Source: Epithemia pelagica (Eukaryota; Protista; Bacillariophyta). Taken from it: a DNA stretch of 64,000 nt. Of the stretch, positions 1 through 64,000 are shown one piece after another (positions within the stretch are counted from its first letter, which is position 1; each line of letters begins with the position of its first letter). The stretch lies in contig OX337240.1 of assembly GCA_946965045.2 (NCBI GenBank), forward strand, positions 2,790,001 through 2,854,000, given 5' to 3'. The notes below the pieces were generated by a model. That model was not told the origin of the DNA, did not search any database, and saw only the letters and a list, made by a program, of their open reading frames with translations. Both the position numbers and the translations under genes were made by a program.

Positions 1-1538
1 ATCTCACCAAGTGGCAGGCTGCAGCCAGCAAAGAAATCCGAGAACTAGAAGAAAAGGGAACATGGGTAGAGGTGCAGCAGAGTGAAGCAACTACGCGAAT
101 TTTACCCGGTACCTGGGTGTTTAAACGCAAAAGAACCCCTGACGGAGAAATTTCCAAGTTCAAAGCACGATATTGCGTTCGCGGTGACCTCCAGGAGTCA
201 GAGCAAGAGAACTATTCCCCTGTAGTCAACTGGAGTACTATTCGCATTGTACTCACCCTCAGTCTGATTCTAGGATGGGAACTTGCATGCATTGACTTCA
301 ATAACGCTTTCGTGCAAGCCACTTTGAATGAACCCGTATGGATCCATCTGCCTAGAGGATTTCGATCATCGTTAAAAGGAACTACATGCCTTAGGTTGGT
401 CAAAAGCCTCTATGGATTGTCATCGGCACCTAGACTGTGGTATGACCACCTAATACAGGCCCTCAAGGAAGACGGATTCCAAATGAGTAAACACGACCAA
501 TGTTTACTGTACAAGGAAAACATAATCATCTTTCTATGGGTAGACGACTGTGGAGTGTGCGCACCTACAATTACCTTAATTGACGAACTAGTTGAACGAT
601 TGAAGAAAAAGGGCTTATCACTGGAAAAAGAAGGAAATTTCACCAATTATTTGGGGATCAACTTTGTCCGAGATGAAAAGACCAATTCGATCACCATGAC
701 TCAAAAGGGACTTATCAACAAGGTAATTGACGCTACCAATATGCAGGACTGCAACCCGAATTGGACCCCTGCTACACAATTAGCATTGGGAAGCGATCCT
801 GATGGGGAACCCATGAAAGAGAAATGGCAATACAGCTCTATCGTGGGAATGTTACTGTACCTTGCAACTAACACCCGACCAGATATAGCCTTCGCTGTGA
901 GCCAAGTAGCACGATTCAACTCTAATCCGAAGAAATCACATGCGGCAGCAGTGAAAACTATAGTGCGCTATCTAGCACGCACCAAGGATAAAGGAACCAT
1001 CTTTACGCCAACTAAAGATTTCAAGCTAGATTGCTATGTAGATGCCGATTTCGCAGGACTACATGGAAGGGAGCCTCAAGACAACCCAGTAAGTGCTAAG
1101 TCCAGGACTGGTTACATTCTTAGCTTTTGTGGGTGTCCTCTTATTTGGCGGTCGCAGCTACAATCATCAGTTGCACTAAGTACCCTCCAAGCCGAGTACC
1201 ACGCTCTCTCCCAAGCCATGCGAAGTGTGATAGCTACAAGACGCGTGATAGAGGAACTTCTAGCAAACCTAGACCTGCCATTTGAGAAGCCGACCATCTT
1301 CTCTGAAGTATTTGAAGACAATACAGGTGCCTTCTATCTTGCAACTAAGCAAAGATTGACACCTAGGACAAAACACTTCAACACGTACTTACACTTCTTC
1401 TGGGAACATGTAGGTGATCACCCAGGCGGAGTGAAGGTAAGCATGGTAGGAACCGAGGAACAAAGGGCAGATTATTTCACCAAGTGCCAAACTCGGGAAC
1501 TCTTCGAAAAGTGCCGTAAGCTCAATCAAGGATGGTAA
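1..1538 (+). CDS. Ty1/Copia pol, RT and RNase H portion (5'-partial, frame open from the window edge)
   Basis: KARYCVRGDLQ, IDFNNAFVQA, LVKSLYGL, LWVDDC (RT); YVDADFAG, SRTGY, ALSTLQAEY, FEDNTGA, RTKHF (Copia RNase H); stop at 1536-1538. Confidence 0.95.
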   Translation, partial: LTKWQAAASKEIRELEEKGTWVEVQQSEATTRILPGTWVFKRKRTPDGEISKFKARYCVRGDLQESEQENYSPVVNWSTIRIVLTLSLILGWELACIDFNNAFVQATLNEPVWIHLPRGFRSSLKGTTCLRLVKSLYGLSSAPRLWYDHLIQALKEDGFQMSKHDQCLLYKENIIIFLWVDDCGVCAPTITLIDELVERLKKKGLSLEKEGNFTNYLGINFVRDEKTNSITMTQKGLINKVIDATNMQDCNPNWTPATQLALGSDPDGEPMKEKWQYSSIVGMLLYLATNTRPDIAFAVSQVARFNSNPKKSHAAAVKTIVRYLARTKDKGTIFTPTKDFKLDCYVDADFAGLHGREPQDNPVSAKSRTGYILSFCGCPLIWRSQLQSSVALSTLQAEYHALSQAMRSVIATRRVIEELLANLDLPFEKPTIFSEVFEDNTGAFYLATKQRLTPRTKHFNTYLHFFWEHVGDHPGGVKVSMVGTEEQRADYFTKCQTRELFEKCRKLNQGW

Positions 1539-2350
1539 ACTGAGTCTACGGCATGTCGTAATTCCCCAATCACTCCATGAGAGGGAGAGTTAAAGTACGG
1601 CTAGCTATAGACCTAGAACTACCTTTCGAAGAACAACACCTAGACTCTATGAGAGTACACGTCTACCATGACATAGCTGTGCCATCTGTCCTGCAAGCTT
1701 GTGCGAACACGTGCGTGGACGGCTGACGAAGCTGTGCCCATGTATGTGACATGTCCGAGCCTGCGGCACAATGTTCCCTCTCTGAATAACCCTGGTGTTT
1801 TGTGATACACATTTACATATGCCCACTACTATCTACGACAGGCAAAAGCCGGACGAGCTCCACTCGGAAGCAAAGTCCAGGCTATGTCTCACCTAAAACA
1901 TACACGTCTCCAACTTACAACAAGATTCACCAAAGGATCATGGATACTTGGTTCAAGCCAATAGTTCCGCCTTTATCCCTCACAGTTTGAGTATATGGAA
2001 CAGGTTCTATGCACTAAGAGAACAGGTTCCATTAGTCCCTAAACGTAGAGCGTCTGTAGCGCCTTACCTAGAAGTCAAAGATGTTTCTTCACCGGGCCCA
2101 ACGATTCGGGAAAAGTAAACTCTTTATGACTGAAAGGAAGTAATGAAAGAGCAATCATGAGAAACAAACACTTTCGATAGAATAAGCTCACTTCTTATAA
2201 AAACCTGAAAGTTGTAAGCAACCTTTAGGAAGGAGTCAACCATACTAACCTAGTACAAGGTGAGGGCCCCATCGTGTACCGAGTGAACTGGTTGACTACA
2301 GAAGTTCAGAGCACTAACCATCACGTCTTACGTTAGTTTTTCTACATACA
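1..2350 (+). mobile_element. Copia LTR retrotransposon (CoDi-like), 3' part with PPT and putative 3' LTR
   Basis: pol ends at 1538; purine tract GAGAGGGAG at 1579-1587; the putative LTR starts ~1588 (AGTTAAAG, one change from TGTTAAAG). The LTR right end (~2350) is a guess because the 5' LTR is outside the window. Confidence 0.7.
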
Positions 2351-3670
2351 TTAAGTGACCACGAGGATCGCCGACAAAACTCGAACAAAAGAAGCTCGGC
2401 GCAAGGATTGACTGAACCATGTTGGCAAAGCTTGAAAGTACGCCGTAACCGCATTGTGGAAGTCTGTGACACCACCGGCAGTCGACAGTGACGGGGCACT
2501 GAGCTTCATGGGTAGACAAACGGAAGGTTGGCTTGGTTGGTTGTTGGTTCGAAGGATGCTCTCCCTCTATGGTTGTTGTTGTTCCGACGAAAATTCAGTC
2601 CTTTGCGCAGCCAAGGCGACATCAGTATGGAATACACCAAACCAGTGCCACCAGTCCTGGAGAACGAAATTTCGTTTGTTCGGATCAATGAACTCTTCTT
2701 CTGTTAAAGTGGCAAGGATTCTGTGAACAACAAGCGAAACCAAGGTGGATTGGGTGAGTTTTGACGCGACAAGCAGAGAATCACAATCCACAAATGAACT
2801 GATTCACTTCCCAAAACATGCACTGCATGAATCACACCGACAACAGCAGCAACTGTAGAACCCGAAAGTGCTAAGCTGTCATATTGATGAATGACAGCGT
2901 GGCAAGAGGAAGATTCGGAAGTCGACATGGCGAAATTTGTGGGCCGTTGGATGGAGATTTTGGTTCCAAATCGTTTAGGATTCGTTTAGGTCTTTCGACT
3001 GCTTCCAGAAGATGACCGATCGAAACTCCTAAACAAGAGGCCTTTCACGCCTAAACTGGAGGCCAAATGCGTCTGAACGTCGTACGATTTGGAGCGATCT
3101 GATTGGCTAAGAATAGGATTTTTAGGATTTTAGGTCAAACCGTTTTCCTCCAATGGCGTATACTTATGGGCGGCATGCACAAGAAGCTACCTAGTATTCC
3201 TAGGTCAGATCCATCTACCTACTCGTAGCTGTGAGAGTTCTCCTAGTTGAATTATCCTTTGTGGATGTCTAGAATACAAATATCTTCATCGTCTATCTTC
3301 AGCCGTCAATCTATAGTTTCTCCTCCTGAGGAAAGTGAAAGTGACAATAGTCACATGCACAAGTTCTGCGCAACGTTTTGGCATTTCGCAACTGGGTGTC
3401 GTTCCTCTATTACTAGGTAGTACGACCCGGATAACACAAGACGACGAAAAGATTTGACCCGTTTCGGATGGAGTCTACTCGTCCTAAGCGAATAGCATCC
3501 AGCAACCACGAATTTTAGGCCTAGGACTAGTGCAAAAAGTGGGAGTCCGTAGTCGAATCGGGAGGTTTGTGTTCGTACTATAGCGCTATTCATGTGGTAG
3601 TCCACCAAGACGGGTGGAGGATTCTCTTTCTCTTCTTCTTTTTTGGTTCTGTTGCATTTTGTTGGACACG

Positions 3671-5939
3671 TTAAAACAATCCCATGACTTCTCCCGTTTC
3701 GGTATTGAGATCGACATCGTAAAAGCCGGGCCGGGTGGGCAATCCGGGAATGGTGGTGATATCGCCACAAATGGGATACAAAAAGCCGGCGCCGACACAG
3801 GCACGAATTTCCCGCACCGTCACGATATGATCGACCGGCACACCCTTGAGGGCGGGATTGCAACTAAAACTATATTGCGTCTTGGCGATGCAAATGGGAA
3901 ACTTGTCAAAGCCGGCATCGACATATTGTTGCATTTGTCGTTGGGCCAATTCGGAATATTCGACGCCGCTGGCCCCATAAATTTCGCGACTAATCAAGGC
4001 AATCTTGTCGGGAATGCTCAAATTCACATCGTACAGGTACTGAAAGACATCGCCGTCTTGAACAGCGGCATCACAGACCGTGGCCACGGCTTGGGCCAAG
4101 TCGGCCGCTCCATCGCCACCCTGGGCCCAATGATTGGCAATCACGGCGGCATGGGCTCCGGCCTGCAAGGCGGCCGCTTGCACGGCTTGCAATTCGGCAG
4201 CCGTGTCGGTTTGAAATTGATTAATGGCCACCACGACGCGAACGCCAAATTTCAAGGCATTTTGTACATGCTTGGCCAAATTGGCACACCCGGCTTGGAC
4301 GAGTTGTACGCGTTCTTCCTTGTACTCGGGTGCCAAGGGTTGTCCAGCCGACACGGCCGGTCCACCGCCATGCATTTTCAAGGCCCGGACCGTGGCAACA
4401 ACCACGGCACAGCGCGGTTGCAAAATATCGGGACTGGCCCGGCATTTGATATTGAAACATTTTTCCATGCCAATGTCGGCGCCAAATCCAGCCTCGGTCA
4501 CGACAAAGCCGGCCGTATCCGAGCCTTGTTGTTTGGCCGTGACGAGTTGCAAGGCCAATTCATCGGCCACGACGGACGAATTGCCCGTGGCAATATTGGC
4601 AAAGGGACCGGCATGGACCAGGACGGGTGTTCGTTCGACGGTTTGCATCAAGGTGGGCAGGAGGGCATCCTTCATGAGGACCGTCAAGGCCCCGCCACAC
4701 CCCAAATCATCCGCCGTAATGGCCTCTCGTTTGCCCGTCGTGGCATGAACGTGGGAATAGCCCACCACCATGCGCCCCAATTTTTCGCGCAAATCGTCCA
4801 AATCCCGCGCCAAGGCCAAGACGGCCATGACTTCGGAGGCGACGGTAATGTCAAAGCCCGTGAGACGGGAATGTTGTTCCCGGGGACCGTCGGGGTTGGT
4901 TTGGGACTTGACGGTTTCCTTGCTGCCCATGCCGACTTGGACTTGCCGCAAATGCCGATCGCAGGTATCCAAGACGCGTTGCCAAGTAATGGTGGACGGA
5001 TCAATGTCGAGCCGAATGACGGTTGCAATTTGGTCCGGGGTCAACTCCGTTGGTTTGAGCGTCGGATCCAGTCCCACCTTTTTCAAACGTCGTTGCATCA
5101 TGGGCGAAAAGGCTTGATCGCCATTCTTTCCCGACAGCACAATGCGTTTGTAGAGGGCGGCATTGGTTTGACTGGCTTCATGAAACATGCGCGATTCGAG
5201 AGCGGCCGCCAACAAATTGTTGGCCGCCGTCACGGCATGAATGTCGCCCGTCAAGTGCAAATTGAATTCTTCCATGGGCACGACTTGGGCATAACCGCCG
5301 CCGGCGGCGCCGCCCTTGATGCCAAAGGTCGGACCTTGACTGGGTTGTCGAATACAGGCCACGGCCGTCCGACCCAAACTCGCCCCCAAGGCTTGGGCCA
5401 AGCCAATCGTCGTCGTCGATTTGCCTTCCCCGAGCGGCGTTGGATTAATCCCCGTCACCACGACATAGTGGGCCAACGCATTGTTATTGTTGGTCGTCGT
5501 CTCTGTTGTTTGTTTGGCTTTGCGAGTGGCAATGGCCGACAGGGGAATCTTGGCCTTGGCAATGCCCCAGGGAATCACCTCGTGCGGTTCCAAGCCCAAT
5601 CTAGAGAAAGAATAGAATAGAGTAGAAGTAGCAGTAATCATAGAAAGAGAGACAAACCATGCCGTGTGTGTGTGAGAGAGAGAGTGACTGTGTGTGGTCC
5701 CAACGACACACTTGTGTGTATTCGTTCCGTCTGTCTACCACCACCGATAAAAACAACAACAACAACAAGAACGGTACGTACTGTTGTGCCAATTCGTCCA
5801 AGGGCAACAATCCCACGTCTTGCACAATGGATTGCGAAATGGCAATGTCACTGGGCACGGGTGATTTGGGTACCAATTTCGGATAGCCCAAGGCATTGAG
5901 ATTATTCGTAGCAGTCGTAGTAGTATCATCAGCACTCAT
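3671..5939 (-). CDS. FTHFS: Formate--tetrahydrofolate ligase (monofunctional FTHFS), 2 exons join(5782..5939,3671..5600), ~695 aa
   Basis: [65 protein letters not shown]. The GTACGT...CTCTAG intron 5601-5781 joins exon 1 (MSADD...PSDIAISQ) in the correct phase. Confidence 0.96.
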
Positions 5940-6106
5940 GTTGGTTGTGGTGGTGGTTGTTGTGGGGGATTGGACGATTCCGAATACTACCGGTAGAAGG
6001 ATGGTCCTTGGTCGAGAATCAGAAAACAGAATGAGCAGGCAACAAAGCATGATCCGTCCCTCTCCTTTTGTCGTCCAAGGAAAAGATCCACACTCCACAA
6101 ATCGGA

Positions 6107-6123
6107 GCTGACGTCAGTCATTT
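6107..6123. promoter_or_regulatory. Candidate bZIP/CRE-type site GCTGACGTCAGTCATTT upstream of FTHFS
   Basis: Palindrome TGACGTCA at 6109-6116; the same 17-mer recurs at 9377-9393. Confidence 0.3.
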
Positions 6124-6907
6124 CCGGTCGCGGATAAATCAAGTCGCGAATGGGACGCCCATCCGTTTGGGGACGCGCTAAGGTCGCGTAGGGGAGCGAG
6201 CACAAACCTCGATGGAATTGCCCCAGCAAAAAGCAAGCAAGCAACAAGACAACGGGGACCTTTTTGTCACGTTCCATGATATATATCTTGGACAAGGTCC
6301 ATGTGCTCGAGAGCATTGGTGCCGCTTTTCGGCCTGCGAGAACGGCCACCAAAGCTCGTTCGAACTACCGTAATACTTTAGCTCCAGTAGTGATGGGACG
6401 GTGCTATCCAGAACACTGCAAGAAGAATCTCACGTCTCGTGTCTCGATGATAGAACGCGGTTTCTCTTGGATCCCTCTTGGATCAGTCCATTGCATAGTG
6501 TATAGCTACTTCTAAGCTACTTCTAAGAATCGCAGAAATGGTTGAAGCATCGTACTCGATTATCATGGATGGTGGAACAGAATCAAATTACTTCCGTATT
6601 GTACGGTGAAAAAGTTTCTTGGGGAAGTTTCGATTGCGTTTCTTCCGAATATGTCATCGTCGCCAGTCGCCATGGTCGTCGCTCAGATACAGTAGCAGTA
6701 GCAGGCACTGGAGGCGATCCCGTGGATTTCTCGTGTGGTGATTGGCTGCTTCTGCTTCCAGATGCCCGGGACACTTTGCCTCTCGGCCGCGGCCACACCA
6801 TGCGACAGTCTGGTCTCACAAAACCCAATTTGCTCTCTCTCTCGCTCCGCTCCGATCCATTGGATCGTCCTTGCGCGTCTCATTCCAAACATTGAACACA
6901 ATCCATC

Positions 6908-7689
6908 ATGCCGTGCTGGTAAGTAGTACCCAAGGTTGGCGTCTTGTTGTTGTTGGGTTTTGCGGCTACTTGGTCACGGACACTCTCCAAGATGCGTGCC
7001 TTGCGCAGTTCCCCCTTCCAACCAGAGGTGTGGAATCGAAACCATGATAGCAAAGAAGATGGTGAATACAAGTCTGGATCTATTGTATTACTCACGATAC
7101 TGTCATTGCTAATGTTGCTTTTGTCCCCATTTGACGACAACTTCCTCCATGTCCATCCACACAGTGTTTATAAGGATTCCATGCTCAGGACGGCTCAACT
7201 CTTGTCGATGTTTGCCCTTGTCCTTACATTTGGCGGCCTCATGGAAGGCATTGTGATGGGATTGGCTGCCATGATTGTTCTACACAAGTCGCATGGTGTG
7301 CCCGCCTGGGTCAAGTTCTCTGGAATATCACCGCCTCCTTGGCCGCAGTCGTGTCGCTCATGGACTTGATTTGGGCCATTGTATTCGTGGTACAAGCGGA
7401 ACATGTCTGTGAATCGTCGTCGTCGGATTCTTGTGCCTGGCAAGCCTGGGCTGCCATGTTGTTTGTGTCCATTGCCTTGTGGATGATAGTCTCGAGTCTT
7501 GTCGTTGGCTTTACCAATTCGAAACGCTTGGAAACGTGCTACATCAGCGAACGCGAAAACCATGTCGGTCCTCCCGTCCTGTCGACAACGGCTGCGCCGG
7601 TCGTGCAAGTGTTTCATGACGAGGAACACAATGCCACGCCGGCAACTGTCACCAGCACTCTACCCGGTACCACCCCGGTAGAAACTTGA
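6908..7689 (+). pseudogene. 4-TM (MPCC) family paralog, pseudogene
   Basis: Exon 1 ATGCCGTGCTG 6908-6918, intron to 7164, then VYKDSMLRTAQ. A 2-nt insertion (ctaCAcaagt, ~7283) shifts the frame, and TGA at 7687 falls where the paralog at 20827 continues. Confidence 0.8.
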
Positions 7690-8099
7690 GAAATGGCACC
7701 AAGAACACCATTTCGACCACCATCCATGCCAATGGATCCAAGACGGTTGATGAGGAAACCATTGAAAACTCTGCAGCTTCTAGTAGAATGTAGGCAACCA
7801 GCTTGCCTCTTTGGGAAACAAACGCGTACCAGTTTGCTTGCCGACGCATGGGTAGAAAATCTGAATATTGTTGTTGTTGTTGTTGTTGTCGAATGCACTT
7901 GTGCTTGTTGTGAGTGTCGCTGCGTTCCATGCTTTGTACATACCTGATTTCTTCTTGACAACATGTTTGCCCAATGTTACCAGGAAGCAATGTATCATTG
8001 GTAACGCCACACATTAGAATCGACAAGTCCACAAGCCCTATACTGAAAACCGCTAGTCTCGTGGCAACGCCTCTGGTCCATTTTTGGTTGTGGTCCAAA

Positions 8100-8890
8100 A
8101 GGTTCCACCAGACGCCCATCCACCAAACCGTCATGGAACGTGCCATGACCACCGTGGCAAGAACGAACCACAACCATGGATTCCGTCCACGGCTACAGTG
8201 TGGGATCGGTCGTCAAGGCCCAACCATATATCTCGTCACTAGACCCCGTTGGGTTGAGTGGAAGGATTTGGTCATGTCGTCGTCGTCGTGGTCCTGATTG
8301 TCCTTGGTAGTATCACGGAGATTGTTGGCCAACCGGTGGGCCGGAATCGGTCGACGACTACCGTAGTGAACGTTGCGCAGTGTCGCAACAGGCCGACGAG
8401 CATCTGGATCTACCATGGGATGGCAGTTGTGGCGGGGAGCACCGTAGCCATTGGCGGTGCAGCCAATGACTGTGGTCCCGGTTGGCCTTGTTGTGGTACT
8501 ACCGTATATGTGTGGACGAATATATCTGCTCGTTCCGGTTCCACGAATTGGACAAAAGGTGCGTCATCTACTACCTACCATGACGGGCACGGTCACTTTG
8601 GGCGTGGTGGAGGGTTCCACAGGATTGTCGGGGGGGATCATGACCACATTGTCCTGTGAGAATGGTCTTCCTACCGCGGTCTGTAGAGTGACGAGCCGGT
8701 CGATCGACCGACCGACCTTGATGGGAGTAACAATAAGTTGGTCCAAGATTTCTTCCAAAAGTTCCACCAAGAAATAGATCTGGTCCAGGATGGATGTTCG
8801 ACTCAAAATACGGTGCTTGTTGTAACGTCGGTTGGACCGAGCCTTGTGGCGTCGAAACAAGGAGACTTGGCATTGGTTGCAGTGAGGGAT
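8100..8890 (-). pseudogene. Truncated, frameshifted copy of the 3' region of the TKL kinase gene at 17177-20563
   Basis: [20 protein letters not shown] and [16 protein letters not shown] match the kinase C-terminal tail; no kinase domain is present. Confidence 0.8.
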
Positions 8891-10585
8891 GCGCCTCGGC
8901 GAAACTTGTATCTACAAGAAAGTAGAGGGACTCTATAATACATGGAGGCCGTCGGCTTTGTTGTAGATGCAAGTTTCGTGGATCGACATCCTGCCAAAAG
9001 TCAACAAACGACTCGCCAAGAATGAGAGAGCTCCGTGGCATTCGAGGTGCATGCAAAAGGAGACGAGTCTCCCGCAAACGCGCAATCTCCATGGCAGTCA
9101 CTGCACGTTGGAGTCACACGCTGGTTATTGGCGAGTCTCATTCGTTTGGTTTGGGAGCAGCTTTGGAATCTCTCCTTGTGCATCACACTGCCAGCGAACG
9201 GAGTGGTCGGTGAGTGCCAGCACGGTGAATTCACAAGGACACTTACCGCGGCGTCGTGGTGGCAGCGGGCAAGTTCGTGTTCCACAGAGGTACGCTTCGA
9301 TGAAAAAACATGAAACAACCAGCAACAACCACTGTCTAAAATTAGTAACGCGGTAAGGTAACCCCCGAATGCTACTGCTGACGTCAGTCATTTTCGATCG
9401 CGAATATATCCATTTCAATCCTTTTTCGTCGCGGAAAAATTGTTCGCTATATAGTCGCGTATGGGATTGGGAGGTCCATCGACCATGGACATGGAAGTAC
9501 AACGACGACGTCAACCCGTCCGTGTTGTTGCTGTTCTCTCCCCCTCGCCAGACACAGCATGATGAAAGACACACACCACACTGCGGCTGTCAAAGACACA
9601 CACCCAAACTTCCTGGGCAAAGGACGGCATCCCCAACACCCCCAACAACAACATGATGTCTGTCTCAAAGACATGATGAACAACAATCCAACTATCTACA
9701 ACAAGAGATTCCCAGATTGACACAAGGCCTGTCTGGGTTGTTGGACGGACACCAAACGATCTTTTTTTGTCGTGGACAACGCAGCAGCAAACAGCAGACA
9801 CATCATCATCATGAATCATGATCATCATCGAACTTGTTGCTTTGCACAGTCCACGTCTGGAATCGGATTGCTACATCCGAAAAACCTGTTTCGTACTTGG
9901 AAGAGCAGATGCGTTCAACGGTTGGAGGATCACGAGGCATGTTGTGTAAGTATCGCATTGTATATACTAGGTAGAGGAAGGACCTTGTTGGAGAGATCTT
10001 CCAGCAAAAAGTCCGTGTACATGGTTGGTCCTTCGCCATTATTGGGATCGTCCACGAGCGCCAGATCCATTTACTACAATGTATAGGAGCAAAACAGAGT
10101 CTCGAGGTGGAAGAGTAGTAGTAGTATGTACGAAAGCAATTATTATTTGTACGCTCTATCGAATCTCTCTACTCGGTTCTTGCTAGGGACTGGACAAGGG
10201 GAGATGCGGTGGTTGTTCCTGTTCGGACAAGGATCATCAGTCAGTATCATCACCAGCAGTATCATCTTGCTCATGATTCTTTTTTTCAGACGTGAACAAA
10301 ACCCTTGCCAGTTGTGTATACTAGAATGTGCAACGCGCAAAAGAGCATCTCTATCCATGGAGACATGTCGTCGTCGTCGTCGTCGTGTAGATGCAAAAAA
10401 AAATCACAATACTCGAGGGAAGCAGCCGCCGTATCATTCGCGGTCGCACTCGAAACCACTTGCCAGCAAACGCCAAGCTGTTCCACGGCAAGCAAGCAAA
10501 CATGGTTTCCACGTACGCTTGGGGAAACCATTGGTTGGTCTGTTTCTTGTTTGTTTGGTCGTTCGTCCATTCGTTTCATGGTTCC

Positions 10586-11782
10586 CTAGGCAAACCAATT
10601 GGACCAGCCATCGGCCGCCCATTGTTCCGTCAAGGCGGAAGAAGCCGCTGGTACCACTGCGACCTCGACTTGATCTCGAAAGGTGACGACGGACGGTGAT
10701 CTTGTCAAGACGGGCGGTTTGATGCGGCGAACCTCGACCTGACCGGTCGAACTGTACCGTCCCGTGCGTCGCAAGGCCGACGGCCGCGGCACTCGTGGAT
10801 CCAATTGGGACGTGGACATGGTTTTGCGCAAATCCTGAATGCGTTCCGACGGATAGTGCAACAAGGAAGGAGACGATACGGTGGTCTTGACGGGGGCGTC
10901 CAGGGGGGCACCAGCCAACGCAGTTGGGTGGTGGTGACTGCCTCCTTCCAACAAGAGCAAGGAGGTCAAGGAGGAAGGGACTACGGTCGAAGGAGGAACC
11001 TTGGTGGAGGGCGTGCTGTTGGTCAATCCAAAGATACTGCGACGTGGCTTAGCTGTAGAAGGAGGACTGCTGGGAGCTAGAGAATCGTTGGCTTGTTTTG
11101 GTGATGGTGGTTCTTGCACAGTCCTCGACTCTGGGTCCTTCTGGTGGTTGTCGTTGTTGGTGGTGGCTGGACCATTTTCCAACAAGAGTGGAAATGATTT
11201 GGGGAGTCGAAAGACAATGGGACACTTGCCTTGTTCACAGCCTTGTGCGGTCCAATAATCTTGAAAAATGGATCGAGAAGGTGAAACATGGTTCCAGTCT
11301 GGACGTGGTTCATCTTCTTTTTTTGGGAGTTGTTCCTCTTCCTCCAAACAACAGGAAATGGACGAACAATCATCTGCATCTTGGTGATGTGAGGAAGTCT
11401 TGTGCAAAGGTCCCTGTCGGACTTGGTGGTGGTGGTGGTGGTACTCTCCCCCTCCCTTGTCCTCCTCCTCATCCTCCAGTTGCGTGAGAGAACTGCTCGT
11501 GGTCACGGTAATTTGATCCAAGGGTGGAGGTACGGGTGTGTCACACTCTGTTTGCTTGTGGAGACAGTCGTGGTTCGACCCTTGCGGTTCCAACGCGGGT
11601 TGACCCATTGGTTCTTCTTGTTCTTGTTCATTCTGGCACTTGGTGGGAGATTGTCCCAACAAACCAGACCACAAAAACAGTCTCAAGTCATCATCATCTT
11701 CCTGTTCTTGACCAGTCCTAGTGGAGGCGGACATGATGTGATCTTGTACTGGTTGTTGTTCAGAGAGAGAATCGAGAGTCAT
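10586..11782 (-). CDS. Hypothetical low-complexity protein, ~398 aa
   Basis: Long ORF with acidic and Pro/Ser-rich tracts plus short ordered blocks (SPSRSIFQDYW, RPSALRRTGRYS, VTFRDQVEV, EQWAADGWSNWFA); ATG at 11782 assumed. Confidence 0.7.
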   Translation of the reverse strand: MTLDSLSEQQPVQDHIMSASTRTGQEQEDDDDLRLFLWSGLLGQSPTKCQNEQEQEEPMGQPALEPQGSNHDCLHKQTECDTPVPPPLDQITVTTSSSLTQLEDEEEDKGGGEYHHHHHQVRQGPLHKTSSHHQDADDCSSISCCLEEEEQLPKKEDEPRPDWNHVSPSRSIFQDYWTAQGCEQGKCPIVFRLPKSFPLLLENGPATTNNDNHQKDPESRTVQEPPSPKQANDSLAPSSPPSTAKPRRSIFGLTNSTPSTKVPPSTVVPSSLTSLLLLEGGSHHHPTALAGAPLDAPVKTTVSSPSLLHYPSERIQDLRKTMSTSQLDPRVPRPSALRRTGRYSSTGQVEVRRIKPPVLTRSPSVVTFRDQVEVAVVPAASSALTEQWAADGWSNWFA

Positions 11783-14028
11783 CCTTTTGGTTATTCTTCC
11801 TTTGTTTGGTACGTAGCAACGAGGAGCTTGCAAGAGGAAGAATGGTTTGTTTGATGCGAGTCTCTCTCTTCTCTTTTCTTGTTGTTGTTGTTTTGTGTGA
11901 ATCGATACAATCAAATCAAATCAACGGCATGAAAGAAGGGCGAGAGAAAGAGGAACCAGAAGCAGGTTGTCGTCTCTCGGACTGAGAGAAATGAATCCAA
12001 GTTCGGGAGACAAACAATGATTCGTCTTGTTCGCTTTGTGTGTGAGAGAGCGAGAAGAAAAAAAGTTGTGTTGTTGTTAACAAACACCAACGAGGCTTGG
12101 TGGTTGCTCCAAAATGAGAACGCTTGTTGACGACGAATTAATTACAAACAGAAGCAGAATAATATCAACACAACGATGATGAATTGAGTCGAGTTGACAA
12201 GAGAATCCTATGGACCATTCGCCTTCGCACAGTTCGCGTTGTGGTTTGTGGTGCTTGGAGAATTTATGAGCCTTCTCAACTGCACTGCCGCTGCTAGCTA
12301 TTGTAGCACCAAGCAACCTGCATCCGTGCAACACTTTTGAAGCCAACACTCTTGTTGCCAGACTCCCTTGTCTGCCTTGTCCTTTGCAAAGGACAAGTTC
12401 AACGATAGAAGCGAGAAACGCAAAGAACTTGTAGCCGCAAGTAGTAGGTCTCGGCAAACAAAAAGAGAGACGTGGATTGATCGGAGCTCGGAAGAGGGAG
12501 GAAGGAGTCCACGTCGAAGAGTCTTTTCAACTTCACCTCTTCCGACGCATGGATATAAATGCCACATGAGACCACGTAAGATCCGACACGGGACTCGATG
12601 AACACTGACGTGGTGATCTTCAGTCGTGGACTCGTGGCGAAGCGGCAGTGAGCCCCCAAGAAAACGATGTCACTCACGACACCATCTGGTTTGCTTCGCA
12701 TCCATCTGTTCGCATCCCGTCGTCGGGGAATTTTTGTGATTGGTCCACTCCATCATCCTTCGGATTTTTGTATAGGCTCAATCTGTATTAGGCATCTTGA
12801 CGTTGCTTCCACGGTTGCACTCGTCATCTCGCCCTCTTCTTGTTCTTTGTGCGAACTTTTCCGCGCCCAGAGAAGATTCCAAATCCAGACGGATGGCCAG
12901 GCAGACGGTTAAGGCGACCGCATCACATGGAGCAGGTAGCTACCTCTAGTACTCCTAGTTCCTCTATGAGTAAAAGGCATTTAGGAAGACAATCGCCGAG
13001 GCGACCTAAGCCTGGTTCTCATAATGCGTTTGTTCTCGACATTTATTTTTTGGTGTCAATATTCATGTGCATTTTGAACTAGGTAGGTAGCTTCAAGAGC
13101 CATCCACTACTTTAGGTTTTTTCGCCGTCACCACCACCATTGGTGTTTTGCGACACGCCGCTTCTTCATGGCTCTAGGGCCAGCAGTCCGGCCATGGCGG
13201 CGGCCACAATGCTAGCCCAATGCTGCTGTTGAAAGCCAAACGATGGAATGGCTGCCAGGAGGTATCCAACTGGATGGACGACGGTGGCCGTCAGAACCAT
13301 GGTGTGCGATACGGCGTCTTGCCTCACAAAGGATGCACCACACAGGGTGGCCAAACAAATCCGAAACCGTGTACAACCAAAAACCAAAGGTGGCCTCCTC
13401 ACTCGCCTTCCATTTGGTTGGGGAAACGTCCCAATCCCTGGTACACCCAGTGGGGATGATCCAATACGGCCATCACTGCGGGAAGACCCGCTCCGAGTCC
13501 GACAGCTCCAATCAACCATGATTTCATGGCGTCCTTCGAGTGTAGCAACATGATAGGATGGATGAGTCAATCCATCAATTCTGTGGTATTGTTATCATCA
13601 TTTGCCATCACCCCTGCATCTCCAGATTTTGTGGTGTTGTGTGTAGGTGCCGCAAGAGATTCCCAAGAACTCCCTAGGATTCCCAAGAATTCTCAGACGC
13701 ACGTTTCGGTCTAGAGATGAGAAACGCGACCAAACAGGAGGGGTGGCCGATCGACACACACGCCGGACGAAACAAAGTCTCTCTCAAGATTAATTTGGCC
13801 CTAGTGTGGAGCAAGATGGATTGGTTGCGGTACACTCCTTCATTTGCAAAGTAGATGAAAAGACGAGAAAGTCTCTAATGCAAAAAGAGTGAAACGTGTT
13901 ATCTTACAAGGAATAGAAACTGTTTCATCATCCATTGTAAGAAAGAATTGGCAAAACATTTGTCTCCCAACCGTCCAAAATCCCATGTTCTCCATGCATC
14001 CCGATGGAACATTCCACCAGGACTATTT

Positions 14029-15666
14029 TTACGCACAAGGTGGACAACATTGGCGGGGTCCATTCTTTTTTCTTGTCGTCGTCGTTTGTTGTTTGCCAGT
14101 TGGGACGAGTGGGGCCGAGGATCGAGCCGCCACTGATTGCGGTTGAGTGGTAGTGGCGTCTTGTCTTTGTCTTTGTTGTGTTGTGCTGGTTGTTGTTGCT
14201 GGAACGACCAAGCGATGGACAGTAGTCGTCCACAACAAGAACGCAATACTGGTCCCACCGGGACGTTGATGGACCTGTTCCAACCAGTAGGGCAACACGT
14301 CTTGTTGCTGGTCCAGTGGTTGGTCGTCCAACAAGGCTTGTAGGTGCGTGCGAGGCCCTTGATTGGCGCGCAAATAAAAGTCGACTTGCTTCCACAAGTG
14401 CAACGACTTGGCGGCAGTGGTGGCGGTTGCGGTACCTTTTTGCTTGGACGACACCAAGAGGGGTTGCACGCGATCCAAAATGCGCGTCAAGGTCGTATTC
14501 GAGTGTTGCAAGGCTTGCAACAAGACGTTGCCACAGCCATTCGTCGTGCCACCGCCGTCTTGCAAAATCCACTGCTCCGTCCCATCCATCAAGAGGGCTC
14601 GCAAGCCTGTGTTGTAGGGCACGGCTTGCAACACGGCGCGACAATCGGCGTGGGTGAGACGGGTATCGACCAAACACAAGGTATCCAAGGTTTGTTGTCG
14701 CTGCACAAGACGGGCCAAACTGGGACCGCTGTGGGTCAAGGGATTGCGTGAGACAAACAGTCGTTGTAACGTGGTATTGGCCAACAAGCCCTGGTCGACC
14801 AACAGTTGGAGGGCCGTCGAGTCCAATTGGTTGTGTCGCAACGACAATTCCACCAACGTTTGATTCCGTTGCAGCAATTGAGCCACGGCGGGAGCATCGT
14901 CCGTGGCATTCAAGTCCATGCGTTCCAGATGCAAGGTGGTTAGGGATCGATTCAAGGAAGTGGCCATGAGAAATTGTCGTCGTTCTTGCGGTGTCAATGT
15001 GACGTGGGACAAGACCAGACGGGTCAAGGATCGGGAGACAACCGTGGCGGCCAAGAGCGAAATCAAGGCCGAGTGCGCTTCAAAGTGCACATGATGTAAG
15101 GTAATGGAGTTTAAGGCGGACGTGGGACTGGTAATCAAACGACTCAATGCTTGACAGGCTGGTACGCTCAAGGACACGTGGGCCAAATGAATGGATTCGA
15201 GGCGGGGATTGCCAAAGACGGCCGATGGGACACTCAGCGCTTGTGTGCGTTGTTGTTGTGGTGGTCCTTCTCGTCCAAAATGGTCGGCTGGTTCTTCTTC
15301 TTCTTCTTCTTTTCCTTGGGGGTTGGATGGCTCGTCAATGTCATTCTCGGGTGGTACAACGACACAAAGGTTTCGAAGTGTGACGGAGTGCAAGTGTTGA
15401 TTGCGCGCCATGGTGGTGGCCAACGTTTGGGCCAAACTGGTCGTCAATGTGGCATTTTGAAACGTCAAGGAAGGAGCCGACGCATTGGTTTGCAAGGCGA
15501 GCAACAATCGACGCGCCGCTTGCGGTCGTAAGGCTGATCGATTCCACCCCGTCCCATCCATATACACGGGGCTCGTCCACGTATTGCGTCGCAACTCCTC
15601 TTCGGCCTCGTTCAACCAAGTCAGGTCCAACTTGGACGCTCCGCCATGCCAAAAGGTATACCGCAT
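14029..15666 (-). CDS. RNI-like leucine-rich repeat protein, ~545 aa
   Basis: Repeats such as NQHLHSVTL, NRSLTTLHLERMDL, NQTLVELSLRHNQL, NTTLQRLFVSRNPL, NTGLRALLM; the C-terminal VDFYLRANQ motif is typical of these proteins. Confidence 0.85.
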   Translation of the reverse strand: MRYTFWHGGASKLDLTWLNEAEEELRRNTWTSPVYMDGTGWNRSALRPQAARRLLLALQTNASAPSLTFQNATLTTSLAQTLATTMARNQHLHSVTLRNLCVVVPPENDIDEPSNPQGKEEEEEEPADHFGREGPPQQQRTQALSVPSAVFGNPRLESIHLAHVSLSVPACQALSRLITSPTSALNSITLHHVHFEAHSALISLLAATVVSRSLTRLVLSHVTLTPQERRQFLMATSLNRSLTTLHLERMDLNATDDAPAVAQLLQRNQTLVELSLRHNQLDSTALQLLVDQGLLANTTLQRLFVSRNPLTHSGPSLARLVQRQQTLDTLCLVDTRLTHADCRAVLQAVPYNTGLRALLMDGTEQWILQDGGGTTNGCGNVLLQALQHSNTTLTRILDRVQPLLVSSKQKGTATATTAAKSLHLWKQVDFYLRANQGPRTHLQALLDDQPLDQQQDVLPYWLEQVHQRPGGTSIAFLLWTTTVHRLVVPATTTSTTQQRQRQDATTTQPQSVAARSSAPLVPTGKQQTTTTRKKNGPRQCCPPCA

Positions 15667-17176
15667 ACTGGAAAGAACTACAACAAGAACAACAATAAGA
15701 ATAATGCAAGAGAGGTACAGGTATGTAGAATGGAGATAGGAAGGGCTGCTCTCTGCTCGTGGTGTGGAAAGTGGCGTGCCCAAACAATGACATAGAGGAG
15801 AATATCATTGAATGTTGGAGCAAACAGTGACACGTCATACTCGTAATCGTGTGGTATTGGAGTGCTGTAAGTCATCCCAGGAAAATATCTCTGACGCGAA
15901 CGACGTGTTCTGAGTTCGGCGGCCAAGATTCGTGTTCGTGGTCTTCTTACAACCAGGCGCGAATTGAAGTAAGTCACTCCAAAACTGAAAGGATTAAAGC
16001 TGAAAATCGAATATCAATAGCTAAGGATTCCAAGACGTGGTGACTCCCAAAGTCCACGTCAGAGAAAAAGTTCGTATGATTTTGAGATTTGGTAGGTCAT
16101 GTTCAAAGTGATATAGTACTGTATAACTATCCTTAGAGATTTGTGTACTCAAAGACGCCACGACATTTCTCAAAATATTGTTGGGCCTACTAGTCTTCCA
16201 ATACAGCCATCATTCCGCCTTTCGGTCTTGTTTGCAGCATTCCACCGAATGCAATTTGGTTGGGGTCATCACAGAACTCCGTCTGGATTGCGTCCGGCTA
16301 TCCATGAGGAAGCTACCCAAAATATAGTTCGCTAGCTTAGAGGACGACTCCATAATAACCCTTCCCTAACGTTTGGTAAACGGTAGAGTAACGGTTTCGT
16401 GTGTTCCTTTTCGCCATGAATGACACGCGAACACACATGGCTGCTTTCTTGGTTGCAGTTCCAGTTTCCGCAAGGTTTCTCTCCAAGCCACAAAGAAGAG
16501 GTTCCAATCCTAGTTCAGAATTGCCATCCTTGACATACGAGAAGCCGACAAGAATATAGAGAACCAACGCAACGAAACGAACTCTGGAGTGGTGAATCTT
16601 GTTGGTGGCTTGTTTGTCACAAGGTTACGGGTGTGTTTTTGCGTCGATTGGAGGTGGTTCCAGTTCGGAACGGGTGTCGTCGTTCCTGGATTGGTTGGTT
16701 GGGTCGGCTTGTTCTTTGTGGCTCGAGTCATTGATTGGGGTGGCAGGTCTTCTTGTGGGGCGCTAGTAGTGTTGGTGGTTTTCTCTTTTCTACCTGGTTT
16801 CGGGTGTGTGTCCAGTTTCTCCAGCATCGACCACCCAAACAGTGCCAATTTTTGATTGTTTTTGTTGGGTGGCTGCGGCGGCTGCCTTCCTTGTTGTTGG
16901 CTCTCTCTCGATCTCTCGATCTCTCTGTTCCTACCAAGACACTGTAGTGGTTCCACCTACCAACGAGTGTTTGTTTGGTTCGCCATTGCGGCTTTTTTTT
17001 GGTTCTCCCTTCCAATTCACAGTTGAAAGCAATTTTGATTTCTTGCGCGCACACATACCAGTTTGGAAAGTTGTGCTCCAAGAAACATTCTTGGTGGTCG
17101 ACCAAACTAGTTTTTGTTCTATTCTTGTTCCTTTTTGTTCCCTTGAAAGTGATCCTTGGCCCCACGGAGGAGGAAG

Positions 17177-19250
17177 ATGAGTCAGTCTTTTGTTTCTCGC
17201 ACCACCACCACTCCTCCCCAACGCCTCGTGGCGGCCCATTCGGCCTCGTCCTCCTTGTGCATTGCCAGTCAGGGCTGTGTCCAACAATGTGCGGCGCGCA
17301 CTCAAATTTGTCCCTGGTCGGCCCTGGTGGCCGCTCGGGCCGTGTCGGTGGCATTGGAACGATTGGGACAGGATTCGACCCTCTTTTCTTCTTGTGCGAC
17401 GGCGCCCTTTTGTCAAGTATCCCCCGAATCGGTCCACGTGGGAGACTTGTTGGGCGAAGGAGGTTTTTCGCAGGTCCATGTGTGTACCGTGGAATTCCCA
17501 GAAACGAAAGATGAGGCGACATTCCCATCACAATCATCACGACAACCACAACACGACAACGGAGGAACAGCACCCTCGGCCGCACTCCTGGTATCTTCCT
17601 TAGGTTCACGGACACGGCGACGAAGAAGGAGACGCTCGTCTCGTGTCACTCTCCCAGAAAATGCCTCGACAAGGACACTTGCTCCTACTCAAAAAGAAGA
17701 AGAAGAAGATCAAGAAGAAAAAAGAAACCACACTATGGACAGGAACGCCTGCACGGATACGGATGCACCCCCATCAAATGTACCACCACCACAACCAAGA
17801 GGACGCAAGGAGTTGGCTCTCAAATTTCTCAAGCCATCCGCCTTGCGCGATGCCTCGCAATTCAAACATGGAGCGGCTGATTTGGCCGTGGAGGCCTACT
17901 TTTTACAACGGTTGCAGCATCCCCACATTATTGCCTTGCATGGCATCGCGGCCGGTTCCATGGAGGCCAATATTTGGAAGGGCGCCCTCCATCCCACTCA
18001 ACCCACGCAAGGCTTGTTTTTGCTCTTGGATCGATTGGTGGAAACCTTGGAACAAAAAATTCAAACCTGGCGACAGGAAGAAACCAAACGATTTGTTCTG
18101 AGTCATCCCGTCGGAAGCAGCCACACGACTGGTAATCCCTACGTGCCATCCTCCTCCCCTTCTTCAACCATGTCGTCGTCTTGGTGGAACCAAGGGACGA
18201 ATAGCAACCTGTCCAACACGACCACCAGCAGCAGTGGTGCTACTACTGCTACTACGACCAGCTTGTCCATTACCAATTCGTCCTCGTCGTCGTCCTCCTC
18301 CTCGTCCTCCTTTTTGGTTGAATACCGCCATGCCAAACGACGACAATTGTTGGAACGATTGCAAATTGCGGTGCAGATTGCCTTGGCCTTGGAATATTTG
18401 CATTCCAATCACGTCTTGTTTCGCGATTTGAAACCCGAAAATATTGGCTTGGATCCCCACGGTCAAGTGAAATTGTTTGATTTTGGCTTGGCCAAGGAAT
18501 ACAAAGTGTCCAAACTCACGCAAACACCCTATCAACTCACGGGACAGACTGGATCACGACGATATATGGTACGGCAAAACCGTGACACGTGTAGTGTCCA
18601 TGGAAACCAAAGGAACCATGCCATTTTCTGTCTACGAAAAAGTCATGCACACATCTCACCCGTCTGGATTTTCCCGTTTGTATCTATCGTCTCTCTCGTT
18701 ACGCGTTGTCCTTTTTGTGTATTGCTTGGCTTGTGTCCGTCTTTTTGGTCGTTTTCTTCCTCTCTGTCCTCGTGGGTTCAGGCTCCGGAGGTGGCACGAG
18801 GGTCTCGCACCTATGATTTGACGGTGGATGTGTATAGTTTTGGTATTTTGTTGTGGGAATTGTGTGCCGCGACCAAACCCTTTTATGGATACAGTACCAA
18901 CAAGCACATGCAACGAGTCGTCCTACAAGGAGAACGACCGGCCATGGATGTCTTGCACACACAGCATTGGCCCTTGCCATTGCAAACTCTCATGAAACAG
19001 TGTTGGTCGGCCACGCCCAGTCACCGACCATCCTGTTCGGAAATTGTGGCCGTTTTGGAACGGACTCGGGGAGGACACATTGATGACCATCAGGGTGGTG
19101 GACGGAGTACCAATTTCACCCAAGACCATTATCAATGGGCACGACAATCCTCACCGGAAGAAATTAATCTCTTGCTTGGCTTGCAACCACCTCGACATGC
19201 CTCGCTTCAACAACAGCAACGGCTGAAACGTCGACAACAACGACGACGGC

Positions 19251-19285
<35 letters not shown>

Positions 19286-20563
19286 CGTCCCTTGTTACTC
19301 CAATCCGAAGAGGAGGATCGTGCCAGTAGTAGTAGTACGACGTTGTCCTGGCGACAAGCTCCCGGAAAACAGAAATCCACCATGGAACAACCACCAGGAC
19401 AACTTGCACTACAACGAGGTCCATCGTGGCGCTGGTCTTCGCCCTTCGGGTTTCCGTTGTCGTCGTTATGGACCAATCGGAACAACATTGGTGTGCGCAC
19501 CTTTACATCCAGCCAAGGCCGGGGAGGAAATTGGGCTCGTCGTCAAATGCTTCGAGATGCACATCAACCCGTTGGTACAAGGAGTGAAATGGAAATGAGA
19601 TTGGAGGATGACGACGATGGTCATGATGATGTCACGTTTAAAAGTGGACAACGTCGCCGTTCACCTATCCAAACTAGCAGCAGCAGCAAGAGTCTTGCAT
19701 CGCGAACCTCCCTCAATGCAACCAATGCCAAGTATCTATACTCCTTGTTTCGACGCCACAAGGCTCGGTCCAACCGACGTAACAACAAGCACCGTATTTT
19801 GAGTCGCACATGGAATGTACCATCCTGGACCAGACCTATTTCCTGGTGGAAATTTTGGAAGAAATCGTCGACCAACTTGTTACTACCATCAAGGACGACA
19901 AGATTGGCCTCGGCCGATCGACCTGCTACTGACCGTACTAACACGCAAGGAAGACCGTTCTCACAGGACAACGGGGTCATGGTCCCCCCAAACAATCCTG
20001 TCGAAACCTCCACCGCGCCCGAAGTGACAATGCCTGTCATGGTAGTAAATGAGTCACCGCATGTCCAATTCGTTGAACCAGAACTAGCGGATAGACATGT
20101 TCGCCAACGCATACTACCACAACAACGCCAACAGGGACCACATTTATCTTCTGCGCCGCCAATGGCTACGGTGCTCCCCGCCACAACTGCCATCCCCGTA
20201 TCGATGGTATATCCAGATGCTCGTCGGCCTGCTGCGACGCCGCAACGTTCCACCATCCCGAGTAGTCGACAGATTCCGGCCAACCGGTTGGTAAACAATC
20301 TCCGTGATACCAATGACAATCAGGACCACGACGACGACATGGCCAAATCCTTCCACTCAACCCAACGGGGTAGTGACGAGGTTTGGTCTGGTCTTGGCGA
20401 CCGATCCCACACAGTAGTCGTTGACCGCATGTGGACGGAATCTTCGGTTGTTGTTCTTGCTACGGTGGTGATGGCACTTTCCATGACGGTTTGGTGGATG
20501 GGCGTCTGGTGGAACCTTTTGACCACAACCAGAAATGGACAAGCGACGTTGCGGCAAGACTAA
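17177..20563 (+). CDS. TKL-type protein kinase with long low-complexity C-tail, join(17177..18568,18782..20563), ~1057 aa
   Basis: [39 protein letters not shown]|APE (intron 18569-18781), [16 protein letters not shown]; poly-Q and poly-S tracts. Confidence 0.9.
19250..19287 (+). repeat. (CAA)n microsatellite encoding poly-Q in the kinase
   Basis: Uninterrupted CAA run. Confidence 0.9.
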
Positions 20564-20826
20564 AGATAATTATTTGGGGCGCATTCGCTTCTCGATTCTG
20601 ATGTGTGTGTGGATCCAGGCTCTACCGATGATACATTACGTCCTGGTAACTTCGGGAAAACTTGTTGTCAGGAAGATTTTTGGTATGTACAAAGCATTGA
20701 AAGCAGCGACAATCACAACTAGCAAAAGTGCATTCCACAACAACAATATTAAGATTTTCTACCTATGCGTTTCGGTTGGCAAGCAAACTGGAACGCTTTT
20801 GTTTCCAAAAGAGGCAAGCTGGTTGC

Positions 20827-21693
20827 CTACATTCTAGAAGCTGCGGATTTTTCAATGGTTTCCTGAACCGTCTTGGATCCATCGGCATGGATGGTTGTCG
20901 AAATGGTTTTCTTGGTGCCATCATGAAATTCTTGAGTTTCTACCTGGGTGGTACCGGGTAGAGTGCTCGTGACATTCGTTTGTGTGGCATTGTTTTCCTC
21001 GTCATCCAACACTTTCACGACCGGCGCAGCCGTGGATGTCGTTGTAGACAGGACGGGAGGACCGACATGGTTTTCGCTTTCGCTGTAGCACTTTTCAAAG
21101 CGTTCCGAATTGGTAAAGCGAAAGACAAGACACGAGACTATCATCCACAAGGCACTGGACACAAACAACATGGCAGCCCAGGCTTCCCAGGCACAATCCG
21201 ACGATACACATGCATCTTCTGCTCGTACCACCAATACAATGGCCCAGATCAAGTCAATGAGCGACACGACTGCGGCCAAGGAGGCAGTGATATTCAAGTG
21301 AACTTTACCCAGGCGGGCACACCATACAACTTGTAGAACAATCATGGCAGTCAATCCCATCACGATGGCAATGACGCCGCCAAACGAAAGGACAAAGGCA
21401 AAAATCGACAAGATTTGAGCCGTCATGAGCATGGGATCCTTATAAATACTGTGGATGGACATGGAAGTTGTCGTAGAACCAGCCATGTATAGAAAATGGA
21501 GACAAAAACAGGATTAACAATGACAGTATCGTGAGTAATGCAATATATCCAGAGTTGTATTCACAATCTTCTTTGTTATCATGGATACTATTCCACGCCT
21601 CTTGTTGGAATGGGGAACTGCGCAAGCCAGTAACAGCAAAACCCAACAACAAGACCATCCGACACCAACACTGGGTACTTACCAGCAAGGCAT
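20827..21693 (-). CDS. 4-TM (MPCC) family membrane protein, join(21683..21693,20827..21448), 210 aa
   Basis: 11-nt exon ATGCCTTGCTG, GT-AG intron, CIYKDPMLMTAQ, four hydrophobic segments, tail FHDGTKKTISTTIHADGSKTVQET. Confidence 0.85.
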
Positions 21694-21799
21694 GATTGAT
21701 TGTTTTCAACGTTTGGAATAGGACGCAAGGACGATCAGATGGAGTAGTCGGAGTGAGAGAGAGAGCAAATTGGTTTTTGTGAGACAAAAATGTCGCATG

Positions 21800-22102
21800 A
21801 GATCTGGAACATAAATTGGAAGAATGAATCGTATGGAACGAGGAGGAATCTTGTGAATCGAGAGTAAGATGGAGAGTAGGTGATGTCAGCATAGGTGCAT
21901 ATAAGGGGGTAAGCCGATCCATGTTCGGCTAAGTAGGTTCAGTAAGAAAAGCTACGTAGCGTACATAAAATCCCATAGTACAACATTTCACGTAAGATGA
22001 TGCGGAACATAAATTGGAAGAATGAATCGTATGGAACGAGGAGGAATCTTGTGAATCGAGAGTAAGATGGAGAGTAGGTGATGTCAGCATAGGTGCATCA
22101 CA
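21800..22102. mobile_element. 303-bp insertion with 95-bp internal direct repeats and a 7-bp flanking duplication
   Basis: Identical 95-mers at 21806-21900 and 22004-22098; TCGCATG on both sides (21793-21799, 22103-22109); the paralogous left arm (~6780) has a single copy and no insert. Confidence 0.6.
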
Positions 22103-23780
22103 TCGCATGGTAGCCGAGACGCCAAAGTTCCCCCGGGCATCCGGAAGCAGAAGCAGCCAATCACGACACGATAAATCCACGACTGAAAGTCACGGATTGC
22201 CTCCCAGCGACCATGGCGACGATGACATTCGGAAGAAACGCAATGGTAACTTCCCCCCAAGAAACTGTTCTCCGTGCAATACGGAAGGAAGAATCCGCTT
22301 CATTTTGATTCTGTTCCATCCATGAAAATCCATGGACGGTGTATGATAATTCAACCATTTCTGATTCTTAGAAGTAGCTATACACTTTGCATTGGACTGA
22401 TCCAAGAGGGATCAAAGAGAAACCACAAACCACGTTACATCATCGAGACGACATGAGCTTCTTCTTGCTGTGTTCTGGATAGCACCGTCCCATCACTGGA
22501 GCTAAAGTATTAGTTCGAAAGAGCTTTTGTGGCCATTCTCGCAGCCCGAAAAGCGGCAAAAATGCTCTCGGGTGCATCGTCCACGATATCTTGGAATTTT
22601 ACAAAATTCCCCGTCATCTTCTTGCTTGCTTGTGTAATTCCATTCTGCCACAAAGTGTCTGTTGTTGTGTTGTTACACACATGTTCTGTCTCGTGTCTAT
22701 TATTATTTGAATCCACCGAAATCACGGTCGGTCGCGTCACAGACAGTCACGGGGATGATATGGGATCACGATCAACCGTATTGGATCCTCCCGCGCGCGT
22801 GACTCTGACTGTCTGTCTTTCCGTCAATAGTATAAGGTTTCCGGGACTAAGACCAAGACCAACTATTATTTGTGGCACGCGCGATGAGAAGCCTACATAC
22901 GGATACATATATTGGGTTTTGGGTTCAACATAGGGAGGAAATCAACGCCATGAAGAACGCCCTCTGATGAGGAGCACATGGAATCGCTGTAGTACGGTAG
23001 AGACGACGCATTCGACAAGGATGAGGAGTGTATTATTGCTTCTCTTCATGGATCCAGTGGGCATGCTGCTTGGACAATCCTCAACACAAAGAATGGACAC
23101 GCGCCCACCATTCACAAAAGAACTCCTGTATGCGTGCCAGCCAAAAACGACCCGGTGGAGGAGCCGCATTCTTTGGAAACCGACCAAACGGAAGTTCCTT
23201 GGTTGCTCCACGCAGACGTTGTTGTTTCGCATCATGTCTTTATGGGTTGTCGGGTGGTTGTCTGAGCACTCTCCATGTGTTCCGAGTGTCCTGTTCTTTG
23301 ACACTGCAACATCCGGTCACCGGTCATGTCCAGTGTGTGGAGAGGCACAGTGTATTGCTGGGTGGATCTACCATTGACCACATTCCAAGAGAATCCACAG
23401 GCACTGGGACGAGATCTAGGTATATGTGCATGTACACACATACTCTCGATCCAATTCAAGTGTTTATGCCATGCATTGCTTGGATGCCATGTCATGCTTT
23501 GTTCCAGCATGGCCACTACCACCAACCGGTACGAGGGACGACGACAACAGCAAAGAAGCAGAAACAGAACCATGAGATTCACAGGATGTGCGGCCACCAG
23601 GTGACTCGAATCGCAACCCAGGATGCAACCCATTGGAATCGATCCTCCTGCTTTGCTTCCTAAAAAACTCATTCCATAAATCAAGCATTCTGCAGTGGTG
23701 GAAAGTCGTATCCTGTCCAGTCCAGTCCAGTCAAGTCACACTTGCGTTTGAAACAAGCAAACGATTCTATTCAAGCAAGC

Positions 23781-24134
23781 ATGGTTCAAGGATACTCGAA
23801 TACCAACAAGGTAGCGATTGCTGTAAGGTTCATGACTTGGTGGTGGTTGTGCTTGTCCTGTTTTTCCTCCGTCACCACGGCCACCTTTGTCGATCCATGG
23901 ACGACCGACACGACGAGCACTAGTAGTGACCTCCACGTACAGGAACATCAAGAAGAACAAGAGCATGCTCCTGCACCGCAGTTGATTCGCCGTCGCATGG
24001 ATTCTCCCACGTTGGACTTTCCTCCTGCCGTGGACCTTCCTCCAGGAGTCTTTATCGTTTCCTTTCCCTCCTTTGAACTGCCACCGTCGTCGTCGTCGGG
24101 CAAAAAGACCAAATCGAGTGGCAAGGGAAATTAA
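23781..24134 (+). CDS. Possible small secreted protein, ~117 aa
   Basis: Hydrophobic N-region (WWWLCLSCFSSVTTA), acidic/Pro-rich middle, SSGKKTKSSGKG tail; weak support. Confidence 0.3.
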   Translation: MVQGYSNTNKVAIAVRFMTWWWLCLSCFSSVTTATFVDPWTTDTTSTSSDLHVQEHQEEQEHAPAPQLIRRRMDSPTLDFPPAVDLPPGVFIVSFPSFELPPSSSSGKKTKSSGKGN

Positions 24135-25253
24135 GGGCACACACTCACGGAACGAACCGGCTCACTTGGCGGCTGGTTCCGAAAAAAGAAGAAGAAGAAG
24201 CCACAACTCACAAACGTGGCCAGATCGGATGATGAGGATGATGGAGTGACCCATGGAGGAATACAAAACGAGGAGACTTTTTTTATGACACCGAATATGC
24301 AAAACACGAATGGTAGCTTTCCTCTCTAGAAGATACAACCAGAATAGCAAGAACCAATCGGTTGGTTGCTTGTCCAGCATGAACACACAGTAAATGATTA
24401 ATCACAACGAACAAGCTTTTCCCTGATTTTCTGTATGTCTTACTCCGCCTAGAGCACACCTCTCTCTATAAGGAGTACCTACTCCTACCTCTAGTAGAGG
24501 TAGAGTAAAGAGTAATGTTCATCGCGTTCGTGGAAGCCTAGTAAGGCTCCCACCACGAAACCACCACAACCACCTCCAAATGACCCGTGATGATGGGATG
24601 GGGGGAATCTGTCTCGGCCGAAAAAATGGGGGTGCGTGACCGTGACAGTCCGCTCCGCCCAAGACATTTGTTTGGTGTACTGTTTGTCCAAATGTAAGGG
24701 GTCGCGTCGCGGTCGCATCGAACAAAATGTCTGAAGGGGTGGGGTCTTTTGTCTTGCGTTTTGTTTTGGGCCTTGGGAAATTTTGGGACCGACGTGGGAT
24801 ATTGTCAAGAGAGGAGTGTGTTGTTGGTGACTGATATTGGTGTATTTGATGTCTTTATCGCGATAGTAGGCAACTATCTTCCATTGGAAACCAAACCGAG
24901 TAATTTACCACAAGCAAGGACTAGCTCTCTCGTAGAAGGAGTTCCACACAACAGGGGGGCAGAGCCGATTCTACCATTGGAAGATTTAGGGGGTTCAACG
25001 TCTTGCTTCCTGATTCTCTCGAGGTGCAGCACCACGTCGATCGGCGCTTTCTGCTTCTGCTACTCTCTATTATTGGATATCATTCGCATCTCTCTGCCTT
25101 GTGCCCAGTCTGGAGAGGCAAGAACGAGATTGAGAACAGGAAACATTCGGAAAACGAGAGCCATTGAATCTTCCCAAAGCAAACTGCTTGGCTCATTGCA
25201 ATTTCTTGCCAGAATTGACCTAATTTGGAGAAGGAAGCCATTGCATTCACAAA

Positions 25254-28200
25254 ATGGTGGTCAACGATACGGCTGGAGCTGCGAAAAAGGGTGGCGCGAT
25301 GATGACAAGTGCGATTGCGGCAGCCAAACAACAACAGCAAGAAGATCGAGCCTTGGCCAAAAAGAAGAAGCAACAAACCAAGACAACGAAAAAGAAGCAG
25401 CAACAACGCAAAAACAGTGATGATTCGTCGCAATCTTCCTCGTCGTCATCCTCTTCGTCGTCCTCGACCAATTCGTCGGGGGACGAGGAAGTGGACAAGG
25501 AATACGATACCAGTGTTCCGCCCAGTCTGGATCAACCGGTTCGGTTGGTAGAACAAGATCCTGGTGCCTTTCGAAGCATGTACAAGTTGTTGTCGGAAAT
25601 CGGACAAGGTGCCTTTGCCAAAGTCTACGAGGCGGCACATCGCAAAACGGGACACACGTATGCCGTCAAAAAAATTCATCGGCCCAAAATGATTTGGGGG
25701 GATCGGGATGCCTTGCAAGACGAAATTCATTCCCTTATGCATGTACGGGAAGGTCCCAATATTGTGCAATTGTATGAAGTGTACGAAGAAGATGTCGACT
25801 GTTTCTTGATTATGGAATTGATGCATGGTGGAGAATTGTTTGAACGCATCTTGCAGCAGCGCGAATCCTTTTCGGAAACACAGGCTCGTGATTGTTGTCA
25901 TGGCATGTTGCAAGGGTTGCAATACATGCACGAAAAACGGGTGGCACATCGCGATTTAAAACCGGAAAATTTACTCTTGACCGAAGCACCGTCACCTCCC
26001 AGCGAATATGCCGATGAAGAAGAAGATGTCTTGGTGGTGAAATTGGCCGATTTTGGCTTTGCCAAAAAGTGTCCACAAGAAAATGGATTGCGTACTCTCT
26101 GTGGAACACCCGGATACTTGGCCCCGGAAATTCTCGAACGATGGCCAGCCTACGATGTCAAGTGTGACTTGTGGTCCGTCGGTGTCATTTTATTCTTGTT
26201 GCTCGGTGGTTATTTGCCCTTTGAAGACGAAGATGAAGATCGAGTCTTTGAACGTACCCGCAATGGCGAATACGATTTTCATCCCACCTATTGGAATGGC
26301 ATTTCCACCACGGGCAAAACCTTGGTCACTCGACTCTTGACGGTCAATCCCAACAAGCGTATCTCGGCTACGGAAGCACTGGATCACGATTGGATGATGC
26401 AAGATACTGAATTGTTGGGGACGCACAATAACAACAACAACAATAATAATAAGCAACATCCCAACAATAAATTCCGCAACAACAACAATAACAAACCAGC
26501 CGATGTGCAGAATCGTGTCAAGCAATTGAATGAAAACTTCGCCGGATATTTGGAACGTCAAAAGGAAAAGGACAATGAATCCTCCCGGTTGACCAATGGA
26601 GACAAGGCCGCTCGTCGTCCCAATCGCAAATTTGAAGAAGATTCCAAAAGTGGAAAGCCCTTTGATGCCTTTTACGAATTGGGTGATGTTTTGGGGGAAG
26701 GTGGCTATGCCTGTGTCTATCGAGCCACCCACAAACGATCCAAAGGTACCTATGCGGTCAAGGATGTCCATACGGGGGCCTTGGAAACCTCCAATCAAGC
26801 CGCCTTGCAAGATGAAATTGCTGCCATGAAATTGTTGCGTGGTGGACCGCACATTATCCGATTGTTTGATGTCTTTGAAGAACCGGATCATACCTTTATG
26901 ATTATGGAAGAAATGAGGGGAGGTGATTTGTTGACCCGTATTTCCGACAAGGAAGTCTATACGGAGCGTGAGGCTCGCAAAACCTGCCGCGTCATTTTTG
27001 AAGGCATGGATTACATTCACAAAAAGAAAAGTACGTCCACTTTGGTTGTGTTTGTGGGTCATTTCGTACGGCAACTTGTTGCATTCAGTTCAACTACACC
27101 TATGAATGTTAATGGCGATTTGGATCGTCAGTGAAGCGCCTTTTTCTCACACACTGTCTTTGTTTACCCTAAATTTGCAGTTGCGCATCGCGATATCAAG
27201 CCTGAGAATGTGCTCATGGTCGAACAAGATGATGACACGAGCATCAAGATTGCCGATTTCGGTTTCTCCAAGCTCGTCCCTCGTCCCAATTGTTTGCGTA
27301 CCCTCTGTGGAACGGCTCAGTATGTGGCTCCCGAAGTGTTGGATTTACAAAGTTCTGGCTACGATCAACGTTCCGATATGTGGAGTGTGGGTGTGGTGGT
27401 GTATATTTTGTTGGGTGGGTACGCTCCCTTTGAAGGACCAGTTCAAGAATTGGCTCGCGTCATTTGTCGAGCCGACTATTGCTTCCATGACAAGTATTGG
27501 TCTGATATTTCCGATGAAGCCAAGGATATGATTCGGAACTTGTTGCAAATTGACCCCGAAATACGATACTCGGCAGAGTCTGCCTTGCAATGTCCGTGGA
27601 TGTCTATCGAAGATACGGAACTCATGGTGACTGATTTGTCTGCGGCGAAACAAGGACTCCAAAAGCGTGCGGCTGCCACCGAAGGACAGGCCAAACAATC
27701 GGGAATCCGTGCCCTCAGCAAACTCGAATCGCTCGATGTTTCCTTTACGGCCGGATTGGGTACCTTTGAAGAGGTGATGACTCGTCGTAACAAGAGGACA
27801 GAGTTGGAGACCTTGGATGAACAATCGGAGGTGACGCAAGCAATTGAAACGTCCAAGAGTGGCAAGACATTTGAATCCTTGTATCGATGGGGTCGTGCCA
27901 TTGAAGATGGAGAGTTTGTCATCCACGAATGCCGACACAAACAATCCAAAGATATTGTGGCGGTGAAGCGATTGGAACTCAATGATCTGGATCCTTTGGA
28001 TGCTGTGGCCTTACAGTCCGAAATTGAGTGTTTACGTGCCGTATCGGAAAGTCCCTTTGTTATCAAGCTATTTGATGTCTTTGATGAACCCGACTACACA
28101 TATATGGTGATGGAACGTATGCGCGGGGGCGATCTGATCGATCGTATCATTGAAAAGAAGCATTACAGTGAACCAGAAGCTCGCTTGGTTTGTCGCAAAG

Positions 28201-29108
28201 TCTTGCTTGGAGTGGAACACTGTCATGCTCGTCGTATTGCGGTGCGAAACATCAAGGCGGAAAGTTTGTTGATTGCCGAAGAGGGCAGCAATGTGGATGT
28301 CAAACTCAGTGACTTTTCCTTTGCCAAAAAGGTATTGTTCCCCAATGCGTTGCGAACTCAATGTGGAACAGAGGGCTATGTAGCGCCCGAAGTCTTGGAT
28401 CATCGACCGGCCTACGACGTTCAGTGCGATATGTGGAGTTTGGGTGTGGTCTTGTATATTTTGTTGGGTGGCTATCGTCCCTTCCGTGGGGACGATGAAG
28501 ATGATGTCATTCGTGCCATTCGATACGGTGAATACAAGTTCCACAAACGATATTGGAAAAAGATTTCGGAAGAGGCCAAGACCTTGATTGCCCGCATGTT
28601 GACAGTCAACCCAATAGCTCGTATCACAGCTACGGGTGCCTTGTCGAGCGAGTGGTTCGAAATGGGGGACGACGAAGACGACAGTGAGAATGCACCGAAA
28701 ACTTCCACTGCCAGGGGTACAACATCGAATGGAACCAAGAACACTTACAACAGTAGCAATGACAAGCCGACAGAGAAACCAAAGGCGAAAAAGACGAGTG
28801 CGCCTACCACCCCCACCTACAAAAAGACGACGACGCACACTTCGACAGTCGTATCGAGTCCAGTTTCCTCGACACACAACAACACATATGCCAAGAGTCC
28901 CCATCAGAGTACCAATAACCACAATTACAAACCGACCAATACCAAGGCCAAGAGTGTGGCGGCAACCTTTGAAAACAACAATGCGGCTAATAAAAAGAAG
29001 AAGGTGAAACGAAGTACGGCTGCCATTATTGCGGCGCGACGAAAGTTTCGGGGAGCCGTCTATGCCATTATGGCATATCACAAATTGCGAGCCTATCAAA
29101 AACACTAA
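25254..29108 (+). CDS. CaMK-like protein with three tandem kinase domains, join(25254..27030,27181..29108), ~1234 aa
   Basis: KD1 IGQGAFAKV/HRDLKPEN/DFG/GTPGYLAPE; KD2 LGEGGYACV/HRDIKPEN/DFG/GTAQYVAPE (150-nt intron in KKK|IAHRD); KD3 degenerate (VRNIKAES, DFS); C-terminal ARRKFRGAVYAIMA. Confidence 0.92.
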
Positions 29109-29670
29109 AATGAGAAGAGTACCACGTATGCGGAGCAGCTCAATGTGCAAGACGCTCTCCAAAACAATATAACAACCTCACAACCTCACAACACACTTTG
29201 TTCGTTTGTGGTGAATCGTGGCCTTTGATGATTGATAGTTGGCCAGCAGGTAGAATGAAAAAAGAACAAAACAACCAAAGGGCAAACCTAACCTTTTTGT
29301 ATGTACGAAAATTAGTTCTCTGCCTATAGTAGCGTCATGTTGCAGAGGTTGTTCCAGTCATGGGCGTGTGCGTACACCCATGCTGCGAGGAAATGGCTGT
29401 ACCATATTTTGTCGACAAAGAATCGCATTGGAGGGATAACTCCGCCTTGATTTTCGTGACAGTGACCCAAAGAAAACTATCTCTTGTCCGCTCCCTTGAT
29501 CTCCTTTGGTGAAACCATCCAATGATTTCATCTCACGGTTCATCTGCCATGGAGAATGCTTTTCGATATGCATCTGAAGTTGCACGAATTGTTGGTAGGT
29601 CTCTCTTAGTGCTGGTTCGCAAGATATGTCACTGTCATGGAGGTGTTGTACCATTAGTGTCATGCGTCGG

Positions 29671-30313
29671 TTAGGGCACATGGGTTTCTGTTTCTAGTTC
29701 GTCCTGTTTGTTGTCTTGGGATGGTGACTGGTGGGGAGGAAGAGGAGGAGGAGAAGAACCTGTGGTGGTAGTGTATTGGTCAAATCGATCCGAGTGCGTA
29801 AAGGTGTAAACAAGATAGGCAACCATCATCCACAATGTGGCCGAAACCAAGAGTAGTGTGGCATAGGCTTGCCAGGGACAATCCTTGTCGTCATCCTCGT
29901 TCCAGGCTTGATCGTTGCAAACGTCACTTCCATTGACCCAAACGACACACGACCACACGATGTTAAAGAGTGCGACTACAATGGCAAAGGGTGGGACCCA
30001 ATTCAAAACGTTGCGTTGAACGGCACAACAGGCGGCACACGTTAAAATGACCCAAGCTGCGACACTCAAGACGAGCGAGGTGACACCACCCCAAATGGCG
30101 CACGCCGTGGCGATCCACGACAAGATTTGTGCCGCCACAAAACGAGCATCCTTGTACACACTGAAAATGGAGACGAGAAAGAAACAAAGTTAGTGATTCA
30201 ACCACACAGAAACAAAACCGTGAATAGAAGCAGCAAATGAAAGGAACGATCTCTGCGCATACAAAAGCCTCTCAACACTGTCCCTGTTCTGTTCGTCCTT
30301 ACCAGCACTGCAC
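29671..30313 (-). CDS. 4-TM (MPCC) family paralog, join(30303..30313,29671..30160); start-equivalent codon is GTG
   Basis: Exon 1 GTGCAGTGCTG|GTAAGG, acceptor TTTTCAG|TGTGTACAAGGAT (CVYKDARFVAAQ), four hydrophobic segments with an extracellular Cys pair. Confidence 0.65.
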
Positions 30314-30650
30314 TCTGCTCCTCTTGATGCTTCTTGTTCTATTTCCTCTGATGAATAATGACAATCGTAGTGTCTCCCTTGGTTGCAGTCTCGTTGTCGG
30401 AACGAGCTGTGGGAGATATGTTTCACATGAGAACCGTTGTGATGCGACGATTCTAAAAATGTGTGGAGGCAATGTCATGCGTTGAAGAGCATAGTTGCCC
30501 GCCCCACGCGCATATCGACGCGTGCCCTTCGTCCTTTCATTTTCTTTCTGCGCGCTCGCGAGGAAATTTCTTTTTCGATCGCGAAACTTCTTTGGTACAC
30601 CGATTTTGAATTTTGCGCTAAAGGCGATGATACACATAGCGCATTTTCTA

Positions 30651-30708
30651 CTCGCCATTAGAGGTCCGCAGAAACAAGGACAGCAGACAGACTAATCCTT
30701 AACCTTAA
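30651..30708 (+). repeat. Left terminal inverted repeat (58 bp)
   Basis: CTCGCCATTAGAGGTCCGCAGAAACAAGGACAGCAGACAGACTAATCCTTAACCTTAA. Confidence 0.95.
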
Positions 30709-30937
30709 TGTAGCCAAAACTGTGCACGGTTGCCAACCAGGCCGACTTGCCCAGACCAACTGCCACCCACATTGAAGAAAAATCCTGTCCTATCCCTCCT
30801 TTTCTCCACACCATAGCAATACACACCTCAACTTCTCATCAACAACAGCAGCAGCACAAGCTTCACCAGCATCTGTATCAGCAGCAACAGCTTCACCAAA
30901 GCAATCCTTTCATTCCAATAACCACAACTTCTAGAGA

Positions 30938-31649
30938 GTAAGTGCTATGCCCAATCTGACACTTGGGAGACCTGGTCCATTCCAAGACGGTTCTGAATCA
31001 TCCCTGGTCTTGCTTCTATCTCATTTTCATCAGAAGATACAGCCCTGGCAATTTGGGGCTTCTCCATCCTGCTCTTTTGGGAAGGCTGATACTGTTTGAA
31101 AGCTCTCATTGAAACCGTAAGTGCTACGCCCATTCTGACACTTGGGCCACCTGAACCATGCCAAGACAATTCTAAATCATTCCTGTTCGTCCTTTTCTCT
31201 CATTTCCATCAGAAGATACAGCCCTGGCAATTTGGGCCTTCTCCATCCTGCTCTTTTGGGAAGGCTGATACTGTTTGAAAGCTCTCATTGAAACCGTAAG
31301 TGCTACGCCCATTCTGACACTTGGGCCACCTGGACCATGCCAAGACAAATCAAAATCATCCCTGTTCGTCCTTTTCTCTCATTTCCATCAGAAGATACAG
31401 CCCTGGCAATTTGGGCCTTCTCCATCCTGCTCTTTTGGGAAGGCTAATACTGTTTGAAAGCTCTCATTGGAACCGTAAGTGCTACGCCCATTCTGACACT
31501 TGGGCCACCTGGACCATGCCAAGACGATTCTAAATCATCCCTGTTCGTCCTTTTCTCTCATTTCCATCAGAAGATACAGCCCTGGCAATTTGGGGCTTCT
31601 CCATCCTGCTCTTTTGGGAAGGCTAATACTGTTTGGAAGCTCTCATTGG
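30938..31649 (+). repeat. Tandem array of four 179-bp units, each a GTAAGT...CATCAG intron-like segment plus an 83-nt exon-like segment
   Basis: GTAAGT at 30938, 31117, 31296, 31475 (period 179); the first CATCAG ends at 31033. Confidence 0.92.
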
Positions 31650-31665
31650 TTGCTTGAGTATTGAA

Positions 31666-32934
31666 ATGTCCAAACCAGTCAAGAGAGGCCGTTTGACCCT
31701 GAGTCAGCAACCTGACAACAATGGATCTACCTCTTTGCCTTTGGGAGGTCCTCCTTTAGGGGAGGCCTCTATAAGAAGGGCAGGGCTGGCAACGATACCC
31801 ACCATGGGAAGAATACTTTCGCATCTACAAGATCGACAACACATTGATGTTTCTTCAGTTGTTCATACGTACAAGTCAAGAAATAATTCTTCACGCCGAA
31901 CACAGGTCTCAGAAGCTATCATTCAAGGATGTGCTACACCTTTCAGGAAATGCAACAGACAGAGAAACAAGAGAAAGAAAAACAAACAAGATACTCTTGA
32001 GAAAGTACCCGAGGCTCCATTGGCTTCACAAATGACACCAGACTACTTGATGAGGAACACAGTCACATTCAAAAGTGATAGTACAGACGACGAATACTTT
32101 GAAGGCAGTGGAACCAAAACCGTCCGACCGATATTTGTGTCTCTTTCTAAGTTCCATACTACCGATACTGATGGTGGAGCTCTATATCAACCCAGTGATT
32201 CAACACTGCCTGTGTTTCTCAAGGTACCAGGACAGAATCATTTATCGTTCCCAGTACAGAAGAAAGTAATTTCTGTCTTTGAATCATTGGAATCTGCATG
32301 TTCTTTCCAACAACGAGGGAAGTTTCGATATGTCGGAATGGAATCACATCAATCTTCGTATGTAACCATTGGCAAACATGCAAATCAAGGTCGACACGGA
32401 ATTGTTGATTCCAAAAAGAAACTCATGACAGGCAAAGATAAGCAGGCATTGATGAAATTGGTGCGACAAGTCGAGCATTTATTTTGCGAGTGGATGGACT
32501 GGTCTATAATACAGAGCTATTCCATTACCAAGGCTGTTCAAGGTATACCAACTTTCTCAGACGGGAGCAACGACAGCACATTTTTCTCGTCAATCGCTTT
32601 TGGAAGGAATGTATTTCTTGGTGCACACACCGACCAAGACTTTGGTTATTCTGCAGTGATGGCCATGGCCACTGAACCGGATTCAGTTGGAAACAATATT
32701 CTTTGCTATTTTGTCTTTCCACAATGTGGACATGCAGTTGCCCTTCGAAACATGGACATTCTGTTCTTCAACCCCCAAGTCTATCACTGTGTTTCGAAGA
32801 AGGTTACCAGTGAGGATGTTTTTTGCATATCGTTCTACCTCAAGACAGCAGTTGTTGGAAAAAACGACAATACCATCCCCCTCACTGGAATCGAAGAGTG
32901 TATTTTGAACCAATTACAAAAGAAGGATAACTAA
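31666..32934 (+). CDS. TET/JBP-like 2OG-Fe(II) dioxygenase-fold protein, 422 aa
   Basis: FSSIAFGRNVFLGAHTDQD (HxD), YFVFPQCGHAVALRNMDILFFNPQVYHCVS (distal His), then CISFYLK strand; basic N-terminal cluster RQRNKRKKNK resembles an NLS. Confidence 0.7.
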   Translation: MSKPVKRGRLTLSQQPDNNGSTSLPLGGPPLGEASIRRAGLATIPTMGRILSHLQDRQHIDVSSVVHTYKSRNNSSRRTQVSEAIIQGCATPFRKCNRQRNKRKKNKQDTLEKVPEAPLASQMTPDYLMRNTVTFKSDSTDDEYFEGSGTKTVRPIFVSLSKFHTTDTDGGALYQPSDSTLPVFLKVPGQNHLSFPVQKKVISVFESLESACSFQQRGKFRYVGMESHQSSYVTIGKHANQGRHGIVDSKKKLMTGKDKQALMKLVRQVEHLFCEWMDWSIIQSYSITKAVQGIPTFSDGSNDSTFFSSIAFGRNVFLGAHTDQDFGYSAVMAMATEPDSVGNNILCYFVFPQCGHAVALRNMDILFFNPQVYHCVSKKVTSEDVFCISFYLKTAVVGKNDNTIPLTGIEECILNQLQKKDN

Positions 32935-32979
32935 ATATAGGTAAAATAAAATTTATTAACTGATCAATTGTTACTTTAT

Positions 32980-35900
32980 TCAATCAAATTCCGTTAACCC
33001 CAATCTAGCACCGCGGAATCTACGGCAATGGCGGGAATGTTCTGAATTCGAAGAAACCCACTCTTGTCCATGATTATGATTACTTCGAGTAGCCATGTCC
33101 TTGCGGATTGATCTTGTTAATTCACGCAGACAAACAAGTGGTTTCATCAAATCCACTCCATTATTATTGTAATTTGCTGAACGGCACAGTTTCTTGATTT
33201 CGTTCAACTCCTCTGTCATTAGTTGAACAAATGAATTGGGCGCTAATTCTTCGCCATACACCTCATCACATTTTGTGTGGAGATCAGTTGCATCATCAGT
33301 ATCATCAACAAATATGTCCCCAATTCCTTCATCAACATTGTCAATTGTGTCGTTTTCAAGGCCACGATTAGACTCATCATGAGATACATTGTCGTCTTGG
33401 AGAGATTCACTATCACTTGGGCATGGATTATCCCTGACTCCTTGAAGTGAAGGCATTGAGCGCCCATATTGTGGATTTATCCCATCCGGAGCAGTAAACG
33501 ACTCCTGTGTCAAGTTGTCTTGGTCCAAAGATACATTTTCAGTGTAGTTAAAGAAACCAGAAAATGTTGTGACGGCTCTTGTTATTTGTTCTTGCGAATA
33601 ATTCAGGCATGCTTCAGTTTCCCAATCTGGCAAATCAAAACCGGTTGGGCAGTAGCACCATTCCTCTTTCTCACACCATGTTGGTCCCGTGTCAAATGGT
33701 AACTTTGGTCCAGTAATATCGTTTGTTAATAGTTCTTTCAAACAATCATTTAGAGCATTCTCAGTATCATTGTTCGCATTGCAAAAGCCAAAGAAAATGT
33801 ATTTCTTCCACCACACAATACTCACATCATGATGGGTGAAGCCTTGGTAGTCCCGGCACTCAAAACACAGTACTGCGGCTTGATGCGAACATGGGTAACC
33901 ACACCTTTGAAACGTACCGCAGGAAAACAATAAGCGCCCGGAAGAATCCAATGTTACCGTTCTTGTACGATGCCATACTGGATGAAGGCATTTCTTCTCT
34001 GTATCCAAACAGTTGGTATCTACCACTTTGACATGCCAGTTCCATGGTGATGATCTATCACGTCGAATTGCATATTTGTCACGGCGCGTCCATGCATTGT
34101 GGACTAAATCATGGCACAATTCAGTTACCATTCCGTTGAGTGGTAGGAGATTCTCCTTCATCCAAACAGATTTAGCTTCGACTCGCGTTGCTGCAAGACG
34201 TAATTGTGAATTGATTAGAATGTCTGATTGAAACTTCAACAACGCTGCATTGCCTTGGACTGTTCCACCCGGTAAAACTGGAGCTGAGTGCTCTTTGATA
34301 CCACAGTTCGTACCTTCGTGACTGCTGTTAGTGCACTCTTCATAATGCCGAAGATTTTGTCTGTAATAGTGCACAAGTTGTCGATCGTGAATAAAAACAT
34401 ACCCAATCAAAAAGTTTTGCACCTTCCAACGTAAGTTGTCTGGAAGGAACTTTCGAACCTGCCGTGAATGAATGTAGGCCAAGAGCAGGCACTTCAATAT
34501 CACCAACTCATTTTCATTTTCACAATATCTTGGGTACATGAACGTGTAACACCACTGTTTCACAGTGTAGCAAAACAGTTTGTATTGTCGAATGTACGTT
34601 GAGTCAATGGCATTCCCGAATGAGCAATGTCGTAACCATCCCTTATGAATAATATGCCACCCACAACGAACACGAAAGCAATTTGGCATGTAACGACGAA
34701 AGGCCTCTTCAAGTTCAACAATCTCATGTGAGTCACCATCGGTTATGACACTTTGAATTTGGGATGTCCATTGATCTCCAAGAAGTTTTGGCAGGGCAAA
34801 GGAAAATACCCATCGGAAAGTTCCCTGACGCTGATCACGTAGAAACATCCGCAGAATTATAATATATTTCCCAAAGGTGGATCGGATAGAAACTGTAAGA
34901 AGTGGTCGTGACTCCTTGTTTGTTTCCTCTGTAACATCAATCTTGAGGACATGAGGGAATAAGCGGAACATTCTCTTTTCCTTGTTGGTGATCCATGCAC
35001 AAGCGACGAAGAAATGCTGGTTTTCTTGTAGACCTAAATTTTCCATATCAGCAGTGTATTCTTGAAGAACTTCTTGACAAAAATTAGTAAGGTCTGATAT
35101 ATCTCTCACTCCACAATCGACCTGGTTTTCACTGAAGATTAAGCCAGCTTGTCGCTGGACCTGAGCGTTTACAACATTAGGAGGTTTTGCCCCCCATATG
35201 CAGTAACTTATGTCTGGTGTTGATCGCAACCATTCAACAATTGCTCCAGCACCTACTTCAATACCATTGTAGTGATATTTTGAATCTGATGCAAAGTTGT
35301 GAAATGCATACCGAAGTTGTTGTGGAGTCAGTGTGAGATCGTGATTTGCATGGAAGAAGTTTCGACCATTAGCTGGACGAGTCAGGGCTTTACCAAGTTC
35401 AGCTGTACGCCGTCTCTGTTCTGACGTCAAATGACGAAGTTTTATTGGAATATCCGCAGGCAACCGCTTCATATGATTACAGTGGGTGACAGATCCAGAA
35501 CTACGCTTGACATAAAAGCCATACATATCGACAAATATATCAAAGCGAAAGGAGCATGTGTCTTCATTTTGTAATGCACGTGTTGTCACGTTTTTTCTTG
35601 GTCCCTTTTTGCCATCAACCCCCCTACTGTTGCCTTTCTTGTCATTGTGAAGTGAAACCTTACGGTGTTCCATGTTGGGGTCTCCCACAGATACTCGCTT
35701 CCGTTTGTTGGTATAGCGGCGGTAGCGGTCACAAGTGAAGGTACGTTGCATGTACGGAGGTTCACTTCCTTTAGGGAAAGCCTTGCGAGTGGCCAACGCC
35801 TTTTTGTGTGATGTACCATTGGAGACAATAGAAAATCCTCCACACATCGCAGTTTTGGAGATATCAGCTTTTAGCTTCAGAAAGGACCCATCTTCATCGA

Positions 35901-36165
35901 ATATATTGCTTGGGTTTGTACATGGAGGGTATGCTGTTCGACAGAAATATGCGAAGTTCCCTTTGACGTGCTCCGCTTGAGGGCCCCATCCAATGAAAGC
36001 ACAAATGTCGAAGCAACTTGTTGTTTGGTTGCATATGCAATCATCACCAGTGTGCATTGCAAAGGTCATTGGAGAAGTCCATTCTGTTTCTAAGGAGTTG
36101 AAGTATCGATCCAACTGTTGATGAATTTGATCATGTAGCATTCCATCGTTGTTGTTGTCGTCCAT
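32980..36165 (-). CDS. Mutator-like (MULE) DDE transposase with SWIM-like zinc finger, 1061 aa, uninterrupted
   Basis: FPHVLKIDVTEETNKESRPL (D1), VITDGD (D2), RCGWH (CxxH), TNSSHEGTN (E), FSCGTFQRCGYPCSH (SWIM-like). Confidence 0.88.
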   Translation of the reverse strand: MDDNNNDGMLHDQIHQQLDRYFNSLETEWTSPMTFAMHTGDDCICNQTTSCFDICAFIGWGPQAEHVKGNFAYFCRTAYPPCTNPSNIFDEDGSFLKLKADISKTAMCGGFSIVSNGTSHKKALATRKAFPKGSEPPYMQRTFTCDRYRRYTNKRKRVSVGDPNMEHRKVSLHNDKKGNSRGVDGKKGPRKNVTTRALQNEDTCSFRFDIFVDMYGFYVKRSSGSVTHCNHMKRLPADIPIKLRHLTSEQRRRTAELGKALTRPANGRNFFHANHDLTLTPQQLRYAFHNFASDSKYHYNGIEVGAGAIVEWLRSTPDISYCIWGAKPPNVVNAQVQRQAGLIFSENQVDCGVRDISDLTNFCQEVLQEYTADMENLGLQENQHFFVACAWITNKEKRMFRLFPHVLKIDVTEETNKESRPLLTVSIRSTFGKYIIILRMFLRDQRQGTFRWVFSFALPKLLGDQWTSQIQSVITDGDSHEIVELEEAFRRYMPNCFRVRCGWHIIHKGWLRHCSFGNAIDSTYIRQYKLFCYTVKQWCYTFMYPRYCENENELVILKCLLLAYIHSRQVRKFLPDNLRWKVQNFLIGYVFIHDRQLVHYYRQNLRHYEECTNSSHEGTNCGIKEHSAPVLPGGTVQGNAALLKFQSDILINSQLRLAATRVEAKSVWMKENLLPLNGMVTELCHDLVHNAWTRRDKYAIRRDRSSPWNWHVKVVDTNCLDTEKKCLHPVWHRTRTVTLDSSGRLLFSCGTFQRCGYPCSHQAAVLCFECRDYQGFTHHDVSIVWWKKYIFFGFCNANNDTENALNDCLKELLTNDITGPKLPFDTGPTWCEKEEWCYCPTGFDLPDWETEACLNYSQEQITRAVTTFSGFFNYTENVSLDQDNLTQESFTAPDGINPQYGRSMPSLQGVRDNPCPSDSESLQDDNVSHDESNRGLENDTIDNVDEGIGDIFVDDTDDATDLHTKCDEVYGEELAPNSFVQLMTEELNEIKKLCRSANYNNNGVDLMKPLVCLRELTRSIRKDMATRSNHNHGQEWVSSNSEHSRHCRRFRGARLGLTEFD

Positions 36166-36270
36166 GGCTAGATACTCAATGAATTGAATGCAATAGCGAA
36201 ATATCTTCCAATGCCGATCTGAAGACTTTCAGATTTGAAAGAGAACGGTTATTTCTTTGACGATTACTTA

Positions 36271-36315
36271 GGCGTGTACACGGTGTGACAGGCGTGTACA
36301 AAGGTGTGACAGGCG
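36271..36315 (+). repeat. Subterminal ~20-bp tandem repeats inside the right end
   Basis: GGCGTGTACACGGTGTGACA GGCGTGTACAAAGGTGTGACA GGCG. Confidence 0.8.
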
Positions 36316-36329
36316 GTGGAGTTGGTACG

Positions 36330-36387
36330 TTAAGGTTAAGGATTAGTCTGTCTGCTGTCCTTGTTTCTGCGGACCTCTAATGGCGAG
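36330..36387 (-). repeat. Right terminal inverted repeat (58 bp)
   Basis: Exact reverse complement of 30651-30708. Confidence 0.95.
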
Positions 36388-36575
36388 TAATATAGGATAT
36401 AGGACGAGGAACACACATACAATACAACGGTCCATGTCTGGCGTCCCAGTCGCGTTCGAGTTGCCCCACTTTCACTTTCCCACTCGCGTTCACATTCCTT
36501 CAGGTGGACCTCCCATAAAATCTTAAGTCTTTCCATTCCTTCTTCCGCTCTCTTTTGGTGCAACCAACCGACACC

Positions 36576-37576
36576 ATGCCTCGCTGGTACGAACTTCATC
36601 CTGCTCTTGTTCGCTTGGAGCTTCCATGTCTTGAAACATCTCGCTCTCACACGCACAACGACATTGTGTTTTATTTTTCAACAGTGTTTACAAAAACCCT
36701 TTGCTCATGACAGCTCAAGCCTTGCCCATCTTGGCCTTTATATTTTCCTTTGACACCCAACATGTCTTTGCTGCTGCTAGCACCGATCCTCGTCTCGTCA
36801 CATCTTGCTCGCAAAAATACCAACAATGCCGCAGCACTTGTTCTAAAACTTGTGCGCAGACGGGCCCCGCTTGTTATGCTACCAATCCTCCTTTTCTGAC
36901 GACATGTCAAAAGAGATGCTCCGACGAATTGAATACCTGTGACGAACCGGATCCATCCAACCAAGATGCTGTCACCACTATTGGAGAAGCCACCTGTGCC
37001 GAAGTGGAAATTCTCAACTCGTGCGAAGAAATGTGGCCCACTCTGTTCAATCGCAACACCAAATACTATCCCATTGATCCCACCTCCTGTCCTGGCCCCG
37101 AAGTGGACCAAGCGTATCCTGTCTACCGTTCGGATCCGTTGCCAGATACAGATAGTGGAAATGGACAAGGACCCAGTTACGCCTTTATTTGGCGCACCAA
37201 ACAAGTGTTTACCAATGGCTTTGGCAATGTTCCTGACTGGTACATTACTGGTGACAAAGCTGCGAATTGTGGCAATGTGGCTGGATACATCTTCTATGCC
37301 CGTATCCGCGATACCCAAAAGGAGGAACCTTTCTTGTTTGAGGATCCCACGGCTCCTCAAGAGGTCCGCTGCCGTGTTGCGGGGCCAACGACGGAAACAA
37401 AAGACTTGCAGATTCGTTGCAACCGCTTGGTGGACGAACAAGGAGGACCTTCGGAATCTCCAGGAACTAACCCTCTTTCTGGAGATGACCCCGACCAATC
37501 CTCTGCAGGCATCATGGCTGTTACCGGAATGGCCGCTGGCGTTGTGGTGATTATGGCGCAATTGTTCTTGATGTAA
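36576..37576 (+). CDS. Chimeric protein: 4-TM family N-terminus fused to a Cys-rich ectodomain with C-terminal hydrophobic anchor, join(36576..36586,36685..37576), 300 aa
   Basis: MPRCVYKNPLLMTAQALPILAFIFSF matches the family, then diverges (DTQH...CSQKYQQCRSTCSKTC...); ends SSAGIMAVTGMAAGVVVIMAQLFLM. Confidence 0.8.
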
Positions 37577-38128
37577 ATTGGAACCAATCCTTTCGAAGAT
37601 GAGGAAATGTCCGTAAGGGCAGAGTGCATCGACTAGTCAGTCCCTTTCCCTCAATTATGCCCGATGGCAATTTAGGAGTAGATTTTAGAATTGGTAGGTT
37701 AGGTTCACAACGACATCAACATCTGTTGTTCAATTGAATGAAGCATGTACTCCTAGAGCAAGTTCTGCACTTGTTTCATGGACGTAGAATGCGATGCATT
37801 GAACCAAGAATCCCCCTTGCCGCGCGCGTCTACTTCGCGGCGCGCTCGCGAGGAAACTTCGTTATCGGCTGCAACCACTTGCACACGTGGTAGTCAAACG
37901 GTTGAAGTACTGACTTAACTTCAAATTTCAAAGTGGTGCCCTCGCATTCCCTCGAAAATCGCAGCCTCGACACGGCCTCGACAACGAACCCACGACAACG
38001 AACCCACCCACAACAACTGACAACTGCAACCTGTAACCGGCGCACAACTTGTTTCTACTGTTTGTACTCGACCAGTGGAAGCGGTACTATACAGTATTCT
38101 CCTTCATCGAAGTCTTTACGTCAATCAT

Positions 38129-39226
38129 ATGAGCGCAAGTTCCTTTCGGAATCAGATTTGGAAAGAAAATGAAGAATTCCTGGACTCGCTTCCACCCGGT
38201 GAAGAGAGAGCAAGGGTTCGCGGAAAGTTTTTTACTTTTCGTGAGTCCATTTGTGACACTGACAAAATGTCTTCAATTGAGGCCTCTCAGTTTCCAGTCA
38301 TCAGTAGAAGCCTCGACCAAGGGAGTGCACTTTATCCCACTGCGGCCGACGTAGACCTGTTGGAATCTGCTGAAGAATCAAAGACTGAATGGTCCGATAC
38401 CACCAACATACATCAAAAAATAACGGCAGTAGATTTCCTGTACAACGAAGTGGGAGAGAAAGCTTATTTGTTATCAAAAGCACCTGTTTGCCATGCTGCT
38501 TATTTCAGGTTATCACAGGCTGCAACAGGTTTCTTTGCGGAAGAGTACACAAAGCGTCGAAAGTTGCTGAACGGGATGAAAGGTCGGGTGCGGAGAATTT
38601 GGGATTCCGGAATCAAACACAGCAAATACAACAAGTTCCACTTGTTCCTACAGAAGTCATTATTTGACGCAACCCCTCCATCATTGATCATTGTACCGCT
38701 CTTGCCTTTGTCCCGAATTAAGGCCTGGAATGGGACGACCCCGTATGATGCAATGGTACTTCCATGCGGAGAGAAAGCATCATATGCGGCAAGCCAGACG
38801 TTGATGTTCGTACGCTCGACGTGTACACGAGAAGAAGTGGAAGTGGGTATCCGCATTTTGAGTGTTTTTGTGAAGGACATTGCGGGTTCGTTGCTTGATA
38901 TTGAGCATGATGTGTTGGAGGACTTCAACCTTTCGGTGGGAGAAACAACAGATGCTGCTGCAGTGACTTGGATAAAGCTTGTCGAGTATCTGAGAGGCTT
39001 GGACTCCCCAAAGTCTCCACTGCCATCATTAAAAGAAAATCTCGACTGGGACGAAATCAAGGTTGCGAAAGGAACTTTCAACTACGACATTTCCTGCCTA
39101 CCTGATCCATTTCTGCTCGCAACCAAGGGAGCGATGAACTACTCGTCCTATGCTGGACAGAAGCTAATGCCAGTATGCAAGATATCAGATGACTCCTCCG
39201 ATGACGACGACAGTCTTAGTTCTTAG
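38129..39226 (+). CDS. Hypothetical protein, possibly a degenerate HNH-nuclease-like fold, 365 aa
   Basis: Intact ORF; EKAYLLSKAPVCH...SGIKHSKYNKFHLFLQKSLFD loosely resembles the AH...N...L...FD layout of HNH_2-type domains but lacks the His residues. Confidence 0.4.
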   Translation: MSASSFRNQIWKENEEFLDSLPPGEERARVRGKFFTFRESICDTDKMSSIEASQFPVISRSLDQGSALYPTAADVDLLESAEESKTEWSDTTNIHQKITAVDFLYNEVGEKAYLLSKAPVCHAAYFRLSQAATGFFAEEYTKRRKLLNGMKGRVRRIWDSGIKHSKYNKFHLFLQKSLFDATPPSLIIVPLLPLSRIKAWNGTTPYDAMVLPCGEKASYAASQTLMFVRSTCTREEVEVGIRILSVFVKDIAGSLLDIEHDVLEDFNLSVGETTDAAAVTWIKLVEYLRGLDSPKSPLPSLKENLDWDEIKVAKGTFNYDISCLPDPFLLATKGAMNYSSYAGQKLMPVCKISDDSSDDDDSLSS

Positions 39227-39309
39227 CGTTTGCGGGCAGAGGGATATACTTCTTCTTGCCGAACGGAGGTGTGGATTTGAAGGTTAAACATACCATGGAC
39301 ACTTTGCCC

Positions 39310-39473
39310 ATTGTGTACGATGCTACCAGATTCCCTCGAGTAGTCCTTCGGAATCTCCAGGGAATAACCATCCTACTGGAGATGATCCCGACCAATCCTC
39401 TGCAGGCATCATGGCTGTTACCGGAATGGCCGCTGGCGTTGTGGTGATTATGGTGCAATTGTTCTTGATGTAA
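39310..39473 (+). pseudogene. 3' fragment of a second, diverged copy of the Cys-rich anchored protein
   Basis: RCYQIPSSSPSESPGNNHPTGDDPDQSSAGIMAVTGMAAGVVVIMVQLFLM* parallels 37410-37576; the downstream flank also matches 37576-37886. Confidence 0.8.
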
Positions 39474-40107
39474 ATTGGAACCAATCCTATCGAAGATGAG
39501 GAATTGTCCAGAAGGGCAAAGTGCATCGACTACTGAGTCCCTTATGCCAGAAGGCAATTTAGAATTGTTTGTTTGTATTCTGGATTTTGGTACGAGTAGG
39601 TTAGGTTCACCACGACATCAACATATGTTGTTCAATTGAATGAAGCAAGTTCTGGAAGAGCGACATCTTGTTTGAAGACGTGAATCAAGAATGCGTTGAC
39701 CCAAGAATGCCCCCGCGCGTCCCGATTATGGTACTTCCGTGCCTTAAATAAAAGCGCGGTGCGCTCGCGAGGAAATTCTGTCATCGGATGCAACCTGCAA
39801 CCTCTTGCGCACCATTTTGCAAGGCATTTGGCCAATAACATCATACACATTCGACATCTTGTATCTTGTCGAAAACATAGTATGGCATATGGCATCATGC
39901 AAAGCACATACGTTGGATATTTGAACACACAGGCCACGAGGAACACACATACAATACAACGGTCCATGTCTGGCGTCCCAGTCGCGTTCGAGTTGCCCCA
40001 CTTTCACTTTCCCACTCGCGTTCACATTCCTTCAAGTGGACCTCCCATAAAATCTCAAGTCTTTCCATTCCTTCTTCCGCTCTGTTTTGCTGCTACTAAC
40101 TGACACC

Positions 40108-40786
40108 ATGCCTTGCTGGTACGAACTTTCTCTTCCTCTTGTTCCTTTGGCGCGTGATACTGCCCTGACCTTTCTAACACGCACAACTCCCCTGTTCTCC
40201 CTTATTCAACAGTGTTTACAAAGATCCACTCCTCATGACAGCGCAAGCCTTGTCTGTCTTGGCTTTTGTCTTTTCCTTTGGTGGTGTTGCCGCCATTGCT
40301 TTCGGATTGGCCGCCATGATTGTTTTGCAAGTGGTCTGGTGTTGTCGCATGAACAAATGTGGGTTAAATGCCGCCGCATCCTTTGCGGCAGTCGTGGCCA
40401 TTTTGAATTTGGCCTTGGCCGGTGCCTTGGCGGCACAAGGCGATGATTCATGTGATGGTGACGATGAATGTAATTGGGAAGTGTGGGCCGTCCTCTTGTT
40501 CTTGTCGGCTGGATTGTGGGTGGCTGTATCGACCCTTGTCTTTATTTTTGCCAATACCAAACGCTATGAAACCTGCCGAGAGGCCAGTGAACCAGCCGAT
40601 GGCGCCAATAACAGCGCCAAAGTGCCCGTCGCCACGGCCACTCCGGCATCAAAGACGGAGAGTACCAAAAAAGAGACGACAGAAACCACTGTCTTGCCCG
40701 ATGGAACCCGCAAAAGTGTCACCACCACGATTCATCCCGATGGATCCAAAACCATCACCGAAACCATGGAAAGTGAATCGGCCTAG
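40108..40786 (+). CDS. 4-TM (MPCC) family protein, array copy 1, join(40108..40118,40213..40786), 194 aa
   Basis: 11-nt exon, GTACGA...CAACAG intron, four TM segments, tail VLPDGTRKSVTTTIHPDGSKTITET. Confidence 0.88.
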
Positions 40787-43700
40787 TGTAAACAACGGCC
40801 AATACGAAACCTTCCTTGTTTGGTGATGTTTGCGTTGACCACGAGTATCAGAGGAAGTACGGGTTTTAGAATATAAAGTAGCACTTCGTGTTTATGTGAC
40901 GACTTATACTGTTTTTCATCCTAGATGAACGGGATGTGACGGTATTGGCGGATTCTCTGTATCTACGCTCAGTTTTCTGTCAAAAGATGGTGAACCTCTT
41001 CTGTTTGGTTGCTTGTTGTTTCCAAACGTGATGACATTCGTCGTTGGGGGTGGACGTTGGACTTGGAATCCAATATCCTTTGTGGGGATCACACAAGCCT
41101 TCACAGCATTCATGCCCGCCGGAAAATCGCATTGCCTTATTCACGTCTTCGCGGGAGCTAGAGTAGCGGAGGAACTACAAAATCACTCTCGAATTATCAT
41201 CAACAACGCAATCTAATAGAGGTAGATGACTCTTGAATCTTGACGTACCAATAATCATCAGGGATCCCTTGATTCAAACAAAGGATGCAAATCGCAGATC
41301 CTATTAACCGAATCGGGTTTTGCTTTGTTGCATATTGCAGTCGTGTCCAAATTTTCATTCACCAAGCACGTCTCCAGTCGCAGGTCGCAGCATGTCGCAC
41401 TCCCAATTCCCAATTCCATCATCCAACCAATTTTTATTTTCGACCATAATATGCCCTTCTTCTTCTCCTCATATAACGGACGCGCCCTTATTCCCATGAC
41501 GCGTCTCCTTTCTCCATTGTCCTTTGGCTCAAGAGCCGAACCAAGCACGCATCCCATTATTGTCCAATATCCAATTTTTCCAATGCCGGAAACCTTCTCC
41601 TTGTATGTGGAATGAAGTCCCACCTCCCAGTCGCGTTCCGAAATAATGGCATCCAGTCGCGTTCGAATCGGTGATGGTAACCTCTCACATTTTCATAAAT
41701 TTTCAAACTTTTTTTGTCTGGCTTCCATATCGATATATACAACACTTTTGTTCTGCTACGATCGCCATTATGCCTTGCTGGTAAGAGAAGAATACCGGGA
41801 GTACAACTGACTACTATTGCCCTGTATGCTCACACACCACACCGTACCGAATGTTTCTCATCAGTGTTTACAAAGATCCCTTGCTCATGACGGCTCAAGC
41901 CTTGTCTGTCGTGGCCTTTATCTTTTCTTTTGGTGGCGTCGCTGCCGTTGCTTTTGGATTGGCTGCAATGGTTGTCTTGCAAGTAGTCTGGTGCTGCCGC
42001 ATGAACAAGTGTGGTTTGAATGCCGCCGCCTCCTTTGCCTTGGTTGTGGCCATTCTCAATGCCATCTTGGCCGCCGTTTTGGCCCTTGAAGAAGCAGATG
42101 AATCCTGTAATAATGATGACTACTACAGCTATCGTTATGATGACGATGATGATTGCAATTCGTCGGTGCAAATTTGGGCCATTCTTCTGTTCTTGTCCGC
42201 CGGTTTGTGGGTGGCCGTGTCGACCCTGGTCTTTATTTTTGCCAATACCAAACGCTATGAAACCTGCCGAGAGGCCAGTGAACCAGCCGATGGCGCCAAT
42301 AACAGCGCCAAAGTGCCCGTCGCCACGGCCACTCTGGCATCAAAGACGGAGAGTACCAAAAAAGAGACGACAGAAACCACTGTCTTGCCCGATGGAACCC
42401 GCAAAAGTGTCACCACCACGATTCATCCCGATGGATCCAAAACCATCACCGAAACCATGGAAAGTGAATCGGCCTAGTGTAAACAACGGCCAATACGAAA
42501 CCTTCCTTGTTTGGTGATGTTTGCGTTGACCACGAGTATCAGAGGAAGTACGGGTTTTAGAATATAAAGTAGCACTTCGTGTTTATGTGACGACTTATAC
42601 TGTTTTTCATCCTAGATGAACGGGATGTGACGGTATTGGCGGATTCTCTGTATCTACGCTCAGTTTTCTGTCAAAAGATGGTGAACCTCTTCTGTTTGGT
42701 TGCTTGTTGTTTCCAAACGTGATGACATTCGTCGTTGGGGGTGGACGTTGGACTTGGAATCCAATATCCTTTGTGGGGATCACACAAGCCTTCACAGCAT
42801 TCATGCCCGCCGGAAAATCGCACTGCCTTATTCACGTCTTCGCGGGAGCTAGAGTAGCGGAGGAACTACAAAATCACTCTCGAATTATCATCAACAACGC
42901 AATCTAATAGAGGTAGATGACTCTTGAATCTTGACGTACCAATAATCATCAGGGATCCCTTGATTCAAACAAAGGATGCAAATCGCAGATCCTATTAACC
43001 GAATCGGGTTTTGCTTTGTTGCATATTGCAGTCGTGTCCAAATTTTCATTCACCAAGCACGTCTCCAGTCGCAGGTCGCAGCATGTCGCACTCCCAATTC
43101 CCAATTCCATCATCCAACCAATTTTTATTTTCGACCATAATATGCCCTTCTTCTTCTCCCCATATAACGGACGCGCCCTTATTCCCATGACGCGTCTCCT
43201 TTCTCCTTTGTCCTTTGGCTCAAGAGCCGAACCAAGCACGCATCCCATTATTGTCCAATATCCAATTTTTCCAATGCCGGAAACCTTCTCCTTGTATGTG
43301 GAATGAAGTCCCACCTCCCAGTCGCGTTCCGAAATAATGGCATCCAGTCGCGTTCGAATCGGTGATGGTAACCTCTCACATTTTCATAAATTTTCAAACT
43401 TTTTTTGTCTGGCTTCCATATCGATATATACAACACTTTTGTTCTGCTACGATCGCCATTATGCCTTGCTGGTAAGAGAAGAATACCGGGAGTACAACTG
43501 ACTACTATTGCCCTGTATGCTCACACACCACACCGTACCGAATGTTTCTCATCAGTGTTTACAAAGATCCCTTGCTCATGACGGCTCAAGCCTTGTCTGT
43601 CGTGGCCTTTATCTTTTCTTTTGGTGGCGTCGCTGCCGTTGCTTTTGGATTGGCTGCAATGGTTGTCTTGCAAGTAGTCTGGTGCTGCCGCATGAACAAG

Positions 43701-43935
43701 TGTGGTTTGAATGCCGCCGCCTCCTTTGCCTTGGTTGTGGCCATTCTCAATGCCATCTTGGCCGCCGTTTTGGCCCTTGAAGAAGCAGATGAATCCTGTA
43801 ATAATGATGACGACTACAGCTATCGTTATGATGACGATGATGATTGCAATTCGTCGGTGCAAATTTGGGCCATTCTTCTGTTCTTGTCCGCCGGTTTGTG
43901 GGTGGCCGTGTCGACCCTGGTCTTTATTTTTGCCA
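40545..43935 (+). repeat. Near-identical direct tandem duplication, period 1691 bp
   Basis: Duplicated ORF sets offset by 1691 (41851/43542, 40916/42607, 41258/42949); only a few SNPs seen (e.g. ~41132 vs ~42823, 41468 vs 43159). Confidence 0.95.
41770..42477 (+). CDS. 4-TM (MPCC) family protein, array copy 2 (recombinant of copies 3 and 1), join(41770..41780,41865..42477), 207 aa
   Basis: N-half nearly identical to copy 3 and C-tail nearly identical to copy 1. Confidence 0.88.
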
Positions 43936-44139
43936 ATACAAAGCGCTATCATACCTGTCGTGAAAAGAGTGAACCGGCGGCAGCCCCGAAGAATAATGAC
44001 GACACCAAGAAGGACCAAACCAAGACAACCGTTGTGGCCACCACCAGCAGCGTTCCACCCGTCATGACCACGGCTACTCCCGTGACATCGTCTGTCGCAG
44101 TCACGACAACTACAAGTACACCAGAACCAACTACCGCAA

Positions 44140-44179
<40 letters not shown>

Positions 44180-44339
44180 CAATGCCCTTTCCGTAGCCGC
44201 CATGGCGGAAAGTCAAAAGTCAATGACCACCATTGAAACCACGGTCTTTTCGGATGGGACCCGCAAAAGTGTCACCACGACCTTTCATCCCGATGGATCC
44301 AAAACCATCACCGAAACCAGGGAAAGTGAAACCGCCTAA
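43461..44339 (+). CDS. 4-TM (MPCC) family protein, array copy 3, join(43461..43471,43556..44339), 264 aa
   Basis: Same exon structure; Thr-rich and poly-Asp ((GAC)n ~44141-44180) tail ending FSDGTRKSVTTTFHPDGSKTITET. Confidence 0.88.
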
Positions 44340-44988
44340 TAGTAGAGAAATAAGAGAAACCAGATTGGATACGCATGTCAACTTGTTTGCAAGATTGTGG
44401 TGTGGGCAACATGTGTCGGTACAGCAGAAAGTTACTGGGATACGAATAGGAGTAGTATCTATGAATATTCCTAGTACATACTCCTAGGTAGTTATGGTCC
44501 CAGCGAGGCACTGACTGAATAATATGACGCATCAAGCTTCTACGCCTCCATTGAGATGAGATGTGGGTCCAGGCAATCTATTGCATTTGTCTAGTGCTCA
44601 TCAAGTAGTCCACTCTAGGTAGACTTTATCCGCTTGATGTGATGATCCGGGTAAACGCAGGGGTTTGAACGTCACATTCATGTCTAAAAGCTTTCATATC
44701 AGGGGTAGTTTATTCCCAGCTGGTCCTCCTAGGAGTAGTATCCCAGTCGCGTTCGAAATAGGAGTAATTGGCAGAATTGGCATCCTTCAGCATCCATGCG
44801 CGTACCCAAAGTTCAACTTGTTTGGACACGTCCAATGCCCTTTTGTTCTCTCTCTCGTCATCAATGCAATCTTCAATCTTGTCAAACTCGAGGAGCACAC
44901 TACTTCTTTTTTCATGCTTCAGCATCCTTGCGCGTGTTTAGAGGCCAATGTTGAACACGTGGTCTATTCCATTTCCGCAGTCCTGTCT

Positions 44989-45025
<37 letters not shown>

Positions 45026-45133
45026 ATACAATTTACAACTACGAAGCGGCCACTTTTTTGCTTCGCCATCACTATCACAATACCACACGTTTGTTCTCCT
45101 CAACGTTTGACTTCTGCCCGATAAAACAAAAGA

Positions 45134-46187
45134 ATGCCTTGCTGGTAAGGTGATATACGAATCGATCGTACGTGTACGACATGCTGCAACTTTTGTCGTT
45201 CGTGACTCTCATTCTCTCTTGGTACTACCGAATGGTCGGTTCTCAATCTATTATTAGTGTATACAAAGATCGCGTGCTCATGACGGCTCAAGTCTTGTCC
45301 GTCGTGGCCTTGCCCTTCTCGTTTCCAAACATTCTGGCCCTTGTCTTGGGTTTTGTGGTCATGGTGCAGTTACAGACTGTATGGCGTTCTCGCATGCAAA
45401 AGTGTGCGTTGATTGCCAATGCATCTTTGGCGGCAGTCGTGGCCATTTTTAATTTGGCCTTGGCCGGTGCCATGGCGGCACAGGGCGATGATTGGTGTGG
45501 AGCAGATGAAGATGAAGAATGTAGATGGGAATGGGAAGTGTGGTGGGCCGTCATGTTGTTCTTGTCGGCTGGATTGTGGGCGACCGTGTCCAGCCTATTG
45601 TTTGTGTTTATCTGTACCAAGTGCTATGACATATGTCGTGAAGCGAGTGAACCAACGGCAGCCACCACGAATAATAACGACGACGACAACAACCGCAAAC
45701 CAAACCAAACCAAACAACCGCCATCGCCAGCAGTAGCAACAACACTCCGACCGAAGCGTCAACAATGGCCACTTCTTCTACAGCAGCAGCGTCATCGGGA
45801 AACGAAGAAGGCCTTCCAGAGACGACAATGACGACGTCCATGGAACCCGTGACAGTCGTTGCGGACGAGGATGTGAGCTCCCAAAGTGTCACCACCACGA
45901 GTCCTCCCGATGGATCGCCAAACACCATGGATACCGATGCCATGGAACGTGGAACAAGTACACCAGAACCAGCTGCTGCAAACGACGACGACGATGATAA
46001 TGAGGACAGCAACGCCATAGTATCCACCGCCTCCACGACGGAAAGTCAAAAGGCCAAGACCACCATTAAAACCACAGTCTTGTTTCCGGATGGGATCCGC
46101 AAAAGTGTCACCACGACCATTCATCCAGATGGATCCAAAACTATCACCGAAACCATGGAAAGTGAAACCGCCTACGAAAAGGAGTAA
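45134..46187 (+). pseudogene. 4-TM (MPCC) family array copy 4, single frameshift at ~45743 (pseudogene or sequencing error)
   Basis: Exon 1 45134-45144, exon 2 from 45258; the family tail (FPDGIRKSVTTTIHPDGSKTITET) lies in a different frame (45765-46187). Confidence 0.7.
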
Positions 46188-46655
46188 TATCTATTAGTAC
46201 ATACATACTCCTAGATAGTTATGGTCCCAGCGATGCACTGACAGAACAATATGACGCATCCATTATCCATTGAGATGAGATGCGGACCCAGGCAATCTGT
46301 TGTATTTGTCTTGCTCGTCGATTTGTCTAACTAGACTAGATAGAAACAACCCTTTTTTTGCTTTGTGAGCCGTCTAAACAAAAGAGTTTGAACTTCCCAT
46401 TCTTTCATATCAGGGGTAGTTAATTCCTATCTGGTCCCACTTCAAACCTCTCCTGCAAACTTGGCCCTCGAAACCACCTCCGCTGGGGCGTGGTTGTTGA
46501 GTCGTGGTCTATTCTCTCTCATCTCTCTCTCTCATCAATACAGTTGGCATTACAACTCTACCCTGTCATACTCGAGGAGCCCACTGTTTTGCTTCGCCAT
46601 CACAATATCACATTTGTTCTCCTCAACGTGACTTCTACCCGATCGCCCGACTAGA

Positions 46656-47299
46656 ATGCGTTGCTGGTAAGATGATATCCGAGTCGATCGTACGTGTACG
46701 ACAGGCTGCATCTTTTTGTCGTTGGTGACTCTCATACTGTTGGCACTACCAAATGGTGGTGATTCTCGTTCTATAATTAGTGTTTACAAAGATCCCGTCC
46801 TCATGACGGCTCAAGTCTTGTCCGTCGTGGCCTTGCCCCTCTCGGTTGTCTACTTTGTGAACCTTGCCTTGGGTTTTGTGGTCATGGTGCAGTTACAGAC
46901 GGTATGGTGCTGTCGCATGAAACAATGTGGGTTGGGTGCCGCGGCATTCTTGGCGGCAGTCGTGGCCCTTTTGAATGCATATATGGTCTCCTGCACTTTT
47001 ATATATCGGACAAGACCTATCCCAGAATTTGGGCCATTCTGCTCCTCGTGTCGGCTGGAGTGTGGGCGATCGTGTCGATCCTAGTCTGTGTGTTTCTCTT
47101 TACCAATCGCTATGACACATGTCGTGCAGCGAGAGAAGGCCTTCCAATGGCGACACGGACGACCAGCATGGAACCCATGATTGTCGTTGTGGACGAAGGT
47201 ACCACCTCCCAAAGGGTCACCACTACGACGAGTCCTCCCGATGGATCTCCGCCAAACATTATGGATAATATCGAGCCCATGGAACGTGAAATGACCTAA
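46656..47299 (+). pseudogene. 4-TM (MPCC) family array copy 5, frameshift at ~46995
   Basis: Exon 1 ATGCGTTGCTG (MRC), exon 2 from 46781; TM4 (IWAILLLVSAGVW) is in another frame. Confidence 0.7.
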
Positions 47300-47803
47300 T
47301 CCAGTACTGGATACACATATCCGCTTGTGTGTTTACCAGATTGGGGAATGGGTAACGGACACTACATAAAGACTGGTGGAAGCAAATGAAAGTAGATCGT
47401 TTCGTCCAACACGATATGGATCGTGCTCTAATGGCGCTCTCCAATTTTGACCATGGATCCAATACCATGGATGATACCGAATCCATGGTACACGTGAAAC
47501 GACGTAATGCAGAACTACACGGAACAACAATCCGACTGCAGATCCGCTTGTGCTTGGCCAGATTGGGGGATGCAGAGCCAACACTCTACAGCATTGTATA
47601 TAGGAAATCGTTCTAGGATCGTCCAACGATAGGAATCGTGCTCCTCCCATGGTCATCAAAAACAAGGAGAAGAACATACCGGTGGCTCTCCAAGTTAAAA
47701 TCGTGTCCTGAATTAGAAATACAAACTACATGCAATTGTTGTTACAGAAATCCATACATGGAGCCTTTTTGGGTGGTGTACCGTCGATTGGGGTTATTCT
47801 TTT

Positions 47804-49279
47804 TTAACGCATGGTTCGACCATCCGTAGGGGGGTGACGAAACGGTGCGTTTTCGTGTGGACCAGCCGCCGCCACTTCTTGATCGACAAAGTACGTCGAC
47901 GACGACGACAAGAGTGCTTGTCGTTCGTCGGGTTCTTTGCGAGTGGACACTTCTTGTGATTGTTCTTGTTGTGATTGTGGCACGTAGTATTGTTTGACGA
48001 GGGCCACAATAAGCATGTATCCCAAAATGAGGGCCGTCCCGGCCAAACTCCAGACTTGAAGGGGTTCGTGCAGCAAGGTCAATTCAAACAAGTACGTCCA
48101 AACAATTTGCGTCGATGTGGCCAAGGTAGCCTTGGCGGCTGTTTCGTGTTGCAAGCCCAAATTGGTACACCATTGACCGCCATAGCCGGCCAGGCCTATG
48201 AGCATCAGACAAGTCCATTGCCACGGGGAAAAGGAGGACGAACCGGGTGGTGACTGCCACACCCGCCAGGTTCCTTCCCACAGGTAGGATCCCAACACAG
48301 TCAGGGGCAAACTCATGGCGCCATAATACAAGACCATGACAGTCGCCGAGGCGCGATGACCAATTTTGCGCACCGTAACATAGGCCATGCCCGCCAAGGC
48401 GGCACCCCCGGTACATACCAAGACGGCCACGGTTTGCAACCACACGGCGGTCGTGTCCTTTTCGCCGTCCTGGTCCGTAGTCGTCGTACTCGTTTCGGTG
48501 GATCCAAACAGGACCGTGGGATGGGCAATGAGCACAACGCCGGCCAAACAGACGACGGCCCCCACTTGATCGAGAGGGAGCCAGGGTTCGCCGACCATGC
48601 AGACGGCAATGACGGCGACAAAGGGTGGCACCGTAAATTGCAACGTGACGGCATCGGGCAAGGGCAAGAGTTGAATGCCAAAGAAAAAGGCACAGACGGC
48701 CGCCGCACCCGACAGACCCCGCCACATCAACCAACCACGAACCGAAGCGGCACCCAGAAAAAAGTCCATCATGCTAATGTTGTTCTGCTGGTCTTGCTCG
48801 TTGGGGTGTGGTGGTGGCGGTGCTTGTTCCAGGTCAAGGGCCGTGTGGCTCCGTCTTGTGGCTGGTCGTTGTGGTCGTGTGTGCCAGGCATGCCAGAGTG
48901 TGACGAGGGACAAGGCAATTTGGATCCAGGATCGATACCAAACCAAGGTAAAGGTATTGGTATGATTCATGAGTTTGACGAGCAAAAACATGACACTAAA
49001 GGAAAAGGCCCCCAGCATAATGTACACCATGCCCCAAATACTGCTACTCGTGTTGGTGTTGGTGTTTGTTGGTGTCGTATCATGAGTGGCGGTGGTGGTG
49101 GCCTCCTCTTCCTCGTTGTGGTCGTCGTTCGGTTGTAGTGAGAGTGGTGGCGGTGACTCTGTGGCCTTTGTCTGGTGATGATGCTTTTGGAATGGACTAA
49201 ACGAAAGGCAAACGGGCAAGAAGAAACACGTGAGCAAGATGAAACAAACGATGAACCTCGGCCGATGGTGCACAACAGC

Positions 49280-49313
<34 letters not shown>

Positions 49314-49513
49314 CGAACGTACCTCCACCAACTGGACGTTGTGGTTGTGGACGTAGTGGTCGTGGTCGTCCACGCCGAACCAACATCTCCACTGTCGTGA
49401 CTGTCATTCCGACTCACATCTGGAATCAAGCTGGTACTTCCATAATTGTGGTTGTTGTTATTGGAAGTAGACTTGTGGTTGGTTCCTGGATGATTCTTGT
49501 TGTACGGCACCAT
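47804..49513 (-). CDS. EamA/DMT (SLC35G-like) transporter, probable intron 49197-49322
   Basis: GAFSFSVMFLLVK, RGLSGAAAVCAFFFGIQLLPLPDAVTLQFTVPPF, YVTVRKIG, AGYGGQWCTNLGLQHETAAKAT; two EamA halves. Confidence 0.9.
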
Positions 49514-50054
49514 GGCTTTGTTTGTTTGGTTGGATTTGACGTCGAATGGAACCAAACAATAAAAGGACGAACGAGAGGAGATTGATCCTTGTCGGTCGGG
49601 TAATTGAGATGCGTTCGGGTTTGAAGATTGGTGGTTTGTGACACACAACAACTCGATCGATCGAATCAACAACAGGCAGCAAGAGATCCTCGTATCTTTT
49701 TTGTGTGTTCTCATTCGAGGTCCTGGTCATTGTTCCTTGTGGGGGGCGGGCCGTGCCTCGTCTCGATCCGACGACCGACGACATTCTTTGTGGGGGATGA
49801 ATGCGAAGCCTTCTGTTCTGGTTTCTCGCAGATGGCGGGTTTTTGAGTCACGCAATGAATGTGCGACTCCAAAACTACCGCAACTACCACACACCACTGT
49901 TTCGATCGAGGATATCCATCAGATGGGAATGGATCGTGAGTCGAACCTCCCAATCCCAAACGCACAAACGCAAGTAGAGAGAGGAGGAGGGTGCAATATG
50001 GCTGGATATTCGTTTCTCGTCGTTGGGAGAGGTGTCTTTGGAATCGGCCCGGTA

Positions 50055-50837
50055 TGTTACAATTCTTTCTGAATCGTAGGGACATTAATGCTCGGTAGAG
50101 CAGACAATCAGGTAGGTCACCAACCGATACAAGCTTCTCAGGGTCAGAGAAGCAAGCAAGTCGTAGTCTATCAAAAGGATAGTCGGGACACAAAAGAAGA
50201 TGTGATAAATGGTGATATTGTTAGATTGTGTGTTGATTACTACGATAGGTCTACGTGAAATGTTCGGTCCTGCCAAGGGTCATGTGTCATAGGTTCTTGG
50301 CGGCAACAGGTTTGGAATAGTTGGAGTCAATTCATGTGATGTATATGACATGTATATGTGGACGGATAACATATACAGGGTCAACAGCTCTTGCTTTGGG
50401 TTGGCATAGTTGTTTTCATGGCGCGCAGCTTGTTGACAATTTGGAGATTGTGGGAATGGAAATATGGTCTCGCGTGATCGTGTGTCGTGCTTGGGATACT
50501 TAGACCGTTGGGTCGGATAGATGCCGACAGCGCTCGGATGTCGCTTGGGCGCGCTCAATGATTTCGGGCGCGTACGCTTAGGGCGTTAGTATAATGTCCG
50601 AGCAACGGCCAAATTTACGTCCGTTGTAATACCGCACGACCCAGTTTAGTCTTGAGAGTGAGTTTGTCAATCTATTCTCACTTTTCATGATTTGCGAAGA
50701 AATATAGGTCGATATAGCGCGAAGCTAGGGAACATAGCTCGAAGCTAGATGGCATGATGCGATAGCACGAGGCTATGTGACATGGGGAATCGATGAGATG
50801 TAGAATCTAACCACCATAGACGGTGAGAATTCTAACA
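50055..50837 (-). repeat. 3' LTR (783 bp)
   Basis: Matches 57614-58396 with three substitutions found by eye. Confidence 0.97.
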
Positions 50838-53800
50838 CTCCCCACAACTCGTCGTTTCAGCCTTGTCATCATTGGATTTGTTGAATGGCTTGAGCATGGG
50901 CCAAATAGATACGAAATCCCAATGTTTGCTAAGGATATCGGCAGGGTTGGTCTTTCCATCTTTCCAGTAGAATGCAACATACTTTGCTGCGATGGCTTCA
51001 CGAACTCGGTGGTATGACAGGAGATGGTGTCTCTTGGATAGTATGGAATGAGGAACGGTTGCATTGAGCACAACAGATCTGTTATCTCCGTACATGTAAC
51101 TTCGCTCTCGGATAGGTACTCCAAGGTAGCGGAGAGAATGTCGTAATTCTGTAATCTGATCTATTGCTGTCCTTGCAGCCACAAACTCGGATCCATAGGT
51201 AGCAGTTTCCACCGTGCTCTGTCTCTTGCTGTACCAGTCAATAGGTGTTCCGTTCAACAAATGTAGAACAGCAGTGACGGATTTACCAGTGACTATGTCA
51301 TGCATGAGATTGGCATCAACATAATGAGTTGTGGTAACATAGCAGCCAAGAGGTGTTGGGCAGTCTTCAGGAATACGTTCACTTGCATTCGAATAGACAG
51401 TGCGAGTCCAATCAAATTCTTGGGTAGGAAGACTTGAATAATCAGGCTCTCCAATCCTAAATCTGATTGCGCCTTCTGGGAGATGTGCAAGGTATCCATA
51501 GATACGCTTGGCTCTATCAAGATGTCCTTTCCTCGGAGCAGCACGAAAGCGTGATAGCGTCATTGTAGCGGTGAAGACGTCGAAACGACCAATAGTGATC
51601 ACCCATTGGAGTTGTCCAATCAGAGTTTGGAAATGGCTAGTACCTTCTTCATCAAGGAGCTCAAATCATCCAATTCAGGATGGTCTCCACCAATAAGAGG
51701 TGTTTTGGCTTTCTTGGGTTTCTCCTTGAAGATTCGTTCGAAAGTGTCCATCATCTTACCAATGTAGCGTCTTGGATCTGCTACTAATGTTCCATCAGAA
51801 TCCTTGGTGTAACAACATCCCAAGTGGAAATCAATAGGTCCATCTCCTTTGAGTTTGAAGTTGTATTTCTCCTTCAGGATCTTGCAGATATTCCCAGGAT
51901 CAGTAGAAATAATGGCTAAGTCATCAACGTATACGGCAATGTATTCGTAACAGTCTTCTCCAGGTGCTTTCCTTATCCAGATATCCGGATCTGCTTTGCT
52001 TGGTGAAAATCCCATGTCTGTCAAAACATCGAATAAGACATCATGCCAGCGTGCGCCTGATGACTTCAATCCATAAAGTGCCTTGTATATAATCAGGATG
52101 TGACCTTCTAATTCCTTGAATTCAGGTCCTGGGACAATGAAAATTTTCTCCCCTGTCAAGGCTTCCAGGTATGCATTTCCAATATCTGCTCCCCATATTT
52201 CCAAGTCATTCAAAGTACCCAGGAATAAGGCAATGCGGAGGTTGCGAATGGAAACAACACCTGAATAGATTGTCTCAACAGGTTCTTTTGTGAGATGTCC
52301 ATCTGTAACAAGTCTTGCTCTATGTCGTCCATCATGTTTTACGTCAAAGACAAGATGTACACGTATCTTATGATATCCTTCAGGTGCATTGGATACTTTC
52401 CCTTTTATGAAGATGGCTTTCCCAAAATCCTTGAATGTCTTGTAGGACTGGATCTGTGACAATTCTAATTCTGTTGCATCCTGCCACTTTGTGTTGCCAT
52501 GTTGTTTATCAAGAGCGACAGCTTCCTCATAATTGCGTGGTACTTGCAATCCAAACTTATACTTGACGGAATGGTGAACTTGTTTAATCCTTGACTGTTT
52601 GGCTGCTCGAATGAGACGTTTGCTTGTTTTGACATAACGTTTCAAATGCTTCCATCCAGGTTCGTTGAGTAAACCATGTTTCTTTCCATAAATTGCTACA
52701 GTGATCGGATCATCATTGGCGATGAGTGATAAAGGTTCATAGGTAGTCTCCCCAGTTTCCCAATCAACAAGCAAATTATATTTGCTCCCCTTGTAATCTG
52801 GATCAGTTGTGTTCAGTGGGCCTTGATGGGCAATGACGTCCCTGAACCTGAAAGGATTATCTCCAGAGGTTTGAGCTTGGTTATCTCGTTCGATATACTC
52901 CATGAGTTGATTATAGGATATCATCTCATCAACATCAGAATTTGTCTTTCGGTAGATGTACTTGACACGTTCTTCCTGTTTCGTTGCTTCTTCATTAAGA
53001 TCAATGACTTGTTTGATGACACGTGCACGGTGTCGCTCCCCATTTTCTTCTGTGTCGCATAGGAATGTGCGTCCTATCATGTCGTCAAAATCGATCGTGG
53101 GCATTGGTTTGGATGGATCTTCACTATCACTGCGAATGAAGACAGTGTCAGCTTGCTTATCATTGTCATCCTTCTCAGACGAATCCTCCCCTGAAGGTCG
53201 ATCCACACGTAGGTTAGGTGTAGTGGATTCAACACGGCGAACGGCAGAACGGTAGATTATCTGGTTATCCTGGGTGAGAATCTTCCAAGTAAAAGAATCA
53301 CCAACGTTGTGAGCAAAACCAACCCAGTGGCCAAGTTTCTCATCAGAAGAAGATGGATATGAACCGGAATTGGGTTCAGCGGGGTCGACACGGTAGTAAA
53401 CCTCATCCCAGAAAGGAAAGAACAAGAGATGAGTAATGTCGGGTGGGCGTCCGGAGAGAGCCTCAAGAGGAGTGCGACCGGAATGGGTGGGTGATGATGT
53501 ATGGTTCAATAAGTCACAGACATACTCAAGGCAAAGAAGCCAGGTGTTGGCAGGGCAACCAGTGGCATTCATGAGAGCGTTGGTCATACGTTTGACGGTC
53601 TGGTAACGGTTTTCAGCCTTATTCTGGTGTTGATGATAAGGTTCGGATCGATACTCCCCAATAAGCAAAGTGCAAAGAATGTCTTTGACCTTTTGAGAGA
53701 TGAGAGATGAACCACCATCACTGATAAGAGTCTCCATGGCACCACGAAACCGGATGTTGTCCTGAAGAGTATTGACAAACTGTTTGGTTGACTTGATCCC

Positions 53801-56488
53801 ATAGATATCAGTAACCAGAGTATCTCGACCAACAAAGATTTGTGCGACTTTACCGCCATGGTCGACAGCAGGGGTGTCGGAGAAAACCGAGTCAGTAGCA
53901 ACGGGTTCATGACGTCGAGGTATATTAAGGACCGGATTGCGAGCCTTGAAATGTTTCTTGAGGGTGTCGTGGTCAAAAGTAATGCTACCATTACGTGTAG
54001 TGTGCTTGAACGTATCGGCAATAACATCTTCAGATTGCCAACCAAAGAATGGACGGAACTTCTTCCAGTCAAACGCTTCCTGGTAACGACGGTGGACAGA
54101 GGCATGAAGTGTAGGATCATTACCTTCTGCGTCAGCATAGATAGAAAAGAAGGGTGCGTTGTCAGGTCCATGATCGTATGGGAGATCCAAAAGGAGATTG
54201 AGGTTACAAACAACACAATCAGTGTACTCCCCATAGTTGTCATATGGATGGTTCGACATACTACCATCAGTCTTGACGTGTTTCCAATCAGGATCATTGT
54301 CAGAGGGTGTGGGAGAATACGAATGGTCCAGAACACCAGGATCCCATGTGTCGGGTGACGTGAAGATGATCTGAGGTAAGGTATTCATGTCATCGTCGCT
54401 GGGGATACCCAAGGAGTGGATGTAGGCTAACCCATCCTTGATGTGAAGGGGTATAGCACGACCATCAAGTGTAGTGATGCGTTGTTTACCATCAACTTTA
54501 ACAGATCGTTCATCAACAGCAAGTCCGAAATGCTCGAATTGACCAGGAGCATGGATAGATAAGCCCTTTCCATAATAAGCATATTCATTGAAGATGCCGA
54601 CAATAGGTCCATCATTGATCTCAAACTTTGCGGCACATGTGACGACAGGAAGTCCAGTAAGTTCATGGTTATCAATACCCACAATAGTGATATGGCGGCC
54701 AGTCTTAGAAAGGATGCGCATGTCAGAACCAGCAAGTCCTCCTTTAGCACCACGGTCAATCAATTGATTTCCTGGTAAAGTAGATTTCCTGGAAAACAAA
54801 TAGCGTGGAACATGTCCTGCTTGTTTATGCATGTTGGCTTTGAAAGTAACCTTCTTGCTCGTCTTGGACTTGGCGTTAGAAAGAACACTAGTCAGGTTAG
54901 TTGCCGGGTGATTGATATCAGTCGTCATGGCTTGGTTGATAAATTGTGTAACCGGATCTGAATCATCTGGATGCTCAGGGACTACGCCAGGTGAGTCGTC
55001 ATCAGATGCAACTTGGTTGGGGTCAGGATCAGGTTCCGGATCAATGTCGAGGGCATGTGTTTGCACTTTCCTCGGTGTTGTTGATGAAGGTGCTTGAATC
55101 ATCTTGTTATACTCAATGATCAACTTGCGATCTTCTTCAGAAAGTTTGAACCATAGGTCACGCGGTAGACTAACCTTGGACAAAGAGGATGGAGATTCAG
55201 ATGTCGCTTTGGTGTTGTGGACATGATACTCCATATCATCTTGTGAGGTTATGTCAGCATCTGTATCTTGGCCATATAGTGATTCATGTTGTTTGACATG
55301 TCGACGGCGACTATGAACAGATGACTGGGTTGCTTGATCATGGTCATAAGCTGCGTCTAGAAGGAGACGGAAGTATGATTGATAGCAAAGGGATTTTGCA
55401 CCGGATTTGGTGTTCACCACATTATCCAAGATCTTGACTCGGCGGAGATCAGGTACCTTTTCTACAGCTTGCATGAGGAAGGTCATCCTGGTATGATCAG
55501 GGATGCGATCAAACAATGTCACTAGATTGTCTAGCAAACGTAACTGCTCTTGAAAGTGTAGAAGAAATTGACGTGTTGTTCCGTGCCATGTGTCGTCAAG
55601 ACGTAGATTGGAAATGTAGTTGGTTAAACGGAGGACTTCTCGTTTTGCTAGGTCGGATTCGGTATGCAAAGAGTGTAACTTCTGCAATACGGCACGCGCA
55701 TCTTCATCATGTTCATGTTCACGTACATAGGCTCGACCTTGGTCAGTCTGAATGATACGGACAAGAACGGAGTAAAGAAATACTTGTTGCTCTTGAAAAA
55801 GTTCTTCGGCATACTCATCATCATGGGGTGGTGTGTATTTGAAATTCAGAACGTTGGATAGGCCTTGAGCCTTAGCTGTAGTCTTGAATACACGCCAGAA
55901 TGAATCGTAGTATCGTTCATCCTTGAATACCTCATATGCAGTTGCGTCGCGCTTAGTTCCCTTTCTGAATGCTGTAAGGTCTTGTTGAGATTGGGATGCG
56001 GCAGTAACTGTGCTGACAGATTTCACAGATGACGGTGACTTCATTGGCAAGACTGGAACTTGGCTAGGTGGTCCCTTAGAGAAATCTGTGTTGATCCTCC
56101 AAGTGTTGAACTCTTTCCTCGTTAGGTTCATCCAGTCGCTATTGGATAGCTCGTCTTGAATTTCATTGGTCTTGTATATGGCCCAATAAGCCAAGAGCTT
56201 GATCTGCTGTCTTGTGGGGCCTTGGAGATCATGTGTCTGTTTGTTGACCTTGTATTGTGTCAGTTCGTTCATGGATTCCTCGGTATTAGTTTGCATATAC
56301 GAGATAACATGGCTAATGTTCTCAAAACCATGGTATTTCATCCACTTCATTAAGTAGTCGGCCCTTTCTTTGGTAAAGAATTGGCAGACAGTAAATATGA
56401 TGTGGTCGAATAGGTCTGTGTTCGAGACATTGTCTTGGTTATCTTCTCCCTTAGGAGTCGTAGGTGTCTTGGGTGATTGAGGATCCAT
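50832..56488 (-). CDS. Copia gag-pol polyprotein with one frameshift at ~51664 (RT/RNase H)
   Basis: PR LIDRGAKGG; IN VATDSVF...ISDGG...AE; RT IRVHLVFDVKHDGRHRARLV, GADIGNAYL, KALYGLK, YVDDL; RH YVDANL, TYGSEF, GDNRSV, NPADILSK. GAT TTG AGC vs expected GAT TCT GAG suggests a 1-nt deletion. Confidence 0.93.
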
Positions 56489-56797
56489 GGTGTTATTTGG
56501 TTGGTTCGATGTTTATTTAATATGCGGTGTGATGTGGTTTATTTAATGTGTGATGTGATGTCCACCCGGATGTACCACGTGTACCACGTATGTGATACCC
56601 GGATGTGTGTTGTGATGTGCGACTCCTGGAAATTTCCGTTGATTCCGACAAATTTTCGCCGAGTTTCAACAAATTTTCGCCGAATTTTCGCGATTTGACG
56701 GGAATGTGTGGCGTGTTGTGCGACCAAGGGTACCCGGATGTGCGTTGAGTTTAAGTCTTGGAAAGGTTTTGAGAGGACGGGAGTTAACTATGAGTAA

Positions 56798-57577
56798 TTA
56801 AGCTTCGGTCTCCGAATCCCCACTCTCTTCCGAATGATCAGAGTCGTTTCCAGGCTCAGATGGGGCAGCACAAGCAACAGAAGAAGGGGTATCACCTTCA
56901 GCCAAGTGGTTCTCGACCTCGGTACGCAAAGGGAAGATAGTTGCACGATGGTCCTCGATGGTATGGACCTCGTGGATGTAGGCAACGTAGTTATCTAGGC
57001 GTACAACGTAAGGAGGCAGAGGGCAAGTCGTAGCATTCATGACGTAGATGGTATTGTAGTATCCAGTTGGGCGCTCGAAGGTTAGGAAGCGGAGGTGGAC
57101 AGTACGGATGGGGTTGCCCGAGAGGGCGGCCAAGATGAGGCGACGCCTCGGAGAACGATGAAGTTGGTCGTTCAGACAGTCAATGTCTTCTTGGTCGACG
57201 ATGTGGGTCACCGATTGGAACTGGCGTTCGATCTGGGTCTCCCCACGGATGATCTCGGGATCGAAGGTCGAACAAGTTGGTTGACGGAAGTACTTGATAT
57301 GATCAGCAATCAACCGGGTGGTACGACGGGATCGAGAAGGGACGAGCCGACAAGGCGGACTCGGGGGCCGAGGCAACGGTGCAGGGATCGGAGCGTGAGG
57401 CTGGGTTGGAGTCTCGAATGGGTTGCTGTTGGAACTGTCGACGGAGATGTTCACCGATGTGTTGGCTGCCTTTGGCGTCGGCACCAGTTCCTGCTGCACC
57501 AGGGTATCGGGCTGCCCGGGATGCAGGTTGGCTCGATAGATCTGTCGTACAGGAGTGATAAGCTCGTTAGTATCCAT
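56798..57577 (-). CDS. Extra upstream ORF inside the Copia element, 259 aa, unknown function
   Basis: ATG 36 nt downstream of the 5' LTR, same strand as gag-pol, Pro-rich N-half and acidic C-end, separated from gag by a 309-nt spacer. Confidence 0.7.
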   Translation of the reverse strand: MDTNELITPVRQIYRANLHPGQPDTLVQQELVPTPKAANTSVNISVDSSNSNPFETPTQPHAPIPAPLPRPPSPPCRLVPSRSRRTTRLIADHIKYFRQPTCSTFDPEIIRGETQIERQFQSVTHIVDQEDIDCLNDQLHRSPRRRLILAALSGNPIRTVHLRFLTFERPTGYYNTIYVMNATTCPLPPYVVRLDNYVAYIHEVHTIEDHRATIFPLRTEVENHLAEGDTPSSVACAAPSEPGNDSDHSEESGDSETEA

Positions 57578-57613
57578 GAAACCACAAGGAAATAAGCTTT
57601 GAGACTGTTAATC

Positions 57614-58396
57614 TGTTACAATTCTTTCTGAATCGTAGGGACATTGATGCTCGGTAGAGCAGACAATCAGGTAGGTCACCAACCGATACAAGCTTCTCAG
57701 GGTCAGAGAAGCAAGCAAGTCGTAGTCTATCAAAAGGATAGTCGGGACACAAAAGAAGATGTGATAAATGGTGATATTGTTAGATTGTGTGTTGATTACT
57801 ACGATAGGTCTACGTGAAATGTTCGGTCCTGCCAAGGGTCATGTGTCATAGGTTCTTGGCGGCAACAGGTTTGGAATAGTTGGAGTCGATTCATGTGATG
57901 TATATGACATGTATATGTGGACGGATAACATATACAGGGTCAACAGCTCTTGCTTTGGGTTGGCATAGTTGTTTTCATGGCGCGCAGCTTGTTGACAATT
58001 TGGAGATTGTGGGAATGGAAAAATGGTCTCGCGTGATCGTGTGTCGTGCTTGGGATACTTAGACCGTTGGGTCGGATAGATGCCGACAGCGCTCGGATGT
58101 CGCTTGGGCGCGCTCAATGATTTCGGGCGCGTACGCTTAGGGCGTTAGTATAATGTCCGAGCAACGGCCAAATTTACGTCCGTTGTAATACCGCACGACC
58201 CAGTTTAGTCTTGAGAGTGAGTTTGTCAATCTATTCTCACTTTTCATGATTTGCGAAGAAATATAGGTCGATATAGCGCGAAGCTAGGGAACATAGCTCG
58301 AAGCTAGATGGCATGATGCGATAGCACGAGGCTATGTGACATGGGGAATCGATGAGATGTAGAATCTAACCACCATAGACGGTGAGAATTCTAACA
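57614..58396 (-). repeat. 5' LTR (783 bp)
   Basis: See 3' LTR. Confidence 0.97.
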
Positions 58397-58779
58397 CGGT
58401 ATTGTAGGAACTTGGACCAACCATTCCAGCAAAAGCCACTGGACTCACAACAGGACACCAAAAGTACTCTACAGAGCCACAGAGCTAGGCTGCCATGTTG
58501 TAGGAGAGAGAGTGTGCGAGAGAGTATTGGGTGGAAGCGCTGTTGTGGCGGTATAATAGTGGAATCAAACAAACTGTTGTGGCGGTATAATAGTGGAATC
58601 AAACAAACTGTCGATAAAGATTTCTAGTAGAGAGGCATGAACTAGAGAAATGTACAATATACAAGCGAATCGGAGCAGCAAAGAGTCCTTGTTGTTGTTG
58701 TGTGTGGTGGAGTTTCGGACGCGGTGCTCTCGATAGATTTGGAGGTGCGCTCGCTCTTGCAGTGGCCCTTTTTCTTTCC

Positions 58780-60095
58780 TTATGTGACATAGTGATTTTT
58801 GCGCATCAAGGTATCCAAATCCGTAATGCCATAGCGTTGCGGACATCGTGTTTCCATGATATTCTTACCCGTCAAGGTATGGGTCGTCTTGTTCAAGTAT
58901 TCCTTGCCCATGCAGTCTTGACACCACTCAATGACTTGATCCATGTGCGGCGTGGGTACATGGGCCAATTCGGCAATGCCTCGCGTGACAATCAAGCCAC
59001 AGGGAATGTCTTCGGAAAAGTAGCGGTATTGAAAATTGGGCTTGTATTTCGTACTGCCATCGTCCATGGTGGTGGCCGTCATGGGATGCGTCAATCCCCG
59101 ATATCCCTTGTTGGTCAAGAGCATGGTATACAAATTGGTCGTATCGCCAATATCGGTCCCGTACGATCGAATCATCCAGTCCTTGACATGATGCAAGGCC
59201 GTCAAGGTGAGAGTGGGATAGCGTTGCTGCAAGACACGGCCCAATTCCAAGACTTCATTGGAAATGTGCGTCAACAATTCCCCGGTATATTCACTGGCAC
59301 CTTGATAAAAGAGGGGTGGTTCGTCAAAGGGAATACTGACATCCTTGTTGTGATAAAAGCAATAGGAAATGGTGGGATGCCAGACGGAATTGATATTCAT
59401 GAGCGTGACGGCCAAGAAATTGTCGGCCGGTTGCAACTTGGGCAGCGGTCCCACCAAGTGTTGCAAGACGTCCAAGACGGGTTGTGTGCTGGTAGTCGTG
59501 TCCTTGTTGTCGTCATCGGTATGTTTGACAGTAATCACGACATCAATTTCCTTTTTCGTGCCGAGTACTTCGACGGTTTTGCCGTACTCGACAATGTGAC
59601 AGGCCCAGGGCAGCGTTTCCAAGGCACTGACATGACTGGCATTGCAAAAGTCATCGCCCAAGACATGACGGGCACACAAATCAAAGCCGCCTTCGCCGGG
59701 CATGGCAATGAGCACGACGCCTTGTTTCAAGTGCGGTTTCAACGCTTGTAAGTATTGTTCGTGGGTAAAACTGGGCAAGGCCAAAATGACGACAACACGA
59801 GGGCACCAGTTGAGCGGGGTCGTCCGAAATTTCTGTGGGACGACCATACACGCTTTCTTTTTTATCTTATATCTCTTTTATCTCTCTTTCCCAAATCATT
59901 TTGACAACACACGCCCTCGTCGCCCAAGGCTTGCGTCAAGCGGTCGGCTTCACCGGGAAAGAGGGACAAGATGCGCACCTCGCAATCGGGACATTTGTCG
60001 TTGGATCCAATGTATCTGGTCAAGACATGAATGGCATTGCCACCGCCACACAAGAGCACCTGTGTGGTCGTTTTGTTGGTCGTTGTCGTGGACAT
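58780..60095 (-). pseudogene. Opine (octopine/nopaline-type) dehydrogenase family gene, disrupted at ~59790-59890
   Basis: VLLCGGGNAIH, ILALPSFTH, LETLPWACH, NINSVWHP, RYFSEDIPCGL, TPHMDQVIEW. The N-terminus, the segment ESVYGRPTEISDDPAQLVPSC and the remainder are in three different frames, with a ~28-nt purine-rich insert containing TAA. Confidence 0.8.
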
Positions 60096-60410
60096 GATGA
60101 TGAGCAAGGAAGGAGAGAGTGTGTGTGTATCTTGGCTGTTGTGTGTCAGTTTGGATGGTTCTGGTTTTTTGTGCCATCATCTTTCATCTTCCACATCTTT
60201 TTTTATCTTGCGCGAGAAAGCATGGCCTCGCAGTGTTCGCGTTCGTGCCGACCGCAGATGCTCGGTCCAAGCGCCTTTGCGAAGCATAGCATACCTACCC
60301 TCTAGCGATCACAGAAAAAGTATTTCTAGTCTTTTTTCATTATATTTGAAATTATAACGATAGATAGTACTTGCAGTCTCCGCATTTGGAGACCCGAGGG
60401 AACAGATTCC

Positions 60411-61215
60411 TTGGATTCGTTCCAACCAAACGACAGATGCTCACGTTGTGTTGTCTGTCCCACAGGTAATTCTGGGTCGCACATGAGACGCGTGACTGAC
60501 TGTGTGGTTTCTGTGCGCGACGAAGCTTCGCATTCATCTACCCCCAAGCGCCGGGCGAGTATTGAGTCGCACTTAAAAAGGGCTTTCGTATACTCACCCC
60601 CATGGCGCGATCCTGAGCTCTCGGTGTTGATACAAAATCCCAAACCACACACATTGTCTCCCCACATTCATTACGGTGGCCGAGGTACGGTGCCTGTGAA
60701 GGACCTTATCAATGTCTTCATCTTCCCACCGAAAGCATCGTCTCTCTCAGAAGCAAGACCAAGAGGCTGTTGAGGCGCAAGGTGCATCCGAAGCGTCCCG
60801 AGCGTCAATGCAAGATGGCAGAAACAACAGCATCGCCAAAACTCAGAACGTATCTTCACAAGAGCCGAATCCTCCCACCCCTTCTCCATCCAATCCGTTT
60901 CCTTTCTTTCATTGGTCCAAGTCACCACCTTGGCTCTTCCGTGGTGATGATACCGCAGCACAAGGTCATCTCGAACCAAACACCGCACAACCAACAAGCA
61001 ACAGAGGTGCATCTTCCCTGTCCTTCCACCTTCTACACCGTCGTCACTCTTTGGGACAAGTCGAGTTTGCAACTCAATCTTCGCCGGTCAAAGCATTGTA
61101 CATCTCGCAAGTGTTTGAGGAGGAAAACCAAGAAGCAACTAATACAAAACCGCCGTTCCGCTTTCCACTCCCGAGTTGCATCGCTTCAATGTATGGTTCA
61201 ATCTTTCTAGTTTGA
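60411..61215 (+). pseudogene. Fragmented hypothetical gene, paralogous to 61579-62352
   Basis: TPKRRASIESHLKRAFVYSPPWR vs TPKRRVSFESRLSRRKYAFVFSPPWR; DNA similarity extends to CTCGGTGTTGATACAAAATC. Confidence 0.4.
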
Positions 61216-61578
61216 TTCTCACACCGGCCATGGTTGTTGGTTTCATTTTGGCCTTTGATTGTACCTGCGGCGTTGGTTGTCATTGTCATTCTCAAATCCA
61301 ACCCACATGTGGTTTCGGCCAATACAGCGGCCACAGTGGCTACACTACGGCCTATTTGCCTAACTATGTGCTTTCCATTGTGACAGTGGCTGGGTGGGCA
61401 GCCACGGGACAGTACATTACCCTGCCCGATGAGAATGGTCAAACAATATGTGATCGACCATTCCATCTATTGTATTTTTATTTCCACGTTGCACCGCTCT
61501 TGTGGGCACTTGGAACAAAGCATGAGTGACACAACTGTCGATGGATCCTGTCGGTCATGAACGCTATTTCATTTGCAC

Positions 61579-62352
61579 TTATTCTTTTTCCTTGTTGACA
61601 CATGAATGACCATGCACGTTGCTATTACATTTAAACCATAAAATGATGTTTAGACTATCACGCAATTGTTCAATTTGAAGGATTCTCCTCCCACACACAC
61701 TTTTGAATCTTATCAATAATTTCGTGTCACTGAGTGCTTTTACGAAAGCATGGTATGGGAATGGACAATGGTGACTCCACAAAGAAAACCAGCGACGGCT
61801 CGCACGGCGGACTTCCCACCACCGGTGGCGCGGACAAGAAGCAGAGGACACATGATGGGAGGGGAGGTAGGTTGCAGAGTGTGCCGCTTGCCAGTCCGTG
61901 AAGGAAAGCAATATGGGCTGCTCAAGTAGGGCTAACGCATGAGGGTTATTGATAGGAAACGGGGAAGCGAGTTGGACGGGTTGAATAGAGGTGTCGTGGG
62001 AGTTTGTTGCATGGTCATCACTGTCGTCGTTGTTGTTATGACGGAGGGCTGATAGAACCTCTGCAGTGGATACAGATTGGTTCGTTGCACGTACCAGTGA
62101 CGTCGTAGATAGCTCTTCAATAGTGTTAGTTTCCTGGGAAAAACGTTGGAATGGGTTGGAAGGGTCCATGATTGATGCACTTGGCCTCACAAGTTTGGAT
62201 CCGCGGTGAAGGCGTTGAGGTGCAAATGATTTTGTATCAACACCGAGAAATCGCCAAATTTGGAGGACGCGCCATGGGGGTGAGAACACGAATGCATATT
62301 TTCTCCGACTCAGGCGGGATTCAAAACTCACCCGGCGCTTGGGGGTACGCAT
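61579..62352 (-). CDS. Hypothetical protein, 257 aa
   Basis: ATG-initiated ORF with a diverged inverted paralog ~1 kb away. Confidence 0.4.
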   Translation of the reverse strand: MRTPKRRVSFESRLSRRKYAFVFSPPWRVLQIWRFLGVDTKSFAPQRLHRGSKLVRPSASIMDPSNPFQRFSQETNTIEELSTTSLVRATNQSVSTAEVLSALRHNNNDDSDDHATNSHDTSIQPVQLASPFPINNPHALALLEQPILLSFTDWQAAHSATYLPSHHVSSASCPRHRWWEVRRASRRWFSLWSHHCPFPYHAFVKALSDTKLLIRFKSVCGRRILQIEQLRDSLNIILWFKCNSNVHGHSCVNKEKE

Positions 62353-62648
62353 TCATCCCCCACAAAGAATGTCCGCCCGATCGGAGTGAGATCTTTTCTC
62401 GCGAAAGCCCCCATAAGGAACAGACAGTGCTGACCAGGAACCAGGACGTTGAATGAGAACCACCACCAACAACAACCACAAACGAGTGAGGGTGAGGGGT
62501 GGTTGTTGTTGGATTAGTGTTGGTGTCACCCGACTACCAGACACAAAAAGCCAAACGCCATTCGACGACACGGGCCAGTACGAGATAGATTCTCTACTAC
62601 TCAAAGATAGAACCTCATCATTCGACAAATCCAACCAAACAACAAGCC

Positions 62649-63788
62649 ATGGTGCCGTACCACAAGAATCCTCCAGGAAACAACAACCGACAAGTCTACT
62701 CGGAACAACCACCACCACAACAACTATGGAAGTAGGTACCAGCTTGGTTCCAGATGGGAGTCGACGAATGCCGTTCCGGTTCAGGATGACGAGGAACTAT
62801 ACAGGACCAGACGGACGACGGTAGCAGGATGGACGTTTTTTTTCTGGGTGCGGCTTCCGTTTGTGGTTGGTTGATTGGGTGGGGGAGCGGCGACCGTCGG
62901 TGCCTTTTTTTCGTTGGCAGCATTCCACTCGTGCCCTTGCCCCATGCCGTGACATTGCAATTCCTTACGGTGCCACCCTTTGCCGCCGTCATTGCCGTGT
63001 GCATGGTGGCCGAACCCTGACTCCCTCTGGATCAAATGGGGGCCGTCGTCTGTTTGGCCGGTGTCATTTTCTCATTGCCCATTCCATCAGCGTCCTGTTT
63101 GGATCCGATACTAGTACTACGAATGACAAGGAACCGGAGCATGACACGGCCCTGTGGTTGCAGACGGTGGCCGTCCTGGTGTGTACCGCGGGTGCCGCCT
63201 GGGCGGGCATGGTCCCTGTCATGGCGCGCAAACTTGGTCATGGCGCCTCGGCGACCGTCATGGTCTTGTAGTAGTGTGGCGCCATGAGAGTTTGCCCGCC
63301 CTGACCGTATTGGAATCCTACCTGTGACACAGAACCTGGCGTGTTTGGCAGCCACTGGGATCTGGTGTTTCGCTGTGGGAATGGACCTGTGTCGTGTGCT
63401 CATGGGCCTGGCCGGCCATGGCGGTCCATGGTGTACCAATTGGGGCGTGCCACACGAAACGGCCGCCAAGGCCACGTCGACGCAAATTGTTTGGACCAAT
63501 CTGTTTGCTTGCTCCACGAACCCCTCCAAGTCTGGACGAGTTTGGCTGGTACGGCCCTCATTTTGGGATACGACATGCGGATTGTGGCCCTCTCGTCAAA
63601 CAACATGTGCCGCAATGATCACCACAAGAACAAGTGTCCACTACTAGCAAGGAACCCGACGAACGACACGCACTCCTCTTGCCATCATTGTCGTCGTCCG
63701 TTGTCGATGAAAAAGTGGCGGCGGCAGGTCCACACGACAAACCGTGTCGTCAACACCCCCCTACGGACAACAGTCGAACCCTGCGTGA
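62649..63788 (+). pseudogene. Decayed inverted copy of the EamA transporter gene
   Basis: LPHAVTLQFLTVPPF, ALWLQTVAVLVCTAGAAWAGM, HETAAKATSTQIVWT in shifting frames with a large 5' deletion; flanks 62520-64000 match 47575-49640 in reverse complement. Confidence 0.88.
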
Positions 63789-64000
63789 ATCAAAAACAAA
63801 AAAAGGCTCGATGTATGGATTTCTGTAACAACATTGCATCTAGTTTGTATTTCTAGTTCTACACTATTTAAAATTGGAGAGCCACCAGTGTGTTCGTCTT
63901 CTTCTTGTTGTTGTTGTTTGTGACGACCATGGGAGAGCACGATTCCCATCGTTGGACCTAGAACGATCTCCATTCTACAATGCTGTACTAGTGCTGGCTA

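Follow-up and report, generated by a model that had tools for sequence, protein, structure and literature searches.

DNA transposons of fungi that encode TET/JBP enzymes were reportedly described by Iyer et al. in 2014. TET/JBP genes occur within fungal DNA transposons of 11 lineages, with KDZ, Plavaka, hAT, Harbinger, IS3EU, EnSpm, ESTA as well as Helitron among the carriers, and they have been proposed to let these elements escape from methylation silencing (Kojima 2025, PMC12730594). TET/JBP-carrying DNA transposons are described so far only in fungi, and in the literature searched there was no report of a diatom element, or of a MULE, with its own TET/JBP enzyme. Diatom MULEs are known as group 37 ('MULE-Diatoms') of Dupeyron et al. 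2019, with one ORF, inverted ends of 123-124 bp and 'No TSD' (PMC6446971). Passages of PMC12730594 and PMC6446971 mention MULE genes with an epigenetic role, namely that for the anti-silencing protein VANC in the Arabidopsis VANDAL elements and SET domains in Phytophthora MuDR/Harbinger elements, and a passage of PMC12344493 cites diatom 5mC as restricted to transposons.

The diatom element analysed here resembles the fungal TET+ transposons in that a dioxygenase gene sits beside the transposase in complete multi-copy DNA transposons, and in that related dioxygenases occur in several unrelated superfamilies, among which there are signs of transfer. It differs from them in its host, a diatom (stramenopile), in its carrier, a MULE/MuDR superfamily element outside the 11 lineages of Kojima (PMC12730594), in a dioxygenase too divergent for PF12851/PF20515 and seemingly lacking the canonical 2-oxoglutarate (2OG) Arg, and in a conserved intron-like/exon-like tandem leader ahead of the gene. 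With the 'MULE-Diatoms' group it shares the stramenopile host, a SWIM transposase and the absence of a target-site duplication, whereas the second conserved gene and the ends of 34-64 bp in the present elements set it apart. By functional analogy with the VANDAL/VANC and SET-domain elements, it may be a MULE with a gene aimed at host epigenetic silencing; the second gene has no homology to VANC, which is not an enzyme of the TET/JBP fold.

Results

The window, a stretch of 64,000 nucleotides of Epithemia pelagica (contig OX337240.1), contains a 5.74-kb element bounded by inverted ends, with two intact convergent genes inside: a transposase and a second gene, referred to below as the cargo (Table 1). 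An earlier note on this DNA, made from the sequence alone, had described perfect 58-bp terminal inverted repeats around just two genes whose stop codons converge 45 bp apart, and both statements are confirmed: the repeats are perfect over 58-59 nt, followed by a single mismatch. The element proper begins at 30650 (ACTCGCC...), with 2 CpGs within its first 20 nt, and a 43-nt terminal probe finds two sites in the window, which are both element ends, where 0 are expected by chance. The subterminal repeat near the right end may serve in transposase binding or as part of a promoter.

Table 1. Features of the element, in positions of the window
Feature	Positions	Strand	Description
Left terminal inverted repeat	30649..30712	+	64 nt, 98% complementary to 36326-36389
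Tandem array	30938..31648	+	179-bp units, four in number, immediately upstream of the start codon of the cargo
Cargo gene	31666..32934	+	422-aa TET/JBP-fold Fe(II) dioxygenase-like protein (ORF, structure model, family alignment)
Spacer between convergent stop codons	32935..32979	.	45 bp
Intact MULE transposase	32980..36165	-	1061 aa; RNaseH-like/MULE DDE domain and SWIM zinc finger (Pfam)
Subterminal repeat	36270..36315	.	2.2 copies of a 21-bp repeat, lying between the start of the transposase and the right end
Right terminal inverted repeat	36326..36389	-	element proper ends at 36388

The minus-strand gene had been read as an uninterrupted MULE transposase, and it is one: a MULE-type DDE transposase domain is recognised by Pfam, with ZSWIM1-3_RNaseH-like (PF21056, 38.3 bits, cut-off 27.2) and MULE (PF10551, 29.8 bits, cut-off 27.6) above threshold and SWIM slightly below it (18.8 bits, cut-off 19.6), and relatives carry PF10551, PF04434 and PF21056. 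At least four copies of the element, 98-99% identical, lie at different sites in assembly ERZ21939226, which was taken to be the assembly of this genome, and seven proteins at 90% identity or above are spread over seven contigs of a single assembly. The protein cluster also includes shorter cargo proteins of 167 and 294 aa, which may be broken copies. The copies L006, L007 and L008, 98-99% identical, have the terminus of the window copy and unrelated flanks, and in four copies the divergence of the flanks begins exactly at the element ends. L006 has an intact transposase, 99% identical to that of the window, and in L007 and L008 the transposase is broken and the cargo still intact.

The domains, the terminal inverted repeats around a mobile unit and the multiple near-identical copies at different sites bear out the assignment to the Mutator type. 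The 8-11 bp target-site duplication of MULE/MuDR elements was not found, direct repeats of 2-12 bp having been sought at seven element copies; the right flank has an 84% identical paralogue at 39936-40280, in which indels near the junction obscure the empty site. The element belongs to the diatom MULE (Mutator/MuDR) group of DNA transposons and is autonomous and recently active.

The association of cargo and transposase extends well beyond these copies. In ERZ21939226, three diverged lineages (L001, L002 and L003) have their own inverted ends around a cargo and a MULE, and the layout of cargo, transposase, ends and upstream 179-bp array is kept even though their cargos are 39-47% identical. 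On two contigs from other metagenomes (L090 and L091) a MULE, 32-34% identical, is followed by a more distant family member (hmmsearch E 7e-28) in convergent orientation, and L090 adjoins a fragment of a diatom silicon transporter. The pairing extends further than the MULE and TET of the earlier note: metagenome contigs also place Helitron and Plavaka transposases next to cargo family members. None of the 80 metagenome contigs fetched with the cargo profile carries a MULE, and for Plavaka with TET in this genome cluster look-ups gave no member on the large assembly. The cargo family is large, and its links to diatoms are a Seminavis homologue, Atlas clusters labelled Bacillariophyta and the silicon-transporter fragment beside the MULE of L090; the Atlas gives no taxonomic information through a neighbouring kinase.

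These contexts bear directly on the idea that the cargo is a passenger or host gene that entered transposons in the manner of a Pack-MULE and has no role for the element, or that it acts on RNA or protein. Host-gene capture by MULEs is known (PMC6446971), and there are family members without a transposase next to them, L004 (Seminavis) and L092, for instance, having none within 10 kb. A Pack-MULE, however, has no transposase and carries an unconserved host gene fragment, whereas here the transposase is intact, the cargo is full length, and the gene lies inside a complete transposon in several copies and lineages. Six MULE lineages keep a full-length intact cargo, all in convergent layout, and of the 30 metagenome contigs that are at least 7 kb long, 23 show the Helitron or Plavaka context. 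For five of the six copy pairs the cargo pN/pS stays under 0.5, at 0.23-0.44, the closest pair (window and L006) giving 0.76 on 11 differences, and the transposase pN/pS between copies is 0.17-0.45; these sequence comparisons show purifying selection on both genes. Conserved linkage to transposases across diverged MULE lineages rules out a one-off capture and largely refutes the passenger reading, which we regard as highly improbable. Its variant with an RNA or protein substrate is opposed by the structural comparison, in which DNA-base TET enzymes clearly outscore RNA and repair enzymes; an AlkB- or FTO-type identity is rejected on the same grounds.

The cargo ORF spans 31633-32934 on the plus strand, and its ATG at 31666 yields the 422 aa of the protein. 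The translation contains AHTDQDF, FVFPQCGHAVALRNMDILFFNPQVYHC and SFYLK, in agreement with the motifs quoted previously (HxD, F.FP..G.AV.L...D..FFN...HC and a terminal S.Y.K), as well as a basic NLS-like stretch around residues 94-108. In the structure model (pLDDT 80, pTM 0.83) the double-stranded beta-helix is closest to TET/JBP rather than to other 2OG oxygenases. The top AlphaFold DB clusters are JBP1/TET and fungal Tet-like by name, and the nearest Atlas clusters are those of diatoms, after which come clusters that bear Tet_JBP or PF20515. With human TET2 (4NM6), Chlamydomonas CMD1 (7CY4-8), Naegleria NgTET1 (4LT5) and Coprinopsis CcTet (7VPN) the cargo shares the iron-binding HxD...H triad (H321, D323 and H374), at a sequence identity of only 9-13% and without a Cys-rich or CXXC domain. 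Among 72 diverse family members G236, H321, D323, D325, F351, H374 and K393 are invariant, and Y391 is kept in 71. The spacing Y391-x-K393 reproduces that of TET2, NgTET1 and CMD1, in which the last strand bears a stacking aromatic and a base-contacting residue two positions later (PMC7854593); as in the solved enzymes, the second residue is polar or basic.

Sequence models hardly reach this protein. PF20515 gives 13.6 bits (E 0.069), below its gathering cut-off of 27; PF12851 (Tet_JBP) matches three of the 72 family members, with a best E of 0.014; and Pfam searches of 25 and of 72 members return only sub-threshold Tet_JBP, PF20515 and Cupin_2. Neither the cargo protein by itself nor two profiles of its family gave a meaningful match among PDB sequences, a levansucrase hit (E 0.58) being noise. 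The assignment to the TET/JBP branch made in the earlier note stands for the fold and the triad, and is weakened by the sub-threshold Pfam models and by the apparent absence of the canonical Arg. The structure model, read with the triad, shows the predicted protein to be a very divergent TET/JBP-fold Fe(II) dioxygenase.

The last-strand Arg that lies six residues before the aromatic (Rx5a; TET2 R1896, NgTET1 R289) is replaced across the family by Val or Ile at residue 385, counted by spacing from Y391, and the canonical 2-oxoglutarate-binding Arg therefore appears from the alignment to be missing family-wide, so that '2OG-dependent 5mC oxidation' is not to be assumed. The conserved basic residues after H374 are only R/K379 (88%) and K393. 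On the N-terminal side, a second Arg (TET2 R1261, CMD1 R244) contacts the co-substrate and the flipped base, at a distance from HxD of 121 residues in TET2 and 101 in CMD1 (PMC7854593); R217 of the cargo, 97% conserved and 104 residues ahead of HxD, is a candidate equivalent by its spacing.

The apparent lack of the Arg would fit a different chemistry within the same fold, in which a co-substrate other than 2-oxoglutarate, or a hypermodified base, would serve to mark the element DNA rather than to demethylate it. The model is CMD1, which uses vitamin C to produce 5-glyceryl-methylcytosine and whose co-substrate switch is explained by the loss of the functional Arg at this place (PMC7854593). 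Against it, neither a glycosyltransferase nor any other modifying partner is encoded within the element, and the absence of the Arg was judged from spacing and structural alignment ranges rather than by residue-level superposition. Moreover, K393, R/K379, R361 or R217 could bind 2-oxoglutarate instead, as Lys does in other 2OG oxygenases. We consider this different chemistry unlikely.

The active site also raises the question of the target base. In the solved TETs the base N4 is contacted by an Asp placed 3 residues beyond the HxD Asp, whereas the conserved D325 of the cargo comes only 2 residues after it and is thus shifted by one residue from where TET2, NgTET1 and CMD1 have their cytosine-N4 contact. 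Such a shift would be compatible with a dioxygenase that writes a repressive or self-limiting mark (T to 5hmU, or 6mA), the cargo then regulating the activity of the element, or the target or donor DNA, in transposition. The TET/JBP family includes thymine hydroxylases, JBP and a dinoflagellate homologue (PMC11572971), and CcTet, among the top structural matches of the cargo, acts on 6mA too. Self-silencing is, however, hard to square with a gene under purifying selection in three unrelated transposon types, and the present data give no base preference; we hold the repressive mark to be very unlikely.

Upstream of the cargo, the tandem array takes up most of the interval from the left end to the ORF. 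Each 179-bp unit opens with GTAAGT; a pyrimidine tract with CAG comes at about +96, and next to it an exon-like stretch of some 83 nt. There are 2 units in L007 and L008, 4 in the window copy and 8 in L006, and three diverged MULE lineages have homologous arrays with a period of 178-179. The array is probably a spliced 5' leader supporting the expression of the cargo. Public runs gave neither splice joints in the leader nor strand information, the three that matched being contig-only and apparently DNA. One of them, X3, has a very high word depth over the array, which is not readable as expression.

The copies also bear the footprint of cytosine methylation, in that they decay chiefly through CpG transitions. 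Transitions affect 29 of 326 CpG bases, compared with 21 among 1705 other C/G bases (an odds ratio of 7.8, with p 8e-12), and CpG observed/expected is 0.64 in the element versus 0.90 in the window. From this hypermutability of about 8-fold, 5mC, the presumed substrate, is probably present in the copies. Such a strong CpG decay implies that they are, or were, methylated despite the cargo, whose protection, if any, is incomplete.

Discussion

The model we propose is that this autonomous and recently active diatom MULE carries a conserved, divergent TET/JBP-fold second gene whose product oxidises a DNA base and counters methylation silencing, and we give it an even chance of being correct. The cargo protein would enter the nucleus, where it would flip a modified pyrimidine out of the DNA and oxidise it, with 5-methylcytosine at CpG as the most likely target. 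The oxidation would weaken or reverse methylation-based silencing, for instance at the CpG-containing ends or promoters, and the lowered silencing would keep transposase expression and transposition possible. The anti-silencing activity that we infer for the cargo matches the role proposed for the TET genes on fungal DNA transposons.

A broader view, which seems to us distinctly unlikely as a whole, would make the cargo part of a large undescribed TET/JBP-fold clade of diatoms and related plankton, with some 1,600 representatives of clusters formed at 50% identity, residing mainly inside DNA transposons of three unrelated kinds, MULE, Plavaka and Helitron. With its canonical Arg replaced, the clade might then use another co-substrate or make a base modification so far unseen in stramenopiles, and the gene would move as a cassette whose repeated spliced intron/exon leader would itself aid the evasion of silencing.

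In conclusion, the cargo is a candidate for the enzyme from which oxidised cytosines, or cytosines modified in other ways, would arise in diatom genomes, and the apparently altered co-substrate site of this clade of enzymes means that its chemistry may be new. Copies whose transposase is intact or broken, and whose leader repeats number 2, 4 or 8, constitute a natural experiment on anti-silencing within one genome. A parallel system in a distant lineage, and on several unrelated transposon types, suggests that a self-carried methyl-cytosine oxidase is a strategy of general use that has succeeded repeatedly, and which may apply wherever 5mC mainly targets transposons, as in diatoms.

Anatomy and mobility of the element

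The element, which spans about 30649-36389 of the window, is enclosed by inverted ends and contains two convergent frames with 45 bp between their stop codons: a transposase gene and a second gene, the cargo, which encodes a 422-aa protein. This layout, described in the earlier note, is borne out here, and the cargo motifs quoted there were all found in the protein. A 43-nt terminal probe matched only at the two element ends in the whole window, with 0 matches expected by chance. The right flank is a member of a locally repeated sequence family (80-85% identical), the element lying at the edge of one member. Two adjacent protein-kinase genes lie shortly before the left end of the element, the window has a third ORF with a kinase domain, and a Copia-type retrotransposon lies 15 kb from the MULE.

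Coordinates of the element and of neighbouring features in the window
Feature	Position	Strand	Description
Inverted repeats	30649-30712 and 36326-36389		64 nt, 98% complementarity, perfect over 58-59 nt
Tandem array	30938-31648		four 179-bp units directly upstream of the cargo start codon
Cargo open frame	31666-32934	+	422 aa from ATG
Transposase open frame	32980-36165	-	1061 aa
Short subterminal repeat	36270-36315		21-bp
Right-flank repeat family	36404-36752, 39936-40280		shorter matches near 41854, 43545, 45256, 46779
Kinase-domain ORF	17156-20563		
Protein-kinase gene	25254-27134	+	Pkinase 5e-99
Protein-kinase gene	27210-29108	+	Pkinase 4e-91
Copia-type retrotransposon	51620-56488	-	1622-aa ORF, RVT_2 2.3e-24

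The transposase lies above the Pfam thresholds for the ZSWIM1-3 RNaseH-like and MULE domains, the SWIM domain being marginal, and its relatives in the protein collection bear MULE and SWIM domains. The 90% cluster of the cargo comprises seven proteins, each on a different contig of the assembly ERZ21939226, taken as the window's own genome. Three of these seven loci were fetched for comparison: over 5.4 kb, L006 matches the window element at 98.9% identity, and its 1061-aa transposase is intact; L007 and L008 are 98-99% identical, with the transposase broken in both. In all copies the flanks are unrelated from the exact terminal A...T of the inverted ends outward, and several further distinct flanks at element ends are present in the contig sets of three public runs. 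In X3, one of these runs, a single contig links 31088 to 35380 through 7 filler letters; since the shorter side of the joint has only 23 letters, it would be a tentative candidate for a non-autonomous derivative that has lost its interior. None of the seven element copies examined shows a target-site duplication, which is atypical, as MULEs normally make duplications of 8-11 bp. For the 'MULE-Diatoms' group, too, 'No TSD' is recorded by Dupeyron et al. (2019, PMC6446971); that group is listed with a single ORF, whereas the present element has two genes.

Fold and active site of the cargo protein

Pfam PF20515 (Tet-like 2OG oxygenase) gave E 0.069 with the cargo, below threshold, and PDB sequence searches with the protein and two profiles returned no meaningful matches. 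A word-indexed search retrieved 25 proteins, and a profile search of a 50%-identity library 1,608 representatives at E <=0.001, of which 481 at E <=1e-30. From the family alignment, AlphaFold2 gave a confident model (pLDDT 80, pTM 0.83). As anticipated by the earlier note, which had assigned the protein to TET/JBP and proposed a Foldseek comparison, CcTet, CMD1, NgTET1 and TET2 rank first when the model is compared with the PDB by Foldseek; the top AlphaFold DB clusters are named JBP1/TET and fungal Tet-like, and the Atlas neighbours are unnamed diatom clusters, followed by clusters bearing Tet_JBP or PF20515. It is from these placements, sequence methods leaving the cargo unclassified, that the modelled fold identifies it as a predicted member of the DNA-base-modifying TET/JBP branch. 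A basic stretch near residues 94-108 is NLS-like in sequence.

In the CMD1/TET reference pattern, iron is bound by an HxD...H triad and 2-oxoglutarate by two arginines (R1261 and R1896 in TET2, R224 and R289 in NgTET1); six positions on from the second of these arginines, an aromatic residue stacks on the flipped base, which is contacted by the residue two positions beyond (PMC7854593). Among 72 diverse members of the cargo family, G236, H321, D323, D325, F351, H374 and K393 (window cargo numbering) are invariant, Y391 is kept in 71 and R217 is conserved at 97%; Y391-x-K393 matches the reference aromatic and the residue two positions later. Because the position six before Y391 is Val or Ile family-wide and the sole Arg-rich column after H374 is 379, the canonical co-substrate arginine appears to be absent from the cargo, as judged from spacing and alignment ranges and not from a residue-level superposition. 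This apparent loss favours the main rival to 5mC oxidation, in which the same anatomy would serve a different chemistry; in other rivals the cargo would act on thymine or 6mA, or would write a self-limiting mark.

Association of the cargo family with transposons

The main test set by the earlier note was whether homologues would prove unlinked to transposases, and linkage was found both in the assembly of the window and elsewhere. Three further MULE lineages with the cargo gene are present in ERZ21939226: L001 (cargo 47% identical to that of the window, transposase 24%), L002 (39% and 49%) and L003 (43% and 66%, the transposase being partly deleted). Each has its own inverted ends around both genes, in the tail-to-tail order of the window. 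The ranking of these lineages by cargo identity differs from that by transposase identity, which hints at an exchange of cargo between MULE lineages. In L090 and L091, two MULEs from other metagenomes, the transposase is 32-34% identical, and a convergent gene of the cargo family, more distantly related, comes after it (hmmsearch with the family profile, E 7e-28). The L090 MULE adjoins a silicon-transporter fragment; such transporters are a hallmark of diatoms. Another contig (L089:329-8980) carries a MULE transposase 45% identical to that of the window, then a convergent 1081-aa ORF without family match, no TET-like gene and a weak SET-domain gene at 7850-8980; the cargo of this MULE may be a different one, related to chromatin.

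The cargo profile was also used to fetch 80 metagenome contigs, none of which bears a MULE. Many bear a Helitron Rep/helicase (Helitron_like_N 6.6e-34 with PIF1) or a Plavaka transposase (PF18759, 6e-16), an association seen in metagenome contigs only and not in the genome of the window. Among the 30 contigs of at least 7 kb, on which transposons were counted, 17 have a Helitron protein, six a Plavaka protein and seven neither, three of these seven bearing accessory ORFs otherwise found as companions of Helitron/Plavaka elements; since many contigs are near-copies of each other, the independent lineages are fewer than these counts. A maximum-likelihood tree was built from 76 cargo proteins; it groups the four that are carried by MULEs in a single clade (SH-aLRT 100) and requires at least six changes of transposon type. 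No transposase was found within 10 kb of the family members L004 (Seminavis robusta) and L092. The cargo could have been a functionless passenger of the element, a reading that is largely excluded by its conserved linkage to transposons.

Two residues set the MULE-borne clade off the family consensus: 241 (codon near 32386), Gln against Arg in 86%, and 363 (codon near 32752), Met against Gly in 93%. On a Helitron-type contig, L005:1-10593, two TET-like paralogues that have diverged from each other lie in tandem at 3785-5443 and 5973-7385, with a UCH-type ubiquitin hydrolase after them; the paralogues fall in different tree clades, one of them Plavaka-associated.

A putative repeated leader upstream of the cargo gene

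The earlier description of the element did not include the tandem array, which has a period of 178-179 and lies between the left end and the cargo gene in all four MULE lineages, with 4 to 6.8 units; the near-identical copies have 2, 4 or 8. Across lineages, the units are only 35-50% alike and yet follow one layout: a GTAAGT start, a pyrimidine tract and CAG 80-97 nt later, then 82-98 nt to the next GTAAGT. A branch-point-like TTCTAAC is also present in the L001 and L002 units. We infer from this layout that each unit would be an intron and a mini-exon of a repeated, spliced 5' leader. Since tandem arrays with a period of 63-184 bp also lie directly upstream of the gene in at least 13 Helitron, Plavaka or unassigned metagenome loci, the array seems to travel with the cargo-family gene. 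Furthermore, L001 bears a second array (period 180 bp, 2.6 copies, L001:8038-8511), in frame in the N-terminal cargo coding region, so that duplications of ~180 bp recur in two registers.

Selection and CpG decay in the copies

When copies are compared, five of the six cargo pairs have a pN/pS of 0.23-0.44 and the transposase gives 0.17-0.45, both on small counts; the closest pair, the window and L006, gives 0.76 for the cargo on only 11 differences. All four copies inspected keep an intact cargo frame, even the two in which the transposase is broken. Substitutions seen in a single copy number 100; C-to-T or G-to-A changes at CpG account for 29 of them, on 326 CpG bases, whereas the 1,705 remaining C/G bases show 21 such changes (odds ratio 7.8, p 8e-12). 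The CpG observed/expected ratio is 0.64 in the element versus 0.90 in the window. Decay of this kind is what cytosine methylation at CpG would be expected to leave behind; these elements therefore probably carry the substrate presumed for the cargo, and the cargo, if it protects them at all, does so incompletely.

Discussion

Eleven fungal lineages of TET-carrying transposons have been described, MuDR/MULE not being among them (Kojima 2025, PMC12730594), and the literature searched reports no transposon-borne TET/JBP genes outside fungi. Transposon-borne TET/JBP genes are thus known as such; what is new here is the host lineage, a diatom, the carrier superfamily, MULE, a very divergent enzyme clade whose co-substrate site is apparently changed, and a putative leader whose repeated form is conserved.

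In conclusion, we are highly confident of the structural and genomic part of our reading, an autonomous diatom MULE whose second gene has the TET/JBP fold. The functional part, 5mC oxidation that weakens methylation silencing for the benefit of the element, is put forward as a tentative possibility. In the mechanism we propose, the element would retain the second gene because the product, a DNA-base dioxygenase, benefits the element itself; this enzyme would most likely oxidise 5mC and thereby weaken silencing by methylation. Escape from methylation silencing is the role proposed for the fungal TET-carrying transposons (Kojima 2025, PMC12730594), and the cargo may serve the diatom MULE in the same way.
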